Virus record (IMG/VR): IMGVR_UViG_3300031539_000018
Span: 1 to 64,000 of that record
Source: an uncultured virus (IMG/VR IMGVR_UViG_3300031539_000018)
Taxonomy: Duplodnaviria > Heunggongvirae > Uroviricota > Caudoviricetes
Direction: 5' to 3' (one strand)
Length of the DNA: 64,000 nucleotides
Part shown: one piece after another, positions 1 to 64,000 of the stretch
Layout of the letters: each line of letters starts with the position of its first letter
Position numbering within the stretch: position 1 is the first letter of the stretch
Translations under genes and position numbers: made by a program
The notes under the pieces: model-generated
What the model was told of the DNA's origin: nothing
The model's database searches: none
What the model saw: only the letters and a program-made list of their open reading frames with translations

Positions 1-10
1 CAAGTACGGT

Positions 11-400
11 GTGGAGCGTTGGACGTTCGCCACGGACAAGGTCGAAGGGTTTGCGACGGTGCGTTTCGAGATGGAGCCGGGCCGTTGGGTGCGGGTGACC
101 TTACGGGTCAGGGCTGATGAAGGGGCCGGTGCCGATATGAGGCGGAAGACTAAATGGCGGAACCTTTTGGGTTCATGGAATCTTCAGGTTGATGGCTATC
201 CTGGCGCACCCCATCCGATGAGCGGCCTGGTCAGCTTTGGGAGTGCCCTGTCCGCCAAGGCTACGAGTTCCTTCGAGGGGTTGTTGTCACTTGTCACCAC
301 GGGCTATCTCACGCAGAGCAAAGGGGCTTCTGTGGAGGTGTCCCGTCATGCCAATTGTAAGTGTGCAATTGTTGACGATGTGAAGGATGAGCTGGAGTAG
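11..400 (+). CDS. hypothetical protein (may start before the window)
   Basis: 129-aa ORF on the phage coding strand; no recognisable motif. Confidence 0.4.
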   Translation: MERWTFATDKVEGFATVRFEMEPGRWVRVTLRVRADEGAGADMRRKTKWRNLLGSWNLQVDGYPGAPHPMSGLVSFGSALSAKATSSFEGLLSLVTTGYLTQSKGASVEVSRHANCKCAIVDDVKDELE

Positions 401-414
401 TATTTGACCCCTAC

Positions 415-443
415 TTGACAAGCTGCTGGCTTTGTTGTATATT
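415..443 (+). promoter_or_regulatory. sigma70-type promoter
   Basis: TTGACA (415-420), 17 nt, TATATT (438-443). Confidence 0.75.
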
Positions 444-448
444 GATAG

Positions 449-548
449 TGCTACTGACAGCCACGGCTTTTTTGATTCAGAATAATAGGGGCCATGCGAG
501 AAGCCGGGCTAGTCAGTAGCAGACGGCAAGGCAAAGCGTGGCCCTTAT
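449..548 (+). ncRNA. putative structured leader RNA (hairpin + pseudoknot), copy 1
   Basis: Stem TGCTACTGAC 449-458 / GTCAGTAGCA 512-521; loop segment 485-497 complementary to 536-548; same architecture at 62317-62408. Confidence 0.55.
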
Positions 549-629
549 GATTGGGGGTGCGGGTAGCCCTCCGATGCCGTTGAGTCCTAAGGTCAACTTG
601 GCACCCGCATCCCCATGAAGGGAGCAACA

Positions 630-1334
630 ATGAATTCACTCTGCGAGTGTGGTTGTGGCGAGCGGGTGAGCAAGCCAGGGAACCGGTTTGTCCTTGGGCA
701 CAACTGGCGTGGAAAGAGTGGCCCTAATACCCCCAACTGGCAGGGCGGCAAAAGGGAACTGGCTTGCCTCTTCTGTGGCGAGACGATTCTTCGGAAGAGG
801 AATCAGGCCGGCAAGTATAGCAAGCACTTCTGCCACATAGTATGCCGTGCCCAGTGGCTATCGGAAAATCGGACTGGCCGCAGCAATCCTGCTTGGACAG
901 GTGGCCCAATCGAAGTGAACTGCGCCGTCTGCGGTGAGACCATCCTCCGGACGAAGTATCAAGCCGACAGGTGTAGCGACCACTTCTGCGATATGGCGTG
1001 CAAAGCCCAGTGGCTATCGGAAAACCTGATTGGCCCCAACACTCCCAACTGGCAGGGCGGCAAGTCTTTTGAGCCGTATGGACTGGGGTTCAATGACGCA
1101 CTGAGATTGGCTGTCCGAGAACGCGATGAGTTCACTTGCCAACTGTGCGCCGTGCGGGAGAATGGCCGGGCGCATGACTGCCACCACGCGGACTATGTGA
1201 AAGTGAACAACGATCCTGAGAATCTTACTACGCTGTGTCAGGACTGTCATCGGAGAACGAACTACAACCGGGCCTTTTGGACGAACCTATTTCAAGCGCA
1301 GGTGAAGTTGAATGAATGGAGCTACCGGACCTGA
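630..1334 (+). CDS. HNH homing endonuclease with repeated Cys-rich Zn-binding modules
   Basis: C-terminal RDEFTCQLC...HDCHHADY...N...NLTTLCQDCHRRTN HNH motif; N-terminal CECGCG and two CxxCG...HFCxxxC repeats; SD GGAG before ATG 630. Confidence 0.9.
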   Translation: MNSLCECGCGERVSKPGNRFVLGHNWRGKSGPNTPNWQGGKRELACLFCGETILRKRNQAGKYSKHFCHIVCRAQWLSENRTGRSNPAWTGGPIEVNCAVCGETILRTKYQADRCSDHFCDMACKAQWLSENLIGPNTPNWQGGKSFEPYGLGFNDALRLAVRERDEFTCQLCAVRENGRAHDCHHADYVKVNNDPENLTTLCQDCHRRTNYNRAFWTNLFQAQVKLNEWSYRT

Positions 1335-1447
1335 ATATAAGGGCGCGGTGAGGCCTCGGGTAGACTGGAACCCATGTGCCCCGTTGCCCCCGCGCCCTTA
1401 GAAATGTCGGTTCGATAGTTCAAGGTCATGGTGAATAGAATATAGAC

Positions 1448-1476
1448 TTGACAAACCCCTAAAGCTACTGTATACT
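1448..1476 (+). promoter_or_regulatory. sigma70-type promoter
   Basis: TTGACA (1448-1453), 17 nt, TATACT (1471-1476). Confidence 0.75.
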
Positions 1477-1544
1477 ATTACGGATATCCCTGTCTACCCG
1501 GACGATGGGTGGGCGGGGCTTTGTCGTATATGGGGAAGAATCAG

Positions 1545-1991
1545 ATGGGTGTTTATGAGGCAACACCGGTGTCAACGGAGATGCAGACTCGTGAATGGTT
1601 TGTAGCTCACATTGGACAATTTGACTATGACATCGTGAAGTCACAAGGGCCGTTCCCTGATTATGTGTTGAGAGATAAATTTGGGACTATGGTCCGGTGT
1701 GAGATTGAGTATGAAAGCAAGAACTTCATAGCACATCAGCATGACCCTAGGGATTGTGACTTGATAGTCTGTTGGATTCACAATGCGAATCTTCCCTTGT
1801 CAGTATTGGAACTATCTACCAAGAAATTATATAGGGCAAGTTTCATGCCAAGAAGAATACCAAATCACCAAAAGTTTCTGCAGTCACTAGCTATTGTGGG
1901 AAGTCCTGTCACTTCTTTTGACTATGCTTGTGCTAGGTTGAAACGGGCAAAACGCCAAGGTCTACGAGGTCTGCCAGAAATACTGGTTTGA
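1545..1991 (+). CDS. PD-(D/E)xK-like nuclease domain protein
   Basis: FPDY...RCEIEYES...HQHDPRDCDLIVCWIHN motif; AT-rich relative to the flanks. Confidence 0.65.
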   Translation: MGVYEATPVSTEMQTREWFVAHIGQFDYDIVKSQGPFPDYVLRDKFGTMVRCEIEYESKNFIAHQHDPRDCDLIVCWIHNANLPLSVLELSTKKLYRASFMPRRIPNHQKFLQSLAIVGSPVTSFDYACARLKRAKRQGLRGLPEILV

Positions 1992-2048
1992 GAATATCTG
2001 AATACACGTTGTATACAGGGTAGATGAACATCATAAAGGACTGAACCG

Positions 2049-2531
2049 ATGGCACATGATAAGCAAAGCCCATTCACCGTATCGAGGAAGGCCGTCATCG
2101 ACAAACGCAGGCAGATGATAGCGCAGCTCAGGCTGCGGGGTATGACGCAGCGTGAAATTGTGGAGAAGCTTCCTGCGCTTGAGATCATTAACCGGAAGAC
2201 GAATCGGCCCTATTCCCTGGGGATCATCAACAAGGACCTCCAGGTCATCCACGAGCAGTGGCGCACTGAGGCCGTGCAGGACATCGCGGAGCACGTGGCC
2301 CGCGTCTTGGCGGAGCTTCGTGAGGTCAAGCGGGCGGCATGGTCCGAGAAGGCGTTTGGGGACATCCTGAGAGCCATCGAGAAGGAGTGCAAGATACTCG
2401 GGATAGACAGCCCCGACAAGCAGATCATCCTCAATGCCGAGCTAGAGGAGTTCCTGTCTATGCTCCCGGAGGAGCACCAGAATGCAATCCGCAAGCTCAT
2501 CATCGCCAACCTTGGCGGAGGCGGCGCTTAG
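2049..2531 (+). CDS. terS: terminase small subunit (HTH)
   Basis: HTH-like LRLRGMTQREIVEKL; helical C-terminus; directly upstream of and overlapping terL. Confidence 0.75.
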   Translation: MAHDKQSPFTVSRKAVIDKRRQMIAQLRLRGMTQREIVEKLPALEIINRKTNRPYSLGIINKDLQVIHEQWRTEAVQDIAEHVARVLAELREVKRAAWSEKAFGDILRAIEKECKILGIDSPDKQIILNAELEEFLSMLPEEHQNAIRKLIIANLGGGGA

Positions 2532-4128
2532 GGGTCTGGACCCTGACGACTTTGCCAAGACGCTCGTGGGTTCCTTAGGGCATAAGTCTCAGGGACGTGT
2601 CCATGAGTGGGCCTTGCGCGGCACTCAGCAAAGTGCAGCGGACTGGGGTGAGCGGTACTTCTACATTGAGGACCCCTGCGACCCGGCTAGTGGGGACCCG
2701 CTCACACCCGGTCCCATTCAACTGATCCCCTTGCAGAAGGCGTTGCTCAAGGCGGCCTTGGACATCGACCTTGAGCTGGGTTACCGTTGGCAGAGCATCG
2801 TCTACAGCGCTACCAAGAAGTCGGGCAAATCCCGCCTTGCAGCCATGGTGGACGCCTGGGTGGCGGACCAGATGGGACCCTACGCCGAGGTGTACCTGGC
2901 GGCCAATGACGGGAAGCAGTCGGGGGACCGGCTGCTCAACTGCATCAAGCGCAGCATGGAGCTTAACCAGAAACTGGGTACGGGATTGCGTATGGCCCGG
3001 TGGCGCAAGCGGGGCGAGACCGTGGTGCTGCCTAACGGCTCCGTCATTGAGGCCATCCCGGTGGACCCCACGGGGCAGGCTGGGGCCAACCCCGCCTGCG
3101 TCACGTTCTCAGAGCTTTGGGGATACCGCCTGGAGCACAAGGCCCGGCTGTGGGCGGCCCTGACGCTATCGCCTACCAAGCGGGGCATGTCCTTCCGGTG
3201 GGTGGACACCTATGCAGGCTACGAGGGTGAGAGCGAAACCTTGGAGAACCTGTATGAGCAGGGCGTGAACCAGGGCCGCTACTGGGTGGACTGGGCGCGG
3301 GAGAGTCATTGGGTTGAGATGGGCAAGCCGGAGGAAAGGAAGCAACGGGAGCAGGTCATAGCTACCTTGGATCAGGACGAGATACCCCTGTTCGTTAACG
3401 AGGCCTCGCGCTTGTGGTGCTACTGGGAGACTGAGCCCCGGTTCCCCTGGCAGACCGAGGCATACTATCAGGAGCAGGCCGCGGCCCTCACGGACATGGA
3501 GTACCGCCGGGTGCACAAGAACGAGTGGGTCACCTCGGAGGATGTGTTCGTGCCTATTGAGTGGTGGAAGGGGTGCCAGGCCGATGAGTTCCCACCCTTG
3601 CAGCCAGGTGAGCAGGTGGTCCTGGGTGTGGACGCGGCGGTAAGCGGCGACTCATTTGCGGTGGTGGGCGTTACGAGGCACCCTGCGGCCCCTGAGACCC
3701 ACGTAGCGGTGCGCTACAGCCGGGTATGGTATCCGCCCAAGGGTGGCAAGCTGGACTTCGAGCCTATCGATCAGGAGATAAGGCGCTTCTGTGCGGAGCA
3801 TAAGGTGGTGGAGGTGGCCTTCGACCGCTGGCAGATGCACAAGATGGCTACGGACCAGGTCAAGGACTACGTGGCCCACTGGCGCGAGTTCAGTCAGCAG
3901 GGGGAGCGCCTGGAGGCCGATGTGCAGTTGTATCAGCTCATCCGGGCACGAGAGATAGTCCATGACGGGACACATGGGGAACTGACCCAACACATCGCCA
4001 ATGCTAACAGCAAGATGAGCAAGGAGGAGGAGACCCGGCTGCGGATCGTCAAGAGTAAACGGGGTAAAATTGATGCGTGTGTGGCCCTGAGCATGGCGGC
4101 GCACCGGTGTTTGTACCTGAACTTATAG
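2482..4128 (+). CDS. terL: terminase large subunit
   Basis: Q-motif LIPLQ; Walker A TKKSGKS; Walker B-like VTFSE; nuclease motifs LGVDAAVSGDS, FDRWQ, KIDACVALSMA. Confidence 0.93.
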   Translation: MQSASSSSPTLAEAALRGLDPDDFAKTLVGSLGHKSQGRVHEWALRGTQQSAADWGERYFYIEDPCDPASGDPLTPGPIQLIPLQKALLKAALDIDLELGYRWQSIVYSATKKSGKSRLAAMVDAWVADQMGPYAEVYLAANDGKQSGDRLLNCIKRSMELNQKLGTGLRMARWRKRGETVVLPNGSVIEAIPVDPTGQAGANPACVTFSELWGYRLEHKARLWAALTLSPTKRGMSFRWVDTYAGYEGESETLENLYEQGVNQGRYWVDWARESHWVEMGKPEERKQREQVIATLDQDEIPLFVNEASRLWCYWETEPRFPWQTEAYYQEQAAALTDMEYRRVHKNEWVTSEDVFVPIEWWKGCQADEFPPLQPGEQVVLGVDAAVSGDSFAVVGVTRHPAAPETHVAVRYSRVWYPPKGGKLDFEPIDQEIRRFCAEHKVVEVAFDRWQMHKMATDQVKDYVAHWREFSQQGERLEADVQLYQLIRAREIVHDGTHGELTQHIANANSKMSKEEETRLRIVKSKRGKIDACVALSMAAHRCLYLNL

Positions 4129-4192
4129 AATCGCACCCAGGCTACTGTGGCGCGTTCTAAGGCGTTTGTGGATAGAATAAGGGGTATCCCAC

Positions 4193-4750
4193 ATGCCTAA
4201 CACGGTAATCATTGCGGGCAGGAACTACACTGACCCAGACAGGCCAGCACAGGCTCCGCACATTGACGCGGATGGTACTGCGTATATCAGGACGCTGGGT
4301 CAGAGCGACGTGGTGATGCTGTCCGAACCAGCACTAGCGGCCGCCAGGGCGGGAACGGCATTCTGCCGCAAGGTGAACAGTAAAGCGGGCATCAATGGTG
4401 CGCCAACGGTGCTGACGGATGCGGGCCTGCTCAGGGCAACGACGGCGGGCTACAGGGACGTTATCACTTGCCTCTATGCCTATCTGAGCACATTCAGCGA
4501 TTCGTGTGAGTTTGAGATAGGTTACACGGTAAACGCGGATGGCACCGGGGCATTTACGGCGATGACGATGATGTTTGGTCTTGATACTGGCGCTGCCTCT
4601 TCGGTGCCTTCACCAAGCCTTACGATGCTTAGTCCACCCATTGTCATCACGCCAGCCATGGGCGGGGCATGGACCATCAGGGCACAGACCAATGATGTAG
4701 GTGCAACGGTGACGTTCGGCATGAACGGGTGGCGAGAACCTATCACCTAA
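4193..4750 (+). CDS. putative virion structural protein (beta-rich)
   Basis: Ala/Thr/Gly-rich ORF in the morphogenesis region; no family recognised. Confidence 0.5.
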   Translation: MPNTVIIAGRNYTDPDRPAQAPHIDADGTAYIRTLGQSDVVMLSEPALAAARAGTAFCRKVNSKAGINGAPTVLTDAGLLRATTAGYRDVITCLYAYLSTFSDSCEFEIGYTVNADGTGAFTAMTMMFGLDTGAASSVPSPSLTMLSPPIVITPAMGGAWTIRAQTNDVGATVTFGMNGWREPIT

Positions 4751-4819
4751 GAGGACTAATCCTTTGTCAGCAAAAGAAGCTGGCTAGAATCCTTTTGCGC
4801 AAAAGGAAGGGGACCTGAG

Positions 4820-5215
4820 ATGGCAAGGGTGGAGATAGCGGGGCGCGGCCAGGACAGTGCTACGCCCATCGGTGCTGTATTCAGTGAGCAGGGTATCATC
4901 ATCCCGCCTTATGATGACTTGGTTAGTTACGGACTGACCGATGTGCCTGCCGTCAACAAGGCGATATACACGCCCAGCGCCAGCTTCCGGTTCATCCCTC
5001 AGTTGGTCGTGATGTCCTGTGAGGGGGCGCAGGTCTTTACCTTCACTTGCGGGACCTGGCACATGACCATTTATATCTCTGGGCAGTCGGGGGGCACGGA
5101 GGTCGTTCCCTTCGTCGGTGGGGGCCTGCGGCTGGCTCGGCTGCCGTTGCTGTTGACCACGCCCAACGCGGTGAATCACTACGTGGGCTTTATGGGTAGG
5201 CAGGTGGCGGAATGA
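4820..5215 (+). CDS. putative virion protein, paralog A
   Basis: N-terminus MARVEIAGRGQDSATPIGAVF nearly identical to the next gene. Confidence 0.55.
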   Translation: MARVEIAGRGQDSATPIGAVFSEQGIIIPPYDDLVSYGLTDVPAVNKAIYTPSASFRFIPQLVVMSCEGAQVFTFTCGTWHMTIYISGQSGGTEVVPFVGGGLRLARLPLLLTTPNAVNHYVGFMGRQVAE

Positions 5216-5598
5216 CCAGGGTAGAGATAGCGGGTGCGGGCGTAGACAGTAGGACACCGGTAGGGGCCGTGTTCGGTGAGAGCGGGCGCATCGAGAAGCC
5301 CTACAGGCACTACCAGTGGGACCGGCAGGCCCTGGCCCAGACAGACAAACTACTGTGGGGACCTGCACCGGGCCAGTCCATCGTGCTCATGGGGCTGATA
5401 GCCTCCAGTGACACGGCCATGACCGTCACCTTTTACCTGGGCGTGCGGCGGCTGTACTTGGACCTGCCCGCTAACGGCGGGGCCAATATCCTGTTTCCTG
5501 GGGGCGGGCTGAAGCTGCCCACCGGGGAGCGGATTATCTACACTTCCTCAGCGGCGGGGAATCACGGGGTAGCCGCTTACGGCGATGAGGAGCCATAA
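5212..5598 (+). CDS. putative virion protein, paralog B
   Basis: MTRVEIAGAGVDSRTPVGAVF; shares GGGL(R/K)L and NHxV motifs with paralog A; ATGA overlap. Confidence 0.55.
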   Translation: MTRVEIAGAGVDSRTPVGAVFGESGRIEKPYRHYQWDRQALAQTDKLLWGPAPGQSIVLMGLIASSDTAMTVTFYLGVRRLYLDLPANGGANILFPGGGLKLPTGERIIYTSSAAGNHGVAAYGDEEP

Positions 5599-6336
5599 GT
5601 GCCTGAGTGGATGCGGAACAGGTTTTGGGGACCGAGTGGCAATGGGTTGCTGAACAACCTCATCGCCTACTGGCCTGGGAATGAGGTAGCGGGCAACGCA
5701 CTGGACCTCCACGTCAACGCCTTGCACCTTACTGATGTCAATACCGTCACAAGCAACCCTGGCCTGGTTTATCCGCTGGCAAGGCAGCATACAGCGGCGA
5801 CCAACGAATACTTTTGGAAGGTCGATGACCCCTTTCTTAGTACGGGGGATGTGGATTTTACCGCTGCGCAATGCCTATATATGGATTCCAAACCTGTTGC
5901 CAGCATGGCCTCCGCACAGAAATGGGATGGGGTAATGAACGAATGGCTAATGGGGTGGCAAGTGGCGTCCGACCGCTTTCGGTTCCGAGTTGTTGGAAAT
6001 GAAATAACGGCCAACTCATTCGGCGCACCGAATCTAGCGACATGGTATCTGGTGATAGGATGGTACGACTCGGTAGCGGACACCGCGAACGTTCAAGTGA
6101 ACAACGGAGTAGTGGATACGCTACCCGCCGTGGCTGCGCCAGCCGATACCGCAGCTAGGTTTGCAATAGGGTGTGTCAATCCGATTGCTGCACCTAGCCA
6201 ATATTGGGACGGTCGGATCGGCCCGACGATATTCTGGAAGAGCGCGGCTGGGGCAGGCGGGGTAAAAACGCCAGCGGAGCGGACGGCGCTTTGGAATGGC
6301 GGGGTTCCGTTACAATACACGGAGTTGACACTATGA
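5599..6336 (+). CDS. LamG/concanavalin A-like domain virion protein
   Basis: LIAYWPGNE...DFT...WYLVIGWYD...VQVNNG...FAIG...YWDGRIG...LWNGG pattern typical of LamG-like domains. Confidence 0.7.
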   Translation: MPEWMRNRFWGPSGNGLLNNLIAYWPGNEVAGNALDLHVNALHLTDVNTVTSNPGLVYPLARQHTAATNEYFWKVDDPFLSTGDVDFTAAQCLYMDSKPVASMASAQKWDGVMNEWLMGWQVASDRFRFRVVGNEITANSFGAPNLATWYLVIGWYDSVADTANVQVNNGVVDTLPAVAAPADTAARFAIGCVNPIAAPSQYWDGRIGPTIFWKSAAGAGGVKTPAERTALWNGGVPLQYTELTL

Positions 6337-6920
6337 TAGATGAACTGAGGGAATTGGTCTCGATGCTAGAGTCCAGTATGAAGCCAGCTGAGGTTGTTGC
6401 CTATCTCCGGGCTAGGTATCCCGAGAAGGAGATCAAGCTCGTACTTGATGGGCTACCCTATCATGTGGACACGGATGTCAGCGTAGACGAGCACGGCAAC
6501 AGGGCGTGTCACGCCTATGACATCAAAAACTACTACGATGGGGAGCTGGTAGGCAGGCTCCGCACGATTTGGACCTACTGGGACGCCGAGAGAAGCATCG
6601 TGCGGGATATGATCGTTGATGACGGCGTGGGCAGTATGCGGCGGACCATTGTCCACCATCGCCCGAACGGTGAGCCGGAATCGGTCGAGACGCTGGCGAT
6701 TGAATCGCAGCTGGAGAAGACCAGTGAGGTCTCCCCAGGCATCGAGGGGCTGCCAGAACCGATCATCGAGGCCATATTGGAGCCGGTTGTTGTAGAGCAA
6801 CCCGTCATGGCTGTGGAGGTCATACAGGAGCCAGCTATCATCGAGGTGCCACTGACCAGGTGGCAGCGGTTCAAGAAGCGGGCGGAAAAGATATTCTTCC
6901 TGCTGCCGGACGACGTATAA
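6333..6920 (+). CDS. hypothetical protein
   Basis: ATGA-coupled start with SD GGAG. Confidence 0.55.
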   Translation: MIDELRELVSMLESSMKPAEVVAYLRARYPEKEIKLVLDGLPYHVDTDVSVDEHGNRACHAYDIKNYYDGELVGRLRTIWTYWDAERSIVRDMIVDDGVGSMRRTIVHHRPNGEPESVETLAIESQLEKTSEVSPGIEGLPEPIIEAILEPVVVEQPVMAVEVIQEPAIIEVPLTRWQRFKKRAEKIFFLLPDDV

Positions 6921-6929
6921 GGGGAAGGC

Positions 6930-9191
6930 ATGGCTAAGAAGCACAAAGCAGCTACAAGGGTCAAGGACAAGGAACTAGCACTCCTAGACAAGGACGCTAA
7001 GGCGCTTCTGGAGTCTGAGAAGAAGCGCGGGGTTCCTGAGGACGTGGCGGCTGCAGCCAAGGCGTCTGTGAAGGAACCTGCCCCTACAGGCTGGGGCGGC
7101 AGCCAGGTGTTCCTGTTCCAGATGGCCCTCAGGGCGGATGAGGCCCCTATGTGGTGGACCGTGGAACGCGATGCGTGGCTGCGGTCATTCTGGAGCACTG
7201 CGCCATTCCTGCCGGGGGTCATCTATTCCATCGCCACCCGCAACGCCGCCTTCCGCTTTGAGTTCACCGGGCCGGATGCGCAGGTGCAGTACGCCAAGGA
7301 CCTCACAGCTCAGGCGGACCTTGGGGCGGGCTGGCAATCATTCATCATGAAGCTCACACAGGACCTCTTGACGCAGGACAATGGGGCCTTCATCGAGGTT
7401 ATCCGGCCTGCCAGGGTACGCACCGAGAAGGGGCTGCTCCAAGCGGTCAAGGCCCTGGACAAGGACGGAGAGATGTCCTGGCACAAGGTGTGGCGGAACC
7501 AGTTGCTTCCCATCGACCTGGAGGAGTACAAGATTGAGGACTCACAACAGGACCCGCCGCTGGGCATAGCGCACCTGGACGCGGGCCGCTGCCAGAGGAC
7601 GGGGGACATTGACTTCCCTGTGGTCTACAGGGACCGCAAGAATAAGAAGCACAAGTTGGCATGGTGGCAGGTCATCACCCTGGAGGACATGCCCAGCCCT
7701 ATCGAGGACATGAACGACGTGGGCTTCTGCGCGGTGTCCCGGATACTGAGGGCGGCGCAGATCCTACGGGACGTGTCAGTCTACAAGCAGGAGAAAATCA
7801 GTGGCCGCTTTGCGGGTTCCGTGTGGCTCACTAACGTGGATGCGACGCGCATCACGGACGCGGTGAAGCAGGCTAAGACCAATGCGGACCAGTTGGGGCT
7901 GTCGCGGTATATGCCGCCCATCATCGCATCGGTCCTAGACCCAAAGGCTGACCCGAAGGCGATAGAGCTCGCCCTGGCCTCACTACCTGACGGCTTCGAT
8001 GAGGAGATCGCCCTTCGTTGGTACATCACGGAGGTGGCCTTGGGTACGGGGGTGGACTACACCTACCTGGCACCGTTACCGGGACAGGGGTTGGGCACGG
8101 CGAGCCAGGTGGAGACCATGGCCCGGCAGACCAAGGGCAAGTCGTCCCGGCTGTTCATGGCCATGCTGGAGTTCAAGTTCAGGTATCACGGTCTGTTGCC
8201 GGGCGACGTGAGCATGGAGTTCGTAGAGGTGGACGCGGAGGAGGAGGAGACCCGTGACGCAGCGGCGGAACGCAGGGCCAAGACACGCAGCACCCGCATC
8301 CTGAGCGGTGAGATCAATCCTCAGATCGCCCGGCAGATTGCGGTGGATGATGGGGACCTGAACCCGGACTACCTGGACCAGATATCAGAGGAGGATGCTA
8401 CCCCGGAGCTTACAGAATCACCGGAGGAAGAGGCCACGGACGTGGGGGACATCACTGAGGAGTCTCAGGAGAAGGGCTTCTGGACGCGCCTCAAGGCCCT
8501 GGGGGACCGGTTACAGCTAAGGCGCAAGGGTTCCGGCTACGAGGACGCGGTGAACGCCTACGCGGAGCGCCTGGTTGCCGCGTACGATGAATGGGCCGAG
8601 AAGTGGGCTGGGCTTATCGCTAAGGCGGACCTGCTGAACCGGGACCTGCTCATCAGGCAGGCGGCCAACGAGATAGACGACATCATGCAGAAGATCGCAA
8701 AAGAGGGCTTGCCGGAGGCGTACCTGTTGGGTTCTGACCAGGATGAGGATATGGAGGACGAAATATCCCAGGGCGGCAGCCTTGCCATAGAGGCCTACAC
8801 GGACCGCAACCTGCGCTTCCTGGAGTTCAGCCTGAATCCCGACGTGCAGACCAAGCTCAAGGGGCTGGGTGATGAAGGGTTAAAGGATGCGGGGGCCGTG
8901 CTGAGCGTCCTGGGCACCTTTAGAGGCCGTGTGGCGACGTATGCGGGTCCGTACTGGGTGATGATATGGAAAGGTACGGAAGAGCGAGTCAAGACGCAGG
9001 GGCAGGCTCAAGGGCGTGTGATTAAGGTGACGCGGCACTCGGACAATCGGGCAGAGCACTGTGATACCTGCCCGCCCAAGGCTGGTGCGTACAAGTCCTG
9101 GGATGAGATGATCGCAGAGTGCGGCGGGGTCCCGGCGGATGGGTCGGACGATTGCGGTTGTAATTGCAGGTGCTGGATCGCGCTAGGATAG
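6930..9191 (+). CDS. portal protein with C-terminal minor head (Mu gpF/SPP1 gp7-like) extension
   Basis: DLLTQDNGAFIEVIR portal-like segment; acidic linker; C-terminal HCDTC...CGCNCRC; position in the head module. Confidence 0.8.
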   Translation: MAKKHKAATRVKDKELALLDKDAKALLESEKKRGVPEDVAAAAKASVKEPAPTGWGGSQVFLFQMALRADEAPMWWTVERDAWLRSFWSTAPFLPGVIYSIATRNAAFRFEFTGPDAQVQYAKDLTAQADLGAGWQSFIMKLTQDLLTQDNGAFIEVIRPARVRTEKGLLQAVKALDKDGEMSWHKVWRNQLLPIDLEEYKIEDSQQDPPLGIAHLDAGRCQRTGDIDFPVVYRDRKNKKHKLAWWQVITLEDMPSPIEDMNDVGFCAVSRILRAAQILRDVSVYKQEKISGRFAGSVWLTNVDATRITDAVKQAKTNADQLGLSRYMPPIIASVLDPKADPKAIELALASLPDGFDEEIALRWYITEVALGTGVDYTYLAPLPGQGLGTASQVETMARQTKGKSSRLFMAMLEFKFRYHGLLPGDVSMEFVEVDAEEEETRDAAAERRAKTRSTRILSGEINPQIARQIAVDDGDLNPDYLDQISEEDATPELTESPEEEATDVGDITEESQEKGFWTRLKALGDRLQLRRKGSGYEDAVNAYAERLVAAYDEWAEKWAGLIAKADLLNRDLLIRQAANEIDDIMQKIAKEGLPEAYLLGSDQDEDMEDEISQGGSLAIEAYTDRNLRFLEFSLNPDVQTKLKGLGDEGLKDAGAVLSVLGTFRGRVATYAGPYWVMIWKGTEERVKTQGQAQGRVIKVTRHSDNRAEHCDTCPPKAGAYKSWDEMIAECGGVPADGSDDCGCNCRCWIALG

Positions 9192-9204
9192 ATTGGAGGG
9201 CACA

Positions 9205-9540
9205 ATGGTTGCCGACAGCGTGAGGAGAAACGTGAGGAGAAAGAGATATGCGGTAGCAGCGCGTATGGTTGTATACCATACCATAGCCTATGGGTTGCTG
9301 CTGCCCCTAGCGGTGCTGACAGGCCTTCAGAAGATCTGGATACGGATCGCTGAGTGGGCATTCGGGTTGGTCGTCAGCCGGGAATATGCCGAGGACACAT
9401 ATCTGAGCTGGGTTCTTATTTGGCTGCGGGTAACGGGTTTCCGGGAGAACAAGCCTGGCATCCTTGGTTACATGCCACCAGGTCATAGCGTGTGGGACGT
9501 GTTGGATCAGTTTAAAGATCACTTTGGAGAGTTAACATGA
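9205..9540 (+). CDS. hypothetical membrane protein
   Basis: SD GGAGG; hydrophobic stretch. Confidence 0.45.
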   Translation: MVADSVRRNVRRKRYAVAARMVVYHTIAYGLLLPLAVLTGLQKIWIRIAEWAFGLVVSREYAEDTYLSWVLIWLRVTGFRENKPGILGYMPPGHSVWDVLDQFKDHFGELT

Positions 9541-9890
9541 CAGACGCCCAAGGGCACAGCATAGACATCCCTGTGGCGAGCGTCATCAAGGACGTCAAGG
9601 TCAATGTGAAGCTCACGGGCTTCCGCCGCTGGCATATGCGTCTGCGGATTGGCCTGGTGCTGATGCGGCTCGCTATCTGGATATCAGGCATGGGATGCAA
9701 TGTGGAGGAACCGCCTGATGAGCCGGACGCCACACATGATGAATCCTTTGGCAGTGATGAGCATCTTACTGAGCGCGGCAAGGAATCTATTGGGACGCTC
9801 AGGCAGATGAGAGCCAAGGGCTATCCACGTTCACGGATTCAGCGTTTCTTAGATCACGATATAGGGAGATGTCATGCCAGCCACGATTAG
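9537..9890 (+). CDS. hypothetical protein
   Basis: ATGA overlap with the upstream gene; SD GGAG. Confidence 0.5.
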   Translation: MTDAQGHSIDIPVASVIKDVKVNVKLTGFRRWHMRLRIGLVLMRLAIWISGMGCNVEEPPDEPDATHDESFGSDEHLTERGKESIGTLRQMRAKGYPRSRIQRFLDHDIGRCHASHD

Positions 9891-10299
9891 AGGGGTTGTT
9901 GGGAGATTAAGACTTCAGTACTATATCCTCAAGGACCCGCGTTTTGCTGCTTGGTACTCAGGCCGGATCATTCAAAAGGATTTTCACGTCCCGACCCGCC
10001 CATCGGATATCAGGTTCCCGATTCACCATCCACAAACTGGGGAGCCAATTAAGGATTGTATCCAGTATGCTGTTGTAGGAGTATTGCAAGCCGTTGAGCA
10101 AGCAGATGAACGCGGCAATAGTGGTGATCACATCCGGTTATGGTTACTCACGGAGCATTGGAGCTCAATGGTTGAGGCGTTCAAGGGCAATTTTGACTAT
10201 GCGCCCCAATATGATGGGCAGGAAACAGCCCAATTAATGTTTGATGGCAATATGGCTGAGGCCTGGAAGCTGGCTTTGGATGATAGAAATGCCCCCTAG
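9874..10299 (+). CDS. hypothetical protein
   Basis: SD GGGAG; lower-GC accessory ORF. Confidence 0.5.
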   Translation: MPATIRGVVGRLRLQYYILKDPRFAAWYSGRIIQKDFHVPTRPSDIRFPIHHPQTGEPIKDCIQYAVVGVLQAVEQADERGNSGDHIRLWLLTEHWSSMVEAFKGNFDYAPQYDGQETAQLMFDGNMAEAWKLALDDRNAP

Positions 10300-10332
10300 A
10301 ATCCGCCATGGGATGCAAAGTGGAGGAGCCAG

Positions 10333-10635
10333 GTGAAACAAGCGCTTCGGATTAAGTTCAATGCCTTGGGGAGATGGGAAGAAGAACCTGTTCATCCTAA
10401 AGAAGACTGGACGGGTCTAGGAGAACACAGTTTCTCGTACGGCGACTCCGGTGTTTTCTTCATTTGTTCATCATACTGCATGATGTGTGGAGAGAAGAAG
10501 GATGTTGCAGCATTTGACACATCCACTGGTGAGTATGCACCGTGCTTCATATGTCGGGATTGCATAAATGCCGCCTTTGACCGCTACGCAACAGGCGAAC
10601 GCACGGAGAAACCAGAAAATGGAGAGCATTCTTAG
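10333..10635 (+). CDS. hypothetical Zn-finger protein
   Basis: CMMC...CRDC; SD GGAGG; lies between 19-bp direct repeats. Confidence 0.5.
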   Translation: MKQALRIKFNALGRWEEEPVHPKEDWTGLGEHSFSYGDSGVFFICSSYCMMCGEKKDVAAFDTSTGEYAPCFICRDCINAAFDRYATGERTEKPENGEHS

Positions 10636-10763
10636 CGCGGTCAGTTGGTTATGGGTTTGTTGGAATAGGTTACTGTGCTTGTTTGGTCATCATGCCTGGA
10701 TAAATCGCGGTTCATGGCCTCGTTCATATTACCTTTGCGAGTGGTGCGAAAAGGAGCCACAGG

Positions 10764-11270
10764 ATGCCCCCTAGAATCCGCCTTGAGCGCATCGGGTCTG
10801 ACAAGCCCATCGTGGACACCGCCAAACTCCTGCGGGGCCTGGAGCGGGCCGTAGATGACACCACGGCCATAGTGGAGTCCAATTTCAAGGCCACGACCAA
10901 GACCTGGAGGCACAAGGTCCGGTTCAAGCGGCGCAAGGCAGCAAGGCGTGGCAACGTGATTGAGGGCGACGTGACCACAGACGATGAGATATACGGCTAT
11001 GTCACAGGTGGCACCAGGCGTCACCTCATACCGAAACGGCCCTTGCCACAGGGTAGGTCTCTCCGCTTCCGCGGTGGCAAGTACGGGGCCAAGACGCGGC
11101 CCAGGGTGCTCGGCTCGCACAAGGGCGGGGCGGGTGGTGCCTTTGTGTTCCGGAAGCAAGTTATGCACCCCGGCACGAAGGCCAGGGAGTTTGAGCAGGA
11201 GATCGCCTTGCGGCGTCAGAGGAACCTCCATAACTTCGTCATCAGGGCGTATGCGGAGGCCAGGAAGTGA
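10764..11270 (+). CDS. HK97 gp10-like neck/tail completion protein
   Basis: Basic protein with YGYVTGGTRRHLIP...VMHPGTKAREF motifs. Confidence 0.7.
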   Translation: MPPRIRLERIGSDKPIVDTAKLLRGLERAVDDTTAIVESNFKATTKTWRHKVRFKRRKAARRGNVIEGDVTTDDEIYGYVTGGTRRHLIPKRPLPQGRSLRFRGGKYGAKTRPRVLGSHKGGAGGAFVFRKQVMHPGTKAREFEQEIALRRQRNLHNFVIRAYAEARK

Positions 11271-11512
11271 GCGGCCAAGTATGGTCAGATTCTTACATTG
11301 TGACCGATGAGCCGGGCATATTCAGACAAGGCAGCCGGTTCTTCACCCTAGCCCAGGTCATCAATGGGTTGTGCAACCTTCTGGTGGCGATATACTGGAA
11401 GGATTTGCGCCTGGGGCAGAACGAGTGGCTGCAAGTAACCTTCATGCCGGAAACTAAACGATGGAACTTCTGCGTCAAGGCAGAATGGACGGTAGGAGAG
11501 GCCAGGAAGTGA
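11267..11512 (+). CDS. hypothetical protein
   Basis: GTGA-coupled; bounded by a 15-bp direct repeat. Confidence 0.45.
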   Translation: MSGQVWSDSYIVTDEPGIFRQGSRFFTLAQVINGLCNLLVAIYWKDLRLGQNEWLQVTFMPETKRWNFCVKAEWTVGEARK

Positions 11513-11703
11513 CGACAAAGGTTTGGAGTCCGGAGCTGGCTAAAGAGCTTGAGGAGAGTGATAGGCAGTTCCTAATGGAATGGCGGCGTACCTTGCTAGC
11601 TCAGGTAGACGCCATTGAGCGCAGGCTGAAACTCCAGCCCACGACAGCAGACTTGCGCAAGCAAGCAAAGTGTGATAAGGTCTTTGTCAAGTCAGGGCCA
11701 TAA
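11509..11703 (+). CDS. hypothetical protein
   Basis: GTGA-coupled start (MTTKVWSPEL...). Confidence 0.5.
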   Translation: MTTKVWSPELAKELEESDRQFLMEWRRTLLAQVDAIERRLKLQPTTADLRKQAKCDKVFVKSGP

Positions 11704-11783
11704 TCAATCCAGGCTTCCCGAAAGGTACGCCGTCTATCAGGTGGCCGTCCGCAAGGTGCGCCGCCAAGAGGCGGCGTTTTCTT

Positions 11784-14273
11784 ATGGAGCAGGGACCGCA
11801 GGGGTTGTACCTCAAGCCGCCACATGGGGAGCTATCCCACAGCGGCGTTAAGACCGCATTGGCCAAGGCGAGGGAGTTTGGTTTCGAGGGCCAGCCCTTT
11901 GCATTGTGCTCGGGATTGTACGGCTATGGTGATCTGGTCCTGGGAGACCCGGAGGCGGTGGGCGTCGATGAGTTCGATGCGCGGTTTAGTGAGCACCGGG
12001 TATCCGTCAAGGAGCGGTTGAAGTGGTGGCCTGATGTCACCGAGTTGTTCCTGTACGCCTACAAGGAATGGGTGCCCTATGGGAAGCCAAGGCGGGTCGA
12101 AGTACCCGCACAGGTGCAGACGCTGATGGGGCCGATACGGTTTCTGGACGAGGAGGCAGGCATGGGAGAGGGCGTGGTAATCAACGTCAACACAGCGGGC
12201 GCGGCTCCGAAGGTTACGGAGGACGTGGCCCTGATGAAGGCTATGGCTGGCGATGGTGAGGCCATAGCGGAGCTTGAAGAGGGGGAAGGCCTCAAGGTCT
12301 GGGCACCGGCAGATGCAACCGGGCACACGGAGGCAGCGGACACCCCCAAGAAGAAACGTCAATGGGCCAGCACGGCCAACAGTGCGCGGAGCACTTGCAT
12401 CGATGCCATATCCGGAAAGGCCACGGCTGCGCAGATAAAGGCGTGTGAGGGCAAAGCTGTCAGGATAGCCAACGATGCTGTCAAGAGTGCAAGTGAGAAT
12501 CCCGATGGGGAGAAGGACATCAAGGTCAAGGACCTGCGCAGTGAGAAGGCCCAAGGTGAGATGGACCTGATGGAGATTAACGAGGCGGTATGGGAGGCTA
12601 TAAATCCCCCCCGTTCATCTGACGCTACTGTTGGTGTGGTGAATAGACCCTACCCGCGGGACGTGGATGTCTACGACAGCTATGTCACGTATGAACTGGA
12701 GGGCAAGAACTACGTACGCACCTACACCATAGTAGACGGTAAGGCCCAGTTGGGTGAGGCGGTGGAGGCCGAAGTAATAGTCAGGCCGGTCGTCAAGGCT
12801 TTTGATGAAGGCTACAAGGCCGAGCTGATTCAGGAGTTTGACGCCCTGGAATTGGGCGACAAGGTCTTGGGTGATGATGAGAAGGCCGCATTGACCTCTG
12901 CACAGCGCCGGGCTTTGCCGAACAGTGCTTATGCCTGGGTAGAGACCGGTGAGGGCTGCGAGAAGGTAGACGGCAAGACGCCGGAGAAGTGCCGCCACCT
13001 CCCCTACAAGAAGGCCGACGGGAGCCTGGACTGTGCCAGGGTACGCAATGCCAGGGCCAGGATACCGCAGATGAGCGGGGTGCCTCAGGCTGCCACGGAT
13101 AAGATCGAGGGGGCACAGAAGAAGTGTACCAAGGAGAAGAGCTTGTCAACGTCACTGAGAGCCCAAGCGAACAAGGCACTAGAGGGCATGGTGGGCCTGT
13201 GGAGGGCTGTGACTGGTGACGACAAGCTCCTGGAGGGCGAGACCGGGTTCAAGGCATTTAAGGGAGTAGACGGCAAGACCTACATCCTCACGTGGACGAC
13301 TAATGCTTTCATGGACCGGGACGGTGAGATATTCACCACCAAGTCCATTGAGGACTATGCGGACCGGGCCTGGCAGGAGATTCAGACCACGGGCAGCAAG
13401 GGGCAATATGACTGCTGGCACATACCCGGCAGTGAGTTCGCTGACATCATGTGGGCCGGAGCAGAGGGCCGGTATCTGGTGGAGATGGGCACCTTTCATA
13501 ACGACGGGGTAGGGAAGGCGTTCGAGACATTCTTCACGGAGTGCCCGGAGGCCCAGAAGGAGATTGCCCCTGACGGCTGGGGGGTCTCCCACAAGTTCAC
13601 TTTCAGGCCTGGGGATCGGGACGATGGGGTGTTCGATTGGTTTGACAAGAGCCGTACTTCGGTTCTGTCAATTCACCGGGCTGCCAATCCGTACACAGCT
13701 ATGGAGGTGCTTCAAATGAGTTTGGATGAAGAACAAATCAACGTACTCAAGACAATTGGTGAGGCCGCGGACGTGGACTTGCTGAGCATGGTGCAGGAGG
13801 CCGGGGCCGCATCTAAGACCCTTGAGGAGGCCGGGGTGGCTCACAAGAGCGCCGATGAGAAGCCTGCGGGGGAGCAGGAAGCGGCAGAGAAGCCAGCCAG
13901 TGAAGACAGTGATGAGACCGCCGACGTGCCGGTCAATGATGTAGCGCAGCGTGTGGCCCAAATCATGGGCTTGAAGGAGCTGAGCGAGATGCTCCAGGAC
14001 ATCAACGGACGCCTGACCGAAGTGGAGAAGGGCGACGAAGAGAAGGGGAAGCGCCTGATCGAAGTAGAGAAGGGCGACGATACGAGGTTAGCGGAAAAGA
14101 AAGCCTGGCAGCCAAGTGTGGTGTGGCTCCGTCCCTCCACGGCTAACAGTACCCTCCTTGATGAGAGCAAGGACAAGGGTTTGACCGACAAAAAGCCGAG
14201 GGTCCCCAATGCCATTCAGCAAGTTTCCAAGACGATATTGGGGAACCCAGTAGCGGGAGGTAGGACATCATGA
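11784..14273 (+). CDS. multidomain prohead protease/scaffolding protein
   Basis: WTTNAFMDRDGEIFT...WH...GVSHKF...AANPYT protease-like core; acidic coiled-coil tail; immediately upstream of the capsid gene. Confidence 0.7.
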   Translation: MEQGPQGLYLKPPHGELSHSGVKTALAKAREFGFEGQPFALCSGLYGYGDLVLGDPEAVGVDEFDARFSEHRVSVKERLKWWPDVTELFLYAYKEWVPYGKPRRVEVPAQVQTLMGPIRFLDEEAGMGEGVVINVNTAGAAPKVTEDVALMKAMAGDGEAIAELEEGEGLKVWAPADATGHTEAADTPKKKRQWASTANSARSTCIDAISGKATAAQIKACEGKAVRIANDAVKSASENPDGEKDIKVKDLRSEKAQGEMDLMEINEAVWEAINPPRSSDATVGVVNRPYPRDVDVYDSYVTYELEGKNYVRTYTIVDGKAQLGEAVEAEVIVRPVVKAFDEGYKAELIQEFDALELGDKVLGDDEKAALTSAQRRALPNSAYAWVETGEGCEKVDGKTPEKCRHLPYKKADGSLDCARVRNARARIPQMSGVPQAATDKIEGAQKKCTKEKSLSTSLRAQANKALEGMVGLWRAVTGDDKLLEGETGFKAFKGVDGKTYILTWTTNAFMDRDGEIFTTKSIEDYADRAWQEIQTTGSKGQYDCWHIPGSEFADIMWAGAEGRYLVEMGTFHNDGVGKAFETFFTECPEAQKEIAPDGWGVSHKFTFRPGDRDDGVFDWFDKSRTSVLSIHRAANPYTAMEVLQMSLDEEQINVLKTIGEAADVDLLSMVQEAGAASKTLEEAGVAHKSADEKPAGEQEAAEKPASEDSDETADVPVNDVAQRVAQIMGLKELSEMLQDINGRLTEVEKGDEEKGKRLIEVEKGDDTRLAEKKAWQPSVVWLRPSTANSTLLDESKDKGLTDKKPRVPNAIQQVSKTILGNPVAGGRTS

Positions 14274-15769
14274 GCGGTCAATTGGACCAGAGCCAAATGG
14301 TAGCCCTGGGGCAGGCCATTGCCCAGGGAATGATGCAGAGCGGCCTGGTGCAGGGCCAGAAGTACGCCACCGGGACGCCGACGACCAACTGGATCCACGG
14401 TCCGGGCGGCATTTTGGGTTCGTCTGCTCTGGACCAGCAGATTATCAGCGCACGCATCACGCCGATGGGTCTCAGCTCGGTGCTCCCGGTGAATATGAGC
14501 CGGGATACCAACCCCGAGTACGGGTTCATCACGGGCATGTCGTCTAGCGGTGAGGCGGAGCCAAGCGGGGTTTGCGCGGACTGCCCTTCGGGGATCACAC
14601 AGTCCTGCATCCAGACCACACAGTTTGGGCGCGTCTGCCGCGAGACCAAGGAGCTGGACATCGACCGGACCATCGAACGCATCAATCGTGGCGAGATCGA
14701 CTACCAGCTCATCAATGACATCCTGGGCCTCCAGCCCGCAGACGTCTTCCGAGCCATCACTCAGCCGGACTACCGGACCGTGCTCAATGTCGCTACGGCC
14801 TGGGGCATGGTGGAGGTCGGAGGTCAGTTCCAGCAGGTGCTGGTACCCATGACCTTCCAGGGCAACCCGGTAAACAACACAGCCGGGGGAGGGTACAAGG
14901 AGTTTGCAGGGCTGGATCTGCTCATCAGCACCAACTACGTTGACGCCTACACAGGAGCCAATTGCGCGGCCTTGGACGCGGATGTCAAGACATTCAATTG
15001 GGCGGACGTGAACTCCGTGGACGCCAACGGGAACTTCACCATCGTGTCTCAACTGTCCTGGATGGAGGAGTACGTTCACCGCAACGCCAGGCGCATGGGA
15101 CTCATGCCCGCTAGTTGGGTATGGGTAATGCGTGAGGAGTTGTGGTATATGCTCACGGAGATTTGGCCTACGGCATACTACACCAGCCGTGGCCTGACGG
15201 CGGTGCCGCCGGGGGTCTCCGTGAACGTGGATGGGGTGGACCTGACCCAGTTGCGCGATACCATGCGCGCCGGGATGTTCCTTGAGATCAATGGGCGCAG
15301 GCACCCCGTGGTCATAGATGACGGGATCGTGGAGTACAATGAGGCCACCGGCCAGGGCAACCTTGTGGCCGGCGACTTCGCCAGCACCATTTACCTGGTG
15401 CCCGTTACCGTTGCAGGTGGCACGCAGGCCACCTTCTACGAGACCAAGGATTATCGGTTCACGGCGGCGGAGATGGCCGCTGCGCCGGGCGGACTGCTCC
15501 AGGACCAGTTCTGGACGGACGATGGCCGGTTCCTGTGGACCCTGGACCGCCAGTTGTGGTGCTACATCCTGGCGGGCAAGATCGAGCCGCGGATCATACT
15601 GCGGACTCCCATGCTGTCGGGCAAGCTAGAATACGTGAAGTACACGCCTGTGCAGCACTTCAGGGATTTCGATGAGGACAGCGACTACTTCCTCAAGGGT
15701 GGTGTACCTTCCAGGCCAGCCCCGAGTTTCTGGGGTACTTGGAACCTGCCTGCGACCTATAGTCGCTAG
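14270..15769 (+). CDS. major capsid protein
   Basis: 499 aa, coupled to the protease/scaffold; FQGNP...EFAGLDLLI and WVWVM segments resemble HK97-fold capsids. Confidence 0.8.
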   Translation: MSGQLDQSQMVALGQAIAQGMMQSGLVQGQKYATGTPTTNWIHGPGGILGSSALDQQIISARITPMGLSSVLPVNMSRDTNPEYGFITGMSSSGEAEPSGVCADCPSGITQSCIQTTQFGRVCRETKELDIDRTIERINRGEIDYQLINDILGLQPADVFRAITQPDYRTVLNVATAWGMVEVGGQFQQVLVPMTFQGNPVNNTAGGGYKEFAGLDLLISTNYVDAYTGANCAALDADVKTFNWADVNSVDANGNFTIVSQLSWMEEYVHRNARRMGLMPASWVWVMREELWYMLTEIWPTAYYTSRGLTAVPPGVSVNVDGVDLTQLRDTMRAGMFLEINGRRHPVVIDDGIVEYNEATGQGNLVAGDFASTIYLVPVTVAGGTQATFYETKDYRFTAAEMAAAPGGLLQDQFWTDDGRFLWTLDRQLWCYILAGKIEPRIILRTPMLSGKLEYVKYTPVQHFRDFDEDSDYFLKGGVPSRPAPSFWGTWNLPATYSR

Positions 15770-15785
15770 TGACGGTTGACAAAGA

Positions 15786-15808
15786 TGGGGGCGGTTCTTC
15801 CGCCCCCA
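15786..15808 (+). terminator. GC hairpin after the capsid gene (terminator or mRNA-stability element)
   Basis: TGGGGGCGG-N5-CCGCCCCCA; no U-tract. Confidence 0.45.
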
Positions 15809-15830
15809 CATACCCAAAGGAGCGGGTCTG

Positions 15831-18470
15831 ATGCGTGTCCAGATGGTGCCGGGGGAACGGTTTTTCCGTTCGCATGAAAGCGGCATAAAAAGGGTCGTGG
15901 AGGCGTACTGCAAGCACCTGCCGGAATTCGGCATAGAGATAGTCACCGAGGACGTGAAGGACTACGATGTCAAGGCGGTGCACGCAGGGATGGCCCCGGA
16001 TTGCGACGTGGCTCATCTGCATGGTCTTTACTGGACTTCTGATTATGAGGCCTCTGCTTGGGAGTGGAAGGCCAACAGCGGCGTGATCGGTAATCTCCGC
16101 GTAGCCAGGGAGGTTACAGTACCCTCGGAGTGGGTGGCCATGACCATCAGGCGGGATATGCGCATTCAGCCCCACGTGGTGCCTCACGGCATCGAGTGGG
16201 ATGAGTGGGCACATCACCACGAGAAGAGCGGCGGCTACGTGCTATGGAACAAGAACCGGGACGCCGACGTGTGCACGCCGTGGCCGATGGCGGACCTGGC
16301 CAAGACGGCGCCGGAAGTGAAGTTCATATCTACCTTTGCGCCACCCAATGCGCCCGATAACGTGGAGGTCATCGGGTTGCAGCCCTACGAGGGCATGAAG
16401 CTGTTGGTGCAGGGCGCGGGGGTCTACCTGAGCACGACCAAGGAGACGTTCGGGATCGGCATCCTGGAGGCGATGGCGGCGGGGGTGCCGGTGCTGGGGT
16501 TTGCGTGGGGCAATATCGGGAACCTGGTGCACCACCAGGTCAACGGCTGGCTGTCTATGCCGGGGGACTTCGACCATCTACGTGAGGGGTTGGAGTACTG
16601 CGTGCAGCACCGGGAGCGGCTGGGTGAGGCTGGCCGCGAGATGTCCAAGCACTACCGCTGGAGGGAGGTCTGCAAGCAGGTGGCGGGGGTCTACGAGCTG
16701 GCGGCGCGGGAGCATCTGGCGAACGTGGCGGTGATCATCCCCAGCCACAACTACGCGGACCGGGTGGGGCAGGCCATAGAGAGCGCCCTGGCACAGACCT
16801 ACAAGGGCCTGACGAACGTAGTAGTGGTAGATGACGGGAGTGAGGACGACGGGGCCACGGGGCAGGTTGTGGCAAAGTATGAGGAGCAGGACAGCCGGGT
16901 GCGGTACATCAAGCAGCAGAATCAGGGTGTGGCTGTGGCGAGAAACAGGGGCATTGACAGCGTCGATACGGAATACGTCTGTTGCCTGGATGCGGACGAT
17001 GCCATAGCGCCTGAGTTCCTGAGCAGGTGCATCAGCCCGTTGGAGGAGGACCGGTCTTTGGGGCTGTCGTTTACGGGCCTGTGGGCAGTGACCCCGGACG
17101 GGAAGGCAGGTCAGTCCCAATGGCCTGACGGCTACGACTTCGAGCAGCAGTTGGCGCGGCGTAACCAGGTGCCCACGTGCTGCGTGTTCCGCCGGGAGGC
17201 CTGGAAGCGGCTGGGCGGATACCGGAAGCGGTACTGCCCAAACGGCGCGGGCAGCGAGGATGCGGAGTTCTGGACTCGGATGGGGGCCTATGGCTGGGGT
17301 GCGGTGCAGGCCACCAAGGAGCCGCTGTTCATGTACGCCCTGGGCACAGGCCACGTGACGGCGCTCCTAAAAGAGGGCAACTATCAAGAGCCGGACTGGC
17401 TGGCCTGGCACCCCTGGGTTCAGGATAGGCAGTTTCCTCTTGCTTGTCTGGCAGAGCCGAAGCGGTTCAGTCATCCGGTGCGGGCTTATGACACGCCGTG
17501 GGTGAGTGTGATCGTGCCTGTGGGTCCGGGCCATGAGGAGATCGTGGTTGACGCCCTGGACAGTTTGGAGGCGCAGACCTTCCGGCAGTGGGAGTGCGTG
17601 CTGGTGAATGATACGGGGCAGCCCCTACCTGAGCAGCTATTGAGGGCATACCCCTACGTGACACTGGTGGAGACGCCGGGGAACAAGGGCGCGGGTTATG
17701 CGCGAAATAGGGGCGTGGAGGTAGCGAGGTCTCCCTTGCTCACCTTCCTAGATGCAGACGATTACATGCAGCCGGAGTTCCTGCGGGTATGCGTGGAGAC
17801 TAGGTTGCAGACTGGCAGTTGGATCTATACTGATTTGTGGTCGGCATGGCCCAACGGCGAGATCCACGAGTACCAGGTGGATGACTTCGACGTGACTAGC
17901 TTGTGGCAGGACGGCTTGGGGGCGGTGACAGTGATTATTGACCAGGCCGAGTTTCAGGCCGTGGGTGGCTTCGACGAGGAGCTGGACACGCGGGAGGATT
18001 GGGATTTTCAGTTCAAGCTAGCCATGGCGGGCTTTTGCGGTGTGCGTGTGCCTCAGCCCTTGGTGACCTACCGCCTCGCTACGGGGGAGCGCAGGGAGAA
18101 ACAGGCTAGTGATACCGCGGCCATGCTGAGGGAGAAATATGACCTGGAGGGCTTAAAGGTGGCGTGCAAACCATGTTCACAGAATGCCAGGGTTATGAAT
18201 ACCGTGTTGCCGCAGAGCTGGAGCACCAAGGAGGAGGAAGGGTTCGTACAGTTGAAGTACGTGGGCAAGAACCGGGCCACCTCTACATTCAAGGGTGTTT
18301 CAGGGCGCAATTACCGGTTCGGGAACAACGATGATGCGCGGATTGCCTGGGTGCATCCGGAGGATGCTATCAACCTTGTAGACGTAAAGCACCAACCATT
18401 TGAGCGCGTGCAAGCGTTGACCCAGACGCAGGGTCTGCCTACGGCGCTGATGGCCCCGGTTTCAGGATAA
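15831..18470 (+). CDS. three-domain glycosyltransferase (GT4 + GT2 + GT2)
   Basis: GT-B motif ETFGIGILEAMAAGVPV; two GT-A domains (VAVIIPSHN...VVDDGS...ARNRG...LDADD and VSVIVP...ARNRG...FLDADD...GGFDE...EDWDF). Confidence 0.92.
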   Translation: MRVQMVPGERFFRSHESGIKRVVEAYCKHLPEFGIEIVTEDVKDYDVKAVHAGMAPDCDVAHLHGLYWTSDYEASAWEWKANSGVIGNLRVAREVTVPSEWVAMTIRRDMRIQPHVVPHGIEWDEWAHHHEKSGGYVLWNKNRDADVCTPWPMADLAKTAPEVKFISTFAPPNAPDNVEVIGLQPYEGMKLLVQGAGVYLSTTKETFGIGILEAMAAGVPVLGFAWGNIGNLVHHQVNGWLSMPGDFDHLREGLEYCVQHRERLGEAGREMSKHYRWREVCKQVAGVYELAAREHLANVAVIIPSHNYADRVGQAIESALAQTYKGLTNVVVVDDGSEDDGATGQVVAKYEEQDSRVRYIKQQNQGVAVARNRGIDSVDTEYVCCLDADDAIAPEFLSRCISPLEEDRSLGLSFTGLWAVTPDGKAGQSQWPDGYDFEQQLARRNQVPTCCVFRREAWKRLGGYRKRYCPNGAGSEDAEFWTRMGAYGWGAVQATKEPLFMYALGTGHVTALLKEGNYQEPDWLAWHPWVQDRQFPLACLAEPKRFSHPVRAYDTPWVSVIVPVGPGHEEIVVDALDSLEAQTFRQWECVLVNDTGQPLPEQLLRAYPYVTLVETPGNKGAGYARNRGVEVARSPLLTFLDADDYMQPEFLRVCVETRLQTGSWIYTDLWSAWPNGEIHEYQVDDFDVTSLWQDGLGAVTVIIDQAEFQAVGGFDEELDTREDWDFQFKLAMAGFCGVRVPQPLVTYRLATGERREKQASDTAAMLREKYDLEGLKVACKPCSQNARVMNTVLPQSWSTKEEEGFVQLKYVGKNRATSTFKGVSGRNYRFGNNDDARIAWVHPEDAINLVDVKHQPFERVQALTQTQGLPTALMAPVSG

Positions 18471-18476
18471 GGGGAG

Positions 18477-19739
18477 ATGAGCAGGGATACCAAGACTACG
18501 TTGCTATCGCTGGACAGGTACGCCAAGTGGCTGGGGCTGGACCCGCTGCACTTCGCGGGTGGCTATAGTGCACTCCGGCCTGCGGGCACCTGCAATAGCG
18601 TCTGGATGCAGTACGATTGGCAGAACGCCAGCCACGTGAGCAGGCATCAGTTGGCCGAACTGATTGCCAAGGCCGAGGAGGACATTGCCCTGCTCGTGAG
18701 GTACTGGCCTGCGCTAGTTTGGATCTCAGACGAGTGGCACCCGTACCCCAGGATACACCGCCGGGAGCTGTACGGGACGGGATTGACGCGGCGCGGCGAC
18801 CACAAGCCGATGAACCTCAAATGGGGCTACGTGTGGTATGGCGGGCAGAGGGCGGTGACGGCTATCGACGCGGCCAACGTAACGCGCAATGCCGATGTGG
18901 ACGGCGATGGGGACGGGTTTGCGGAGTGGGCTCAGTTCACTATCACCAACGTGGCTACGGACTTCAATGTCTGCCAGCTCAGGGCGTACTTCAAGGTCTA
19001 TGCCGCATTGGACGCGACTAATTGCCGGACCGACCCGGCGAGTGCGGGCGCGGACCCGGCATGGGAGGTGAAACCCGTAACGGTTACGCTTTCAGGCACG
19101 ACGCTAACAGTTCTGATCCCGATATGGTGCCTGTTCAAGCCGCAGTTGCAGGAGTCGTTTAGCGCCACTGGCATAGACGCCGATGTCGTGGGCAGCTATG
19201 TGGACACCTTGACCTTCTACCGGGAGTACAATGACCCGTCGGAGCAGGTGCAGTTCCTGTGGGGTGAGCCGGGTTGCAGGACCGCAGCCTGTGCTGTCAG
19301 CATACAGGCGGGTTGTTTTGGGGTATTGGACCCGAGGGAGGGTACTGTGGTCCCACAGCCGGGCACGTGGGACGGTGAATCCTTCGCCCTTGCGTCGTGG
19401 ACTGAGGGGCGGGAACCCGATTCGGTGCGGTTCTGGTACCGGGCGGGGTATCAACCGGAGGTGGCTCCGGGGTGCGATCCTTTAAGCGACTACTGGGCCA
19501 ACCTGATTGCGATACTGGCGACGTCCAGGCTGGAGCGGCCCCTATGTGCCTGCTCACTAGCTAGGGCCAAGGCGGATGTTTGGCGTACGGACGTGACCAA
19601 GGTTAACGACTCTGGCAGCTTCCAGTTGGGCATGGATGCGCTGGATTGCACGCTGGGCTATCGCAGGGGTGAGATTCATGTATGGAAACATCTTTCAGGC
19701 CGCCCCGGTTTGACCAGGGGCCAGGCCGTAGAATGGTGA
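18477..19739 (+). CDS. putative head-tail adaptor/connector
   Basis: VRFWYRAGY motif; position between head and tail genes. Confidence 0.6.
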   Translation: MSRDTKTTLLSLDRYAKWLGLDPLHFAGGYSALRPAGTCNSVWMQYDWQNASHVSRHQLAELIAKAEEDIALLVRYWPALVWISDEWHPYPRIHRRELYGTGLTRRGDHKPMNLKWGYVWYGGQRAVTAIDAANVTRNADVDGDGDGFAEWAQFTITNVATDFNVCQLRAYFKVYAALDATNCRTDPASAGADPAWEVKPVTVTLSGTTLTVLIPIWCLFKPQLQESFSATGIDADVVGSYVDTLTFYREYNDPSEQVQFLWGEPGCRTAACAVSIQAGCFGVLDPREGTVVPQPGTWDGESFALASWTEGREPDSVRFWYRAGYQPEVAPGCDPLSDYWANLIAILATSRLERPLCACSLARAKADVWRTDVTKVNDSGSFQLGMDALDCTLGYRRGEIHVWKHLSGRPGLTRGQAVEW

Positions 19740-19753
19740 CGGAGGTGTAGGAG

Positions 19754-21265
19754 ATGAGTAACGGTGATTCGACGCCAGCACAAAGAGAGGGAAGCCGTGT
19801 GTTTCTCATCGAGGGCCGGGCACGCGGCGACCATACGCCGGAGTATATGGGGTGTATGAGGGCAGGACCGATAGACTGGTCCCTAGGTGCTGTGACCAAG
19901 ATCGACTGTCCTTCCGACAAACAGTATAGGAAGTTTGTAGAGAGGGGCAAGAGCAAGGCCGATGCAGACAGACCCACGACATCACTTGTGGGGTTGTTCG
20001 CGGCGGACCTGGAAAGTACGTTGATCCGGTTGGCCAAGACCGGGTGCGCGGTGGACCTGCATTACCATCTTGGGGAGTGCACGGACCCGACGCTGTTTAA
20101 CGTATTCCAGCAGGCCATCGTCTGGGAGGATGTGGACCTGACGAACTACTCCGCGGACGACCTGGGCGCTCTGGACGGGAGTGAGACTGGCAAGGTGAAC
20201 GAGACCAGCGAACTTTCCGCCAGGGAGTTCTATCAGGTGCTGCCTCTCGCCTTTGCGGAGGTGGCGGCGACCGTTGTGACCAACGAGGTCATCGACGTGG
20301 TGGTCTGTGACAGTATATCGTGCGGAGAGTGCATAGGCCAGTCCGGGGGGTGTGAGAGGGTCTATGCGGTGACCCTGGCTGCGGGTGGGTCTCCGGGTAC
20401 GCCTGCCGACGTGGTGTATACGCTGGACGGCGGGGCGAACTGGAATACCAGTGAGATTGATTCACTTGGCGCGACGGAGGACCCCACGGGCCTGGCGTGC
20501 CTGGCGGGGTACATGGTAGTGGTTTCGGCAGACTCGTGCAGCCTGCATTACGTCTTACAGGCCGATCTGGACGCAGTGGGCGGCGAGACCTGGGTGCAGA
20601 ACGTCACCGGGTTTGTGGACAAGGGCACGGGCACCTGCCCGCTGGATATCTGGTCTGTGGGCAACTACGCCTTCATCTCCGCTGAGGGCGGGTACGTCTA
20701 CGGCACCGCTGACCCGACGGCGGGCGTGGTCATCCTGGAGGCCGGCAACGCGGTAACTAATGCGTTGTGGGCCATTCACGCCATGAACCGGAACGTCTGC
20801 GTGGCCGTGGGCAGTGCGGGCGCGGTGATCCGGACACTGAACGGCGGGGATACGTGGCAGCACATGAGCGCACCTGTGGGCATCGGCACGTCTCTCCAGT
20901 CGGTATGGGTCAAGACCGAGACAGAGTGGTGGGTTGGCTCCAGTGATGGGCGGCTGTTCGAGACCCTGGACGGCGGCAATACATGGAACCTGCGGGCGGA
21001 CTGGGCGGGCGGCACTGTCTACGACATCGCGTTTTCCTCGGACAACGTGATGACCGTTGCGCATACCACGGCGGCTGGGGTGGGCCGGCTACTGCGCAGC
21101 TACAATGGCGGCAACAGCTTCGTGGTATTGCCGGAGGGCGTAGGGGCCTTGCCTGCCAGTGCCAGGCTGAACGCCATCGCCCTGTGCGAGAACGATGTCA
21201 ATGTGGTCGCTGCGGTTGGGTTGGACGGCGGCGCAGACGGCATCATACTCTGGGGCGAGGACTAG
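19754..21265 (+). CDS. putative major tail (tube) protein with C-terminal Asp-box beta-propeller
   Basis: Repeated TLDGGANW / TLNGGDTW / TLDGGNTW / SYNGGNSF BNR motifs; directly upstream of the chaperone and tape measure genes. Confidence 0.65.
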   Translation: MSNGDSTPAQREGSRVFLIEGRARGDHTPEYMGCMRAGPIDWSLGAVTKIDCPSDKQYRKFVERGKSKADADRPTTSLVGLFAADLESTLIRLAKTGCAVDLHYHLGECTDPTLFNVFQQAIVWEDVDLTNYSADDLGALDGSETGKVNETSELSAREFYQVLPLAFAEVAATVVTNEVIDVVVCDSISCGECIGQSGGCERVYAVTLAAGGSPGTPADVVYTLDGGANWNTSEIDSLGATEDPTGLACLAGYMVVVSADSCSLHYVLQADLDAVGGETWVQNVTGFVDKGTGTCPLDIWSVGNYAFISAEGGYVYGTADPTAGVVILEAGNAVTNALWAIHAMNRNVCVAVGSAGAVIRTLNGGDTWQHMSAPVGIGTSLQSVWVKTETEWWVGSSDGRLFETLDGGNTWNLRADWAGGTVYDIAFSSDNVMTVAHTTAAGVGRLLRSYNGGNSFVVLPEGVGALPASARLNAIALCENDVNVVAAVGLDGGADGIILWGED

Positions 21266-21304
21266 GCAAGCGTGTCATAACTATGTGAAAGGGAGGACCT
21301 TCCC

Positions 21305-21859
21305 ATGACAGCAGACAAGAAAGCAAAGCGCACAAAGCGTATCAAGGAGAAGAAGGGGCTGTCTCCTGCTGCAATGGCGGCTATCGAGACCGCCAAGAAG
21401 ATGCGTGAGGCGGAACAGCCCACGGAGGTGACGCTGATCGGCGGGGTCACGGCCATCCTGCATCCTGTGGCCCCGTCGCTGATTCAGGACGTGCAGTTGC
21501 GCATCGAGGACCCCCCGGTTCCGCGGGTCTGGATTCAGGACAAGGACCGGGAGGAGGAGAACCCTAGTGACCCGTCATACCTGGCAGGTCTGGAGCGCGC
21601 TTCGCAGGAGCGGGAGGTAGCGGTTTTGGATGCCTTTGTCATGATGGGCGTGGAGCTGCCAAAGGGGTACGAGATACCCCCGTCCTGGATCAAGCAGCTC
21701 AAGATGCTGGGGCTGGAATTCGATGAGGACGACCCTGACGAGGTAGAGTTCGTCTTCAAGAAGTACCATACCAGCAACTCCGTCCTGATGAAGTTGACTG
21801 TGATGTCAGGCATTCGAGAGGAGGACATAGCCGGATTCCGCGACCTTTTTCGCGGTTAG
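21305..21859 (+). CDS. tail assembly chaperone (G-like)
   Basis: Position before the tape measure gene; ends in slippery CTT TTT CGC. Confidence 0.7.
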   Translation: MTADKKAKRTKRIKEKKGLSPAAMAAIETAKKMREAEQPTEVTLIGGVTAILHPVAPSLIQDVQLRIEDPPVPRVWIQDKDREEENPSDPSYLAGLERASQEREVAVLDAFVMMGVELPKGYEIPPSWIKQLKMLGLEFDEDDPDEVEFVFKKYHTSNSVLMKLTVMSGIREEDIAGFRDLFRG

Positions 21860-22127
21860 GCGGCACGGCAGACCCATCCGGGACTATCCGCTTGCAGATG
21901 CGGTAATGACGGGTATCACGGCCTCCACGCACTTCATGCAGTGGGAGGCCGCTAACGCGGCGGGGTTGGACCTGCGCCTCTGGGATGCGGGTTTCTACCC
22001 TAAGCGGTTCATGGCCAAGGTATTGGCATGGCACGAGGGCCATGAGCTAATCGAACAGCACAAGCAATCCGCGCTGCTCAAGGACGCGGAACGCAAGGCC
22101 AAGCGGGCGAAGCAGAAAGGGCGGTAG
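21849..22127 (+). CDS. tail assembly chaperone T-like frame (probably reached by frameshift)
   Basis: +1 frame open from 21831 to 22127 with no clear SD before ATG 21906. Confidence 0.6.
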   Translation, partial: FAVRRHGRPIRDYPLADAVMTGITASTHFMQWEAANAAGLDLRLWDAGFYPKRFMAKVLAWHEGHELIEQHKQSALLKDAERKAKRAKQKGR

Positions 22128-24650
22128 ATGGCCATAGAGACCATCGGCGTCCGGGTAGTGGTCGAGGGCGCTGAGAAGGCAGTCAGTGACCTGAACAGGG
22201 TCAATAAGGCAGCGGGTTCCCTTGGCGGCGCAGCCGCAGCTACCGCTTCACCTTTGGGCATCCTAGCGGGTGCGCTAGCCAACGTGGGCCAGATCGCCGC
22301 GGGCATCATCAGCGCACAACTCTTCACCAACTTGGTTGAGGGCCTCAAGAGCGTGGCTCAGGAGGCCCTTTTTGGTGCGGGCCGTGTCGAGGAGCTTGAG
22401 ATAATTCTGGAGTTACTGGGCACCAGGGCGGGGTACGGCACGGCCCAGCTCTACAAGTGGCGTGATGCTGTGGTGGACGCTGGGATTCGCACCGACGTAG
22501 CCACAAAGCTCCTGGCTCAATTCATACGCTATCAGATTGATGCGGCTCAGGCCGTGGAGCTAGCCAATGTGGCCCAGGACGCGGCGGTGTTCGCTCAGCA
22601 GGACAGCACCGAGGCCCTGGACGGCTTGCTGCACGGTATTCTCACGCAAAGGTCCATCGTCCTACGGACCTATGGCGTCCAGGTCGATTTCAACCGAGCC
22701 TATGCAGAGTATGGCGACCTCATTGGCAAGGCTGCTGATGAACTGGACGCCAACGAGCGCGTACAGGCGGCCCTAAACGCAGTCCTCCAGCAGGGCGTGT
22801 CCATCACCGGATCCTATGAAGCGGCGATGGGAACCTGGTCTAAGATGTGGCGCACGCTGACGGGAAGGCTCATCCCGGAGATGATCTGGCAGTTGGGCGG
22901 GCCGTTTCAGCAGGCCATGGGTTCAGTGGTTTTTGCCATTGCGGACTTTGTTGAGGGCCTGACCGCTGCGGTATCGGAGGGTGGGTCATTGCGCCCCATC
23001 CTCGATGGGCTGGCCAGTGCAGCTATGCGCCTCTTAGCCCCACTTATCGCCATCGTCCGTGTCATATCCTCGTACCTTGGCGCGGCCAATGCCGCCAAGG
23101 CTGTAACCAGTGACTGGGACATGAAGATGGCGGATATGAGAAGGCCTACGGAGAAGGTCACTGAGGTCATTGCTCAATTAGGTGACCAGTGGGCCAAGGA
23201 AGGCAAGAAGATCGCTGATGTTACCAGGGACCTCACTAAGTCCATAACGCGCATGTGGGATGACCATGGACGCCAATTGGCAAAGAGCATCTTCGACTTC
23301 AACCTGAGCCGGTTGCGGGATGAGTTGGACTGGCAGAAGCGCAGGGAGAGGGAGCTTGGGGAACACAACCGCAAGATGGCGGATATGTACGCGGAGCTGA
23401 ATGAGTTGCGCACGGGCAAGCGCCGCCAAGAGATCAAGGCCCAGATGCAGGATGAGCAGAAGAATTACGGGGCTCAGCGTGCACAGTTTGAGCAGTTGCT
23501 TGGCGAGGCCCAGTCCGATGAGGAGCGCCTGCGCATTCAGGGTTGGCTCGATGCCCTTCAGGCAGAGCACCAGGGCCAGCAGGACGTGCTCCAGGAGGAG
23601 ATGACCGCCATAGACGCAGAGCAGGCGCTATTGGAGAAGCGCATCGCTATGGAGGAGCGGGCCTTCGAGCAGCGCCGGGACTTGGAGGCTGAGGACCGGC
23701 GTGTCCGCATGGCACGGGAAGATGAGGATTTCGCGCGTCGCACAACCAGGGACGAAGAAGAGGTACGGCGCCGGGAGGAGCTGCAACGTGAGGAGTCCAG
23801 GGAGCGGATAGCGATCATACAGGAGCAGATCGCCGATGAGAAGGCGGCCAAACTGGCATCCTATCAAGAGCAGCAGGCCATGCTCACTCAGTCCGTAGGT
23901 GACCAGCAGGGCATCCTCAAGGGGTTCACGGACGACCAGGAGACGCTGGTGGGGGAGTGGACCAAGACCTTCGAGGGTTTCATCCCCACCATCAGGGACG
24001 AGCTGATCCCGACGCTGAACGATATGCTGGGCGCGTGGAGCGTGTTCTCCACGGAGATGTGGCCAATACTCAAGCCCATCCTGGAGTTCCTGGGCAGGCT
24101 TATCCTGCCCGTGATCAATGCAGAGATGGACAAGCTCACGCGCATGATGGCGCAGGCGGCCATCGTCATCTGGGCCAATGAGGTAGCACTCAAGGGTTTC
24201 AACCGCGTGACCGCGTACATGGCTGAGGTCTTACGTGACGCTTGGGAGGAGGCCCAAAAGATTGCGGGCCGTTTCTACGAAGTGGGCGCAGGCATCGTTC
24301 AGGGCATCATCGATGGCGTCAATGGGATGTGGCAACATATCATAAACCGGGTGCGGGACCTGGCAGAAGCCATCATCTATGAAATCAAATTGAGACTGGG
24401 CATGGGGTCGCCGTCCAAGGTGTTCATAGGCATGGGCCAGGAGATTTCGCGTTCCTTGGCAGAGGGCATCCGGTCTATGGGAGACCTGCCAGCCTTGCAG
24501 ATGGGTCAGGTGACGTTGGGGACGCTGGCCGCCGTGCCCGCGTCCACAACCAGCGTCAGCAACCAGTACAACCTGAATATGACCTCACTTGCGCCCACGT
24601 CCACCGTGGCTGCGGACTTCCATCTGATGCAGGTCATGGCGAAGGGCTAG
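22128..24650 (+). CDS. tape measure protein
   Basis: 840 aa, Ala/Leu-rich helical with a long coiled coil; C-terminal LGMGSPSKVF motif. Confidence 0.9.
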   Translation: MAIETIGVRVVVEGAEKAVSDLNRVNKAAGSLGGAAAATASPLGILAGALANVGQIAAGIISAQLFTNLVEGLKSVAQEALFGAGRVEELEIILELLGTRAGYGTAQLYKWRDAVVDAGIRTDVATKLLAQFIRYQIDAAQAVELANVAQDAAVFAQQDSTEALDGLLHGILTQRSIVLRTYGVQVDFNRAYAEYGDLIGKAADELDANERVQAALNAVLQQGVSITGSYEAAMGTWSKMWRTLTGRLIPEMIWQLGGPFQQAMGSVVFAIADFVEGLTAAVSEGGSLRPILDGLASAAMRLLAPLIAIVRVISSYLGAANAAKAVTSDWDMKMADMRRPTEKVTEVIAQLGDQWAKEGKKIADVTRDLTKSITRMWDDHGRQLAKSIFDFNLSRLRDELDWQKRRERELGEHNRKMADMYAELNELRTGKRRQEIKAQMQDEQKNYGAQRAQFEQLLGEAQSDEERLRIQGWLDALQAEHQGQQDVLQEEMTAIDAEQALLEKRIAMEERAFEQRRDLEAEDRRVRMAREDEDFARRTTRDEEEVRRREELQREESRERIAIIQEQIADEKAAKLASYQEQQAMLTQSVGDQQGILKGFTDDQETLVGEWTKTFEGFIPTIRDELIPTLNDMLGAWSVFSTEMWPILKPILEFLGRLILPVINAEMDKLTRMMAQAAIVIWANEVALKGFNRVTAYMAEVLRDAWEEAQKIAGRFYEVGAGIVQGIIDGVNGMWQHIINRVRDLAEAIIYEIKLRLGMGSPSKVFIGMGQEISRSLAEGIRSMGDLPALQMGQVTLGTLAAVPASTTSVSNQYNLNMTSLAPTSTVAADFHLMQVMAKG

Positions 24651-24719
24651 AACCGCATCCTGGGGCGCTGTAGTAGCCCAGGGCGGTTTTTAGGGTGAAA
24701 CAGGTAGCGGGGCTAGGGT

Positions 24720-24950
24720 ATGGGAGAGAAAACGGCTGGGGGGCCGCAGGCGAGGGTCTTCCGGCTCGTCAGGACGGAGGACGTGAGCGGGGTCAGTGGC
24801 ACCGGGATTGTGGCCGATGGCGTGGTGTTCCCTGACGGCGTGACAGTGCTGCGGTGGAGGACCGTGGGGGGCAGCACGGCCATTTATGACTCCGTGGAGA
24901 GCGTAGAACGGATACACGGCCATGACGGGAGCACGAGGCTGGTATGGTGA
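24720..24950 (+). CDS. small phage protein
   Basis: FRLVRTEDVSGVSGTGIVADGVVFPDG...IHGHDGST reads as a real compact phage protein. Confidence 0.6.
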   Translation: MGEKTAGGPQARVFRLVRTEDVSGVSGTGIVADGVVFPDGVTVLRWRTVGGSTAIYDSVESVERIHGHDGSTRLVW

Positions 24951-24981
24951 GTCTTTTGCGCAAAAGGAAACCGGGGCCTTT

Positions 24982-25015
24982 CTTTTGCGGGCAAAACATC
25001 TCAGGGGGCAATAAT
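24982..25015 (+). promoter_or_regulatory. phage-specific promoter motif
   Basis: CTTTTGCGGGCAAAAC; AATAAT starts 28 bp after the first C. Confidence 0.5.
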
Positions 25016-25043
25016 ATGAGCAAAAGGGTTGATGGAGGGCATC

Positions 25044-27386
25044 ATGGTCAAGAAGCGATTGGCTCTTGCGAGTGCCCTGCTACTGGCGGTGCTCATAGTC
25101 GCCGTGGTGGTGGGGGGTAGGGACATGGGCATTTGTGACATCAAGTATGAGCTGATAACGCCGGACGGCCAGACGTTTAACTTCTGGGGCGTGGGCCGTG
25201 CGCCAGGCTCAGAGGCCACCTTGCAGGCCCACGAGGGCTTTGGCCTGCCACCGGTGCGGCATGTCACCCAGGACATCTACAACGTGCCGGGCAACCTCCT
25301 GGTAGACGTGGTGGTGCAGGGCCGTACCGTGACCATCACCGAATCGGTCTATGCCACGGACGCAACGCGCAAGGGGCTACACAAGGCCCTGGCGGAGATA
25401 TGGGATGCCGTGCGTTGGGACCGTGGGGCCACAAGGACCACGCCAAGCATCCTGCGGTACACAGTGGACGGCAACAGTTGGGACCTGTACGTCGTCCTGT
25501 CAGGCGTCGTAGAGGGGCGCCAGGGCCGCTATGGCCGCAATGAGATCGTGGGCCTGCGGTTTGAGGCACACGACCCGCTGTGGTGGGACGACGCGGAAAG
25601 CCTATTGACGCTGGACTGGCAGGATGCGTTTACAAGTCGCTACATCCTGGGCAAGATCGGCGGGGTTTGGGATCCGATGGGGCCGCCAACCGCAGGCGGG
25701 ACCGTGAGCACGATCGCCGTCAACCCGGACACGGGCGATGTCGTGGTCGGTGGCACGTTTGCGGCCTGGGATGGGTTGCCGGGTGTCACCGGTGACAACG
25801 TCGTTATGTGGGACGTGTCGGCGCAGGCGTGGGTAGCGATTGGCGGGGGCCTGAATAGCTCAGTTCGCGTCCTGTACTTTGCGACGGACGGCACATTGTA
25901 CGCTGGCGGTGCATTCACCGACGGGTCGGGCGGCGCAGGTGATCCGGCGGCGGACTACATCGCACAGTATGACGTGCTCACGGACACCTGGGTCAACGTG
26001 GGCGGCGGTCCTGGGGTTGGAGCCGTCACCGACGTTTGGGACATCGTAGAGGGGTACGACGGCCAGCTATACGTTATAGGCGACTTTACGAACTGGGACG
26101 GCCTGGGTTCGCCAACAGGAGATCACATCGTCCAGTTGCCGCTAGGTGGGGCCTGGGCCACTGTGGGCAACGGCTTAAATCAAATGGCCTATACCGGGGT
26201 GATCGCGCTTAATGGCAACCTGATCGTCGGGGGCTTCTTTGGCATAGCGGGGGGCGTCCCGTGTAGCTATATCGCAGAGTGGGACGGCACCGCGTGGGCA
26301 CCATTGGGGGCCGGGACCAACGGCACGGTCCTGGACGCGGTCTTTGGACTAGACGGCACACTGTTCGCCTGCGGCGTGTTCACCACGGCGGGCGGGCAGA
26401 CCGTGAACTACGTCGCGTCTTGGAATGGCACAAGCTGGAGCGACTTAGACGGCGGTTTTGATTCGCAGGCGTGGAGAATGGCGGTCGCCGATGATGGGAC
26501 ATTATACGTGGTGGGGGCATTCGCACAGGCGGGTGCATTGACGTTGACTGACCGGGCGGCGCGTTGGAACGGGTTTTCCTGGGCACACCTGGCGTTTGAC
26601 TTGCCGGGTGCGCCAACAGTGCGGGCCGTGGCCGTGGATGGTGAGGACTTGTACTTCGGTTGGGACAACGTGGGCACGGTTCTAGTAGCCGGGGACAACA
26701 GCGTTGTCACCACAGGATCGGCGGCGACGTTGCCAGTTATTGAGATCAAGAATCAAGGGCTTGTGCGGTCCATCCGCAACGAGACCACCGGTGATGAACT
26801 ACTTTTCGACATGCAGATGCTTGACGGCGAGATCGTCATTGTGGACCTGAGCACAGGCCGCAAAACCGTCACATCAAACCGGCGGGGCAACCGTCTGAAT
26901 GGGTTGATACCGCCAGGCGTAGGGGCCTTCGAGCTGGAGTCCTACCCACGGGCCTACTATGGGGGGACTGTGAAGGGCACGAACCTCATAACCGTGTTCA
27001 TCACGGACGCGGATCCCAGGGAGCACAACGATGACAACAACCAGCTCTCCGATTGGGCTAACGTCACCGGGATTAAGCAGACCAACACGGACCTGGGGCG
27101 GTTGTACGTGACAATCGTGGACGAAGGGGCCGGGGCGAACTTTCACGTGGAGTTTTACCAGGATGCGGCTAGGACTGAGCTTGTGGGCCACACGGGCAGT
27201 TATCCGAACTTGTTTGCAGGACCTATAGCGATCGTGGCTGACAACACAAGCGGTCTGGGGGGGTCTATCACAGTGGACGCCACGGTCGCTGCGGACGTTG
27301 ACATTGAGGTCTATTTTACGATTGTCACCATGACCTGGCACAACAAGTGGTGGTCGGTGGATGAGGCCATTCTAGCCGCAGAATGA
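25044..27386 (+). CDS. distal tail (Dit-like) protein with inserted beta-propeller repeats
   Basis: GFGLPPV...LRFEAHDPLW and PVIEIKN...IVDLSTGRKTV Dit-like halves flanking repeated LYAGGAFT...IAxWDG..W..LGGG units; alternative start at 25125. Confidence 0.75.
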   Translation: MVKKRLALASALLLAVLIVAVVVGGRDMGICDIKYELITPDGQTFNFWGVGRAPGSEATLQAHEGFGLPPVRHVTQDIYNVPGNLLVDVVVQGRTVTITESVYATDATRKGLHKALAEIWDAVRWDRGATRTTPSILRYTVDGNSWDLYVVLSGVVEGRQGRYGRNEIVGLRFEAHDPLWWDDAESLLTLDWQDAFTSRYILGKIGGVWDPMGPPTAGGTVSTIAVNPDTGDVVVGGTFAAWDGLPGVTGDNVVMWDVSAQAWVAIGGGLNSSVRVLYFATDGTLYAGGAFTDGSGGAGDPAADYIAQYDVLTDTWVNVGGGPGVGAVTDVWDIVEGYDGQLYVIGDFTNWDGLGSPTGDHIVQLPLGGAWATVGNGLNQMAYTGVIALNGNLIVGGFFGIAGGVPCSYIAEWDGTAWAPLGAGTNGTVLDAVFGLDGTLFACGVFTTAGGQTVNYVASWNGTSWSDLDGGFDSQAWRMAVADDGTLYVVGAFAQAGALTLTDRAARWNGFSWAHLAFDLPGAPTVRAVAVDGEDLYFGWDNVGTVLVAGDNSVVTTGSAATLPVIEIKNQGLVRSIRNETTGDELLFDMQMLDGEIVIVDLSTGRKTVTSNRRGNRLNGLIPPGVGAFELESYPRAYYGGTVKGTNLITVFITDADPREHNDDNNQLSDWANVTGIKQTNTDLGRLYVTIVDEGAGANFHVEFYQDAARTELVGHTGSYPNLFAGPIAIVADNTSGLGGSITVDATVAADVDIEVYFTIVTMTWHNKWWSVDEAILAAE

Positions 27387-27398
27387 TTGTGAGGGGCT

Positions 27399-28517
27399 AT
27401 GCCCGCTGAATATGAGGTACACCTGCTGGAGGCCGCCAGGGACAACCTTCTGGATGTCATTGACGATTTCGAGACCCTGTCCTATGCTCAGCGGGTCAAT
27501 GAGGTGGGCGCATTTGGCCTCTCGGTGTGGGCGGATAGCTTCAACATCACCTTTGCACACCTGGACGGGCGGATCGTAGTATGGCGGAAGCCGGAAGGCG
27601 GACGCCGCTACATCGACTTTGCGGGCCTCATTCGGGGCGTGACCCGCCAGTATCGAGGGGGCAAGCAGCAGGTCACGCTCTCCGGCGTAGGGTACAATGA
27701 CCTTCTGCGGCGTCGTGTGGTGGCGTATGCAGCTACTACCTCGGGGGCCAGGAAGGCGGACCAGGCCGACGACATGATGAAGGTTGTCGTGAGGGAGAAC
27801 CTGGGCGCCTCCGCCGTTGCGGGCCGGGACCTCTCAGGCTGGGGCTTCACGGTGCAGGCCGACGTGTCAGCCGGGACCATCGTGCGGGGCGACTTTGCCT
27901 ACCAGGTCGTGCTGGACACGCTACAGGGCATCTCAGACGCCAGTCGTCAGACCCCGGCGACGCAGAGCTTCTTTGGCATCGTGCCCATCAACAGCGGATG
28001 GGAGATGCAGTTTCGTACCAACGTGCCGCAGTGGGGACAGGACCACAGCCACCCCAGCGGTGAGCATGGCCCCGTGGTGTTCTCCCAGGAGTACGAGAAC
28101 ATGGCCAACCCGGTGCTGGAGTGGGACCGGCACGATGAGGTAACAGTGGTTTACGGCGGGGGGCAGGGTGAGGACCTGGCCAAGCCGGTCATCTGGGTGG
28201 CCGATGCAGCACGCGAGGGCGAAAGCCCGCTCAACCGCTGCGAGACCTTTAAGAGCATCACCAGCGGGGCGGGAACTACATTGGAGCTGATAGATGGGGC
28301 CAATGCCCGACTGGATGAGGGCCAGGGCAAGCGGCGGTTCACCTTCGATGTGGTAGAGATCCCCAGCACATTGTACGGCCTGCACTGGGGCTTTGGGGAC
28401 CTGGTAACGGCGGTCTACGCGGGCGAGCAGTGGGACCTGCATGTGGCAGCGGTGGAGGTCACAGTGGAGGGCAAGGTGGAGACCATCACTCCGAGATTTG
28501 AGGAGTTTGCAGGGTGA
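27399..28517 (+). CDS. siphovirus tail hub protein (ReqiPepy6 Gp37-like)
   Basis: LSYAQRVNEVGAFGL...VYGGGQGE...YGLHWGFGDLVT motifs; follows Dit. Confidence 0.8.
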   Translation: MPAEYEVHLLEAARDNLLDVIDDFETLSYAQRVNEVGAFGLSVWADSFNITFAHLDGRIVVWRKPEGGRRYIDFAGLIRGVTRQYRGGKQQVTLSGVGYNDLLRRRVVAYAATTSGARKADQADDMMKVVVRENLGASAVAGRDLSGWGFTVQADVSAGTIVRGDFAYQVVLDTLQGISDASRQTPATQSFFGIVPINSGWEMQFRTNVPQWGQDHSHPSGEHGPVVFSQEYENMANPVLEWDRHDEVTVVYGGGQGEDLAKPVIWVADAAREGESPLNRCETFKSITSGAGTTLELIDGANARLDEGQGKRRFTFDVVEIPSTLYGLHWGFGDLVTAVYAGEQWDLHVAAVEVTVEGKVETITPRFEEFAG

Positions 28518-29197
28518 GCGCTACCGTAGAGCAACTGATAGCCGGGGTGACCACGTTGGAGCAGGGCATCAGGGCGCTTGAGGTCCGGGAACGTCCCTTG
28601 GCCTTGCGTGGCTGGCGCGATGACTTTTTGGGTGATGCCTTCCACGAGCAATATGACCTGCGCACCGTTGGTGCTGCAAGCTCTATACTACTCCAGAACA
28701 ACGCCCACGGCGGTGTGGTCAGGCTCCAGACCGATGCCAATATAGCCGACTACGCCCGCATCATGCTTGGGGACCAGGCCTATGCCTTCAACACCCTGGA
28801 TGCAGACGAAGGCTGGTGCATGATAGGGCGCTACAAACTATCGCACACCACGAACATCCTGGTTGATATGTTCGTGACGGATGCCTTGTTGAACCGCATC
28901 CACGTCACCGCCGATACCACTGTCGGGGCCAACTGGTATCTGCGCACGTACGACAATATTGGCCTGGAAAACTGGGCCGACAGTGGCGTGGCTATTGACA
29001 CTGACTGGCACGTTCACCGCCTGGAGGTTACGTCGGGCCGTGCGGAGCACTTCATGGATGGGGCGCTCATCAACTACACGACTGTCAAGATCCCAACGGT
29101 GGTCGAGACGGGCAACGTCCGCTGCTTAGCCAGGGCGGCGGCGGTACGCTACATGGACCTGGATTATTGGGATGTGATACCGAGAAACCTGCAATGA
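28514..29197 (+). CDS. putative receptor-binding tail protein, paralog 1
   Basis: N-terminal coiled coil then WRDDFLG...DTDWHVHRLE lectin-like domain. Confidence 0.6.
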   Translation: MSATVEQLIAGVTTLEQGIRALEVRERPLALRGWRDDFLGDAFHEQYDLRTVGAASSILLQNNAHGGVVRLQTDANIADYARIMLGDQAYAFNTLDADEGWCMIGRYKLSHTTNILVDMFVTDALLNRIHVTADTTVGANWYLRTYDNIGLENWADSGVAIDTDWHVHRLEVTSGRAEHFMDGALINYTTVKIPTVVETGNVRCLARAAAVRYMDLDYWDVIPRNLQ

Positions 29198-29895
29198 GCA
29201 ACACGACTGAGCAGTTGATAGCGCGTCTCAGTGCGGCACAGAAGAAGCTGAACGCCCTGGAGGCCCAGGAGCGGCCTTTGGCCTTGCGCGGTTGGCGTGA
29301 TGACTTTCTTGGGAAAAGTATTCACGAGCAGTACACCGCCGTGTCCGCCGGCGTAGGCAGTGGCGGTGCCTTGCTGAATAACTTCCATGGCGGGATGTAC
29401 GTGCTGACCGCAGGCGCTGGGGCAGGACGCTTTCACTACTTGTGGCTGGGCGATGCTGCTGATGGCTTTGCCACACTGGACGCGGATCTTGGTTGGGAGA
29501 TGATTGCGCGAATGAATATCAGTCACCTGACGAATATTGCGGGTGACTTCGGTGCAATTGATTCTGCGTCCAATAATGTCATTTTGGCTGGTATGAATAC
29601 GACTGCAGTAGCGAACAATTGGTTGCTACAGACCAGAACGGGTGGGGGTGTAGTCAATAGCGTGGACAGCGGGGTCGCTGCGGACACGGATCCCCACGTA
29701 CACAGGATAATGGCCTACCCTATTACTGGCGGGCTCAGGCAAGTAGACTACTTCCTGGATGGAACACGGATAGCCACTACCACGGTCTCCGTGCCTATAG
29801 CTGTATTGACGCCGTTAGCGCGTGCCTACGCGGCTGCTGCTGCCGCGCGTGCGTTGGGGTTGGACTTTTGGGCTGTGATACCAAGGAACCTATGA
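29194..29895 (+). CDS. putative receptor-binding tail protein, paralog 2
   Basis: Shares ERPLALRGWRDDFLG, TLDAD, DSGVA and VIPRNL with paralog 1. Confidence 0.6.
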   Translation: MSNTTEQLIARLSAAQKKLNALEAQERPLALRGWRDDFLGKSIHEQYTAVSAGVGSGGALLNNFHGGMYVLTAGAGAGRFHYLWLGDAADGFATLDADLGWEMIARMNISHLTNIAGDFGAIDSASNNVILAGMNTTAVANNWLLQTRTGGGVVNSVDSGVAADTDPHVHRIMAYPITGGLRQVDYFLDGTRIATTTVSVPIAVLTPLARAYAAAAAARALGLDFWAVIPRNL

Positions 29896-29925
29896 TGAGC
29901 GCTCTCGAAATGGAGGAGGTGCGTT

Positions 29926-30390
29926 TTGAATGGTGAAGGCGTCAGGAAAAAGAAGGAACTATTTGACGAAGAGCAATCAGTCAGTGATGTCTCCAATGAG
30001 GACCTGCGCTGGATGATGCTGTTCTGGCGCAAGGATTTCCAGACCGGCATCACGTCTGTTAGGGAATCCGTTGGCAGGATGGAGGCCAGCCATCAAACTG
30101 TGTCTGAGCAGGTGCAGGGGAATACCTTGGCGGTGGGTCGCATCCAGCAGGCCCACGATGATTGCCCCTTGTCTGGTCAAGAGGGACGGGACAATTTCAT
30201 GACCAATATCACAGCGACTTGCCTGGATGCAGTCAAGAAAGGCGTAGAGAAGGCTAATGGTGCCAAGAATATCTTTGGCGGCCTGAACAGGACAGAAATC
30301 ATCAATGTCCTGGTGGGGGCGATCGTTATTCTGGTAGTCGCTATTGTATACCTGGCAACCAACGGGAAGATACAGATTCCAATACCGTAG
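29926..30390 (+). CDS. membrane-anchored protein (lysis region)
   Basis: C-terminal hydrophobic helix IINVLVGAIVILVVAIVYL; SD GGAGG. Confidence 0.55.
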   Translation: MNGEGVRKKKELFDEEQSVSDVSNEDLRWMMLFWRKDFQTGITSVRESVGRMEASHQTVSEQVQGNTLAVGRIQQAHDDCPLSGQEGRDNFMTNITATCLDAVKKGVEKANGAKNIFGGLNRTEIINVLVGAIVILVVAIVYLATNGKIQIPIP

Positions 30391-30408
30391 CGGTTAAGGA
30401 GGTGCATC

Positions 30409-32124
30409 ATGACTGTCCCATGGTCCGTACCGGTGGGTGACACCGGGATCGGTTTTCACGCCAACCCTGATGCCTACGAGAAGCCTCCAAACTTCCGGGA
30501 GTTCGCGCGGGACGTCAAGGCCCACGGTGGCACTTGGTGGCTGGCATGGCTTTTCGACGAGAACAAAGCGGATTTCATACGTGTGATGCGCGAGGAGGGC
30601 ATCGAGGTCATAGCCCGGTTCGGCCCGGCGCAGATGCCCCGGCCTGGAATACAGACCGCGCACATCGATGCCTACGTTGCGGCGGGTGTTCGCTGGTTCG
30701 TGCTCATGAACGAGCTAAACCTGCGCGAGGAGTGGACTGAGGAGTGGAGCAAGTTCGAGAAGCCCGTGCGTATGTGCGCAGACCAGTTCATCCGCTATGC
30801 CGACATCATCCGGGGCAAGGGTGATGACCTGTGGGTGCTGACCCCGCCGCCTTCGTTGGGCGGGCACATGAATCACAGGGAGTGGTTTACCCGGTTCATG
30901 TACGCGCTCCAGAACATCGCAGCGGAGCGCGGGCAGACCATGGAGCAGCTTCTATGGCACTGCGGTATTGGGCTGCATTGCCGGTCTGTGGGCAACCCCC
31001 TAGAGGCAGGGCCTGACTGGTACGATTGTTCTGCAAGGGAATGGGAGTGGTTTGACGCCACGGTCAAGGCGTTCGTGGGCCACAGCCTGCCTATGGCCAA
31101 TACTGAGGCCTATGACGAAGTGCAGTGGTGCCTCCCAAAGCTGGGCAGCAACTACAACTGGGGTCTGTGGGATAGCCGGAACCTGGCGCAGATGCGGTGG
31201 TTCAACCCCGACAATCCGGGGTACCGATACCCGAACAACGTCATCTGCAATACGTTCTGGGTGCACAGCGCTCACAGGCTGAGTCCGTGGCCGCAGTGCG
31301 GCCTCGTGGGCAACTACATCCACTACCTGCAAAGGGGCGACTACACAACGGGCCTCTGGAACGCCTTGCCGGAGGCTATTAACTGGAAGAGGAGGGACGA
31401 CGTGACACCAGGACCGACGCCGGAGCCACCGGAGATCAAACTGAGGGTCTATGACGCGGAAGGGACCAAGCAGAGCCTAGAGTGGGCGCAGGGCAAGTAC
31501 GGGGTGAAACTGGAGCAGTGCAAGGGCCAGGGCTGGCACGTGGCTCAGATGTGGGAGCGCGTGAACGCAGCCGCGGGTATGGAGATGTTCTTCTACGATG
31601 ACAACGGCGCAGTGCAGGGGGTGCCCGTAGAGTTCCACTGGCCGGGCGGGTGCGACTGTGACAAGCGCACGGAGGTCGATGGCAAGGTGGGGTTTGCCTA
31701 CAATGCGTGGGTTTGGGATCCCGCGATTGGAGGCCCATACTGGATCGAGATACCCGTTGATGAGCCGAGCGATAAGCTGGGCGGTCTGGGTATGAAGGCC
31801 ATGACCTTTCACGATCACCTGGACTTTGTATGGAAGTTCGGGGTGCTGGAAGGCACAGAGCCGGAGGACCCCCTGGAGGTCATCTTGCCCTTGGCTGAGG
31901 AGAAGCTGGGGGCCATGCCTGTGCCGGGGGACTGGGCCTATCCCTCGAAGGCCAGGGAGCAAGGGTTTGGGTACCAAGTGGGGGGCTACGCGCAGGTGGA
32001 GATCGGCGGGGTGCTATGGGCGTACCAGACCTTCACCAACGATGACCAGAGCGCCTACGGCGTGGCGTATTCGCCTGAGGGTGAGTACGACAAGACAGAG
32101 TGGGCCATCATCGAGCGGAACTGA
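30409..32124 (+). CDS. glycoside hydrolase (clan GH-A-like TIM barrel) with C-terminal domains
   Basis: WFVLMNELN acid/base-like and PMANTEA nucleophile-like motifs; PGPTPEPP linker. Confidence 0.65.
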   Translation: MTVPWSVPVGDTGIGFHANPDAYEKPPNFREFARDVKAHGGTWWLAWLFDENKADFIRVMREEGIEVIARFGPAQMPRPGIQTAHIDAYVAAGVRWFVLMNELNLREEWTEEWSKFEKPVRMCADQFIRYADIIRGKGDDLWVLTPPPSLGGHMNHREWFTRFMYALQNIAAERGQTMEQLLWHCGIGLHCRSVGNPLEAGPDWYDCSAREWEWFDATVKAFVGHSLPMANTEAYDEVQWCLPKLGSNYNWGLWDSRNLAQMRWFNPDNPGYRYPNNVICNTFWVHSAHRLSPWPQCGLVGNYIHYLQRGDYTTGLWNALPEAINWKRRDDVTPGPTPEPPEIKLRVYDAEGTKQSLEWAQGKYGVKLEQCKGQGWHVAQMWERVNAAAGMEMFFYDDNGAVQGVPVEFHWPGGCDCDKRTEVDGKVGFAYNAWVWDPAIGGPYWIEIPVDEPSDKLGGLGMKAMTFHDHLDFVWKFGVLEGTEPEDPLEVILPLAEEKLGAMPVPGDWAYPSKAREQGFGYQVGGYAQVEIGGVLWAYQTFTNDDQSAYGVAYSPEGEYDKTEWAIIERN

Positions 32125-32231
32125 GTTGAAATCAGCGGCCCCCTATGTATACTTCTTAGTTCTAAGAGTATTAACTAACTAAAGGTGTATAGTATATGAC
32201 GGACTTTTCGCGCGGACGACATGTCGTGATT

Positions 32232-32265
32232 CTTTTGCTCCCAAAACATCGTGCCGGGGTATAAT
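32232..32265 (+). promoter_or_regulatory. phage-specific promoter motif
   Basis: CTTTTGCTCCCAAAAC; TATAAT at 32260-32265. Confidence 0.6.
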
Positions 32266-32280
32266 GAGGTAAACAGGTGT

Positions 32281-32484
32281 ATGGATATGGCTCGTTACTT
32301 CATGGCAGGGGGTAAACTCGTTATAGCAGTAGCGCGTGACGACAATGACGCGCAGGTCCTTGAGCGTGAGGGCTACGTTGAATGCACGCAAGAGGAGTAT
32401 GAGCGGCTGCTGGCGGTGCTCCAGGCTAATGAGAAGGGCACCGTTGAGATAGTGGGTGAGATACGCGACATCCACGGGGATTGA
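32281..32484 (+). CDS. hypothetical protein
   Basis: Short ORF downstream of the promoter motif. Confidence 0.5.
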   Translation: MDMARYFMAGGKLVIAVARDDNDAQVLEREGYVECTQEEYERLLAVLQANEKGTVEIVGEIRDIHGD

Positions 32485-32487
32485 CCT

Positions 32488-33033
32488 ATGGGCGCTCTGA
32501 CGGACATCTTGATAGCGGGCGGTGTGCACCTGAAGGACAAGCGGGCTACGCTCCCGGTGAACCCGAAGCAGAAGTGGCCCTATCGGGAGCTTCCGGATGT
32601 CAAGGGAGGCATTATTCATCATACCGTCGGCAAGTCCTGGTACACATCGAAGGCTATCGCCCTGATGCACATTGGTCTTGGCTGGCCGGGCATGGCCTAT
32701 ACGTTCTACATTCACGAGGAAGGCCCGCAGTACGGCTCACCTATCGTGACGGACTTCGACCACCGGTTGTGTGATTGGGGTCCGCAGGCAGGCGCAGGGC
32801 CGCATTCCGTCAATGCGGAGACCTTCGGGGTGGCGCTGGGAGGAAACTTCGTGCGGGTTGCGCCTGCGCCGGAGATGATCGTGGAGCTGGTTCATCTGAT
32901 GTGCGGGTTGCAGATATTCTTCGTTCAGGAGGTCGGACATTCATTGTACGTCAAGCCGCACTTCCAGGTGGGCAAGACGCAGTGTCCAGGGTTGGCCTGG
33001 GCATCATACCTCGCGGCCATAGGCTGCGTGTAG
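32488..33033 (+). CDS. endolysin, N-acetylmuramoyl-L-alanine amidase (Amidase_2)
   Basis: GIIHHT...MAYTFYI...GVALGGNF...PH...TQCPG Zn-amidase motifs. Confidence 0.85.
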   Translation: MGALTDILIAGGVHLKDKRATLPVNPKQKWPYRELPDVKGGIIHHTVGKSWYTSKAIALMHIGLGWPGMAYTFYIHEEGPQYGSPIVTDFDHRLCDWGPQAGAGPHSVNAETFGVALGGNFVRVAPAPEMIVELVHLMCGLQIFFVQEVGHSLYVKPHFQVGKTQCPGLAWASYLAAIGCV

Positions 33034-33043
33034 GGAGGAAGAC

Positions 33044-33409
33044 ATGATAGAGTTTGCGGGGCTGCTCAGGAACCCAGTAGTGCTAGGTGCTGTCGCGATG
33101 GCACTGGTGTGGCTCCTGCGCAAGTTGCAGTGGTCTGACGGCGTGTATCTTGTAGCGATAAACGGCCCGAAGGCTATCTGGCTAACCTATATTGTGGCCC
33201 TGTGTATCGCTGTCGGGGAGAAGCTACTCCTGGAGGGCTTCCCCGTCGTGGTCACCTGCGGATTGGTGCCCACTGAGCCGCCCGCTTTCGTGGTCTGCGT
33301 GTTCCAGATCATTGAGAACGTCTTGGCCTGGTCTGGTGTTGTGTTTGCGGCGGCGACGGTGATATACAAGATTCTGCGCAGCAAGATGCTGCTCGGTGAG
33401 CGCATCTGA
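33044..33409 (+). CDS. putative holin
   Basis: Small, about three hydrophobic helices, charged C-terminus, next to the amidase. Confidence 0.6.
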   Translation: MIEFAGLLRNPVVLGAVAMALVWLLRKLQWSDGVYLVAINGPKAIWLTYIVALCIAVGEKLLLEGFPVVVTCGLVPTEPPAFVVCVFQIIENVLAWSGVVFAAATVIYKILRSKMLLGERI

Positions 33410-33472
33410 CCTTGATGTGTGTTGGGGCGGGGTCGGCATCGGTCTTTTGCGCAAAAGGATGAGTCCCACGTT

Positions 33473-33506
33473 CTTTTGCTAGCAAAGGTTTGAGTCCGGC
33501 TATACT
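33473..33506 (+). promoter_or_regulatory. phage-specific promoter motif heading the glycan cluster
   Basis: CTTTTGCTAGCAAAGG; TATACT at 33501-33506; perfect palindrome CTTTTGCGCAAAAG 29 bp upstream. Confidence 0.6.
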
Positions 33507-33566
33507 GAGGGCGGTGGTATATGCTGGCACGGCCCCGCTCCCCTTAGAGCTTTCCCGGAGGATGCG

Positions 33567-34601
33567 ATGTCTTACTGGAAGAATCGCCGTGTAATCGTGA
33601 CTGGCGGCGCTGGATTTCTCGGTTCCCACTTGGTTGATGCCCTGCGCCTTCTGGATTGCAAGCCGTTTGTGCCCCGTTCGGAGCAGTACGATCTGACGAC
33701 GGTTGATGGCGTGTGTGCTATGTTTGGGGATGCGATGACGCTGTGGGGCGAGCAAGGCTGTGAGACGCTGTTTCACCTGGCTGCGACCTGTGGGGGCATC
33801 GGCCTCAATCGCAAGCAGCCCGCTACGATGTGGCGGGATAATCTGCTGATGGGTTCAAACCTGCTGGATGCGGCCCACTTCTTCGATGTGAGTAAGTTCG
33901 TGGGTGTGGGTACGGTGTGCTCGTACCCGAAGCACTGCCCGACGCCGTTCTCGGAGCGGTCCTTTTGGGACGGTTACCCTGAGGAGACCAACGCACCCTA
34001 CGGCCTGGCCAAGAAGATGCTGCTGGTGGGCTTGCAGGCTTATGGGGCGCAGTTCGGCTTGCCGTGGGTGTACGTGGTGCCCACGAACCTCTATGGGCCG
34101 CGGGACCACTTCGACCCTGAAAGCTCCCACGTCATCCCGGCGATGATCCGCAAGTTCCTGGAGGCTAAGAGGGCGGGCGATCATGTGGTGTCGTTATGGG
34201 GTACGGGCAAACCGACGCGCGACTTCCTGTACGTGGGGGATTGTGTGAGGGCGCTCCTGTCAGCGGGGGAGCTGCTGGTGTCCGGTCCCTACAACGTGGG
34301 CTCAGGCCGTGAGGTCAGTATTGTGGACCTGGCTCATGTGGTGGCTAAGGCCGTGAACTACCAGGGCGATGTCAGCTTTGACGCCTCTATGCCCGATGGC
34401 CAGCCCAGGCGCGTGTTGGATAGTTCCAAGTTTGCGAAACTTACGGGGTGGCAGCCGGAGGTATCTCTGGAGGAGGGCCTGGACCGTATAGTGAAGTGGT
34501 ATGACATGGTCCAGCGCCTTGAGGATGACGAACGGGATATGACCACCAGTTGTATTGCCAAGGGGCAGCGCGCCCCTGCGGGCGCATCACCCTCGGTGTA
34601 A
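33567..34601 (+). CDS. fcl: GDP-L-fucose synthase (extended SDR)
   Basis: VTGGAGFLG, GGIGLN, GTVCSYPK, TNAPYGLAKK, NLYGPRD, SHVIPAMIRKF, WGTGKPTRDFLYV, PDGQPRR. Confidence 0.92.
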   Translation: MSYWKNRRVIVTGGAGFLGSHLVDALRLLDCKPFVPRSEQYDLTTVDGVCAMFGDAMTLWGEQGCETLFHLAATCGGIGLNRKQPATMWRDNLLMGSNLLDAAHFFDVSKFVGVGTVCSYPKHCPTPFSERSFWDGYPEETNAPYGLAKKMLLVGLQAYGAQFGLPWVYVVPTNLYGPRDHFDPESSHVIPAMIRKFLEAKRAGDHVVSLWGTGKPTRDFLYVGDCVRALLSAGELLVSGPYNVGSGREVSIVDLAHVVAKAVNYQGDVSFDASMPDGQPRRVLDSSKFAKLTGWQPEVSLEEGLDRIVKWYDMVQRLEDDERDMTTSCIAKGQRAPAGASPSV

Positions 34602-34626
34602 GCAAAAACATAGAAGGAGACAAGGC

Positions 34627-35295
34627 ATGAATGAGATTGCCGTATTTCAGATGGGGAAGTGTGGCTCGTCTACGGTCATCGAGTTGGCGCGGAAGTTGGG
34701 TATACACGCCTCGCGGGCGTACCATCCGATGAACCCGGTGCAGGCGCAGTACCCCAATGTCATCAGCATGGTCCGGGAGCCGGTGATCCGGAACGTCTCG
34801 GCATTCTTTTACGAAATGGCGGGCACCCTAGCGGTGACCGGCGAGGGGTACAGCCAGGTACTCCTTGACGAGTTCCTGATGTCCTGGGACAAGCACGACG
34901 TGCCGTTGACGTGGTTCTCTGAGCTGTTTCAGCCGGAGACCGGTATCAACGTCTATGCGGAGAAGTTTAACCGCAAGCGGGGCTGGTCCATCTACGAGAG
35001 CGGCGGTAGGCGCGTCCTGGTCATCAGGGCTGAGGCCCTGACGGGTAGCCTAGTGGCGGCCTTCGAGGCCTTGCTGGAGATGGACCTGGGAGTTAAGGAC
35101 GGCTTCGAGGTTGAGCACCGGGCCAGTGATGCCGAGCGGCCACACGGCGTGGGCGACCTGTACAAGGCGTTTGTGCAGCAGGCCGTGATGCCTGAGGCGT
35201 ATCTGGACCGCATGTATGGGAGCCGATACGCCAAACACTTCTACTATGCGAAGGAGCTTGATGCCTTCCGTGGATTCTGGAGTGCACCAAGATGA
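34627..35295 (+). CDS. capsular polysaccharide synthesis family (NKWYS/sulfotransferase-like) protein
   Basis: FQMGKCGSST, ISMVREPVIRNVSAFF, YLDRMYGSRYAKHFY. Confidence 0.75.
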   Translation: MNEIAVFQMGKCGSSTVIELARKLGIHASRAYHPMNPVQAQYPNVISMVREPVIRNVSAFFYEMAGTLAVTGEGYSQVLLDEFLMSWDKHDVPLTWFSELFQPETGINVYAEKFNRKRGWSIYESGGRRVLVIRAEALTGSLVAAFEALLEMDLGVKDGFEVEHRASDAERPHGVGDLYKAFVQQAVMPEAYLDRMYGSRYAKHFYYAKELDAFRGFWSAPR

Positions 35296-36011
35296 GGGTG
35301 TTCGTGACTACCAATGACCGGCACCTGTGGATTCTGCCGGCCTTTGCGCACCTGTTCAATCGCTACTGGAGCGAGCTGCAGCCTGTGGTGGTGGCGGGGT
35401 ACTCACAGCCGAACTTCGAGCTGCCCCCCAACTTCACATTCCACCAGATTGCCCCGCAGAACTACCCCGTGGAGAGGTGGTCTGATGGCGTGATTGAGTT
35501 CCTGCGGTCCATGGATGATGAGCTGTTCATCTGGATGCTGGAGGATATGTTGCTTCTGCGTACCGTGGACGTGCGGGCCATAGGGACCCTGGCGGAGTAC
35601 ATGATGATACACCACGAGGTCATCAGGATGGACCTCACCACGGATCGGCTCTATGCGGGGGCCTCACCGGGCCAGAGGCCCGATTATGAGTACTACGGGA
35701 GCATGGACCTGGTATGGTCTGAGCCGCACAGCCCGTATCACCTGAGCCTCCAGGCGGCGATTTGGAGGCGTGACTACTTATTGCACTACATGATTCCCGG
35801 TGAGACGCCCTGGAACCTGGAGATGGCGGGCACGGACCGGCTTTCGAGCACCCCGGAGGTGGTGGTCCTGGGCACGAGGCAGTTCCCTGTGCGGTACACG
35901 CTGGCACTAAAGAGCGACAAGCCTACGGAGCCGAGCATCACCGGGATGAGGGACGAGGACTATCGGGAACTGGTGGAGCGCGGCTGGTTGCCGGAGGGGT
36001 GTTTGACATGA
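35292..36011 (+). CDS. putative GT-A glycosyltransferase
   Basis: WMLEDMLL, SLQAAIWRRDYL, PWNLE pattern. Confidence 0.6.
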   Translation: MRVFVTTNDRHLWILPAFAHLFNRYWSELQPVVVAGYSQPNFELPPNFTFHQIAPQNYPVERWSDGVIEFLRSMDDELFIWMLEDMLLLRTVDVRAIGTLAEYMMIHHEVIRMDLTTDRLYAGASPGQRPDYEYYGSMDLVWSEPHSPYHLSLQAAIWRRDYLLHYMIPGETPWNLEMAGTDRLSSTPEVVVLGTRQFPVRYTLALKSDKPTEPSITGMRDEDYRELVERGWLPEGCLT

Positions 36012-36148
36012 AGGGCTGCGGCCAGAAGATAGGGCCATACGATTGCTGCACCATCGTTACAAGTGATGCCAAGGAGGTCGCTGCGGAGATTGAGAGTTTG
36101 GGATTGGTCTACTGTCAAGTACCGAGTGCCTTTGTAGGCGAAATCTGA
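36008..36148 (+). pseudogene. relic 5' fragment of a DNA methyltransferase paralog
   Basis: MKGCGQKIGPYDCCTIVTSDAKE matches the start of 49027..49770 (DGCGRFIGPYPCCTIITGDAKE), then diverges and stops at 46 aa. Confidence 0.7.
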
Positions 36149-36174
36149 GGCGAAATCTGAATGGAGGTTAGGAA

Positions 36175-36465
36175 ATGTCAGACGAAGTAAGAAAAGCGAC
36201 AGTGAAAGAGCAAGCGCGAGATGCGTTGCGCATCGGTACCGTCTTTGAGTTGGAATGCGCACTGAGGCGGGCGCTGGTAGAGCTACCGGGCGAAGGCAAG
36301 GTGAGCAACCAGGGACCCTGTTGCGTTGTTGGTTGCGAGAAGGAAGCCGAATGGATGATCGAGATACATCCTTACAAGCAAGACGATTTTACGACGGCCT
36401 GCACAGGACATGTGGGCGAATTACTGACTGATGCGCCGGAACATATCGTCCATAGGCCCGAGTAG
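36175..36465 (+). CDS. hypothetical protein
   Basis: SD GGAGG; CCVVGC...CTGH possible Zn site. Confidence 0.5.
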   Translation: MSDEVRKATVKEQARDALRIGTVFELECALRRALVELPGEGKVSNQGPCCVVGCEKEAEWMIEIHPYKQDDFTTACTGHVGELLTDAPEHIVHRPE

Positions 36466-36611
36466 TAGGGGGATTCAAAACCCCTAGTTCCTACTAAAAG
36501 GCACTCGGCAGAGGCCTGAACCATGTGCGGTGTCATAGATATCCTGATGTGTGAGCACAGGAGGTATTGGCAAAAGCGCCTGGGCCGCTGGCTGCCGGAG
36601 GGGTGTTTGAC

Positions 36612-36905
36612 GTGATGCGCAGGCTAGCCAGTTCAATGAGGGCTTGGTATGAGTATCATCATCCCCGTACCTTTGAGGATGTTGCTCCAGTCAATTGTTT
36701 TAATAGGCCGTACCTGAGCTATACCTGGGATGGTGATGTGATGTTTTGGCGGAGGCATACCTATATGGTAGAGTGGAGGCTTTGGTACGCTAATTGCATG
36801 AAGGGGCCGGTGCCCCTTTTTGAGAATAGGCGTTACTGGCAGGAGCGGCTAGGGCGGTGGCTAGCAGTTCCGTGGGCTAATAAGAGGAGAATAAGTAATG
36901 ACTGA
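36612..36905 (+). CDS. hypothetical protein
   Basis: Start after the duplicated junction carrying SD GGAGG. Confidence 0.45.
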   Translation: MMRRLASSMRAWYEYHHPRTFEDVAPVNCFNRPYLSYTWDGDVMFWRRHTYMVEWRLWYANCMKGPVPLFENRRYWQERLGRWLAVPWANKRRISND

Positions 36906-37167
36906 TGAAATGAGTCCCCCCGTTGAAGTTCGGTTGCGTGATTTAGAAAGTCAGAAGCTGGGTGAGGCTTTAATTCTCTGGAAGGAAAGTGGATATCCTG
37001 AGAGTGGGCATACCATTAATATATTGCGTCAATGCGTTATCAACTATACGGCGGCACAAAAGCTTGTAGAGACTAAGGTTCAATCAATGAAAATAAGTGC
37101 TGAGCTAGAAGCGATACTTGCGCGCCAACGGGCCCATGATAAGCTGGGAGTAAGGCTAGGACTGTGA
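36898..37167 (+). CDS. hypothetical protein
   Basis: SD AGGAG; lower GC. Confidence 0.5.
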   Translation: MTDEMSPPVEVRLRDLESQKLGEALILWKESGYPESGHTINILRQCVINYTAAQKLVETKVQSMKISAELEAILARQRAHDKLGVRLGL

Positions 37168-38066
37168 TAACCGTCCCCCTCCGCGATGGCACCTTTCAGG
37201 GCGAGTCAATGTCCCTAAGCAGTGAGAACGCTGACGAGGCCCCGAAGTCCTTGCGCTGGCGCCACGTGCCGGATATTCCGGATGACGTGCCTGTGATGGT
37301 GTTCACGGATATGTGCCTGGATGAGGTTCTGCTGAGCCGGGCACCCACGAACATCGCCATCCTCATCGAGCCACCCGCACTCACTGCCACGCACTATGAG
37401 CAGGCCGTGATGCTGGAGGACCGTTTTGATGCCATATTCACCTACAGTCTGGAGCACCTACGGCGCGGGGGTCCGTGGCGGTTCTATCCCTATGGCGGTT
37501 CGAGGATCCGCGAGTGGGGCGTGTTTGACAAGAGCGCGGACGTGAGCATCATCGTATCGGTCAAGGCGGTCACGGAGGGCCACCGGCTGAGGCATGAGAT
37601 CGTCAAGCAGTTCGGTGAGTGCCTGTCTGTGTTTGGGGAGCCCTATACCGAGTACCTGGACCCTAAGCCGCCGGGGCTGAGGCCCTTCCGCTATTCCGTC
37701 GTCATCGAGTCCGGGCGTTCTGACTACTATTTCACGGAGAAGCTGATTGACTGCTTCTCGCAGGGCACGGTGCCGATCTATTGGGGGTGCCCTGGCATTG
37801 ATGGATTCTTCGACGAAGATGGAATTATCAGCTTTGAGACCCCGGACGACCTGGCATACATCCTGGCGTCCATCTCGGAGCAGGACTATTACGACCGTTT
37901 GCCTGCGATTTGCAGGAACCTGGAGCTGGCGCGCGGGTTCCGGTGTGCTGAGGACCATCTGGCGGCGGAGTACGGCTGGCTCTTCGAGGATAGTGAGGAG
38001 GCGGCCATGATGCGTGCACAGCGCAAAGAGCAATGGGGGGCTTTGTGTGAGAACCAACCTCACTGA
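37164..38066 (+). CDS. GT10-family (alpha-1,3-fucosyltransferase-like) glycosyltransferase
   Basis: FRYSVVIES...YFTEKLIDCFSQGTVPIYWG GT10 motif. Confidence 0.85.
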   Translation: MITVPLRDGTFQGESMSLSSENADEAPKSLRWRHVPDIPDDVPVMVFTDMCLDEVLLSRAPTNIAILIEPPALTATHYEQAVMLEDRFDAIFTYSLEHLRRGGPWRFYPYGGSRIREWGVFDKSADVSIIVSVKAVTEGHRLRHEIVKQFGECLSVFGEPYTEYLDPKPPGLRPFRYSVVIESGRSDYYFTEKLIDCFSQGTVPIYWGCPGIDGFFDEDGIISFETPDDLAYILASISEQDYYDRLPAICRNLELARGFRCAEDHLAAEYGWLFEDSEEAAMMRAQRKEQWGALCENQPH

Positions 38067-38093
38067 CAAACGACTATTCTTGGAGGTATTCAC

Positions 38094-38366
38094 ATGACGA
38101 AGATACCAGAACCGATGAGTGACGATGGCAAGAGGCGCGGTGATTGCTACCTGCATTTCAGCTTCATTCCGGACCCGGATCCTGACTGCTGTGAGTTATG
38201 TCACAAGAGAAAAATGAAGAGTCATCGGCTGGCGAAGGTGGAGTTCTGGACGGGTATGGATGAGGAAACTGGACTGTGTGAGGTTTGTGGACCAGTAGCA
38301 GAGAGGCTTCGTGGCCTGGGTTACGTATTTCAGGATGAAGGAAGTTGCCTCACGGCACCACTATGA
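38094..38366 (+). CDS. hypothetical Zn-finger protein
   Basis: CELC...CEVC; SD GGAGGT. Confidence 0.5.
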   Translation: MTKIPEPMSDDGKRRGDCYLHFSFIPDPDPDCCELCHKRKMKSHRLAKVEFWTGMDEETGLCEVCGPVAERLRGLGYVFQDEGSCLTAPL

Positions 38367-38399
38367 GAACTGATCTAACTGATAGGAGGTACTTCTGAC

Positions 38400-38807
38400 G
38401 TGCTAAAGATTATCTATGATAATGGTCATGTAAGGATTGATGAACAGGAGAATTTGTACTGGCATGGCCCGACGCTTGGCCAAGAAGGCGGAACATGGTG
38501 GAGACAATGGTACTCGCACCCCGACATTTTCATTAAGGGTTCTGGCCCGTGTCGGTGTTACATACATTGGGTCGAAATCAAGACAGGTAAGCACATCGTC
38601 TTGGCTTACGATTTGGCTGCCCAGAGGGAGCAACCTTTAGTAATGTCTTCGGCGCATGGGTGTCAACTGGTAGCCTTTGACGAATTGCTTTTTCCAGAAG
38701 GTTCACTATTGAATGTCAATGATAGGGAGGTCAGGGATATAGGATATAATGGCCCGCATCTGAAGGAGCCGCCGGAGTGGTTCAATGCAGACGACTTTAC
38801 TGGATAG
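38400..38807 (+). CDS. hypothetical protein
   Basis: SD AGGAGGT; lower GC. Confidence 0.5.
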   Translation: MLKIIYDNGHVRIDEQENLYWHGPTLGQEGGTWWRQWYSHPDIFIKGSGPCRCYIHWVEIKTGKHIVLAYDLAAQREQPLVMSSAHGCQLVAFDELLFPEGSLLNVNDREVRDIGYNGPHLKEPPEWFNADDFTG

Positions 38808-39516
38808 TGATAAGCGCCTATTCTTCATCATCGGCCCGCCCCGGTCTGGTACGACCATCGTAGCCAGCGTGTTCAACTCCCTAGAGGATGGGTTCTGCCT
38901 TGGGGAACCGCACTGGCTCCACGAGGCCGAGAAAGGCGAGGCGGACGCGCAGACTTACGGGAAGGTAGAACAGTGGCGCAGGCCTGTGGATGATTATCAG
39001 CTCATCATGCAGGTCAACGTGATACCGATTCTAAACCGGGGGCCGTTTCACGTTGGGGGCTACAAGGAGACCTGGCAATACTTCCGTCATACCTGCGAGC
39101 CGCTGTTGGCGGCGCACGTTCCGTTGGTGGACTTCTTCGTGGTGGTGCTGAGGGACCCGAGGCTGGCCTTGGCCTCACAGCGGGCCTTGGGCTGGCAACA
39201 CCTGAGGCCCAGGGATACCAGCAAGGACTATCTGCGGTTGGGCGAACTGGCGCAGCACCCAAAGGCTGTGCTGGTGATCCTGGAGGACTTCGTGGTGGAC
39301 CCGCTGGGGTATCTGAATACGAGGCTCCCCTTCCAGATTGAGGGGCCTTTGGAGCTGCAACCTACAGGGCACAGGTTTGGGGATACGGTTGCCAATGAGA
39401 GTGAAACGGTGAACGCGGATGCGCCGGGGCAGAGGGTTATGGACCTGAATGAGAAATGGGTCCGGGCACTGGCCCCGGCTATGGGGGTATGGGAGCGATG
39501 GAAGAGCAAGACCTGA
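38785..39516 (+). CDS. sulfotransferase
   Basis: FFIIGPPRSGTT 5'-PSB loop; LRDPRLALAS 3'-PB motif. Confidence 0.85.
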   Translation: MQTTLLDSDKRLFFIIGPPRSGTTIVASVFNSLEDGFCLGEPHWLHEAEKGEADAQTYGKVEQWRRPVDDYQLIMQVNVIPILNRGPFHVGGYKETWQYFRHTCEPLLAAHVPLVDFFVVVLRDPRLALASQRALGWQHLRPRDTSKDYLRLGELAQHPKAVLVILEDFVVDPLGYLNTRLPFQIEGPLELQPTGHRFGDTVANESETVNADAPGQRVMDLNEKWVRALAPAMGVWERWKSKT

Positions 39517-40325
39517 GAGCATTGATGAGACGATACACGGTGGAGCACCTGGATCCTGGGGAGCACCTGGATCCTGGCTGGTTTGGCACCTTCTACGGCA
39601 CTGCGGCGGCTCAGTTTCAGCGGCACATTGAGTCCCTGCCGGGTACGGTATACGGCGATGACCCCAAGCAGAGGCCGTTTGATAACGTATTCACCTGGGG
39701 CCACGATCATGACTTCGGGGCCTTTCAGATGAAGGGCCAGATGGGAGACCGGCACATCCGGGTCATTGAGGCCTTCCTGGAGATGGGCGCGGAGTTCAAG
39801 GGCCATGTGCTAGATGTGGGCTGCTGGACGGGTGGCACGTCGCTCCTACTGGCAGCGATGGGGTGCACGGTGACGGCCATTGAGGAGGCAGTGCAATATG
39901 CCGATGTGGTTTCATACTTGGGCCACGTTTTCCAGGTGCAGGGCCTTGTTGTCATCCCTAATTCTATTTATGATGAGGGCCGCTTCGCTGAGCCTTATGA
40001 TATGATCCTGTGTGCGGGCGTCCTGTATCACGTCACTGATCCGGTGCGTGCTCTGCGCATCATATTTGAGAAGTTGGTGGACGGCGGCACGCTGCTGCTG
40101 GAGACCGCGGTTCATCAGGGTGGCGGCAAGCTCCTGACCTATTGTGGCCCTACCGCGCCAGGCTATCGATGGTTCCTGCCTACGGCGGAAACGCTGGTTG
40201 CGATGTTGATTGACGTGGGGTTTACAGACCTAGAGTATGGGTTGCGTGCCGACGGTAGCCGGATTGTCGTGGTTGCTACAAGGAAGGAGTACACGACCAT
40301 GATGACGGCGGGGGTATCAAGATAA
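39498..40325 (+). CDS. class I SAM-dependent methyltransferase (CmoB-like)
   Basis: VLDVGCWTG, YDMILCAGVLYH, GGTLLLET. Confidence 0.85.
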   Translation: MEEQDLRALMRRYTVEHLDPGEHLDPGWFGTFYGTAAAQFQRHIESLPGTVYGDDPKQRPFDNVFTWGHDHDFGAFQMKGQMGDRHIRVIEAFLEMGAEFKGHVLDVGCWTGGTSLLLAAMGCTVTAIEEAVQYADVVSYLGHVFQVQGLVVIPNSIYDEGRFAEPYDMILCAGVLYHVTDPVRALRIIFEKLVDGGTLLLETAVHQGGGKLLTYCGPTAPGYRWFLPTAETLVAMLIDVGFTDLEYGLRADGSRIVVVATRKEYTTMMTAGVSR

Positions 40326-40336
40326 GGGGAAAGGAT

Positions 40337-40540
40337 ATGAGAACGTGGGAGTATAAGCGCGTTGGCTTACCTGACAAGCCAGACATTTCTGATTGGTTGG
40401 ATTCACTGGATAAAGAAGGCTGGGAATTGGTTCAGATATATCAGGACCCCCGATATCTTAATGATATGTTTAAGCTATATCCAGTAGGGATTTTTAGACG
40501 AGCCTTTGTTAAGCAATCTGAACGGGTGGAGGCCCCATGA
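40337..40540 (+). CDS. DUF4177-like small protein
   Basis: WEYK...LDSLDKEGWELVQI...FRR. Confidence 0.65.
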   Translation: MRTWEYKRVGLPDKPDISDWLDSLDKEGWELVQIYQDPRYLNDMFKLYPVGIFRRAFVKQSERVEAP

Positions 40541-41076
40541 CCATAACTGCGTTTGACCTCTCGGACGGGAACGAGCCGATGAGCTACGGCGAGATCAATT
40601 TCTTGGTCTCATTGGTTAAGAAGCTCCCTGCGGAACCGATCATCGTCAACATTGGGGCTGCGGACGGCGTGTCTACCGTGGCCATGCTGGAGGCCCGTAG
40701 GGATGCCTTCATTTTCTCTGTGGACATCGGCGAGTGCCCGCAGGAACGCGCCAACCTGGAGGCTGCGGGTCTGGATACGGCCCGCGTGATACGGCTCCTG
40801 GGCCGTAGTCAGGACATCGGCAAAGAGTTCCCCTGCGAGGCCGATATGGTGCTTGTGGACGGCGGGCATGATTACAAGTCGGTGAAGGGTGATATCGAGG
40901 TTTGGCCCTGGAAGGTCAAGGTGGGCGGCACTTTGGCCTTTCACGACTACATCGAGCCGCCCCGTCCCGCTAACAACCCCAGTGAAGCGTACGAGGCGGT
41001 GAATGAGAACCTGCCTGCTGAGTTTGAACTGACCGGCCAGGTGGACAGGCTGATTGCGTTTCAGAGGATGTCGTGA
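40537..41076 (+). CDS. Methyltransf_24-like SAM methyltransferase
   Basis: IVNIGAADGVST, VDGGHDY, GGTLAFHDY. Confidence 0.85.
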   Translation: MTITAFDLSDGNEPMSYGEINFLVSLVKKLPAEPIIVNIGAADGVSTVAMLEARRDAFIFSVDIGECPQERANLEAAGLDTARVIRLLGRSQDIGKEFPCEADMVLVDGGHDYKSVKGDIEVWPWKVKVGGTLAFHDYIEPPRPANNPSEAYEAVNENLPAEFELTGQVDRLIAFQRMS

Positions 41077-41309
41077 GAGGGTTTGCATTTGGGAGGCGGA
41101 AGGCGCCTCGGATTCCTATTGGCACCTCGGCGGATGATGTATTGAAGCGGTGGGGCCGTGCGTTGCGTACCCGGAGCTTGGGCAAGGACAGCGAGGGCTT
41201 CATCGTGGAGTGCGAGTACCGCTGGGGGTTCCTGGTGTTCAAGAGAGGCCGTGGGCCTGATGGGACTGGGGCGCGTTGTTACCGCGTGGTGGAGAAGAGG
41301 GCAAGATGA
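41073..41309 (+). CDS. hypothetical protein
   Basis: Coupled to both neighbours. Confidence 0.45.
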   Translation: MRGFAFGRRKAPRIPIGTSADDVLKRWGRALRTRSLGKDSEGFIVECEYRWGFLVFKRGRGPDGTGARCYRVVEKRAR

Positions 41310-41701
41310 CACAGAGAGAATGGGATGCGGATAAGTGGGGACCTCCGACAATTGTGATCTACGTAGACGCGCAGCGGTATCTATGGAATCGGGCATCGAG
41401 TCAAACGCTGGCGATCCTTCGGGATATGCGTCATCTCTACCACGACATTGTTTCTGAGGTGAAGAAAACTGAACAGGGAAACTATCTTCGGCTAGACTTT
41501 CCTCCAGGGGAGTTACCGCAGTATGAGTTGCTAGATGCCCCTGCGTGTTTGGCTAGTCTTATTGAAATTGATCGGTATACGGAAGCTAATCGTCAGGGTG
41601 GTGGCCATACTCCGCTAAGGGGAAAGTTGACGGAAGAGGGCAAGACCGAGTATGCCAAACTTATGGGCCTTGGCTCATTTGATGAGATTCCTGGGATTTA
41701 G
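41306..41701 (+). CDS. hypothetical protein
   Basis: ATGA-coupled ORF. Confidence 0.5.
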   Translation: MTQREWDADKWGPPTIVIYVDAQRYLWNRASSQTLAILRDMRHLYHDIVSEVKKTEQGNYLRLDFPPGELPQYELLDAPACLASLIEIDRYTEANRQGGGHTPLRGKLTEEGKTEYAKLMGLGSFDEIPGI

Positions 41702-41709
41702 GAGAAATT

Positions 41710-42234
41710 GTGCCCTTTGACCCCATGACTACCGGCCCTGCATATCAGGGTTGGGCGATAGATTTCCTGAACCCGCGGATTGAACCACACTTCCGCGCCT
41801 TCGAGTGGGGTAGCGGCTGGAGCACCATCTGGCTGGGCGCACGGTGCGGGAGCGTAGTCAGTGTCGAGCATGATGTGGAGTGGCACGCGACGGCGGCGCA
41901 GCGGTTGCGGGAGTATGGCCTGGGGAACGTGAAGCTGTTCCACATACCAAAGGAACAGGGCGCGTCGGAGTATGCGGACTATGCCGATGCCATCCTGAGT
42001 TATCCTGATGAGCACTTTCACCTGATTTGCGTGGACGGGCGCAATCGTGCAGGGTGCATCAGGAACGCTATGGTGAAGTTGGTGAGGCCCGGTGGGATGA
42101 TGGTGGTGGATGACTACCCCAGGTCGCAGTATCAACCTGCTCTGCGGTTATTGGATGGCTGGAGCCGGGCGTTGTTCAACCGGGCTAGTGAGATCATGGC
42201 TACGGGCGTGTGGTTCAGGCCAACGGAGGGGTGA
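41710..42234 (+). CDS. SAM-dependent O-methyltransferase
   Basis: FEWGSGWSTIW, SVEHD, ICVDGRNR, GGMMVVDD. Confidence 0.85.
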   Translation: MPFDPMTTGPAYQGWAIDFLNPRIEPHFRAFEWGSGWSTIWLGARCGSVVSVEHDVEWHATAAQRLREYGLGNVKLFHIPKEQGASEYADYADAILSYPDEHFHLICVDGRNRAGCIRNAMVKLVRPGGMMVVDDYPRSQYQPALRLLDGWSRALFNRASEIMATGVWFRPTEG

Positions 42235-42235
42235 G

Positions 42236-42985
42236 ATGACCCTTTTCGCTCATACTCACTGCGTAGCGTTTGAGCTTTCCAACACTTGCCCTTACGCATG
42301 GCTGCACAAGGAGTGTCCCTTGAACTTGGAAGTGGCCTCACCCTTTCGGTTGAGGGAGACAAAGCACCTATCTGGCGACGTTGTGCGGAAGGTACTGGAT
42401 ACCCTGGGAGAGCATGGGTACGTGAGCACGATTAGCTTTCATCAGTACAATGAGTCGCTAGTTGACCCACGCCTGTTCGAGTTCGTCCGCTATGCTAGGA
42501 AGCGGTGCCCGGAGGCCAGGATCATAATCTTGACCAACGGGGTTTTCCTGTCGCGGCAATTGGCGCTGGAGCTGGAGGAGGCCGGGTTATCGGGTCTGTG
42601 GGTGACGCTCTATGGCAGCCAGGAGGACCGCAAGATCACATGGGAATGGATGAAACGTGAGATCATACCCATCTTTTCAGAGAGCAATGTTCAGACGTGG
42701 GGGCTGGATGACAGGCTGTGCATTTATGACCGGGAGTACCAGAAGGACCAGGGCGGCAATTGTTATGCCCCCTTGAGTGCTATCATCGTCACCAGGGACG
42801 CGGAGTGGGGCCTGTGTTGTATGGACTGGAAACGCACAGTATCCTTCGGGAGCCTCAAGGAGCATAGCCTGGAGGAACTGTTACAGGCTGAGGAGCCGCA
42901 TCGCATCTATGCGGCCCTGAGCGAGGGGGACCGGACGGTATTGGATTTGTGCCGCCGCTGCACGTTCGCTATCACACCAAGGTGA
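42236..42985 (+). CDS. radical SAM protein with SPASM/twitch-like domain (atypical cluster motif)
   Basis: FELSNTCPYAWLHKECP, YNESLVDP, LTNG, C-terminal CYAP...CCMD...CRRC. Confidence 0.8.
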   Translation: MTLFAHTHCVAFELSNTCPYAWLHKECPLNLEVASPFRLRETKHLSGDVVRKVLDTLGEHGYVSTISFHQYNESLVDPRLFEFVRYARKRCPEARIIILTNGVFLSRQLALELEEAGLSGLWVTLYGSQEDRKITWEWMKREIIPIFSESNVQTWGLDDRLCIYDREYQKDQGGNCYAPLSAIIVTRDAEWGLCCMDWKRTVSFGSLKEHSLEELLQAEEPHRIYAALSEGDRTVLDLCRRCTFAITPR

Positions 42986-42987
42986 AT

Positions 42988-43021
42988 CTTTTGCTGGCAA
43001 AAGGAAGCGGCGTGGTATCAT
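42988..43021 (+). promoter_or_regulatory. phage-specific promoter motif
   Basis: CTTTTGCTGGCAAAAG; TATCAT at 43016-43021. Confidence 0.55.
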
Positions 43022-43040
43022 TTGTGCAGAAGGAAGGTTA

Positions 43041-44219
43041 ATGGAGCCGCGGGGCATTCTCTACTTTGCAATAGGTGACGAATATCTGATGCGGGCGCAG
43101 AAGGCTGTAGCTCGCGTGCGGGATGTGTGGCCGGGTATGGCCTGCGCCATCTGGACCGAACGCTCGCCGGGGCCGGTGATGCTCTCGCGGATGGAGGCCT
43201 GGCGGCAATCACCTTTTGAGCGGACCTTGGCTCTGGATGCGGACGTATGGCTGGCGGAACCTGTACCAGAGCTGTTTGACCTGTTGGACCGGTTTGACCT
43301 GGCGGCGACCCTTGCGCCATGGCGTGAGGGACATCCTGTAGCTGTCCCTGCGGCGTTTCCAGAGCATAACTGTGGCGTGGTAGCCTTTCGCAAGAATGGC
43401 CTGTTACTGAGCCTTGTGGACGACTGGGAGCAGCGGTTCGGACGACGTTATGAGGGGTTGGAGGAGACCAAAAGCGTTCACAATGACCAACCGGCCTTCC
43501 GGGAGGCCCTGTATCATTCTGTTCTGCGTATTGCTACCTTGCCCGCGGAATACAACTGGCGGGGCGTGGGCTATGTTTGGGGCAAGGTGAAAGTGTTGCA
43601 TACCCGGAGACCGCCACAGAGGGTAGCACACGAAATCAACGAGCAGCTTGGGCCAAGGGTGTGTATGAACTGGCAGATACACCATGGAGATAATTCGGCA
43701 ATGATGCTGGAAGCGACCGACCTTACAGGTGAGGAATATCACCACGAGGTGGAGGACGTGCTTACGTTGCAGCACCTGGCGGGGCTGCTCCCGGCGGACC
43801 CGGTGGTGGTGAACATCGGGGCCTGCTTCGGCACATCGGCCTTGGCGCTCCTGGAGGCCCGTGAGGACCTGTTTGTGTTCAGCATTGACATCAAGCCTTG
43901 CCTTGAGGAGCGGGAGAACCTGGCGCGGTCGGGCGTGGACCCGGCGCGGTGCGTGCGGGTGCTGGGGCGGTCTCAGGAGGTCGGGCAGTATTGGCCGCGT
44001 GCGGTGGATATGGTTTTCATGGACGGTTCCCATGCCCGCTCTGACGTGGTGGCGGACCTGGAGGCCTGGCTGCCCCGAATCAAGCCGGGGGGTATCGTGG
44101 CCTGCGACGACTATGCGAAAGGGTGCACTCCGGCGGTGAAGCCTGTGGTGGATGAGATGCTGATGGACAAGTACGAGATGGTCCTTCACGTGGGGGACAT
44201 CGTGGCGTTCAGGGTGTAA
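43041..44219 (+). CDS. GT-A (GT8-like) glycosyltransferase - methyltransferase fusion
   Basis: SPFERTLALDAD, NCGVV, NDQPAF, LPAEYN, then VNIGACFG, MDGSH, GGIVACDDY. Confidence 0.85.
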   Translation: MEPRGILYFAIGDEYLMRAQKAVARVRDVWPGMACAIWTERSPGPVMLSRMEAWRQSPFERTLALDADVWLAEPVPELFDLLDRFDLAATLAPWREGHPVAVPAAFPEHNCGVVAFRKNGLLLSLVDDWEQRFGRRYEGLEETKSVHNDQPAFREALYHSVLRIATLPAEYNWRGVGYVWGKVKVLHTRRPPQRVAHEINEQLGPRVCMNWQIHHGDNSAMMLEATDLTGEEYHHEVEDVLTLQHLAGLLPADPVVVNIGACFGTSALALLEAREDLFVFSIDIKPCLEERENLARSGVDPARCVRVLGRSQEVGQYWPRAVDMVFMDGSHARSDVVADLEAWLPRIKPGGIVACDDYAKGCTPAVKPVVDEMLMDKYEMVLHVGDIVAFRV

Positions 44220-44228
44220 AGGGGGATT

Positions 44229-44435
44229 ATGAGAGACATCGCTGTGGACTTGGGTATAGTCGCGCCGTGCGGGTGCATCTTCCCACAACATATCTGCAAG
44301 GAAGCGAAGCACCTTTGGGCCAGAGCCGTGGCATTCTTCGAGAAGAGCAGGGAGGCCGGATTTGATGATGAGTCTTGGGCCAAGTATCTGGAGGTCCTGG
44401 AGGACTATAAGAAGCACTTTGGCAGGGAGGTATGA
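44229..44435 (+). CDS. hypothetical protein
   Basis: Short ORF in the operon. Confidence 0.4.
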   Translation: MRDIAVDLGIVAPCGCIFPQHICKEAKHLWARAVAFFEKSREAGFDDESWAKYLEVLEDYKKHFGREV

Positions 44436-44438
44436 CCA

Positions 44439-44669
44439 ATGCCCGAAGACAAAGAGGAAGCAAGAGAGGAAACGCTGGAGCAGTTGGGGCTCCGGTACTT
44501 GGCCGCGCAGGAGCAACGTCTGCGGGTCTGCCAGCGCGAGAAGGCCCTAAAGAAGGAACTTGCAGCGGCTATGCGAGATGCCGGGAAGGAAGCCGTGATA
44601 GTGGGGCCGAAGGTGGTGATTTTGCACCCCGGTATAGATTATGACAGTCTGGAAGTGGCAGACCTGTGA
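44439..44669 (+). CDS. hypothetical protein
   Basis: SD GGAGGT; coiled-coil-like. Confidence 0.5.
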   Translation: MPEDKEEAREETLEQLGLRYLAAQEQRLRVCQREKALKKELAAAMRDAGKEAVIVGPKVVILHPGIDYDSLEVADL

Positions 44670-45478
44670 TGAACGAACAGCAACTCAAAGACGCCTTTGC
44701 ATCACTGGAGCCGATGAGTGACGAGGCCCCGCCCCGGTACACGTGGGAGCGGCACAGGTGGGAGATGCGGCGCCATGTGCGTCGGGATCCCATCGCGGTA
44801 TTCCTGAGCTGGCCCACGGTGACGGCCACCATGTTTGCGGGGGAGACCCCCTTCATCCGGTCTGAGCTGGAGGCCCTGCGGGCGCAGCCTGATTGGGAGA
44901 CCCTTTGGCTTCCGGCCATTGAGGACAGCGGCGTGGGCCAGGCCCCGAGGATGTCAGGGGAGCCGTCTACGAACGCCAATATGGTGCATCAGGCGTTTCA
45001 CCTGATGATGTGGAACAAGGCTACGCTCAAGGAACTGCGGGATCTGGAGACCATCACGGAGTTCGGCGGGGGCTATGGGGCTATGGCCCTGATTGCCTCA
45101 CGGCTGGGGTTCCGCGGGACCTACCGGATGGTGGACTTTCCGGAGATGTGCCTGCTTCAGAGCTACTACCTGTCGCGGCATGAGCTGGGCTGTGCGGTGG
45201 AGTTCCTGGAGGCCATCGGGCCGCCACGTTCGGACCTGTTGGTGGCCTGTTATTCATTGAGTGAAGTCCCGTTGGCGGACCGTAAGCCCTACCTTGGCGG
45301 GGGCCGTACGGATCATGGAGCGGCCAGTTACCTCTTTGCCATGCAGGACCGTTGGGATGACGTGGACAACCTGGATTGGGTATATGATTTTGAGATGAAT
45401 GAGAGGGATGACCTGCTGTGGTCCATCTTCCCGATGGTGAGGCCGGGGCACTGGTACGCGATGGGGGGAATGAAGTGA
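44666..45478 (+). CDS. putative sugar O-methyltransferase
   Basis: EFGGGYG, VDFPEM..LQSYYL, ACYSLSE. Confidence 0.8.
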   Translation: MMNEQQLKDAFASLEPMSDEAPPRYTWERHRWEMRRHVRRDPIAVFLSWPTVTATMFAGETPFIRSELEALRAQPDWETLWLPAIEDSGVGQAPRMSGEPSTNANMVHQAFHLMMWNKATLKELRDLETITEFGGGYGAMALIASRLGFRGTYRMVDFPEMCLLQSYYLSRHELGCAVEFLEAIGPPRSDLLVACYSLSEVPLADRKPYLGGGRTDHGAASYLFAMQDRWDDVDNLDWVYDFEMNERDDLLWSIFPMVRPGHWYAMGGMK

Positions 45479-47757
45479 CCTATGATTCATTTCTTAAATC
45501 GAAGAGGATGATTAGGCGTGATCGGGGCAAAGAGTTTACTACCGATGACGTGCATTCTAAGCTGTTTGCTTTCCAGCGGGATATTACGCTCTGGGCAGTA
45601 CGGAAGGGCATGGCAGCGGTATTCGCTGATACCGGGCTGGGCAAGACCTTCATTCAATTGGAATGGGCCAGGTTGCTAGGGGAGAAAACGCTCATTATTG
45701 CCCCGCTCAGTGTGGCCAGGCAAACGGTAAGAGAAGCTCGCAAGATTGATCTTGAAATAGGTTATGTTCGTAGTCAAGATGCGGTTGTGGGCGACGGTCA
45801 GCTCTGGATAACGAACTATGAAATGGTGAACGCCTTTGATGTATCGGCATTCGGCGCGGTGGTGCTGGACGAATCCAGTATATTGAAATGCATCTCAGGC
45901 AAGACGCGCCGCAAGCTGACGGAGGCTTGTCAGGCTGTTCCCTATCGCCTGTGTTGCACAGCAACGCCTGCCCCGAATGACTTCATAGAGCTGGGCAATC
46001 ATGCGGAGTTTTTGGGCGTGTGTTCGCGTGCTGAGATGCTGGCTATGTTCTTCGTCAATGCTAACAAAGAGCATACTATGTTTGTCAATGGAAAGTCGTA
46101 TCGCAGGAAGGGGAGCAATAAGGGCGGCCAGGAGTGGCGGTTGAAGCACCATGCCGAAGAGCCTTTCTTCCGCTGGTTGGCATCTTGGGCTATGGCCATA
46201 CGGAAGCCGTCTGACTTGGGATATGACGATATGGATTTCAGACTTCCTGCACTTAGGCTGCATAAGCACTTTGAGCAGGCGAAGTATGAGCCGGGTGATA
46301 GGCTGTTTTTCACTCGCGCTAGGGGTATAAGGGAGCATTCGGCTATTCGTAGAGCGACGCTTGGCCCACGCCTTGAACGGCTTCAGGAGATCATTGACGG
46401 AGACGGCCAACAGTGGATAGTCTGGGTGGGGCTGGATGAGGAAGGCCGGGCTGCGACGGAGGCTCTGGACGGTGCGGTAGAAGTCAAGGGTAGTGATTCG
46501 CCTGACTACAAGGCCAGTTCCTTTGAGGACTTTCAGGATGGCAAGTTTCGTGTGCTTGTGACCAAACCTACTATCGGCGGGTTCGGCATGAACTTCCAGA
46601 ATGCCCACAAGATGGCGTTCCTGGGGCTTTCGCACTCGTGGGAACAATACTATCAGTGTGTGCGCAGGGAGTGGAGGTATCTTCAGGAGCACCCTGTAGA
46701 CGTGCACCTGATTATGTCGGATATCGAGGCTGATGTGTACCGCAACGTGATGCGTAAGGATGCCCAGGCCAGGCGGCTACGGGAAGGTTTGATTGGCAAG
46801 ATGCATCTTTATGAGAGGGAGGAATTGGGGATGGGAACGTCTGTAGTGCAAGATCAGGCAGGATGTGTTGTCAAAGGCAATACTTGGAAAGCGTTGCGGG
46901 GCGACTCCTGCGAGAGGCTGGCGGAACTTGACAATGATTCGGTAGACCTGTGCATATACTCACCGCCGTTTGCTGATCTCTATACGTATAGTGATAGCCC
47001 CCGCGACCTGGGCAATTCGCGTGATTGGAAGGAGTTCTTGTGTCACTATTCTTTTGTGATCCGGGAGGTTTTGCGTGTAGTCAAGCCGGGGCGCTTGTGC
47101 TGCGTTCACACCTCAGACATCCCGGCGTTGGCGCAGAAGGATGGGTATATCGGCATCAAGGATTTTCCTGGCGCGGTGATCGCTGCGCACGAGGCGGAGG
47201 GATGGGTATTCCATGGACGCATTCTAGTCGGCAAAAACCCGCAGGCCCAGGCCATACGGACGCACTCTAAGGCGCTGTTGTTTGTCCAGTTGCGTAAGGA
47301 CTCAGCGGACAGTCGCCCGGCGCTTGTCGATCATGTTCTGTTGTTCAAGAAACCCGGTGAGAACGCTGTGCCGGTGACTCCGGTAGAAAACGGTGAGATG
47401 GACAATGACCTATGGGTACAGTGGGCTAATGGGATCTGGACTGATATTCAGGAGACGGATACTCTTCAGTACCAGCACGCGCGGGAGGCCGATGATGAGA
47501 AGCATATTTGCCCCTTGCAATTGCCGACGATCCGGCGGTGCGTGATGCTCTATTCCAATCCTGGAGAGACAATACTATCACCGTTTGCGGGCATCGGTAG
47601 TGAGGGTTTTGAGTCTGTCAAGGCCGGGCGGGGTTTCGTGGGTATAGAGCTGAAACCAGAGTATTTCGAGGTCATGGTCGGAAACCTCCAGAAAGCGGAG
47701 GCTGTAGCGAATCAGCCTGATTTGTTTTCGTTAGTCAATGAGGAGTCAGCGCAATGA
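45475..47757 (+). CDS. SNF2-like helicase - N4/N6 DNA methyltransferase fusion
   Basis: DTGLGKT, LDES, TAT, GFGMNFQ, QCVRR helicase motifs, then YSPPF and SPFAGIGS methylase motifs. Confidence 0.9.
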   Translation: MTYDSFLKSKRMIRRDRGKEFTTDDVHSKLFAFQRDITLWAVRKGMAAVFADTGLGKTFIQLEWARLLGEKTLIIAPLSVARQTVREARKIDLEIGYVRSQDAVVGDGQLWITNYEMVNAFDVSAFGAVVLDESSILKCISGKTRRKLTEACQAVPYRLCCTATPAPNDFIELGNHAEFLGVCSRAEMLAMFFVNANKEHTMFVNGKSYRRKGSNKGGQEWRLKHHAEEPFFRWLASWAMAIRKPSDLGYDDMDFRLPALRLHKHFEQAKYEPGDRLFFTRARGIREHSAIRRATLGPRLERLQEIIDGDGQQWIVWVGLDEEGRAATEALDGAVEVKGSDSPDYKASSFEDFQDGKFRVLVTKPTIGGFGMNFQNAHKMAFLGLSHSWEQYYQCVRREWRYLQEHPVDVHLIMSDIEADVYRNVMRKDAQARRLREGLIGKMHLYEREELGMGTSVVQDQAGCVVKGNTWKALRGDSCERLAELDNDSVDLCIYSPPFADLYTYSDSPRDLGNSRDWKEFLCHYSFVIREVLRVVKPGRLCCVHTSDIPALAQKDGYIGIKDFPGAVIAAHEAEGWVFHGRILVGKNPQAQAIRTHSKALLFVQLRKDSADSRPALVDHVLLFKKPGENAVPVTPVENGEMDNDLWVQWANGIWTDIQETDTLQYQHAREADDEKHICPLQLPTIRRCVMLYSNPGETILSPFAGIGSEGFESVKAGRGFVGIELKPEYFEVMVGNLQKAEAVANQPDLFSLVNEESAQ

Positions 47758-49019
47758 TCTTTTCCAATCGTCACGAGGTGGAGACACACCTGGCTGAGCA
47801 GGCTGACGGCGGCGTGATTGTAGAGGTTGGGGTGGGCAAGGGTGACGGGTTGGTGGCCCTGCTCAACGGCACCCGTTACGGAAGGCTCTTGCCCGTGTAT
47901 GCCGTGGATCCCTACGCGCCATACGTGGACAAATTGGGTGGCACCTACGGCCCGGAGTGCAAGCAGGAAGCCGTCGATCAGGTGGTGGGTACGGGCCTGG
48001 GGCGTTTGGTGGCCTTCGTCGAAGAGGACGGCGTGCTGGTGGGCGAGAATTGGGACTTGCCTACGGCCCTGGTGTGGATTGACGTGTCTATGGAGTACGA
48101 CGGTCTCAAATGCGTCTGGGATGCCTGGGCGGACAAGGTTATGGAGGACGGGCACATCGCCATCGCGGGGCTGGGTTACAGTAGCTTGGGCACGGCGCGG
48201 GTGATGCAGGAGGCCGTGGACTCAGGGAACTTCGTGCGGGTACTGGAGGGGCAAGACCGGGTGGCCGTGCTGCGCAGGAATCCACGGCACAGGAGGGCCG
48301 CGTTCTACATCGTGGATGGTGAGCCGTATGCAGATGAGGCGGCCTATAGCGCGTCCAGCCTCAAGGAGCACATGCCCAGGGTGGAGACCTTCCTGTTCGC
48401 TGTGGGGGGCACGAAGGACAGGGATTGCATTGACCACGTAGTGACGTTGCCCCCTCGGGAGAGCGAACTGTGGTACCTGGACAGCACGCGGTACTTCAAT
48501 TGGGCTGTGGGGCAGCTTCATGAGTACAACCGGCTCTTGTACCTTGATACGGATACGTGGGTGTCCTGGGATTGCCTGGATATGTGGTGGCTCCTGGAGC
48601 AGTTCGACGTGTGCCTGGGTCATTCTGCGGGCCGGGAGGCCATGCCCAGTGCTATCGGAACGCCGCCTGCGTTCACCACGCTGTCCATCGGGGTGAGCCT
48701 CTTCTGCAACAACGCGAAGGTCCGGGCCACACTGGCGGACTGGCAGGCATTCTATGAGAAGTACGCGCATATCTACGGCGACAATGACGAGTCGCCCCTG
48801 CGGGACGTGCTGTGGCTCAACCGTCACGGGCTGAAAATGTATATCCTGCCCCCGGAGTACAATGCGCGTGTGGGCTTCGGGTGCTGGCTCTATGGGCGGG
48901 TCCGGGTAGTCCATGCCCGGCTGCCCCGGCTTCGGCATGTGGCGGAGGAGCTGAATGAGCACACGGTCATGCGCATGTGGCGTCCTGATGATGGGTTCCT
49001 GTGGTATCACCAGAAGTGA
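47754..49019 (+). CDS. methyltransferase - GT-A (GT8-like) glycosyltransferase fusion
   Basis: IVEVGVGKG, YAVDPY, then LYLDTDT, NDESPL, LPPEYN. Confidence 0.8.
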   Translation: MIFSNRHEVETHLAEQADGGVIVEVGVGKGDGLVALLNGTRYGRLLPVYAVDPYAPYVDKLGGTYGPECKQEAVDQVVGTGLGRLVAFVEEDGVLVGENWDLPTALVWIDVSMEYDGLKCVWDAWADKVMEDGHIAIAGLGYSSLGTARVMQEAVDSGNFVRVLEGQDRVAVLRRNPRHRRAAFYIVDGEPYADEAAYSASSLKEHMPRVETFLFAVGGTKDRDCIDHVVTLPPRESELWYLDSTRYFNWAVGQLHEYNRLLYLDTDTWVSWDCLDMWWLLEQFDVCLGHSAGREAMPSAIGTPPAFTTLSIGVSLFCNNAKVRATLADWQAFYEKYAHIYGDNDESPLRDVLWLNRHGLKMYILPPEYNARVGFGCWLYGRVRVVHARLPRLRHVAEELNEHTVMRMWRPDDGFLWYHQK

Positions 49020-49026
49020 GGGGGAC

Positions 49027-49770
49027 GTGAGCGACGGCTGCGGGCGGTTCATAGGGCCATATCCTTGCTGCACCATCATCACGGGTGACGCTAAGGAGCT
49101 TACTCCGGCGATACCGGATGAGAGCGTGGACTTGATAGTGACTGACCCGCCCTACTTCTTGCCAGTTCAGTCCTATGTTGGGGTGCGTGGTGAGGGCTAT
49201 ACGAGGAGGACGCTGGCTGACACGTCGATACTTTCTGGATTCTTTGGGGATCTATTTGCGGATTTGGGCCGTGTTCTAAAGCAGACGGGAAGCGCCTATG
49301 TCTTCTGTGATGGGCAGAGTTACCCGCTGTTCTATCCAGCCATGTTTCCGCACTTCAAGTATGTGCGGCCCCTGATATGGGACAAGATTGTTTCCTACAA
49401 CGGATACACGTGGCGACACCAGCATGAGTTGATTGCGTGGGGCGAAGGAGTGGGGGCGCAGAGGGTTCCCACGGGCGATGGGGACATTCTGAGATGTAGG
49501 GGGGTTCTCCAGAAAGACAGAAGGCATCCCGCAGAAAAGCCACTCGCTCTATTGCAGCAACTCATAGCCAAGCATGAACGGGGGCGGGTTGTATTGGACC
49601 CATTTGTTGGCTCAGGGACCACCCCCATAGCCGCATGGCTAGAGGGCGATCACTACCTCGCCTTCGAGATAGACCCCGACGTAGCAGAGCGGGCGAGGGA
49701 GCGGGTGAGGAACACCCAGCCACCCCTCTTCGTGATGCAGCCAGAGCAGACAATACTAGAACTGGAATGA
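49027..49770 (+). CDS. N6-adenine/N4-cytosine DNA methyltransferase (beta class)
   Basis: TDPPY, HPAEKP, VLDPFVGSGTT. Confidence 0.92.
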   Translation: MSDGCGRFIGPYPCCTIITGDAKELTPAIPDESVDLIVTDPPYFLPVQSYVGVRGEGYTRRTLADTSILSGFFGDLFADLGRVLKQTGSAYVFCDGQSYPLFYPAMFPHFKYVRPLIWDKIVSYNGYTWRHQHELIAWGEGVGAQRVPTGDGDILRCRGVLQKDRRHPAEKPLALLQQLIAKHERGRVVLDPFVGSGTTPIAAWLEGDHYLAFEIDPDVAERARERVRNTQPPLFVMQPEQTILELE

Positions 49771-49780
49771 GGTGTAACCA

Positions 49781-50074
49781 ATGGATAGTAACGTACTCAC
49801 TCACAGCGCGGTGCTCCCAAGGCGCAACGTCAAGCGGCTGCGGCGTTGCCTGAACCCTCAATGCCTCTACGTGGCGGGCGGCGGCAAGATGCCTTTGAAG
49901 ATCACTCGCATTGGCGAGTATACCCGGCTTGGTTGCTCCAAGTGCGGGTCCGTAAGTGTGTTCAACCCGGTAGCGACGGTAAGGCCTGACAAGGCCAGGC
50001 ACATCTTCGTGGCTCGTGACCGTGGGGGCGTGGTGGAGCACATCTTCCCCAAGGCGAGGGTATTGGTACCGTGA
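49781..50074 (+). CDS. hypothetical Zn-ribbon protein
   Basis: CLNPQC...CSKC. Confidence 0.5.
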   Translation: MDSNVLTHSAVLPRRNVKRLRRCLNPQCLYVAGGGKMPLKITRIGEYTRLGCSKCGSVSVFNPVATVRPDKARHIFVARDRGGVVEHIFPKARVLVP

Positions 50075-50550
50075 GAAGGCGTTACTTCGAGTGGGACTAT
50101 GTCGCCAACAGGGTCATTGAGTGGGTGCGTGTGGGTACGTGCTGCCGGTGCGGTGCGTGTTGCCGGGGGTCCATCGGTTACAATTTCGAGAATGTTAAGA
50201 CGTACCATGCGAATAAGGCGGGCGGCTATTATACCACTGGCAGGGGTGTCTGGCAGGAGATCCGTGCGGGCCGGTATCGGCACTTTTTCCGGATGGAGTA
50301 CATGGCCGTGAAGGGGCGGGGGTGGTGTGGCAGTTTCGAGAATGGCCTTTGTGCTGAGTATGAGCATCGGTCCTGGATTTGCCGGGAGTGGCCCTTCTCG
50401 CCCCGGTGCATTGCGCCGTTTGCGGAGTGCACCTATGGGTTCCGTGAGGTAGACCGCTGGCCGTTCGTGGTGGATGTCCCCAAGGATCCGGCAAAAGAGG
50501 GGAAGGATGCTGGCGGTTTTGTTCATGTGCCGCGGAGAGGGGTCCCGTGA
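50071..50550 (+). CDS. YkgJ-like CxxCxxCC cysteine-cluster protein
   Basis: CCRCGACC...C...CAEYEHRSWICREWPF. Confidence 0.75.
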   Translation: MRRRYFEWDYVANRVIEWVRVGTCCRCGACCRGSIGYNFENVKTYHANKAGGYYTTGRGVWQEIRAGRYRHFFRMEYMAVKGRGWCGSFENGLCAEYEHRSWICREWPFSPRCIAPFAECTYGFREVDRWPFVVDVPKDPAKEGKDAGGFVHVPRRGVP

Positions 50551-51215
50551 TCACTAAGCGCCTGGTTTACATCCACGTCTTCCGGACCGGCGGGTACATG
50601 GTGCAGGGGGTCTTGCGAAAGGTCCCTGGCCTGGTGATGGTCTCTGACAGGCCCACGGAGCACCTCACCTATGCACAGATGACCACGGTATGCGCTCAGC
50701 AGCGCATGTCGAGGCCACTGGCTGCTGTGTTCGTTCGCAACCCGTTTGACTGGTACGTGTCGATGTGGTGCTGGGTCAATACGGCCCCGAATGTGCCTTC
50801 CTTCCCTAGCTTCCGGGCATACCTGGGGGCGATTGATGAGAGGCGCTTTGGCATCACGGGAACGGGGCGCAACTACAGCAGATTCACCGACCATTGGAAG
50901 GACATGGGTGCTGACTCAGCAAAGTGGACGGGACGTTTCGAGCGCCTGCAGGAGGACTTCGTGGCCATCATGCTGGAGGCCATGCCTGAACTGGTGAACG
51001 AGAAGATGCTGAGGCGCCTTATAGTCAAGGAACCCATCCATCACCCCAGCAGGCATCCCCAGACCGGCAAGCACCCAGGGGCCTATCAGCAGTACTACGA
51101 TGCGGAGACGAGGGCGCTGGTAGAGGGGTGGGACGGCGCGCTGTTGGAGCGCTTCGGCTACAATTTCGAGGGGGAGGAGGCGGATGATGAAGATTTATCC
51201 CATACCGGTGCCTGA
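50547..51215 (+). CDS. sulfotransferase family protein
   Basis: YIHVFRTGG, VRNPFDWYVS, GRFERLQEDF, YQQYYD, FGY. Confidence 0.82.
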   Translation: MITKRLVYIHVFRTGGYMVQGVLRKVPGLVMVSDRPTEHLTYAQMTTVCAQQRMSRPLAAVFVRNPFDWYVSMWCWVNTAPNVPSFPSFRAYLGAIDERRFGITGTGRNYSRFTDHWKDMGADSAKWTGRFERLQEDFVAIMLEAMPELVNEKMLRRLIVKEPIHHPSRHPQTGKHPGAYQQYYDAETRALVEGWDGALLERFGYNFEGEEADDEDLSHTGA

Positions 51216-52083
51216 CGAGTTCCGGCCTGCCAGTCAGGGCTATGCCATGCCGCCACACTGCCCGGTGGAGGGTTACGGCGTGGAGCAGGACTTCGACCTG
51301 TGGCTCCGGCAGCGCCCTACCATTCTGGCCCCAAGTATTGAGGAAGCTGATTGGTACTACCTACCGGTGTACTGGAATCGTCTTTTTATCGCTACCTGGA
51401 AGTGGGCTCAGGATGAGGCCGCTATTGAGCGGTGCACCCGGTATATCGAGGACCTCCGGGGGGCCTTGGACTTCTCGCGGGTGTTCACCGTCTGCGAGTG
51501 GGACCTGACCACGGAACGGCAGGAGATCGGGATTGGGGAGATGACCGTGCTCACGGCAGGGCGGCGGGACCACACGGGCATCGATGTCCCTTTGCTCTGC
51601 GCGCCCCATGGTGTCCCTCCCATGCAATATGCCAAGCGGCACCTGGCGTCGTTCGTGGGCAACGTCGGAACCTCCGGCTGGCGTCAGGCCATGCAGGAGG
51701 CCCTAGAGGTCTATGACGGGTGCCTGATTGAGCACGCGCAGAACGGTTCCGCCTACTTCCGGGACGTGATGACTGAGAGCTACGTAGCCCTGGCCCCCAG
51801 GGGGCACCGGGGTCAATCGTTCAGGTTCTACGAGGCCATGGACATGGGCGTGGCCCCGGTGCTGATCGGCGACATGGACACGCGGCCCTTCAAGAACTGG
51901 ATTGATTGGGACTCATGCTCGTACTACGTGCCTGACGCCTCGGAGTTGCCGGGGTTCCTAGACGGCCTTGATTTGGAGGACGCGCTTCGTCGCGGTGTAC
52001 GGGCGGCGCAGGTGTATCATGAGGAGCTGCGGTTTGGAAGGTGGTGCCGGTTCGTTGTGCCGGAGCTTTTGAGCGTGCCGTGA
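51184..52083 (+). CDS. exostosin-like (GT47) glycosyltransferase
   Basis: EEADWYYLPVY, LASFVG, ALAPRG..GQSFRFYEAMDMGVAPVLI, PF..WIDW. Confidence 0.85.
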   Translation: MMKIYPIPVPDEFRPASQGYAMPPHCPVEGYGVEQDFDLWLRQRPTILAPSIEEADWYYLPVYWNRLFIATWKWAQDEAAIERCTRYIEDLRGALDFSRVFTVCEWDLTTERQEIGIGEMTVLTAGRRDHTGIDVPLLCAPHGVPPMQYAKRHLASFVGNVGTSGWRQAMQEALEVYDGCLIEHAQNGSAYFRDVMTESYVALAPRGHRGQSFRFYEAMDMGVAPVLIGDMDTRPFKNWIDWDSCSYYVPDASELPGFLDGLDLEDALRRGVRAAQVYHEELRFGRWCRFVVPELLSVP

Positions 52084-52089
52084 ACTCCT

Positions 52090-52153
52090 GCCGCCTTGCC
52101 AGGGGCGGCGCGTTTCCTCCTTTCTTTGGGGGGCAGGGCCGGGCCTGCCCCCC
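52090..52153 (+). terminator. two hairpins ending the glycan operon
   Basis: GCCGCC...GGCGGC (52090-52109) with a pyrimidine tract; GGGGGGCAGG/CCTGCCCCCC (52128-52153). Confidence 0.55.
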
Positions 52154-52376
52154 GCTTCATTACTGGTGATTCCCGGCGATAAGGATTCTGGCCTGTTTCT
52201 CCCTCTGGACTTGCATGTAAACGACGCTATTCTGTTTTGTTTGCGACCTTGCTTTTGGGCGTCATTAGCGGCGCCCTGGCGGGCGCTGGCGGTTTTTGTG
52301 GCAGAATAGGTCTCTTGGTATCCTCGAAACGGCAGAACGACGCACAGTGAATCATGTTATAATAGCAAACTGGTAC

Positions 52377-52405
52377 TTGACAAAAAACAAACAACCTGTT
52401 ATAAT
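52377..52405 (+). promoter_or_regulatory. consensus sigma70 promoter (likely early promoter)
   Basis: TTGACA, 17 nt, TATAAT with extended TG; AT-rich context. Confidence 0.88.
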
Positions 52406-52435
52406 ATAAGTAGAATGAAGAAGCAGGAGGGGGCA

Positions 52436-52930
52436 ATGGGGAGCGAGATCAAGGACCTGAGGGTTTGGAAGAGAAACGGCGGCAAAGAAGTCAGATATTA
52501 TGTCCACACGGTCGATGGCCGCGAAGGTTGCCACTACGTGACCGGCAATCACTGGAATGAGGCGGGGAGTTACAGCGGCGATATGACCGAGGCGGAGTGG
52601 GCAGAAGCTCTTGAGATCGCAACCTGGGACGGTACAGTTCACACGGTTTACGAAGACCGGGTGAACCAGGCCAAAGCCAATGCAGATGTCGGGGAACCGG
52701 TGAAGCGGGAATCGCAGTCGCGCAAGAACGCCTACGCGGGGGTTTGCATCTACTGTGGTCGATCAGTTCCGGCGCGGTCAGGCGAATTGCTCTACATCGG
52801 CGAGGGCGACGAATACGCATTTCAGAATGCCCGGTTCGGTGGTTTTGGCTGGCAAGTCAAGTGTGCCGGTGGTTGTCTCTCGGTAGCGTCGGGAGCAGCG
52901 ACGGGCAGCGAAGAATCAATCACAGCATAG
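52436..52930 (+). CDS. hypothetical early protein
   Basis: SD GGAGG; NAYAGVCIYCG Zn-ribbon-like C-terminus. Confidence 0.6.
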   Translation: MGSEIKDLRVWKRNGGKEVRYYVHTVDGREGCHYVTGNHWNEAGSYSGDMTEAEWAEALEIATWDGTVHTVYEDRVNQAKANADVGEPVKRESQSRKNAYAGVCIYCGRSVPARSGELLYIGEGDEYAFQNARFGGFGWQVKCAGGCLSVASGAATGSEESITA

Positions 52931-53708
52931 CAATGAGGAGGAGAGGACAATGGCACAGAGAGTCTATCGCAATCCCGATGCAGTTCTCAGGGCCGCGCAA
53001 CGCAAGCTAGGGGGCAGGCTGGCAACTGACACCGGCTCGCCAGTTCTGCATCTCTCGCAGCGCAGCTCAGTCCACGGCGCAGTTGTAGACACATATCTAT
53101 CGCCTAGCCAGGCGGCTGAGTGCGCTGGACTGGACTACCTGCCACATGACCAAGCATAGCCACGGCGGAACCTATACATAGAGAGGAGAAGATACAATGA
53201 CACACCCTTGGGAAGATGTGGGGGGAACGCTCTGCCCTGAGTGCGGAGAGCCAACGGGTACTGTGATGCGTTCGGCTAGGGAGGAGAGGCCGAGTGGCCC
53301 GCTTGGGTTGCTTATCATGATGAGAAGTACCTGGTCGATGCTGTTCGCGAGAAGGTCGAGAGGGCCGCATGGGCAGTAGCCGATGCCAAGATGGAGGGAA
53401 ACGATGGCTAACGTGTCGCAGGAAGAGTTCGACAGGGTCCTGGCGGAGGTGGAGCGCAAGACCTGCTTCCGGTTCACGGCGGGTACGCGGAACCCCACGT
53501 CAACTGCGTTCATGGTGCCAGTCGCGTCCGACGGCAAAACTCCCATGGGCAGCGCCACAGAGTTTTCCTGGAAGCAGTTGGTGGGTATGTCCAAACTTCC
53601 CGAGAGACCCAAGTAGCCGATAACCGGGGGCAACCCCGGTCACCCGCGATGCCGCCGTGCGGGTCCGATGAGGCAGAGGGCGGCAACGGAGGACAGAGGA
53701 GGCTACCA

Positions 53709-54362
53709 ATGACTGCACTGACTCTCGATGAACAAAGTCTCAAGACATGGCAGCGGCTGCGCCCCACGCACAAGCAGATACTGAGCCTGGGCACCAACCC
53801 CAAGCAGTTCATGCACGTGCAGATGGGCCAACTGGAGGCCTGGGGCAATGGCTTTATGCTACTGGTGGGGAACTCGCCGGATGTGCCGTGCGTGGACGAG
53901 AGAGAACGCACGGACTGGACCAACAAGCAGCATCTCCTGAAGCCGGGTTCTTGCCCTATGGATCCGCTGCTCTACGTGGAGGCCGACGGCTACAGCACGC
54001 GGGATAGGTCCCTGCTCATCATGGCTATGCTGTCGCCCACGGATGGGGCCGTGCTGGAGCACCTGACCGTCAATGCCCGCATGGCGCTCTTCATAGAACG
54101 CGAGTACAGAGCACGGTTCCCCGAGGACTGGATACTTGGCTGGCGGGGTAACTTATCGGCGGAGGCGCACATGCACGGCTGCGCCAAGGTACACCCGAGG
54201 CCGCTGACGTACTGCGTGCGGGGTCCGGCGGAGGATGGCTGGATTGGGGCAGGGGTGCTCATGCCCAGGACGGCGGGCTTTGTGAGGGCTAGGGACGGCT
54301 CCCAGGCGGTGCGGTATGATAGTGGGACTAGGATGTATCATCGTGAGGCACCTGGCGTATAG
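53709..54362 (+). CDS. hypothetical protein
   Basis: SD GGAGG before ATG 53709. Confidence 0.55.
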   Translation: MTALTLDEQSLKTWQRLRPTHKQILSLGTNPKQFMHVQMGQLEAWGNGFMLLVGNSPDVPCVDERERTDWTNKQHLLKPGSCPMDPLLYVEADGYSTRDRSLLIMAMLSPTDGAVLEHLTVNARMALFIEREYRARFPEDWILGWRGNLSAEAHMHGCAKVHPRPLTYCVRGPAEDGWIGAGVLMPRTAGFVRARDGSQAVRYDSGTRMYHREAPGV

Positions 54363-54399
54363 GAAGGCTTTGAGATTATGAGAGAGGGAGGATGGTGAT

Positions 54400-54657
54400 A
54401 TGACCCGCATGATAGAACCGTATAATGCGAGATCTCTGGAACCTGGCGATGTGATGGTGCGCACAGTGGCAGTGCATGTACTTCCGGGGCGTCAGGATGG
54501 TGAGCTGCTATATCGTGTGTACGTTTGCGCGTGGTCTGACCCGCCCCTGAGTGATGGGGTGCCGCAGGGTACGCGCATCTATGATGAGGGGGGCAAGGTA
54601 GCACAACAGCTATGCCCGATCATCGGCTACGTCGGGGCCAAACCTGACCTGGGCTGA
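54400..54657 (+). CDS. hypothetical protein
   Basis: SD GGAGG. Confidence 0.5.
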   Translation: MTRMIEPYNARSLEPGDVMVRTVAVHVLPGRQDGELLYRVYVCAWSDPPLSDGVPQGTRIYDEGGKVAQQLCPIIGYVGAKPDLG

Positions 54658-54712
54658 TGTTTTGCTGGCAAAGGAAACTGTGGGCTGCGCTTTTGCGCAA
54701 AAGGAGGGAGAG

Positions 54713-55075
54713 ATGGACTGCTTTCTGGAATCACTAAGTGTGGCAATGAGCTGTGGGGTGGTTCTCGGTCTTTTGCTACTAGCGGCTGTACTCGGGTTTG
54801 GCATAGCGGGTGAGCTGGGCCTCATTGCCCCAATAGGAAATGAGAAGCCAAACCGGCGCTGGCTTGAGAGGCAACGGGGTTATAACCTGCCCAACATGCC
54901 CAACAGGACCCCGGCACAGATAATCCGGTTCCTTTGTCATGAGTATGCCGCGTGCCGCAAAAACGAGAGGTACTTCAAGGCGAAGGGTTATTCTGCAGAG
55001 GCTCATCAGTATCGCATGTGGGCAGGCTATCTCAGGATAGCGATTGTAGATCTCAAGAGAGGCCGCACGAAATAG
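54713..55075 (+). CDS. hypothetical membrane protein
   Basis: N-terminal hydrophobic helix; SD GGAGG. Confidence 0.5.
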   Translation: MDCFLESLSVAMSCGVVLGLLLLAAVLGFGIAGELGLIAPIGNEKPNRRWLERQRGYNLPNMPNRTPAQIIRFLCHEYAACRKNERYFKAKGYSAEAHQYRMWAGYLRIAIVDLKRGRTK

Positions 55076-55086
55076 GGAGATGGGCG

Positions 55087-55314
55087 ATGCCAGATAAGTT
55101 TCGGGGCCAGTATCCGACGGTGCCCTGTGTGGAACAGCGCCTTGAGGAGTACCTGGATAAAGAGGACCGCTGCGTCCTGGAGGACGACTACTGGTGGGAG
55201 ATGCAGGACGCGGCGGCTGACAGCGGGGTGGACGTGATGATCCTGGTGGAGGAGATACCGTTTGAGAAGTGGCTGCGGGCCAGGAGGGAGGGGCGTGGTG
55301 ACCGCGAAAGCTAG
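55087..55314 (+). CDS. hypothetical protein
   Basis: SD GGGAG; acidic. Confidence 0.45.
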   Translation: MPDKFRGQYPTVPCVEQRLEEYLDKEDRCVLEDDYWWEMQDAAADSGVDVMILVEEIPFEKWLRARREGRGDRES

Positions 55315-55807
55315 TCGTGTCAAGAGGGCGCGGGCCATGGTGGACCTGGGTGCGGTGTCGGTCCTGCGGAAGAAGAAAGGGAACCGGCAACGGGCCTGGC
55401 GTATGCCCAGCGCCTCCGTGATGGGTAGCTGGTACGAGGTCTTTGCCAAGTTCGTGGCGGACAATGGCATAGTCCGGGCGTGGTTCTTCTGCAACCATAT
55501 TCACCCGTGGGGTGACTGCGAACCTGATTCTAGCCCTACGCTCCCTACAGAGTTGGGCGGAAACTACGCATCTATGGAGAAGTGCGACGGCAACCGCAAC
55601 ACGGTCTGCTATCACTGCCTGGCGGCCATGGTCAAACTGGCCAAAGGCCGCCGGATGACCGTGCAGTTTGTGGACAGCCGCCGGAAGGCTCAGGCGCTTG
55701 CGCGGCTGGGGACGGTGGTGGAGATGTGTGGGGAGGGGCAGGTGAAGCCGAAGGTGTGGGCTGTGATGCGCAAGCGAGGAAGGAAGAGGAGGAAGTGCAG
55801 TGGCTAA
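55295..55807 (+). CDS. SWIM-like Zn-finger protein
   Basis: PSAS...YEV...C...CDGNRNTVCYHCLAA. Confidence 0.55.
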   Translation: MVTAKASRVKRARAMVDLGAVSVLRKKKGNRQRAWRMPSASVMGSWYEVFAKFVADNGIVRAWFFCNHIHPWGDCEPDSSPTLPTELGGNYASMEKCDGNRNTVCYHCLAAMVKLAKGRRMTVQFVDSRRKAQALARLGTVVEMCGEGQVKPKVWAVMRKRGRKRRKCSG

Positions 55808-56201
55808 ACCGCGGTTCCGGCGCGGGTTCAAGCAGCACCGCCTCCGTGCTCGGTACGTATGTCCCAAGTGCAGGCGCGTGGCTTACTACCCGTGCTACCT
55901 AGACGGGCCGGGGGAGCGGATTCGTGGGCGTCCCAAGGAAGACTACTGCACCTGCGGGGCGCTCACCGAGTATTGGGGATTCACGAGCCGCTACAAGGGC
56001 ACGGTGCCCTACGCCTGGGGTGGGCGGTGGATGCGGGATTGTAAGGACTGTAAGAAGTCTACGGAGCATGCCCGCATGGACGAAGGGGGCAAGTTGTGCC
56101 GCTGTATGGAGTGTGGCCAGCAGCGGCATCTCGACGATGAAGAGGAGAAGCGTCGGGAGGAGTCCCAGAATTGGACCGCAACAGACATTTGGGGAGAGTG
56201 A
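55800..56201 (+). CDS. Cys-rich Zn-binding protein
   Basis: CPKC, CTCG, CKDC, CMEC. Confidence 0.55.
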   Translation: MAKPRFRRGFKQHRLRARYVCPKCRRVAYYPCYLDGPGERIRGRPKEDYCTCGALTEYWGFTSRYKGTVPYAWGGRWMRDCKDCKKSTEHARMDEGGKLCRCMECGQQRHLDDEEEKRREESQNWTATDIWGE

Positions 56202-56207
56202 GGAAAC

Positions 56208-57407
56208 GTGATGAAAGAGTACTCAATCTGGCAAGAGCAGACCTTAGCTGTAATGACGGCTATGCAGGCCAACGTGCCTGCGCTCATCTTAGGGGTGCCC
56301 GGCATCGCCAAGACGGCGTTCCTGAAAGCGGCTACGAAGGCCCTGGGATGGGATTTGTACGTGTTTATGGGCAGTATCCGGCAGCCCTCGGACATCATTG
56401 GCTACCTGGCCCCGGACTTGGAGCGCCGGGTGACTTTGGAGCTGCCCCTGGAGTGGGCGCGTAGCATCAGCGACCGCGCCACCGAGGGTCATGTGACTGT
56501 GGTGTTTCTTGAGGAGCTGACTACGGTGTTCCCTGCGATGCAGGCGGCACAACTCCGGTTCGTGCATGAGCGGTGCGTAGGCGATTGCTACCTTGGTGAT
56601 AGCACCCGCATTGTGGCGGCTGCGAACCCGCCGGAGATGGCCCCTGGGGGATTTCAACTGTCACCGCCTATGGCTAACCGGTTGCTGCATCTGGGGTGGC
56701 AGGAGGACGCGGCGCATTGGGCCGACAATATGCTGCTAGACTTCCCGGCCCCGGTGCTGCCTACGTTTGATGCGGCCAAGGCGGCGGAGTCCCGTGAGCG
56801 GTGGAAGGGGTTGATTTACGCCTACATCATGGGATACCGTCGGCAGCACTTGGTGGTCATGCCTGTGGATCGGGAGGGCCGTGTGGATGAGGAGAAGGCG
56901 TCTGGGCCGTGGGCCAGTGAGCGGTCCTGGTATGAGTACCTGCTGCCCTGTTTGTCCTGGCTGGATGCTGTGCGGGGCATCTCTAAGCAACTCTATGAGA
57001 GCGTGCGGGAGCGGTTGGCGGTGGGGTCTATTGGTGCAGTGGGTGCGGAGTTCCTTCTGTGGTCCGATAACCTGGACCTCACCTCGGCGGAGGACATGCT
57101 CAAGCAGGGGTCCAAGTACGTGGTGCCGGACCGCCAGGACAGGGCCTATGCGGAGCTGGCGAACCTGGCGATTTACGTGTCCGGCAAGAAGATCACGCCG
57201 AAGATTTGGGTAGCGGCCTGGAATGTATTTGCGGCTGCGGCGGACCAGGGCAAGACGGGCACGGCTGCGGCTGCGGCGCGGTCCCTAGCGTCCAAGGCCA
57301 GGGCTGACCTACCCCCGGTTTACGAACAGATAGCGCGGTTTCAACCTTTGCTGGAGCGTGCGAAGATGATACCGAAACTGGATGATGACGCGGCGATGGA
57401 ACTGTGA
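56208..57407 (+). CDS. MoxR-like AAA+ ATPase
   Basis: GVPGIAKT, VVFLEEL, IVAAANP, LSPPMANR. Confidence 0.88.
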   Translation: MMKEYSIWQEQTLAVMTAMQANVPALILGVPGIAKTAFLKAATKALGWDLYVFMGSIRQPSDIIGYLAPDLERRVTLELPLEWARSISDRATEGHVTVVFLEELTTVFPAMQAAQLRFVHERCVGDCYLGDSTRIVAAANPPEMAPGGFQLSPPMANRLLHLGWQEDAAHWADNMLLDFPAPVLPTFDAAKAAESRERWKGLIYAYIMGYRRQHLVVMPVDREGRVDEEKASGPWASERSWYEYLLPCLSWLDAVRGISKQLYESVRERLAVGSIGAVGAEFLLWSDNLDLTSAEDMLKQGSKYVVPDRQDRAYAELANLAIYVSGKKITPKIWVAAWNVFAAAADQGKTGTAAAAARSLASKARADLPPVYEQIARFQPLLERAKMIPKLDDDAAMEL

Positions 57408-57421
57408 GGAGGTAGGAGAAG

Positions 57422-58300
57422 ATGGGCAAGACGAGGATTGAGTGGGCTGATGAGAGCTGGAATCCAATCACGGGCTGCACCCATGCGGGTACTCCCGGCT
57501 GCGACAACTGCTATGCCCGGCGCATGGCACAGAGACTGGCGGGGCGGTTCGGGTATCCCGAGAAGCCACATCAGTTCGACGTGACGTTTCACCAGGACAA
57601 GCTGGATGAACCGCTGAGTTGGAGGAAGCCGAGAGTGGTGTTCGTGTGCTCGATGGGGGACCTGTTTCACCAGGATGTGACCTGGGAGCAGAGGGGCGAT
57701 GTGTGGCAGGCGATGTATGAGGCTCCACAGCATACCTTCTTGGTACTGACCAAGCGGCCAGCGGAGATGCGCGATTGGTTCATTGGCTATTGGCAAGAGG
57801 CAGTTGCGACCAGCGACGAGCTAATTCTATCCAACGTCTACCTCGGCGTCTCGGTCGAAACCCAAGACCAGATGTGGCGGGTCGAGGAGCTGGTCAAGAT
57901 ACCGGGCAAGCACTGGGTGAACTTCGGCCCGCTGTTGGGGCCCGTCACGATCCCCCCTGAGCTACTAGCACGACTTGCTGGCGCAGCCGTGGAGGGCGAA
58001 TCAGGGCCAGGGGCTAGGCCAATGCACCCCGACTGGGCACGAAACATCAGAGATCAATGCGTAGCAGCAGAGATTCCATTTTCGTTCAAGCAATGGGGGG
58101 AGTGGGGGCCAACTTCCTACGGTGGTTCCTATGAGCGCTATCACGCATTCACAAGACCACTACCGCCGGATCCTGCACGTATGATGGTTGAGGCTCAGGT
58201 ATACCGTGTTGGAAAGGCCCAGGCAGGCCGACTACTCGACGGGCAGCTCTGGAATCAGTGGCCGTGGGATGTGATAGGGGACATGGAGCATGGTGAGTGA
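57422..58300 (+). CDS. phage Gp37/Gp68 family (DUF5131) protein
   Basis: TRIEWADESWNPITGC...PGCDNCYA, FVCSMGDLFH, LTKRP, GESGPGARP, FKQWG. Confidence 0.92.
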   Translation: MGKTRIEWADESWNPITGCTHAGTPGCDNCYARRMAQRLAGRFGYPEKPHQFDVTFHQDKLDEPLSWRKPRVVFVCSMGDLFHQDVTWEQRGDVWQAMYEAPQHTFLVLTKRPAEMRDWFIGYWQEAVATSDELILSNVYLGVSVETQDQMWRVEELVKIPGKHWVNFGPLLGPVTIPPELLARLAGAAVEGESGPGARPMHPDWARNIRDQCVAAEIPFSFKQWGEWGPTSYGGSYERYHAFTRPLPPDPARMMVEAQVYRVGKAQAGRLLDGQLWNQWPWDVIGDMEHGE

Positions 58301-58565
58301 GGAAGAAATGAGGAAGATCATGAGGGGTGTGCAAGCCATCGGTCGAAATAATACGGGCGTGGAAGAGGCCGCTCAGCTCCTCGCCGAAGCGATGAAGGAA
58401 GATGTGGTGTACGAAAGCACAGGGGTTGCTGACTATGATGGATGCTGTGTTCGCCTGGGCTGTGGAACTGAGCTTATCTTAGGTCCTGATGATGAGTGGG
58501 ACATTCTTGACGGCCGGCAGTACCACGTGACCGTGACGGAAGAACCTACCAATGACCAACCGTGA
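58290..58565 (+). CDS. hypothetical protein
   Basis: Overlaps both neighbours. Confidence 0.5.
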   Translation: MVSEEEMRKIMRGVQAIGRNNTGVEEAAQLLAEAMKEDVVYESTGVADYDGCCVRLGCGTELILGPDDEWDILDGRQYHVTVTEEPTNDQP

Positions 58566-59913
58566 TGCTACTTTGGCGATGGACGCGGCAAGGGTGCGGC
58601 TCAACTATCTGCGTGGCTACCTTCGGGCTGTGTTGTGGACTATGCGCATGGTGCCCACTGGAGAGGTGCCCAGTATGGCTATGTCCAAGGACGCGGTGAT
58701 CTACTACAACCCGGAGGAGGTAGCCAAGTGGCCCTTGGAGGCCTGCGTGACGGTCCTGTACCATGAGGTGTGCCACTGGATGCGGCGTCACTATGAGCGC
58801 ATGGCAGACTTCCCGGACGAACAGTGCGCGCTCATTGCGGCGGAATTGGAACTCCAGGGTGACATCGAGGATGAGATCAACGGTGACTCGAATCTGGATT
58901 GGCCCCCACAGGGATACATTGCACCGGGCAAGCCGCCTTTCGAGAGCTTGCTCAAGGGCCTCCTGGCTGAGGAGTATTATCGACTTCTGGAGCGGCAACA
59001 GCAGCAATCCGGTGGCGCAGGGGGCCAGCAGCAGGGCAAGGGGCGGCAACAAGGTCAAGGCCAGGGGCAGAGTCAACAGGGGCAGAGTCAACAGCAAGGT
59101 AAGGGCCAAGGCAAGGGCCAGCAAGGTCAAGACCAGCAACCAGGCCAGGGCCAGGGTTCTGTGTCTGATGGGCACTGGAAGGACTGGGAGCAGCAGGACC
59201 ATCCGGAGGGCATCACTGAGGCCCAGGGGCGGCTCATTGCCCGCAAGCTGGCCCAGGACATCCAGGAGGCCGCGGAGCGTGATAAGTCGCAGCGGGGCAT
59301 CGGCTCAGTACCCGGCTGGATGAAGCGTTGGGCAGAGATGCAGCTTTACTCCAAGGTGCCCTGGTACAAGGTTCTAGACCGCTGGATACGTCAGTCCATT
59401 GGGCACGTCCTGGGGTTCTCAGACTACTCATTCAGGACACCGAACCGTAGGGCTGCGTTGAGCGGCCTCATCCTGCCGGGTTTGGTGAAGCCTGTGCCGA
59501 GGATCGCTGTGGTTCTGGACACATCAGGGTCCATGTCCGGTCATCAGGTTGGGTTGGCCCTCACGGAGATTGGCGGCGTGCTCAGGGCTATGGGGATGCT
59601 GGAGGGCGTGTGGGTACTGGCTACGGATGCGGAGGCCCATACCTGCCAGCGTGTGTTCAATCCCCGCCAGGTGGACGTTGTGGGCGGTGGGGGAACCATC
59701 CTGGAGTCGGGCATTGCACGAGCCATGAAGCTGCGGCCCCGGCCTGAGATCGTGGTCGTCATCTCGGACTGCCTGAACTATTGGGATGAGGTCAAGCCTG
59801 CCAGGGTGAGCATCGTGATCGTGCGTGTGGGCACGGGCAAGCCGCCTACGTGGGCCGACAAGGTGATTGACGTGGAGGATGTGGTAGAGGACTGGACGGT
59901 GTGGACAAGATGA
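58552..59913 (+). CDS. DUF2201-type metallopeptidase + vWA domain protein
   Basis: HEVCH zincin motif; Q/G linker; DTSGSM MIDAS; GGGGT. Confidence 0.88.
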   Translation: MTNRDATLAMDAARVRLNYLRGYLRAVLWTMRMVPTGEVPSMAMSKDAVIYYNPEEVAKWPLEACVTVLYHEVCHWMRRHYERMADFPDEQCALIAAELELQGDIEDEINGDSNLDWPPQGYIAPGKPPFESLLKGLLAEEYYRLLERQQQQSGGAGGQQQGKGRQQGQGQGQSQQGQSQQQGKGQGKGQQGQDQQPGQGQGSVSDGHWKDWEQQDHPEGITEAQGRLIARKLAQDIQEAAERDKSQRGIGSVPGWMKRWAEMQLYSKVPWYKVLDRWIRQSIGHVLGFSDYSFRTPNRRAALSGLILPGLVKPVPRIAVVLDTSGSMSGHQVGLALTEIGGVLRAMGMLEGVWVLATDAEAHTCQRVFNPRQVDVVGGGGTILESGIARAMKLRPRPEIVVVISDCLNYWDEVKPARVSIVIVRVGTGKPPTWADKVIDVEDVVEDWTVWTR

Positions 59914-60215
59914 CCACTGAGCTTCGTCTGTACGTGGTTCCTAATGGCCGGGGCGGTAGCGCCGTATCGTGCCCGGAGTGCCGAGAGCACGTGTTCCCCA
60001 GCGAGGACTACGTGATCCGCTGCGACGTGGGGCTGAGGCACGTGTACGCCTGCGAGTCTGTGACGCGGGGGTGGCTGGTGGGACGCCGGGTGTGTAACCT
60101 CTATGAGCGAGTGGGCCTGGTGGTGCACATTCGGCGGCTGAGGGGGGTATTGACCGGAAGGGACCGGAAAGTGCTGGAGGGTTTTCTGAACCTGATCGGT
60201 TTGGCAAGGGGGTGA
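59910..60215 (+). CDS. hypothetical Zn-finger protein
   Basis: CPEC...HVYAC. Confidence 0.45.
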   Translation: MTTELRLYVVPNGRGGSAVSCPECREHVFPSEDYVIRCDVGLRHVYACESVTRGWLVGRRVCNLYERVGLVVHIRRLRGVLTGRDRKVLEGFLNLIGLARG

Positions 60216-61546
60216 TGGTGGCTACAAGCGATTTGATGGGACTGTTTGGCACCAGACCCTTCCTGGAGGTCCGCAACGAGTTTCGTGCGGCCTTGCAGGC
60301 TGGGGCGCGTGAGGTTCGTTTCCGTGAGGATGACTATTCAGACGTGATACGGCTCCTGGCAGCAGCCAGTAACGGCGTGCCCGTGTTCCTGGATGAGGAG
60401 CGGCTGCCGGGTTTGAGGAAGGGCAGCCTGCGCATGAATCTCGAATGGTGCCGCCTGTTCGTGGAGGCCAACGGGACTGCGTTTCCGGGGGTCATGATCG
60501 TTAGGGAGAACGGGACGGCGATGTTTGTGAGGCTCTTGCCTGGCGTGCCTGTGCAGGTCACCTTGGATGTGACGGAGCTGGGGGCCTTCAATGAGGCTGG
60601 GGACGCGCTGCGGGGCATGTGGGCGGTGCAGTTAGATCACATGGCGGCATCGGTGCTACTCAACCCCTGGACTGTGACCAGGCCCCTCACGGACCCGGCG
60701 CAGGTAGACTTTCATGCAGCCCACAGGACGCCTCCGGCAATGGGGGCCGGGAGGCTGGAAGAAATCGGTGCCCCATCGGCGGACCTGCTTATGCGGCCCG
60801 TGAGGGTGACCGTAGCAGCCCCGGACCCGGTGGATACAAAGCGTGCCTGTGAGGCTCTGATGGGCGTGGTGGATTCCTACAACTGCTCCAAGCCGTCTTA
60901 TGGGCACCTCTATGGCCTTCTGGAAGAGGCAGGGAGGACTGGTATTGGTGATGCAGTCTTTGAGCGCGTTTTGGATTCCTTCCCTCTTAGTGGTCAGGAT
61001 ACCTTTGGTGAGATCATAGACGGCCTGATTGATGAGGGCTATGAGTGGGCTGGGTTCCTGCCTCGCCCCGATCCGGACTGGACCTATCGTGAGGACTACG
61101 TGGTCAAGTGGGCGGGAGGGGAGACCGGTATCAACCTGCAGATCGCTAAGTACCAGCGATTATTGAGGGCATGGGCCTTCATGGTCCGGGCTATGGGCAA
61201 GCTGTTGGGCCTCAACGGGTGGGCCTTCACGCCGGGCCTGTTGGTGGGGGATGAGGACTATCTGGCTGAGATTTCAGAGTGGGGTGGTAGAACCTTCGTG
61301 CTGTTGAACCCGCAGGGGTTGCGCGTCAGTGCGGCCAATAGTGAGATGGTTTTGATGTTACGGGACCGGGCGGCGCATGTGGTGGCCCATGTGGGCCAGC
61401 CGAATCATGACGAGAGTTGGGCCAGGCGGTACGAGTTCCTGCTGGAGGAGAGTGCGTCCCTGCTATCGAAGTGGGGGCGGGAAGAGTTGTCTTGGCTGAA
61501 TTCCTATGGATCGAGCATGGCTACCAAGAAAGGGGTGCAGAGATGA
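60212..61546 (+). CDS. hypothetical protein with degenerate zincin-like C-terminus
   Basis: 444-aa ORF; AAHVVAH...NHDESW. Confidence 0.6.
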   Translation: MMVATSDLMGLFGTRPFLEVRNEFRAALQAGAREVRFREDDYSDVIRLLAAASNGVPVFLDEERLPGLRKGSLRMNLEWCRLFVEANGTAFPGVMIVRENGTAMFVRLLPGVPVQVTLDVTELGAFNEAGDALRGMWAVQLDHMAASVLLNPWTVTRPLTDPAQVDFHAAHRTPPAMGAGRLEEIGAPSADLLMRPVRVTVAAPDPVDTKRACEALMGVVDSYNCSKPSYGHLYGLLEEAGRTGIGDAVFERVLDSFPLSGQDTFGEIIDGLIDEGYEWAGFLPRPDPDWTYREDYVVKWAGGETGINLQIAKYQRLLRAWAFMVRAMGKLLGLNGWAFTPGLLVGDEDYLAEISEWGGRTFVLLNPQGLRVSAANSEMVLMLRDRAAHVVAHVGQPNHDESWARRYEFLLEESASLLSKWGREELSWLNSYGSSMATKKGVQR

Positions 61547-61851
61547 AGGAGACCGAGGTTCAGTTGAAGGATGTAGATATGAAGGTGGTGGACCCGCATC
61601 TTACGCTGGTGCAGTCGTTGGACCTGAAGAACAGGCTGGCTAGCGCCATGCAGGGCATCGGGAGGCAGGGTTTCGCCGATATCCTGGGCATGGGGCGACC
61701 GCGCTGGTGGCGTTGGCGGACCAAGGGCCAGGCCCCGGTGAAGGTGGAGGAGTACCTGCACATCATCGCCCGGTTCCCGGAGCTGCGGGGCAAGGTATGG
61801 CGGCACCTGTTGCACCGGGCGCAGACGGAGATTGATAGCAGGAAGGGATAG
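61543..61851 (+). CDS. putative HTH DNA-binding protein
   Basis: IGRQGFADILGMGRPRWWRW Xre-like helix-turn-helix. Confidence 0.55.
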   Translation: MKETEVQLKDVDMKVVDPHLTLVQSLDLKNRLASAMQGIGRQGFADILGMGRPRWWRWRTKGQAPVKVEEYLHIIARFPELRGKVWRHLLHRAQTEIDSRKG

Positions 61852-61854
61852 GTT

Positions 61855-62220
61855 GTGAAGCAGGTACTCGTGTTGCCTACCTTTGAAATTCGCAACGATG
61901 GTGTATGCCGTAAATGTCTAAAGGAGTTGTCCTGCCACAATGATGATGCCATTGTGATAAGGGTGCAAAATATATATTGGTCTGGTTTCAAGAGTCACGT
62001 TTTCAATATTGTGAAGGTGGCAAATCCTTGGAACCATTCGAATCTTACATGGCGCGTCTACGGTCAACCGTTGTGTGGGTGTACATTGTCTAGTATACGA
62101 AGAGATGAGCCCCCTTATGAGTTGCTGTGGCTGCCAAGGTTGTTTCAGTTCGTCAACCCGGAGGACCGGCAGGCATTAGAAGAGGCGTTGGTATTGATGG
62201 CCCTGGCGGGGGAGATGTGA
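61855..62220 (+). CDS. hypothetical protein
   Basis: Lower-GC ORF, CRKC...C. Confidence 0.45.
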   Translation: MKQVLVLPTFEIRNDGVCRKCLKELSCHNDDAIVIRVQNIYWSGFKSHVFNIVKVANPWNHSNLTWRVYGQPLCGCTLSSIRRDEPPYELLWLPRLFQFVNPEDRQALEEALVLMALAGEM

Positions 62221-62226
62221 TGCTTT

Positions 62227-62260
62227 CTTTTGCTCCCAAAAGGTTTTAGCGATCTATAAT
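62227..62260 (+). promoter_or_regulatory. phage-specific promoter motif upstream of tnpB
   Basis: CTTTTGCTCCCAAAAG; TATAAT at 62255-62260. Confidence 0.6.
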
Positions 62261-62282
62261 GAGTGAGTGAAGTAAATGAGGC

Positions 62283-62311
62283 TTGACAAACCGGAAGGAA
62301 TCTGCTATACT
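62283..62311 (+). promoter_or_regulatory. sigma70-type promoter of tnpB
   Basis: TTGACA (62283-62288), 17 nt, TATACT (62306-62311) with extended TG. Confidence 0.82.
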
Positions 62312-62316
62312 GATAA

Positions 62317-62408
62317 TGCTACAGGTGCGGCGTGGTTGTTTTGTTATAGAAGGGGTCATGCAGGCCACGCGCACCTGTAGCGGGACGCAAGGCAATGTGT
62401 GACCCCTT
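62317..62408 (+). ncRNA. putative structured leader RNA (hairpin + pseudoknot), copy 2
   Basis: Stem 62317-62337 / 62363-62382; loop segment 62350-62362 complementary to 62396-62408; covaries with the copy at 449-548. Confidence 0.55.
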
Positions 62409-62420
62409 TGACATAAGGCG

Positions 62421-63632
62421 ATGATTGTACAGAAGAGCCATAGGATACAACTGAGACCCAACAATGAGCACCGAAGCGGTTTCAACCGCTGGGTTGGTGC
62501 TTACCGTTGGACTTACAACTGGGCGCTAGAACAGAAGAAGACAGCCTATGAGCAAGAGGGCAAGTCACTGAGTAAGTACGGTGTGCAGAAACTCTTGACT
62601 ATTGAGAAACACACGCTGGAAAGGGCGTGGCTCAATGATATCCTGCGAGACACGCTTGTCAATGCAATATGGAACATGGACAGGGCATACCAGAACTTCT
62701 TCCGGCGGGTCAAGAATGGAGAGGCCAAAAAGGGTTTCCCAAAGTTCAAGTCAAGACGGACGGCGCGGCGCGTTTTCCACGTCACGGCGTACCTCGTGCA
62801 ATTGAGCGAAGACCGACGGAGCGTCAAGTTGCCTAAACTTGGATGGGTTAGGATGAGCAAGGCCCTGCGATTTGAGGGCAAGATGGTTGGGACAGTGGCT
62901 GTCAGTGAAGAGGCGGGGCGGTGGTATGCATCCTTCGTCGTTGAGACTGAGATACCCGATCCTCCGGATCGTAGTGCTGACCCTGTGGTGGGCATCGACG
63001 TCGGTATCAAAACGCTAATGACGCTTTCTGATGGGAAGCGATATGAGAATCCGAAGGCTACCTATGAGCTAGAGAAGCTACTGGCGCGGTCACAGCGCCA
63101 ACTATCCTGCAAGACTAAGGGGAGTAAGCGGCGGGCTAGGGCAAAGCTGAGAGTCCAGCGGATACAGAAGCGGATCAAGGATGTGCGGGTAAATGCGGCA
63201 CATCAAGCCACGGCGGAGGTGACTAGGGACTACGGCCTCGTAGCTATGGAGGACTTGAATGTCAAAGGCATGGTCAAGAATCGTCACTTGGCAAAGGCCG
63301 TGTCAGACTCCAATTTCAATCGGTTGCGCCAGCAGTTGACGTACAAGACCGCGTGGAGCGGCAGTAAACTGAGGCTCGTGGACCGTTGGTTCCCGTCCAG
63401 CAAGCTGTGCTCTGAGTGCGGTTGCATCAATGATAATCTGACACTTTCAGATAGGAGGTGGACTTGCGATTGTGGGGCTGTTCATGACAGGGACCTAAAC
63501 GCTGCCCAGAATATTCTAGCGGCGGCGCTAAAGTTGGCCGACGAATCGGCGGTCACTGGGCGTGGAGGGATAGGGGCCTCAAGTCCTCCCGATGAAGCGT
63601 CAAGCGGGCAGCAGGAGGTGATAGATGCATAA
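62421..63632 (+). CDS. tnpB: TnpB-family RNA-guided endonuclease (IS200/IS605/IS607 OrfB; Cas12 ancestor)
   Basis: N-terminal HTH (RIQLRPN...RWTYNWAL), GFPKFKS, RuvC I VGIDVG, RuvC II MEDLNV, Zn finger CSECG/CDCG, RuvC III HDRDLNAAQNI. Confidence 0.95.
   Translation: MIVQKSHRIQLRPNNEHRSGFNRWVGAYRWTYNWALEQKKTAYEQEGKSLSKYGVQKLLTIEKHTLERAWLNDILRDTLVNAIWNMDRAYQNFFRRVKNGEAKKGFPKFKSRRTARRVFHVTAYLVQLSEDRRSVKLPKLGWVRMSKALRFEGKMVGTVAVSEEAGRWYASFVVETEIPDPPDRSADPVVGIDVGIKTLMTLSDGKRYENPKATYELEKLLARSQRQLSCKTKGSKRRARAKLRVQRIQKRIKDVRVNAAHQATAEVTRDYGLVAMEDLNVKGMVKNRHLAKAVSDSNFNRLRQQLTYKTAWSGSKLRLVDRWFPSSKLCSECGCINDNLTLSDRRWTCDCGAVHDRDLNAAQNILAAALKLADESAVTGRGGIGASSPPDEASSGQQEVIDA
63537..63603 (+). ncRNA. putative omega-RNA scaffold core overlapping the tnpB 3' end
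   Basis: Hairpin GCCGA/TCGGC; GGCGTGGAG...hairpin...GATGAAGCGTCAA arrangement recalled from tnpB 3' ends; boundaries uncertain. Confidence 0.5.
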
Positions 63633-63691
63633 GACCCGCAACCCCGAATTGACGGGGTCCTCATTCGCGTGGGCAATGGCTATTGTGAAGG

Positions 63692-63969
63692 GTGCACCCC
63701 ATGCGCATGTGGGGGATTCGCGCAGATGCGGGTCTGAAACGACGACCCCAAACGTGCACCCCATGCGCATGTGGGGGATTCGTACGGCAAGTATTGCCAG
63801 AAGCCGCAGAAACCCGTGCACCCCATGCGCATGTGGGGGATTCGTTGGCCCTGTGCTTGCGGCTGCGCAGGACGAAGTGCACCCCATGCGCATGTGGGGG
63901 ATTCGTCAAATGACAAGCGATTGCACGCCAGCATACGTGTACCCCATGCGTATGTGAGGGGGGGATTCG
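63692..63969 (+). CRISPR. CRISPR array: 4 identical 29-nt repeats + 1 degenerate, 4 spacers
   Basis: GTGCACCCCATGCGCATGTGGGGGATTCG at 63692, 63754, 63816, 63877; degenerate copy 63937-63969; unique spacers of 33, 33, 32 and 31 nt. Confidence 0.95.
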
Positions 63970-64000
63970 GTGGAGACTAAATGAGCGAACCCTATGATGT

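Follow-up and report, generated by a model that had tools for sequence, protein, structure and literature searches.

How does one phage come to carry the same promoter and the same structured leader in front of two unrelated nuclease genes lying some 62 kb apart, and what might such a leader do for them? The DNA analysed here (the window) covers the initial 64 kb of G000, a virus record of 69,345 bp; every long reading frame in the window lies on the + strand, and no tRNA genes were found in it. A second record, G001 (143 kb), contains two diverged relatives: phage A, which matches window positions 1-64,000 at ~99.5% identity (324 ungapped mismatches), and phage B, which is 72-78% identical to the window in the neighbouring genes. 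Relatives sharing TerL were found at four loci, every one of them from the same samples. Over its final 5.8 kb G000 is identical to the end of G001, and it may therefore be a product of assembly or of natural recombination that spans the shared tnpB cassette. The leader sequences themselves are unaffected by this possible chimerism, because each variant occurs in independent contigs.

Four variants of the leader were compared. Copy 1 precedes an HNH endonuclease gene and copy 2 precedes tnpB, both in the window; v3 is a tnpB-type leader in front of the second tnpB copy of G001, and v4 is a tnpB-type leader on a 1,025-bp metagenome contig (L226) with a different upstream flank.

The promoter and the folded leader at both loci

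Reading the coordinates directly bore out the architecture claimed in the original prediction: both loci carry a near-consensus sigma-70-type promoter, then GATARTGCTAC, then a hairpin from about +1 whose loop pairs with a tail further downstream. The features, in window coordinates, are:

415-443, + strand: copy 1 promoter; TTGACA, 17-nt spacer, TATATT; 11 of 12 consensus positions
444-449, + strand: copy 1 discriminator, GATAGT (GATAAT in copy 2, 62312-62317)
450-520, + strand: copy 1 leader hairpin P1, GCTAC...GTAGC; 19 pairs; fold z -5.8 against shuffles
485-497, + strand: copy 1 pseudoknot 5' strand, in the loop; SD-like AGGGG, AUG at 494-496
521-535, + strand: copy 1 linker, with GCAAGGCAA at 526-534; AGGCA is its sole part invariant across the four variants
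536-548, + strand: copy 1 tail, the pseudoknot 3' strand, GCGTGGCCCTTAT; anti-SD-like CCCUU at 542-546
552-615, + strand: second hairpin, GC-rich, after the leader and before the HNH ribosome-binding site; copy 1 only, from MFE folds
62283-62311, + strand: copy 2 promoter; TTGACA, 17-nt spacer, TATACT, TG before the -10 element; 11 of 12 consensus positions
62318-62409, + strand: copy 2 leader RNA; hairpin 62318-62381, loop strand 62349-62362, linker, tail 62396-62409

In copy 1 the -35 element, TTGACA(A) at 415-421, and the -10 element, TATATT at 438-443, are separated by a 16-nt gap when counted from the end of TTGACAA. This promoter pattern occurs four times in the window against 0.03 expected, and phage A has 4 sites, and phage B 3, that read TTGACAA-N16-TAnAnT. 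The shared promoter is the phage's general promoter type, and it is the shared discriminator and leader that are the special part. Across the four variants the discriminator shows one purine change and is otherwise invariant. The first base of the hairpin lies 6-7 nt past the -10 element, and from this spacing the start site is predicted at G450 or at most 2 nt away, so that the transcript would begin with 0-2 unpaired 5' bases. An antisense promoter was not found in either leader.

Within P1 of copy 1, positions 450-462 pair with 507-520 (13 pairs, with A511 bulged) and positions 464-469 pair with 501-506 (6 pairs), leaving a loop at 470-500 that contains ATAGGGGCCATGC at 485-497. The long hairpin closing with GTAGC had been predicted and is present, but in copy 1 it ends at 520 and not at 522. 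The loop segment 485-497 pairs with the tail at 536-548 in 13 contiguous pairs, two of which are G-U, and the duplex energy amounts to -21.0 kcal/mol over the 12 pairs 486-497/536-547. At copy 2, whose hairpin has a fold z of -5.3 against shuffles, 62349-62362 pairs with 62396-62409 in 14 contiguous pairs. The loop-tail helix therefore measures 13-14 bp in both loci, with the tail 16 nt downstream of the hairpin, and a helix of such length arose by chance in 9 of 20,000 shuffles of copy 1 and 19 of 20,000 shuffles of copy 2. The linker of v3 is GTGAGGCATAA; the tails of v3 and v4 differ, yet both pair 12/12 with the unchanged loop. Neither copy has a terminator-like site after the pseudoknot, including the stretch between leader and gene, and no T-run was seen after the hairpin at 552-615.

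Conservation of the fold

A covariance model was built from copy-2-type sequences only and aligned all four variants. It scored copy 2 at 131 bits and copy 1 at 43.9 bits (E about 5e-12); no further leader copy was found on the + strand of the window, where the next model match had an E of 0.77. Copies 1 and 2 are 74-81% identical. In the alignment used for the covariation analysis, which the model had fitted to the hairpin, standard pairs were found in 122 of 122 cells across the four variants.

The original prediction held that the stems differ between the copies while their pairing is kept, and this was upheld. As the three tnpB-type variants are near-identical in the hairpin, there are effectively two independent lineages (copy 1 and the tnpB type), and the covariation amounts to one deep comparison in which nine pairs were changed on both sides, 8 of the 19 in the hairpin and 1 of the 13 in the pseudoknot, with none broken. 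In five further pseudoknot pairs a single side was altered, through G-U. The swap from C-G to T-A that had been pointed out beforehand in the pseudoknot is real (alignment columns 49/99), and a second swap, from A-U to U-A, occurs at columns 43/105.

None of 500 shuffles reached any of the five covariation measures, and in a slid control, in which the partners were moved by 1-3 columns, pairing fell to 30-45%. It is the + strand that folds, because on the opposite strand A-C mismatches would replace the five G-U pairs of the pseudoknot. The parts of the leader most conserved in sequence are the two pseudoknot strands and not the stem. For so few sequences, comparative analysis leaves the proposed structure well supported.

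Both leaders head inserted nuclease cassettes

The two leaders were placed in their genomic context by comparison with the sister phage, with related contigs and with empty sites in the sampled DNA. The units concerned are:

423-1467, + strand: HNH cassette, an insertion relative to sister phage B; bounded by ACTTGACAA at 413-421 and 1446-1454
630-1334, + strand: HNH endonuclease gene, 234 aa from AUG 630; SD AAGGGAG at 618-624
62264-63969, + strand: tnpB cassette (promoter, leader, tnpB, array), an insertion present or absent in the population
62421-63632, + strand: tnpB, 403 aa; Pfam OrfB_IS605 8e-24, Cas12f1-like_TNB 5e-22, HTH_OrfB_IS605 4e-13; PHROG transposase 2e-113
63692-63969, + strand: mini-CRISPR array; 5 repeats, each 29 nt long except a degenerate final one of 33 nt, and 4 spacers (33, 33, 32 and 31 nt)

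Phage B has a counterpart of window 119-422 (90% identity) that is followed, 12 nt later, by a counterpart of 1468-1523, and the same holds for the related record G003. Because only 12 nt separate the flanking sequences in phage B and G003, window 423-1467 is an insertion; it contains the leader, the HNH gene and, once more, the -35 region. The leader is not present at the HNH site of phage B, nor was it found in the relatives G003 and G004. The HNH gene matched Pfam HNH at an E of 6e-4, which is below the cut-off, and PHROG HNH endonuclease families at a best E of 4e-18. An in-frame AUG lies upstream of its start, at 615. The distance from the tail to the start codon is 82 nt in copy 1 and 12 nt in copy 2.

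For the second locus, empty-site contigs from all four DNA runs matched the window up to 62260 or 62263 and then continued into sequence resembling the start of dnaB; by eye, about 20 of 30 positions of this continuation match the window after the array. The whole tnpB unit is present or absent in the population, since the empty-site contigs skip 62264-63969. Between phages A and B, the stretch from promoter to tnpB (62263-63690) is near-identical and its flanks are 72-78% identical, and the array spacers differ. The 15 nt of linker and tail hold 7 differences in this cassette pair, which apart from them is identical over 125 nt upstream and 650 nt downstream. In v4, promoter, leader and tnpB are kept in another flank, and the similarity begins at the -35 element. 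No RNA run was found to contain the tnpB cassette.

The D/E/D residues of the RuvC domain are present in TnpB by eye. The array starts 59 nt after tnpB, and the 5 unique spacers matched only the arrays themselves in the DNA examined. On two other viral contigs with TnpB relatives (37% and 41% identity), spaced repeats of ~29 nt also adjoin the gene.

The leader matches no known family and is restricted to one lineage

The original prediction took the leader for a structured RNA that could not be assigned to a family, and the database comparison agrees: beside the compensatory changes that keep the fold, no Rfam 15 family reached its gathering score on either strand of the 64 kb. The families covered include the HEARO/IscB omega-RNA and IS605-orfB motifs, the pistol, twister, hatchet, HDV-like and hammerhead ribozymes, and riboswitches such as c-di-GMP-II, preQ1 and ZTP. 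When E values of up to 10 were allowed, both loci returned only miRNA, lncRNA and sRNA matches at 3.5-17 bits against thresholds of 45-100, and the best of the permissive miRNA or lncRNA matches on either locus had an E of 0.9 or worse, which is at chance level.

Pattern searches were then combined with the covariance model. A pattern scan of IMG/VR matched 3 stretches, all of this lineage. A broader scan of the same collection gave at least 118 stretches, and among the 121 loci compared, 12/12 loop-tail pairs were present only in 5 lineage loci, the rest having 10 at most. Another IMG/VR scan with parts of the motif returned 9 stretches, of which the 6 outside the lineage had no promoter or pseudoknot by eye; a scan with the 3' part returned 7, and none of the 5 non-lineage stretches passed the model (best E 4.1). 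Metagenomes yielded 8 stretches, namely 3 of the lineage, 1 new variant (L226) and 4 chance matches; among the latter, L227 and L230 had no model match, and L232 and L233 share the core of L230. A scan of 185,579 species genomes produced 5 stretches, none of which passed the model, and when both loci were compared by blastn with 50,697 phage records, nothing matched at E up to 1.

The surroundings of related nuclease genes were also searched. The model was run on 85 sources, made up of 80 TnpB loci, 4 HNH loci and the end of G000; matches were confined to the 4 lineage loci, and L142 and L172 followed at E 0.13 and 2.7. The leader was not found upstream of 76 other TnpB relatives (at most 41% identity) or of 3 other HNH relatives (32% identity). 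A generic hairpin with a loop-tail helix upstream of tnpB was seen at 11 of 77 non-leader loci, which are the 76 other TnpB relatives and a truncated lineage locus (L137), compared with 8 control segments inside ORFs, and there was no enrichment.

The claim that the element travels with nuclease genes stands in part: both copies sit on inserted nuclease cassettes, but the association is not a general one, given the 76 TnpB and 3 HNH relatives without leader. No wider occurrence emerged from the viral, metagenome and genome collections, in which model and pattern searches found only this lineage and one 1-kb contig. The leader is lineage-restricted, occurring in one soil-phage lineage, and is not a general companion of nuclease genes.

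A possible role in translation of the nuclease genes

The reading that I favour, at a probability of roughly 45%, is that of a cis-acting 5' leader that would control translation, and probably also stability, of the cassette mRNA; on this model the leader most likely tunes the amount of selfish nuclease that is made. The evidence leans towards a cis-regulatory element over a free non-coding RNA, because the pseudoknot is not followed by a terminator-like site and because 12 nt separate the end of the tail from the start codon of tnpB.

The proposed mechanism runs as follows. The strong sigma-70-type promoter would start the transcript at or beside the first base of the 19-pair hairpin; a 5'-terminal hairpin is a classic arrangement for shielding the 5' end of an mRNA. 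The 3' half of the loop, RAGGGGYCAUGC, resembles an SD plus a start codon and would be locked in the pseudoknot of 13-14 bp, its partner being the anti-SD-like tail, GYRUGRCCCYUU, just upstream of the nuclease gene. The tail would have two candidate partners, the loop or the real ribosome-binding site, and the AUG in the loop may open a short upstream frame terminating at or near the tail. Formation and breakage of the pseudoknot would then set the number of ribosomes that reach the nuclease gene. Promoter and leader together would act as a portable expression unit, now heading two selfish cassettes (HNH, and tnpB with its mini-CRISPR array).

Several observations bear on this mechanism. In the pseudoknot-free MFE fold of copy 1, CCCUU of the tail (542-546) pairs with AAGGG of the SD (618-622). 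Holding the tail in the pseudoknot raised the mean unpaired probability over positions -14 to +3 in all four variants (from 0.32 to 0.59, 0.66 to 0.76, 0.54 to 0.72 and 0.35 to 0.60); the shifts are modest, and the folding program that produced them is unable to represent pseudoknots. The AUG in the loop is present in every variant, and the frames that it opens have 18, 14, 10 and 17 codons; these frames end differently, and no conserved leader peptide was found among them. In copy 1 the stop of the upstream frame (548-550) overlaps an AUG at 547 (AUGA, 547-550), and a second small frame runs through the second hairpin to a stop at 616-618, which overlaps the AUG at 615 and abuts the SD at 618-624. 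The tnpB of v4 has no evident SD, and its upstream frame stops 6 nt before the tnpB AUG; in v3, 37 nt lie between the stop of the upstream frame and tnpB. One and the same exact coupling cannot hold for every copy, because the distance from tail to start differs, the peptide is not conserved and the v3 stop lies 37 nt away. Only 2 nt lie between the SD-like AGGGG and the loop AUG, a short spacing for efficient initiation. The polarity of the putative switch is ambiguous: the pseudoknot may either free the SD from the anti-SD or hide the start of a coupled upstream frame.

A bolder version, to which I give little credence, is that promoter and leader represent a new class of portable RNA switch carried by selfish phage nuclease cassettes, with a pseudoknot that would be opened or locked by a trans factor. 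Candidates for such a factor would be a small molecule, an RNase or a complex of TnpB and its guide that recognises the CAUGC/GCAUG-plus-G4/C4 helix. If true, nuclease synthesis would be tied to the moment of infection or to cassette copy number. The same helix resembles the stem of the adjacent CRISPR repeat, with strands swapped.

Alternative explanations

It is unlikely, though not far-fetched, that the leader is a passive 5' stabiliser or insulator, a hairpin at +1 that is compacted by the pseudoknot, blocks 5'-end-dependent decay and keeps expression independent of the insertion site without any switching. The hairpin lies 6-7 nt after the -10 element and leaves 0-2 nt unpaired at the 5' end, as such a device would, and the phage's other promoter at 1448 and its phage B counterpart also precede a strong hairpin. 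A passive stabiliser, however, needs a stem and no specific sequence, whereas here the pseudoknot strands are the most conserved parts and resemble an SD plus AUG and an anti-SD; moreover, a comparable Thermus phage locus has no structured leader in the portion of the preprint that was available (bioRxiv 10.64898/2026.04.20.719267). An RNA that senses a ligand or protein in the manner of a riboswitch, or a self-cleaving ribozyme, could gate the nuclease genes to cell state or infection stage. I consider this improbable, although the leader forms an H-type pseudoknot with invariant unpaired bases (the AGGCA linker and the GATART 5' end), matches no known family, and has 7 differences packed into 15 nt of linker and tail of otherwise identical cassettes. 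Such classes are usually widespread and the leader occurs in one lineage and one contig; its helices are long and near-perfect, and they show neither an evident binding pocket nor a junction of several stems, conservation of the linker is incomplete (v3), and every such Rfam model fails even at E up to 10. Very improbable is a put-like processive antitermination RNA that modifies its own polymerase for read-through of the cassette and beyond: the leader does lie directly after a promoter, all window genes are on one strand and the HNH-side copy also precedes the terminase and structural genes, but the sister phage has the same structural block behind an equivalent promoter without leader, and downstream in either cassette there are no + strand terminator-like sites except a hairpin at 1488-1518. 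The least probable of the RNA-based readings is a guide scaffold, or an RNA akin to a tracrRNA, that would serve TnpB and the CRISPR array beside it. The leader adjoins tnpB and the mini-array, and some small type V systems require a tracrRNA, but the same RNA precedes the unrelated HNH gene, which has no array, and the analogous Thermus system works without one (both points on type V systems from the accessible part of bioRxiv 10.64898/2026.04.20.719267). The energy of a leader-repeat duplex was no better than with shuffled repeats (8-98% of shuffles equalled it), and a tracrRNA was rejected on this account. Continuity with the tnpB 3' end and pre-array region (63350-63700) was likewise rejected, with 233 of 300 and 95 of 300 shuffles scoring as high, and so was mimicry of the HNH downstream region, by local alignment. 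A type III toxin-antitoxin antitoxin RNA (ToxI-like) was also considered and does not fit: in such RNAs, short pseudoknot units are repeated in tandem ahead of the toxin gene, with a terminator after them, whereas each locus here has a single unit and no terminator-like site after it.

Rather than acting as RNA, the element could be a fold of single-stranded DNA, either a left-end subterminal hairpin of the IS200/IS605 type or another recombination site by which the cassettes move. Both copies do lie within an inserted cassette, 27-54 nt from its left boundary, one cargo is tnpB, and G-T wobble is tolerated in single-stranded DNA as well. This reading is nevertheless decidedly improbable. No matching right-end hairpin was found when the model was run with filters off over the window, the remaining 5.8 kb of G000 and, beyond the three leaders, G001; Y1 TnpA (PF01797) was detected in neither of the two phage records (G000 and G001), compared with 6 of 14 control genomes, although a host could still supply TnpA; the HNH cassette is not an IS; and exactly one promoter-distance separates the element from a consensus promoter upstream. 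End hairpins of the IS200/IS605 family are short imperfect palindromes, and a 19-pair stem with a 30-nt loop and a 13-bp pseudoknot is unlike them. There is, finally, very little chance that the leader is a remnant that an old duplication left behind, with no function of its own. The number of deep copies, two in all, and the narrow distribution would suit such a remnant, but at 74-81% identity 8 of 19 hairpin pairs have changed on both sides with none broken, and 0 of 500 shuffles match this.

Comparison with known systems

The arrangement recalls, in parts, the repZ/repA leaders of IncI-alpha and IncB plasmids, in which a hairpin loop forms a pseudoknot with a distal sequence beside the ribosome-binding site and a short upstream frame is coupled to the gene; in the plasmids the pseudoknot is short, and an antisense RNA counteracts it. 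The leader described here is similar in that its loop pairs with a distal sequence and a short upstream frame is present, and dissimilar in that no antisense promoter was found and in the genes and hosts concerned. Transposase mRNAs of IS10 and IS200 undergo fold-back inhibition through simple 5' stem-loops acting on tnpA. They share with the present cassettes a mobile element with its own promoter and an mRNA structure, which limits translation in those elements; here, the structure is pseudoknotted, the cargo is tnpB or HNH, and no tnpA was found.

In T-even phages, stable RNA structures that hide the ribosome-binding site regulate and restrain the homing-endonuclease genes I-TevI/II/III, segB and mobE, according to the accessible part of PMC2988022. 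The likeness, again as far as that part of the paper extends, lies in a leader RNA structure on a selfish phage nuclease gene with a dedicated promoter nearby. The T-even structures described there are simple hairpins that contain the SD and form only on transcripts from upstream promoters (PMC2988022, same part). By comparison, the leader here combines a hairpin with a long loop-tail pseudoknot, would be made from the cassette's own promoter and has the SD outside: the SDs at 618-624 and ~62413-62416 lie outside both hairpin and pseudoknot, and not within a stem as in the T4-type leaders.

The context of copy 2 has a counterpart in the Cas12r-CRISPR locus of the Thermus Lalka phages, for which the portion of the preprint at hand describes a TnpB-like gene, a short intergenic region, 29-bp repeats, spacers of 31-33 nt and a sigma-A-type promoter (bioRxiv 10.64898/2026.04.20.719267). 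The two share this architecture, that is, a TnpB-like gene, a short gap, 29-nt repeats and spacers of 31-33 nt. They differ, as far as that portion goes, in that the Lalka Cas12r mRNA has no structured leader, with a -10-like element a few bases before the start codon, and in the sequence of the repeats. BLASTP of LalCas12r (564 aa) against the window TnpB gave no significant similarity (best E 0.032 over 20 residues), and homology of the window TnpB to the published Cas12r was rejected on this basis.

Implications

The element can be described as a structured 5' leader on a selfish phage gene, with a fold that is itself undescribed and a function that I infer from its position and pairing. 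Its reach is limited: it is known from one soil-phage lineage and is unlikely to be a widespread regulatory class. The tnpB gene with its array of 29-nt repeats is perhaps a more interesting object than the leader, and the context of TnpB and a mini-CRISPR array bears on how TnpB repeatedly becomes a CRISPR effector. If the favoured reading of a translation-controlling leader is true, the two loci would provide a compact, covariation-backed case in which promoter, RNA fold and nuclease gene form one movable expression unit, and they would make a useful model for how toxic nucleases are restrained.

A tnpB cassette carrying a mini-CRISPR array

The tnpB gene and a mini-CRISPR array lying 59 nt beyond its end were found to form a single inserted cassette (62264-63969) that is present or absent across the population, with 29-nt repeats separated by spacers of 31-33 nt:

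62421-63632, tnpB, the gene of the inserted cassette
63692-63720, 63754-63782, 63816-63844, 63877-63905 and 63937-63969, the five mini-CRISPR repeats, of which the last is degenerate

This architecture, a TnpB gene and then an array, is that of the published phage Cas12r-CRISPR system (bioRxiv 10.64898/2026.04.20.719267), but the TnpB protein of the window showed no similarity to the published Cas12r by BLASTP. The array spacers had no matching targets in the DNA compared in this analysis. The cassette could represent an independent association of TnpB with CRISPR, or the array could serve a host system.

TnpB relatives with 37% and 41% identity were encoded on two further viral contigs (L142 and L138), each of which carried three spaced, ~29-nt repeats whose core was palindromic and GC-rich; these were placed directly after or directly before the tnpB gene and were preceded by a conserved GCCTGTGGAG...GAAGCAGGAA stretch:

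L142, about 2455-2630, repeat region
L138, about 1040-1180, repeat region

Association with arrays may be a repeated one within this TnpB clade.

Promoters and small reading frames

Ahead of the HNH gene, the only sequence version of leader copy 1 held a chain of small reading frames joined by two AUGA stop-start overlaps. The chain began at an AUG in the pseudoknot loop, passed through a second hairpin and reached the ribosome-binding site of the HNH gene. These and further features were as follows:

494-550, 547-618 and 615/630, chained small reading frames
1448-1518, next phage promoter (TTGACAA-N16-TATACT) and hairpin; counterpart in the diverged phage B at G001 77842-77920
2049-2531, 160-aa ORF directly before the large terminase
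62662-62612, minus strand, promoter-like site antisense within tnpB, 11/12 consensus positions

The promoter at 1448 was followed by a GC-rich hairpin of 13 pairs and then by CTTTGTCGTA, and this arrangement was conserved in phage B; it could be an attenuator or a further 5' stabiliser. A short terminator-like hairpin immediately followed the antisense site inside tnpB; the site may have arisen by chance. The sole PHROG match of the 160-aa ORF was annotated 'RNase E' (E 8e-10); judged by its position, the ORF is more likely the small terminase.

Cassette variants and record structure

I found seven differences concentrated within 15 nt of the linker and pseudoknot tail (window 62388-62402 versus G001 136184-136199), throughout which pairing was retained, while outside this patch both tnpB cassettes were identical, over 125 nt before it and 650 nt after it. 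The patch may reflect gene conversion or local diversification.

The relative record G001 (143 kb) was made up of two phages, 72-78% identical, that met at a shared tnpB cassette, and G000, the full record of the window, corresponded to the first of these phages plus the end of G001. The leader of the window was of the first-cassette type, its TnpB protein and array of the second. Either G000 or G001 is probably chimeric across the shared repeat, or the phages recombine there.

Follow-up and report, generated by a model that had tools for sequence, protein, structure and literature searches.

Organisation of the locus

The window, which is the whole stretch of DNA that was analysed (64,000 nt), covers bases 1–64,000 of a virus record 69,345 bp long. 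Among the ORFs of this phage, here called X, are matches to terminase, siphovirus tail proteins and amidase, and an independent assembly (L006) repeats the gene order of the window. The contig has no end repeats and may be incomplete. ARAGORN predicted no tRNA, and a homologue search with the DnaB protein pointed to no host. A cassette containing tnpB and a short CRISPR array has its left boundary at 62264 and its right end at about 63970. The features of the cassette and its flanks are as follows.

62244..62263, + strand: 20-nt spacer/-10 part of a phage promoter-family motif; left junction, in the flank outside the cassette
62283..62311, + strand: sigma-70-type promoter inside the cassette, 11/12 consensus, 17-nt spacing
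62314..62423, + strand: structured 5' leader of tnpB (folding z-score -3.69, 1/200 shuffles as stable)
62421..63632, + strand: tnpB, 403 aa, IS607-related lineage, with intact RuvC triad and Zn finger and Pfam domains
63537..63658, + strand: ωRNA scaffold, ending in hairpin 63641–63658, from alignment with the array-less loci L153 and L093
63537..63550, + strand: ωRNA 5' hairpin, loop complementary to the repeat 3' end; predicted pseudoknot (repeat:anti-repeat 1)
63659..63673, + strand: anti-repeat, 5' arm of the terminal stem (repeat:anti-repeat 2), from the predicted duplex with the repeat
63674..63691, + strand: conserved 18-nt linker with a small hairpin, presumed leader-repeat junction; one change between X and sister phage Y
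63692..63969, + strand: CRISPR mini-array of five type I-E-like repeats and four spacers, from repeat detection
63721..63753, + strand: spacer 1, guide of the proposed in-cis single RNA; with a match in a non-array contig
63845..63876, + strand: spacer 3; opposite-strand match, from the second base, in the non-array contig that matches spacer 1
63981..64000 (running to contig position 65294), + strand: start of the dnaB helicase gene, right flank of the cassette after the array

The array begins with four identical 29-nt repeats (first bases 63692, 63754, 63816 and 63877), which are followed by a degenerate fifth (63937–63969). The spacers measure 33, 33, 32 and 31 nt, giving periods of 62, 62, 61 and 60 (63 and 61 in Y), and each repeat has 6 nt after its stem. 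A preliminary description had placed the array 59 bp past the tnpB stop codon, with the degenerate repeat at the distal end; the coordinates bear out the distance of 59 nt to repeat 1, and the degenerate repeat is distal to tnpB in Y as well as in X. A near-exact pattern search of 185,579 species genomes did not find the repeat, nor did a search that allowed up to 3 mismatches in 401 Chloroflexota genomes (Chloroflexota being a guess at the host), and metagenome records returned only the source contigs. The genomes searched contained no host I-E cas locus with a matching repeat.

The promoter-family motif of the left junction recurs at contig positions 65810–65847. The sigma-70-type promoter inside the cassette is kept in the array-less relatives L153 and L036, and the 5' leader of tnpB aligns with the leaders of the same two loci; it matched no Rfam family.

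No cas or tnpA family was matched in the 68 scanned of the 71 ORFs of at least 90 aa on the whole 69,345-bp contig, where a short cas2 could slip below the length filter, or in the 85 scanned of 88 ORFs of Y. The absence of tnpA, cas1, cas2 and other cas genes noted earlier for the window holds therefore also beyond it and in the sister phage, among the ORFs scanned. Cas genes just past the window could have accounted for the array, but none was matched there among the ORFs scanned, and the ORF at 63981 encodes a DnaB helicase.

The TnpB protein

The 403-aa protein has the Pfam domains HTH_OrfB_IS605, OrfB_IS605 and TNB, all three RuvC residues (D193, E277 and D358) and the Zn-finger cysteines C330/C333/C349/C351, the second pair spaced CxC. 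The ORF call, the Pfam domains and the residue check agree with the first reading of the sequence, in which the acidic residues and the finger were reported intact. The score with NCBIfam guided_TnpB is 294.7 bits (cut-off 100); IS607_TnpB (251 bits) and IS200_TnpB (320 bits) both stay below their cut-offs, and Cas12f2 and C2c8 far under theirs. Matches to PADLOC Cas12f and Cas12u4 (E 3e-78), obtained with models that have no cut-off, are read as general TnpB likeness.

Residues 1–383 are collinear with ISDra2 TnpB, and neither this alignment nor structure comparison revealed a Cas12-like REC/WED expansion. The structure model (pLDDT 86.8) is closest to ISDra2 TnpB 8h1j (TMq 0.80), followed by ISFba1 TnpB 8iaz (0.76), LaTranC (0.67) and AsCas12f (0.63–0.65). 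Residues 377–403 are predicted to be disordered because their codons overlap the ωRNA. As modelled, the protein is a structurally plain TnpB.

Lineage and array linkage

In a FastTree phylogeny of 201 proteins, X, Y and P0002–P0010 form an 11-tip clade (support 1.0) nested in a 63-tip clade (support 1.0), which includes two array-less loci, L093 and L153. L093, a 52% relative, has a MerR-resolvase, i.e., serine-recombinase, tnpA upstream, which points to an IS607-type lineage for this tnpB, although both NCBIfam IS models score below cut-off.

Whether close homologues adjoin arrays was examined at the DNA and protein levels. The DNA context of the array subclade consists of two phages (X and Y) and one variant contig, the third variant (Logan, run X3), which extends through repeat 1. 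For the 68–87% relatives the evidence is from protein. In P0008 (70% identity) the read-through tail agrees with the window translation across anti-repeat, linker and repeat, and a second repeat-like peptide follows 20 residues further on; the ORFs of P0006 and P0007 read through the anti-repeat. A stretch similar to the 18-nt linker is encoded in the tails of all three, and these translated tails suggest that the three genes may also be linked to arrays. Close homologues do neighbour arrays in Y and the variant contig, by DNA, and would do so in P0008 (repeat) and in P0006 and P0007 (anti-repeat), by protein read-through; a real TnpB-array link confined to one subclade is supported.

Altogether 261 distinct tnpB loci were compared, 247 of them with at least 500 nt downstream. 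Repeat matches lie near nine of the 261, and six are CRISPR-like (Y, L010, L014, L116, L125 and L192). L218, L231 and L233 were rejected as arrays, their repeats being tandem duplications. Four other array lineages are remote from X and Y in the tree (distances 1.9–2.5) and therefore represent separate array captures; each has an ωRNA scaffold 5' of its array. The independent TnpB-to-Cas12 transition proposed in the preliminary description stands insofar as the lineage is separate within the 201-protein tree, but the protein itself has undergone no Cas12-like expansion.

ωRNA scaffold and anti-repeat

The ωRNA overlaps the 3' end of the tnpB ORF. Rfam Transposase-2 matches weakly at 63594–63660 (E 0.04, below the gathering score), and in one scaffold stem the G-C pair at 63575/63585 is replaced by C-G in a diverged variant contig. 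In the array-less L153 and L093 the scaffold is followed by a terminal stem and a short tail, at the place where X and Y have the anti-repeat and repeat 1. The 59 nt before the array, which had been taken for a gap too short for a normal leader, are the end of an IS607-type ωRNA with an anti-repeat, not a leader. An ωRNA ending right after hairpin 63641–63658 and followed by a variable guide was also considered and was rejected, since the sequence beyond the hairpin is conserved.

Repeat 1 is the predicted 3' arm of the terminal stem, its mean pairing probability with the anti-repeat being 0.88 in X and 0.98 in Y. The duplex is predicted at -23.1 kcal/mol in X, where 115 of 41,456 background windows are as strong, and at -30.7 kcal/mol in Y, where none of 41,456 is. 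When the best duplex over the whole 131-nt scaffold is taken, X is not above shuffles (126/500) and Y is (1/500). The anti-repeat of X is imperfect and weaker than that of Y. An ωRNA-derived tracrRNA with an anti-repeat is predicted, strong in Y and weaker in X. The hairpin of repeat 1 itself is unfolded in cis (probability <=0.03).

The repeat is palindromic, and a decayed direct copy of it would resemble an anti-repeat.

The loop of the 5' hairpin and the repeat end

The loop of the ωRNA 5' hairpin comprises 63542–63545, or 63541–63546 with the inner pair open, and in the latter form can pair with the five 3'-terminal bases of the repeat. Comparable contacts are described for transposon ωRNAs. 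In an IS607 IStron, a pseudoknot with one half in SL2 and the other at the 3' end is reported to be required for cleavage together with the last stem-loop (PMC13521648). For ISDra2, the last scaffold bases are described as pairing with upstream positions -105 to -103, and the pseudoknot and last stem as counterparts of the two repeat:anti-repeat helices in Cas12f (PMC10097598).

The loop lies within the ORF and encodes DES(A/T). This motif is present in nine of 62 clade proteins (P0001–P0009, i.e., nine of ten subclade hit proteins) and absent in the 52 clade proteins outside the subclade. Many sister-clade proteins have xGS at the loop site, which would fit the ancestral tail. Across five array loci (X and four independent lineages), the cognate combination of loop and repeat end was the best of 120 permutations, with loci and score selected after the pattern had been noticed. 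Pairing is weak in L192 (3 bp), and L014 is without a clear anti-repeat (84/1000 background windows). The same pairing between loop and 3' end occurs in the array-less L153, L042 and L072; in two of five array-less controls (L093 and L036) the automatic finder chose another hairpin.

Sister phage and probable movement of the cassette

Searches with the repeat and with the protein each return the same three IMG/VR records. One of them, G001, has two cassettes 73,797 bp apart (143,142 - 73,797 = 69,345), and is read as a chimera of X and the sister phage Y joined through tnpB. The cassette occupies the same locus in both phages. From 62264 through repeat 1 it is 97.3% identical between X and Y, whereas the surrounding genes are 72–76% identical, and Y has three repeats, the distal one degenerate, and two spacers that differ from those of X. 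The cassette therefore appears to have moved recently, with spacers turning over at the tnpB end.

The 20 nt past the last repeat of Y match X 62244–62263 at 17/20 and Y's own left junction at 15/20, and a motif ending in GG precedes each of these terminal and junction stretches in X and Y. The terminal 20 nt of Y could be an ancestral homing guide or a repair duplication. A cassette-less allele was found in Logan in 4/4 soil runs (depth 108, 78, 6 and 5), joining 62263 to 64030. It departs from the window sequence at 62263 and has nothing cassette-like between the flanks.

Putative spacer targets

Logan contigs came from four soil runs of the 6 listed; the four may all stem from a single campaign, possibly with the source sample among them. 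Matching was done at 85% likeness, among the matches listed, and spacer 3 has no match at its first base. Spacers 1 and 3 each occur with non-repeat flanks in 4/4 runs; the match of spacer 1 has loose ends before L001 5722 in 4/4 runs and behind 5756 in run X3. One contig (joint 5756–5877) joins both spacers, on opposite strands, in 3/4 runs, at depths of 292, 118 and 54 versus roughly 120, 10 and 11 for the cassette. These contigs support the view that a single co-occurring element, present at greater depth than the phage, carries matches to both spacers. The use against competing elements suggested in the preliminary description would be consistent with such matches in the same soils.

No motif is common to the 5' flanks of the two targets, which argues against a simple TAM model, and neither flank ends in GG or has an adjacent AAG; GG is given as the typical end of an IS607 TAM (PMC13565253; 10.1101/2023.11.20.567912; PMC11061315). 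Against the X and Y genomes no spacer matched with fewer than 10–11 mismatches, so that X and Y are not targeting each other. Seeds of 18–19 nt from spacers 1 and 3 and from Y spacer 1 returned only array copies in IMG/VR. Searching named phages and plasmids with the array gave no match, a single one at E 0.8 being taken as chance.

Proposed mode of action

The RNA anatomy fits an intermediate between a transposon and a type V system. Probably, the locus encodes a TranC-like TnpB that is guided by its own crRNAs and cleaves competing DNA, while the Cas1-Cas2 of a host type I-E system writes the spacers. The anatomy, its conservation, the turnover of spacers, the contigs with matches to them and the cassette-less allele are observed; how the RNA folds in vivo and is processed, the loading of TnpB and its cleavage, where adaptation comes from and the homing we infer, as follows. 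The mobile cassette (62264 to about 63970) would be carried by related tailed phages, and a single promoter would drive tnpB, the overlapping ωRNA and the array. The ωRNA would have lost its own 3' end and received a captured type I-E-like repeat in its place, the repeat body forming the terminal stem with the anti-repeat and the last bases of the repeat forming the pseudoknot with the 5'-hairpin loop. As repeat 1 would supply both a stem arm and a pseudoknot half, scaffold, repeat 1 and spacer 1 would together constitute a natural single guide, and the scaffold may in addition serve as tracrRNA for the later repeat-spacer units. TnpB would then cut competing mobile DNA, host I-E Cas1-Cas2 would add spacers in trans at the tnpB end, and the sequence past the last repeat may be an old homing guide against cassette-less alleles.

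The array could instead be a re-writable single guide, where TnpB uses only the in-cis RNA of scaffold, repeat 1 and spacer 1, and the downstream spacers are retired leftovers never used through a tracrRNA:crRNA pair in trans. The strong predicted pairing of the anti-repeat with repeat 1 in cis (0.88–0.98) across a linker of merely 18 nt agrees with this, as does the lack of any visible processing signal for a free tracrRNA. Repeats 2–4, however, stay identical, and the live element that spacer 1 matches still has a match to spacer 3 as well, which makes the restriction to one guide unlikely.

Type I-E repeats have a characteristic length, shape and period, and their handle consists of 8 nt after the stem. 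The repeat length and shape and the 60–63-nt period of the present array are I-E-like. The mini-array may accordingly be used by a host type I-E complex, the homing TnpB being a passenger with its own guide, and phage mini-arrays have indeed been described (PMC7515739, PMC11656645). Five observations speak against Cascade as the user: the stem is followed by 6 nt in place of the 8-nt handle, the repeat did not turn up in the 185,579 species genomes and 401 Chloroflexota genomes searched, its first hairpin is unfolded in cis (<=0.03), the post-scaffold sequence is conserved where a guide would be variable, and the loop co-varies with the repeat end. Host use is thus rather improbable.

It is quite improbable that the array works with crRNA only, the ωRNA being vestigial and repeat 1 being silenced by a leader-repeat hairpin as in Cas13 systems. 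The precedents are Cas12r of Thermus phages, described as having 29-bp I-E-like repeats and needing no tracrRNA (bioRxiv 10.64898/2026.04.20.719267), and type VI leader-repeat hairpins reported to block the first repeat (PMC13187072). Cas12r has 564 aa and a 15-bp gap to its array, but the protein studied here is unexpanded with 403 aa, and the full scaffold is kept, with a compensatory change. Moreover, a silenced repeat 1 would in this geometry disable the newest spacer. Chance adjacency or an assembly artefact, for which the chimeric record G001 might be quoted, is hardly credible, as the same scaffold-to-array junction is found in X, in Y, in the assemblies of two samples and in Logan contigs, and of 260 other tnpB loci only 5 have an array nearby.

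The TranC-like reading may be extended, tentatively and with some doubt, to a general route from IS607 TnpBs to type V systems. I-E repeat ends would pre-fit the loop of the ωRNA pseudoknot, so that phage TnpBs would repeatedly capture them as a 3' end and gain host Cas1-Cas2 for guide writing, after which loop and repeat end would co-evolve away from Cascade. In the present case, the unexpanded 403-aa nuclease would attack a co-infecting element with acquired spacers, and would use its last, ancestral guide to home into sister phages that lack the cassette.

Relation to known systems

The kind of system described here is already published, as TranC, CauTranC9 and Cas12r. TranCs are described as intermediates that arose from IS605 and IS607 TnpBs by ωRNA splitting (PMC13565253), and CauTranC9 as an unexpanded, phage-borne TranC; repeats of 32–38 bp are given for TranC clades 3, 9, 11 and 20 (bioRxiv 10.64898/2026.03.27.714800). 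The locus resembles them in its TnpB-sized nuclease, short downstream array, missing adaptation genes and IS605/IS607 origin, and in the predicted division of the ωRNA into tracr-like and crRNA parts. It differs from the four clades in its 29-nt, I-E-like repeats, and from TranC in that repeat 1 is still joined in cis to the scaffold. LaTranC is remote from the protein (E 2e-25, 22% identity, TMq 0.67), ISDra2 TnpB being closer. That the locus works like a TranC is nevertheless the reading we favour, with moderate confidence.

Cas12r of Thermus Lalka phages is described as a crRNA-only enzyme of 564 aa with an ARG PAM and a 15-bp gap to the array (bioRxiv 10.64898/2026.04.20.719267). Both systems have a phage TnpB-like nuclease encoded among replication genes, 29-bp I-E-like repeats, 31–33-nt spacers and no cas1 or cas2, and for both adaptation by a host I-E system and targeting of other mobile elements are proposed. 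Unlike Cas12r, the present locus has a 403-aa protein, a whole ωRNA scaffold with an anti-repeat and no common PAM at its two targets.

With the IS607 nucleases CboTnpB and ISFba1 TnpB (8IAZ) and the IS605 nuclease ISDra2 TnpB (8H1J), the protein shares fold, size and catalytic triad. As in IS607 and IS605 TnpB-ωRNA systems, the ωRNA overlaps the end of the ORF and the 5'-hairpin loop is predicted to pair with the 3' end. Unlike in these, there is no tnpA, a CRISPR repeat replaces the native 3' end, and the guide would come from acquired spacers, not from flanking DNA alone. The candidate Cas12 branches V-U6 to V-U45, many of which are said to be known only from metagenomes (PMC10691335), are similar by description: a TnpB is followed by a short array, and other cas genes are lacking. 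The number of independent TnpB-CRISPR associations has been put at about 50 by inference (PMC12669027; PMC10691335). A literature search brought up no paper on an unexpanded TnpB of IS607 type whose ωRNA ends in an I-E-like repeat, and the supplements of the TranC, Cas12r and V-U papers may list the clade.

Significance

The protein may qualify as a very small, multiplexable nuclease. In the same soils, the two phages and their differing spacers occur together with a cassette-less allele and a spacer-matched element. By what steps transposon guide RNAs were first converted into CRISPR guides is an open mechanistic question, and the locus keeps the putative intermediate readable: the ωRNA is whole, repeat 1 is its predicted 3' arm, and array-less relatives show the ancestral end.

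Left end of the tnpB element and other short elements

A promoter followed by a structured 5' leader is kept across tnpA-less phage tnpB elements, those of the window and of two array-less relatives (L153 and L036), at a protein identity of 39–52%.

Promoter and structured 5' leader, conserved counterparts
Window 62283–62423
L153 3830–4005
L036 4840–5005

The conserved leader matched no Rfam family and may represent an RNA not yet described, with a pseudoknot and a left-end or regulatory role.

A phage promoter-like motif is present in repeated copies (window 62223–62260 and contig 65810–65847), with a weak copy near 32249. The contig also has a tRNA-like element (contig 66075–66177, L001 8076–8178), which scored 27.6 bits in Rfam, slightly below the gathering score, and was not detected by ARAGORN.

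Other gene blocks and an apparently chimeric record

Two further features of the window are:

15831–18467 and 33567–52083, large glycosylation and modification block
56208–59913, MoxR-like AAA ATPase and VWA/metallopeptidase (DUF2201) gene

The first, comprising glycosyltransferases, an epimerase, a sulfotransferase, several methyltransferases, radical SAM and exostosin-like genes, is also present in the sister phage. In the second, DUF5131 lies between the two genes in the window phage; they adjoin in the sister phage. The IMG/VR record with two cassettes (G001; 143,142 bp) carries a completeness rating of 100%. It seems to be chimeric, with two related phages, each ~70 kb long, fused at the tnpB cassette common to both.

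Array-linked tnpB loci of other lineages

Array upstream of tnpB, phage loci
L010 4734–4990, omegaRNA scaffold and three I-E-like repeats
L125 3598–3970, promoter, scaffold, anti-repeat and 37-nt repeats
L116 2250–2480, promoter, scaffold, anti-repeat and 37-nt repeats

Further loci
L192 7151–7530, tnpB followed by a scaffold, a clear anti-repeat and a set of three I-E-like repeats (Abditibacterium chromosome)
L014 6161–6410, phage tnpB, shortened scaffold and three I-E-like repeats

The L010 tnpB (42% identity) belongs to a separate lineage, and the loop of its omegaRNA 5' hairpin fits the repeat end; in L125 and L116 this match is perfect over 5 bp. Spacer 2 of L014 matches its own locus at 4758, 240 nt ahead of tnpB, with 4/32 mismatches, and this self-locus match suggests that sister phages are targeted.
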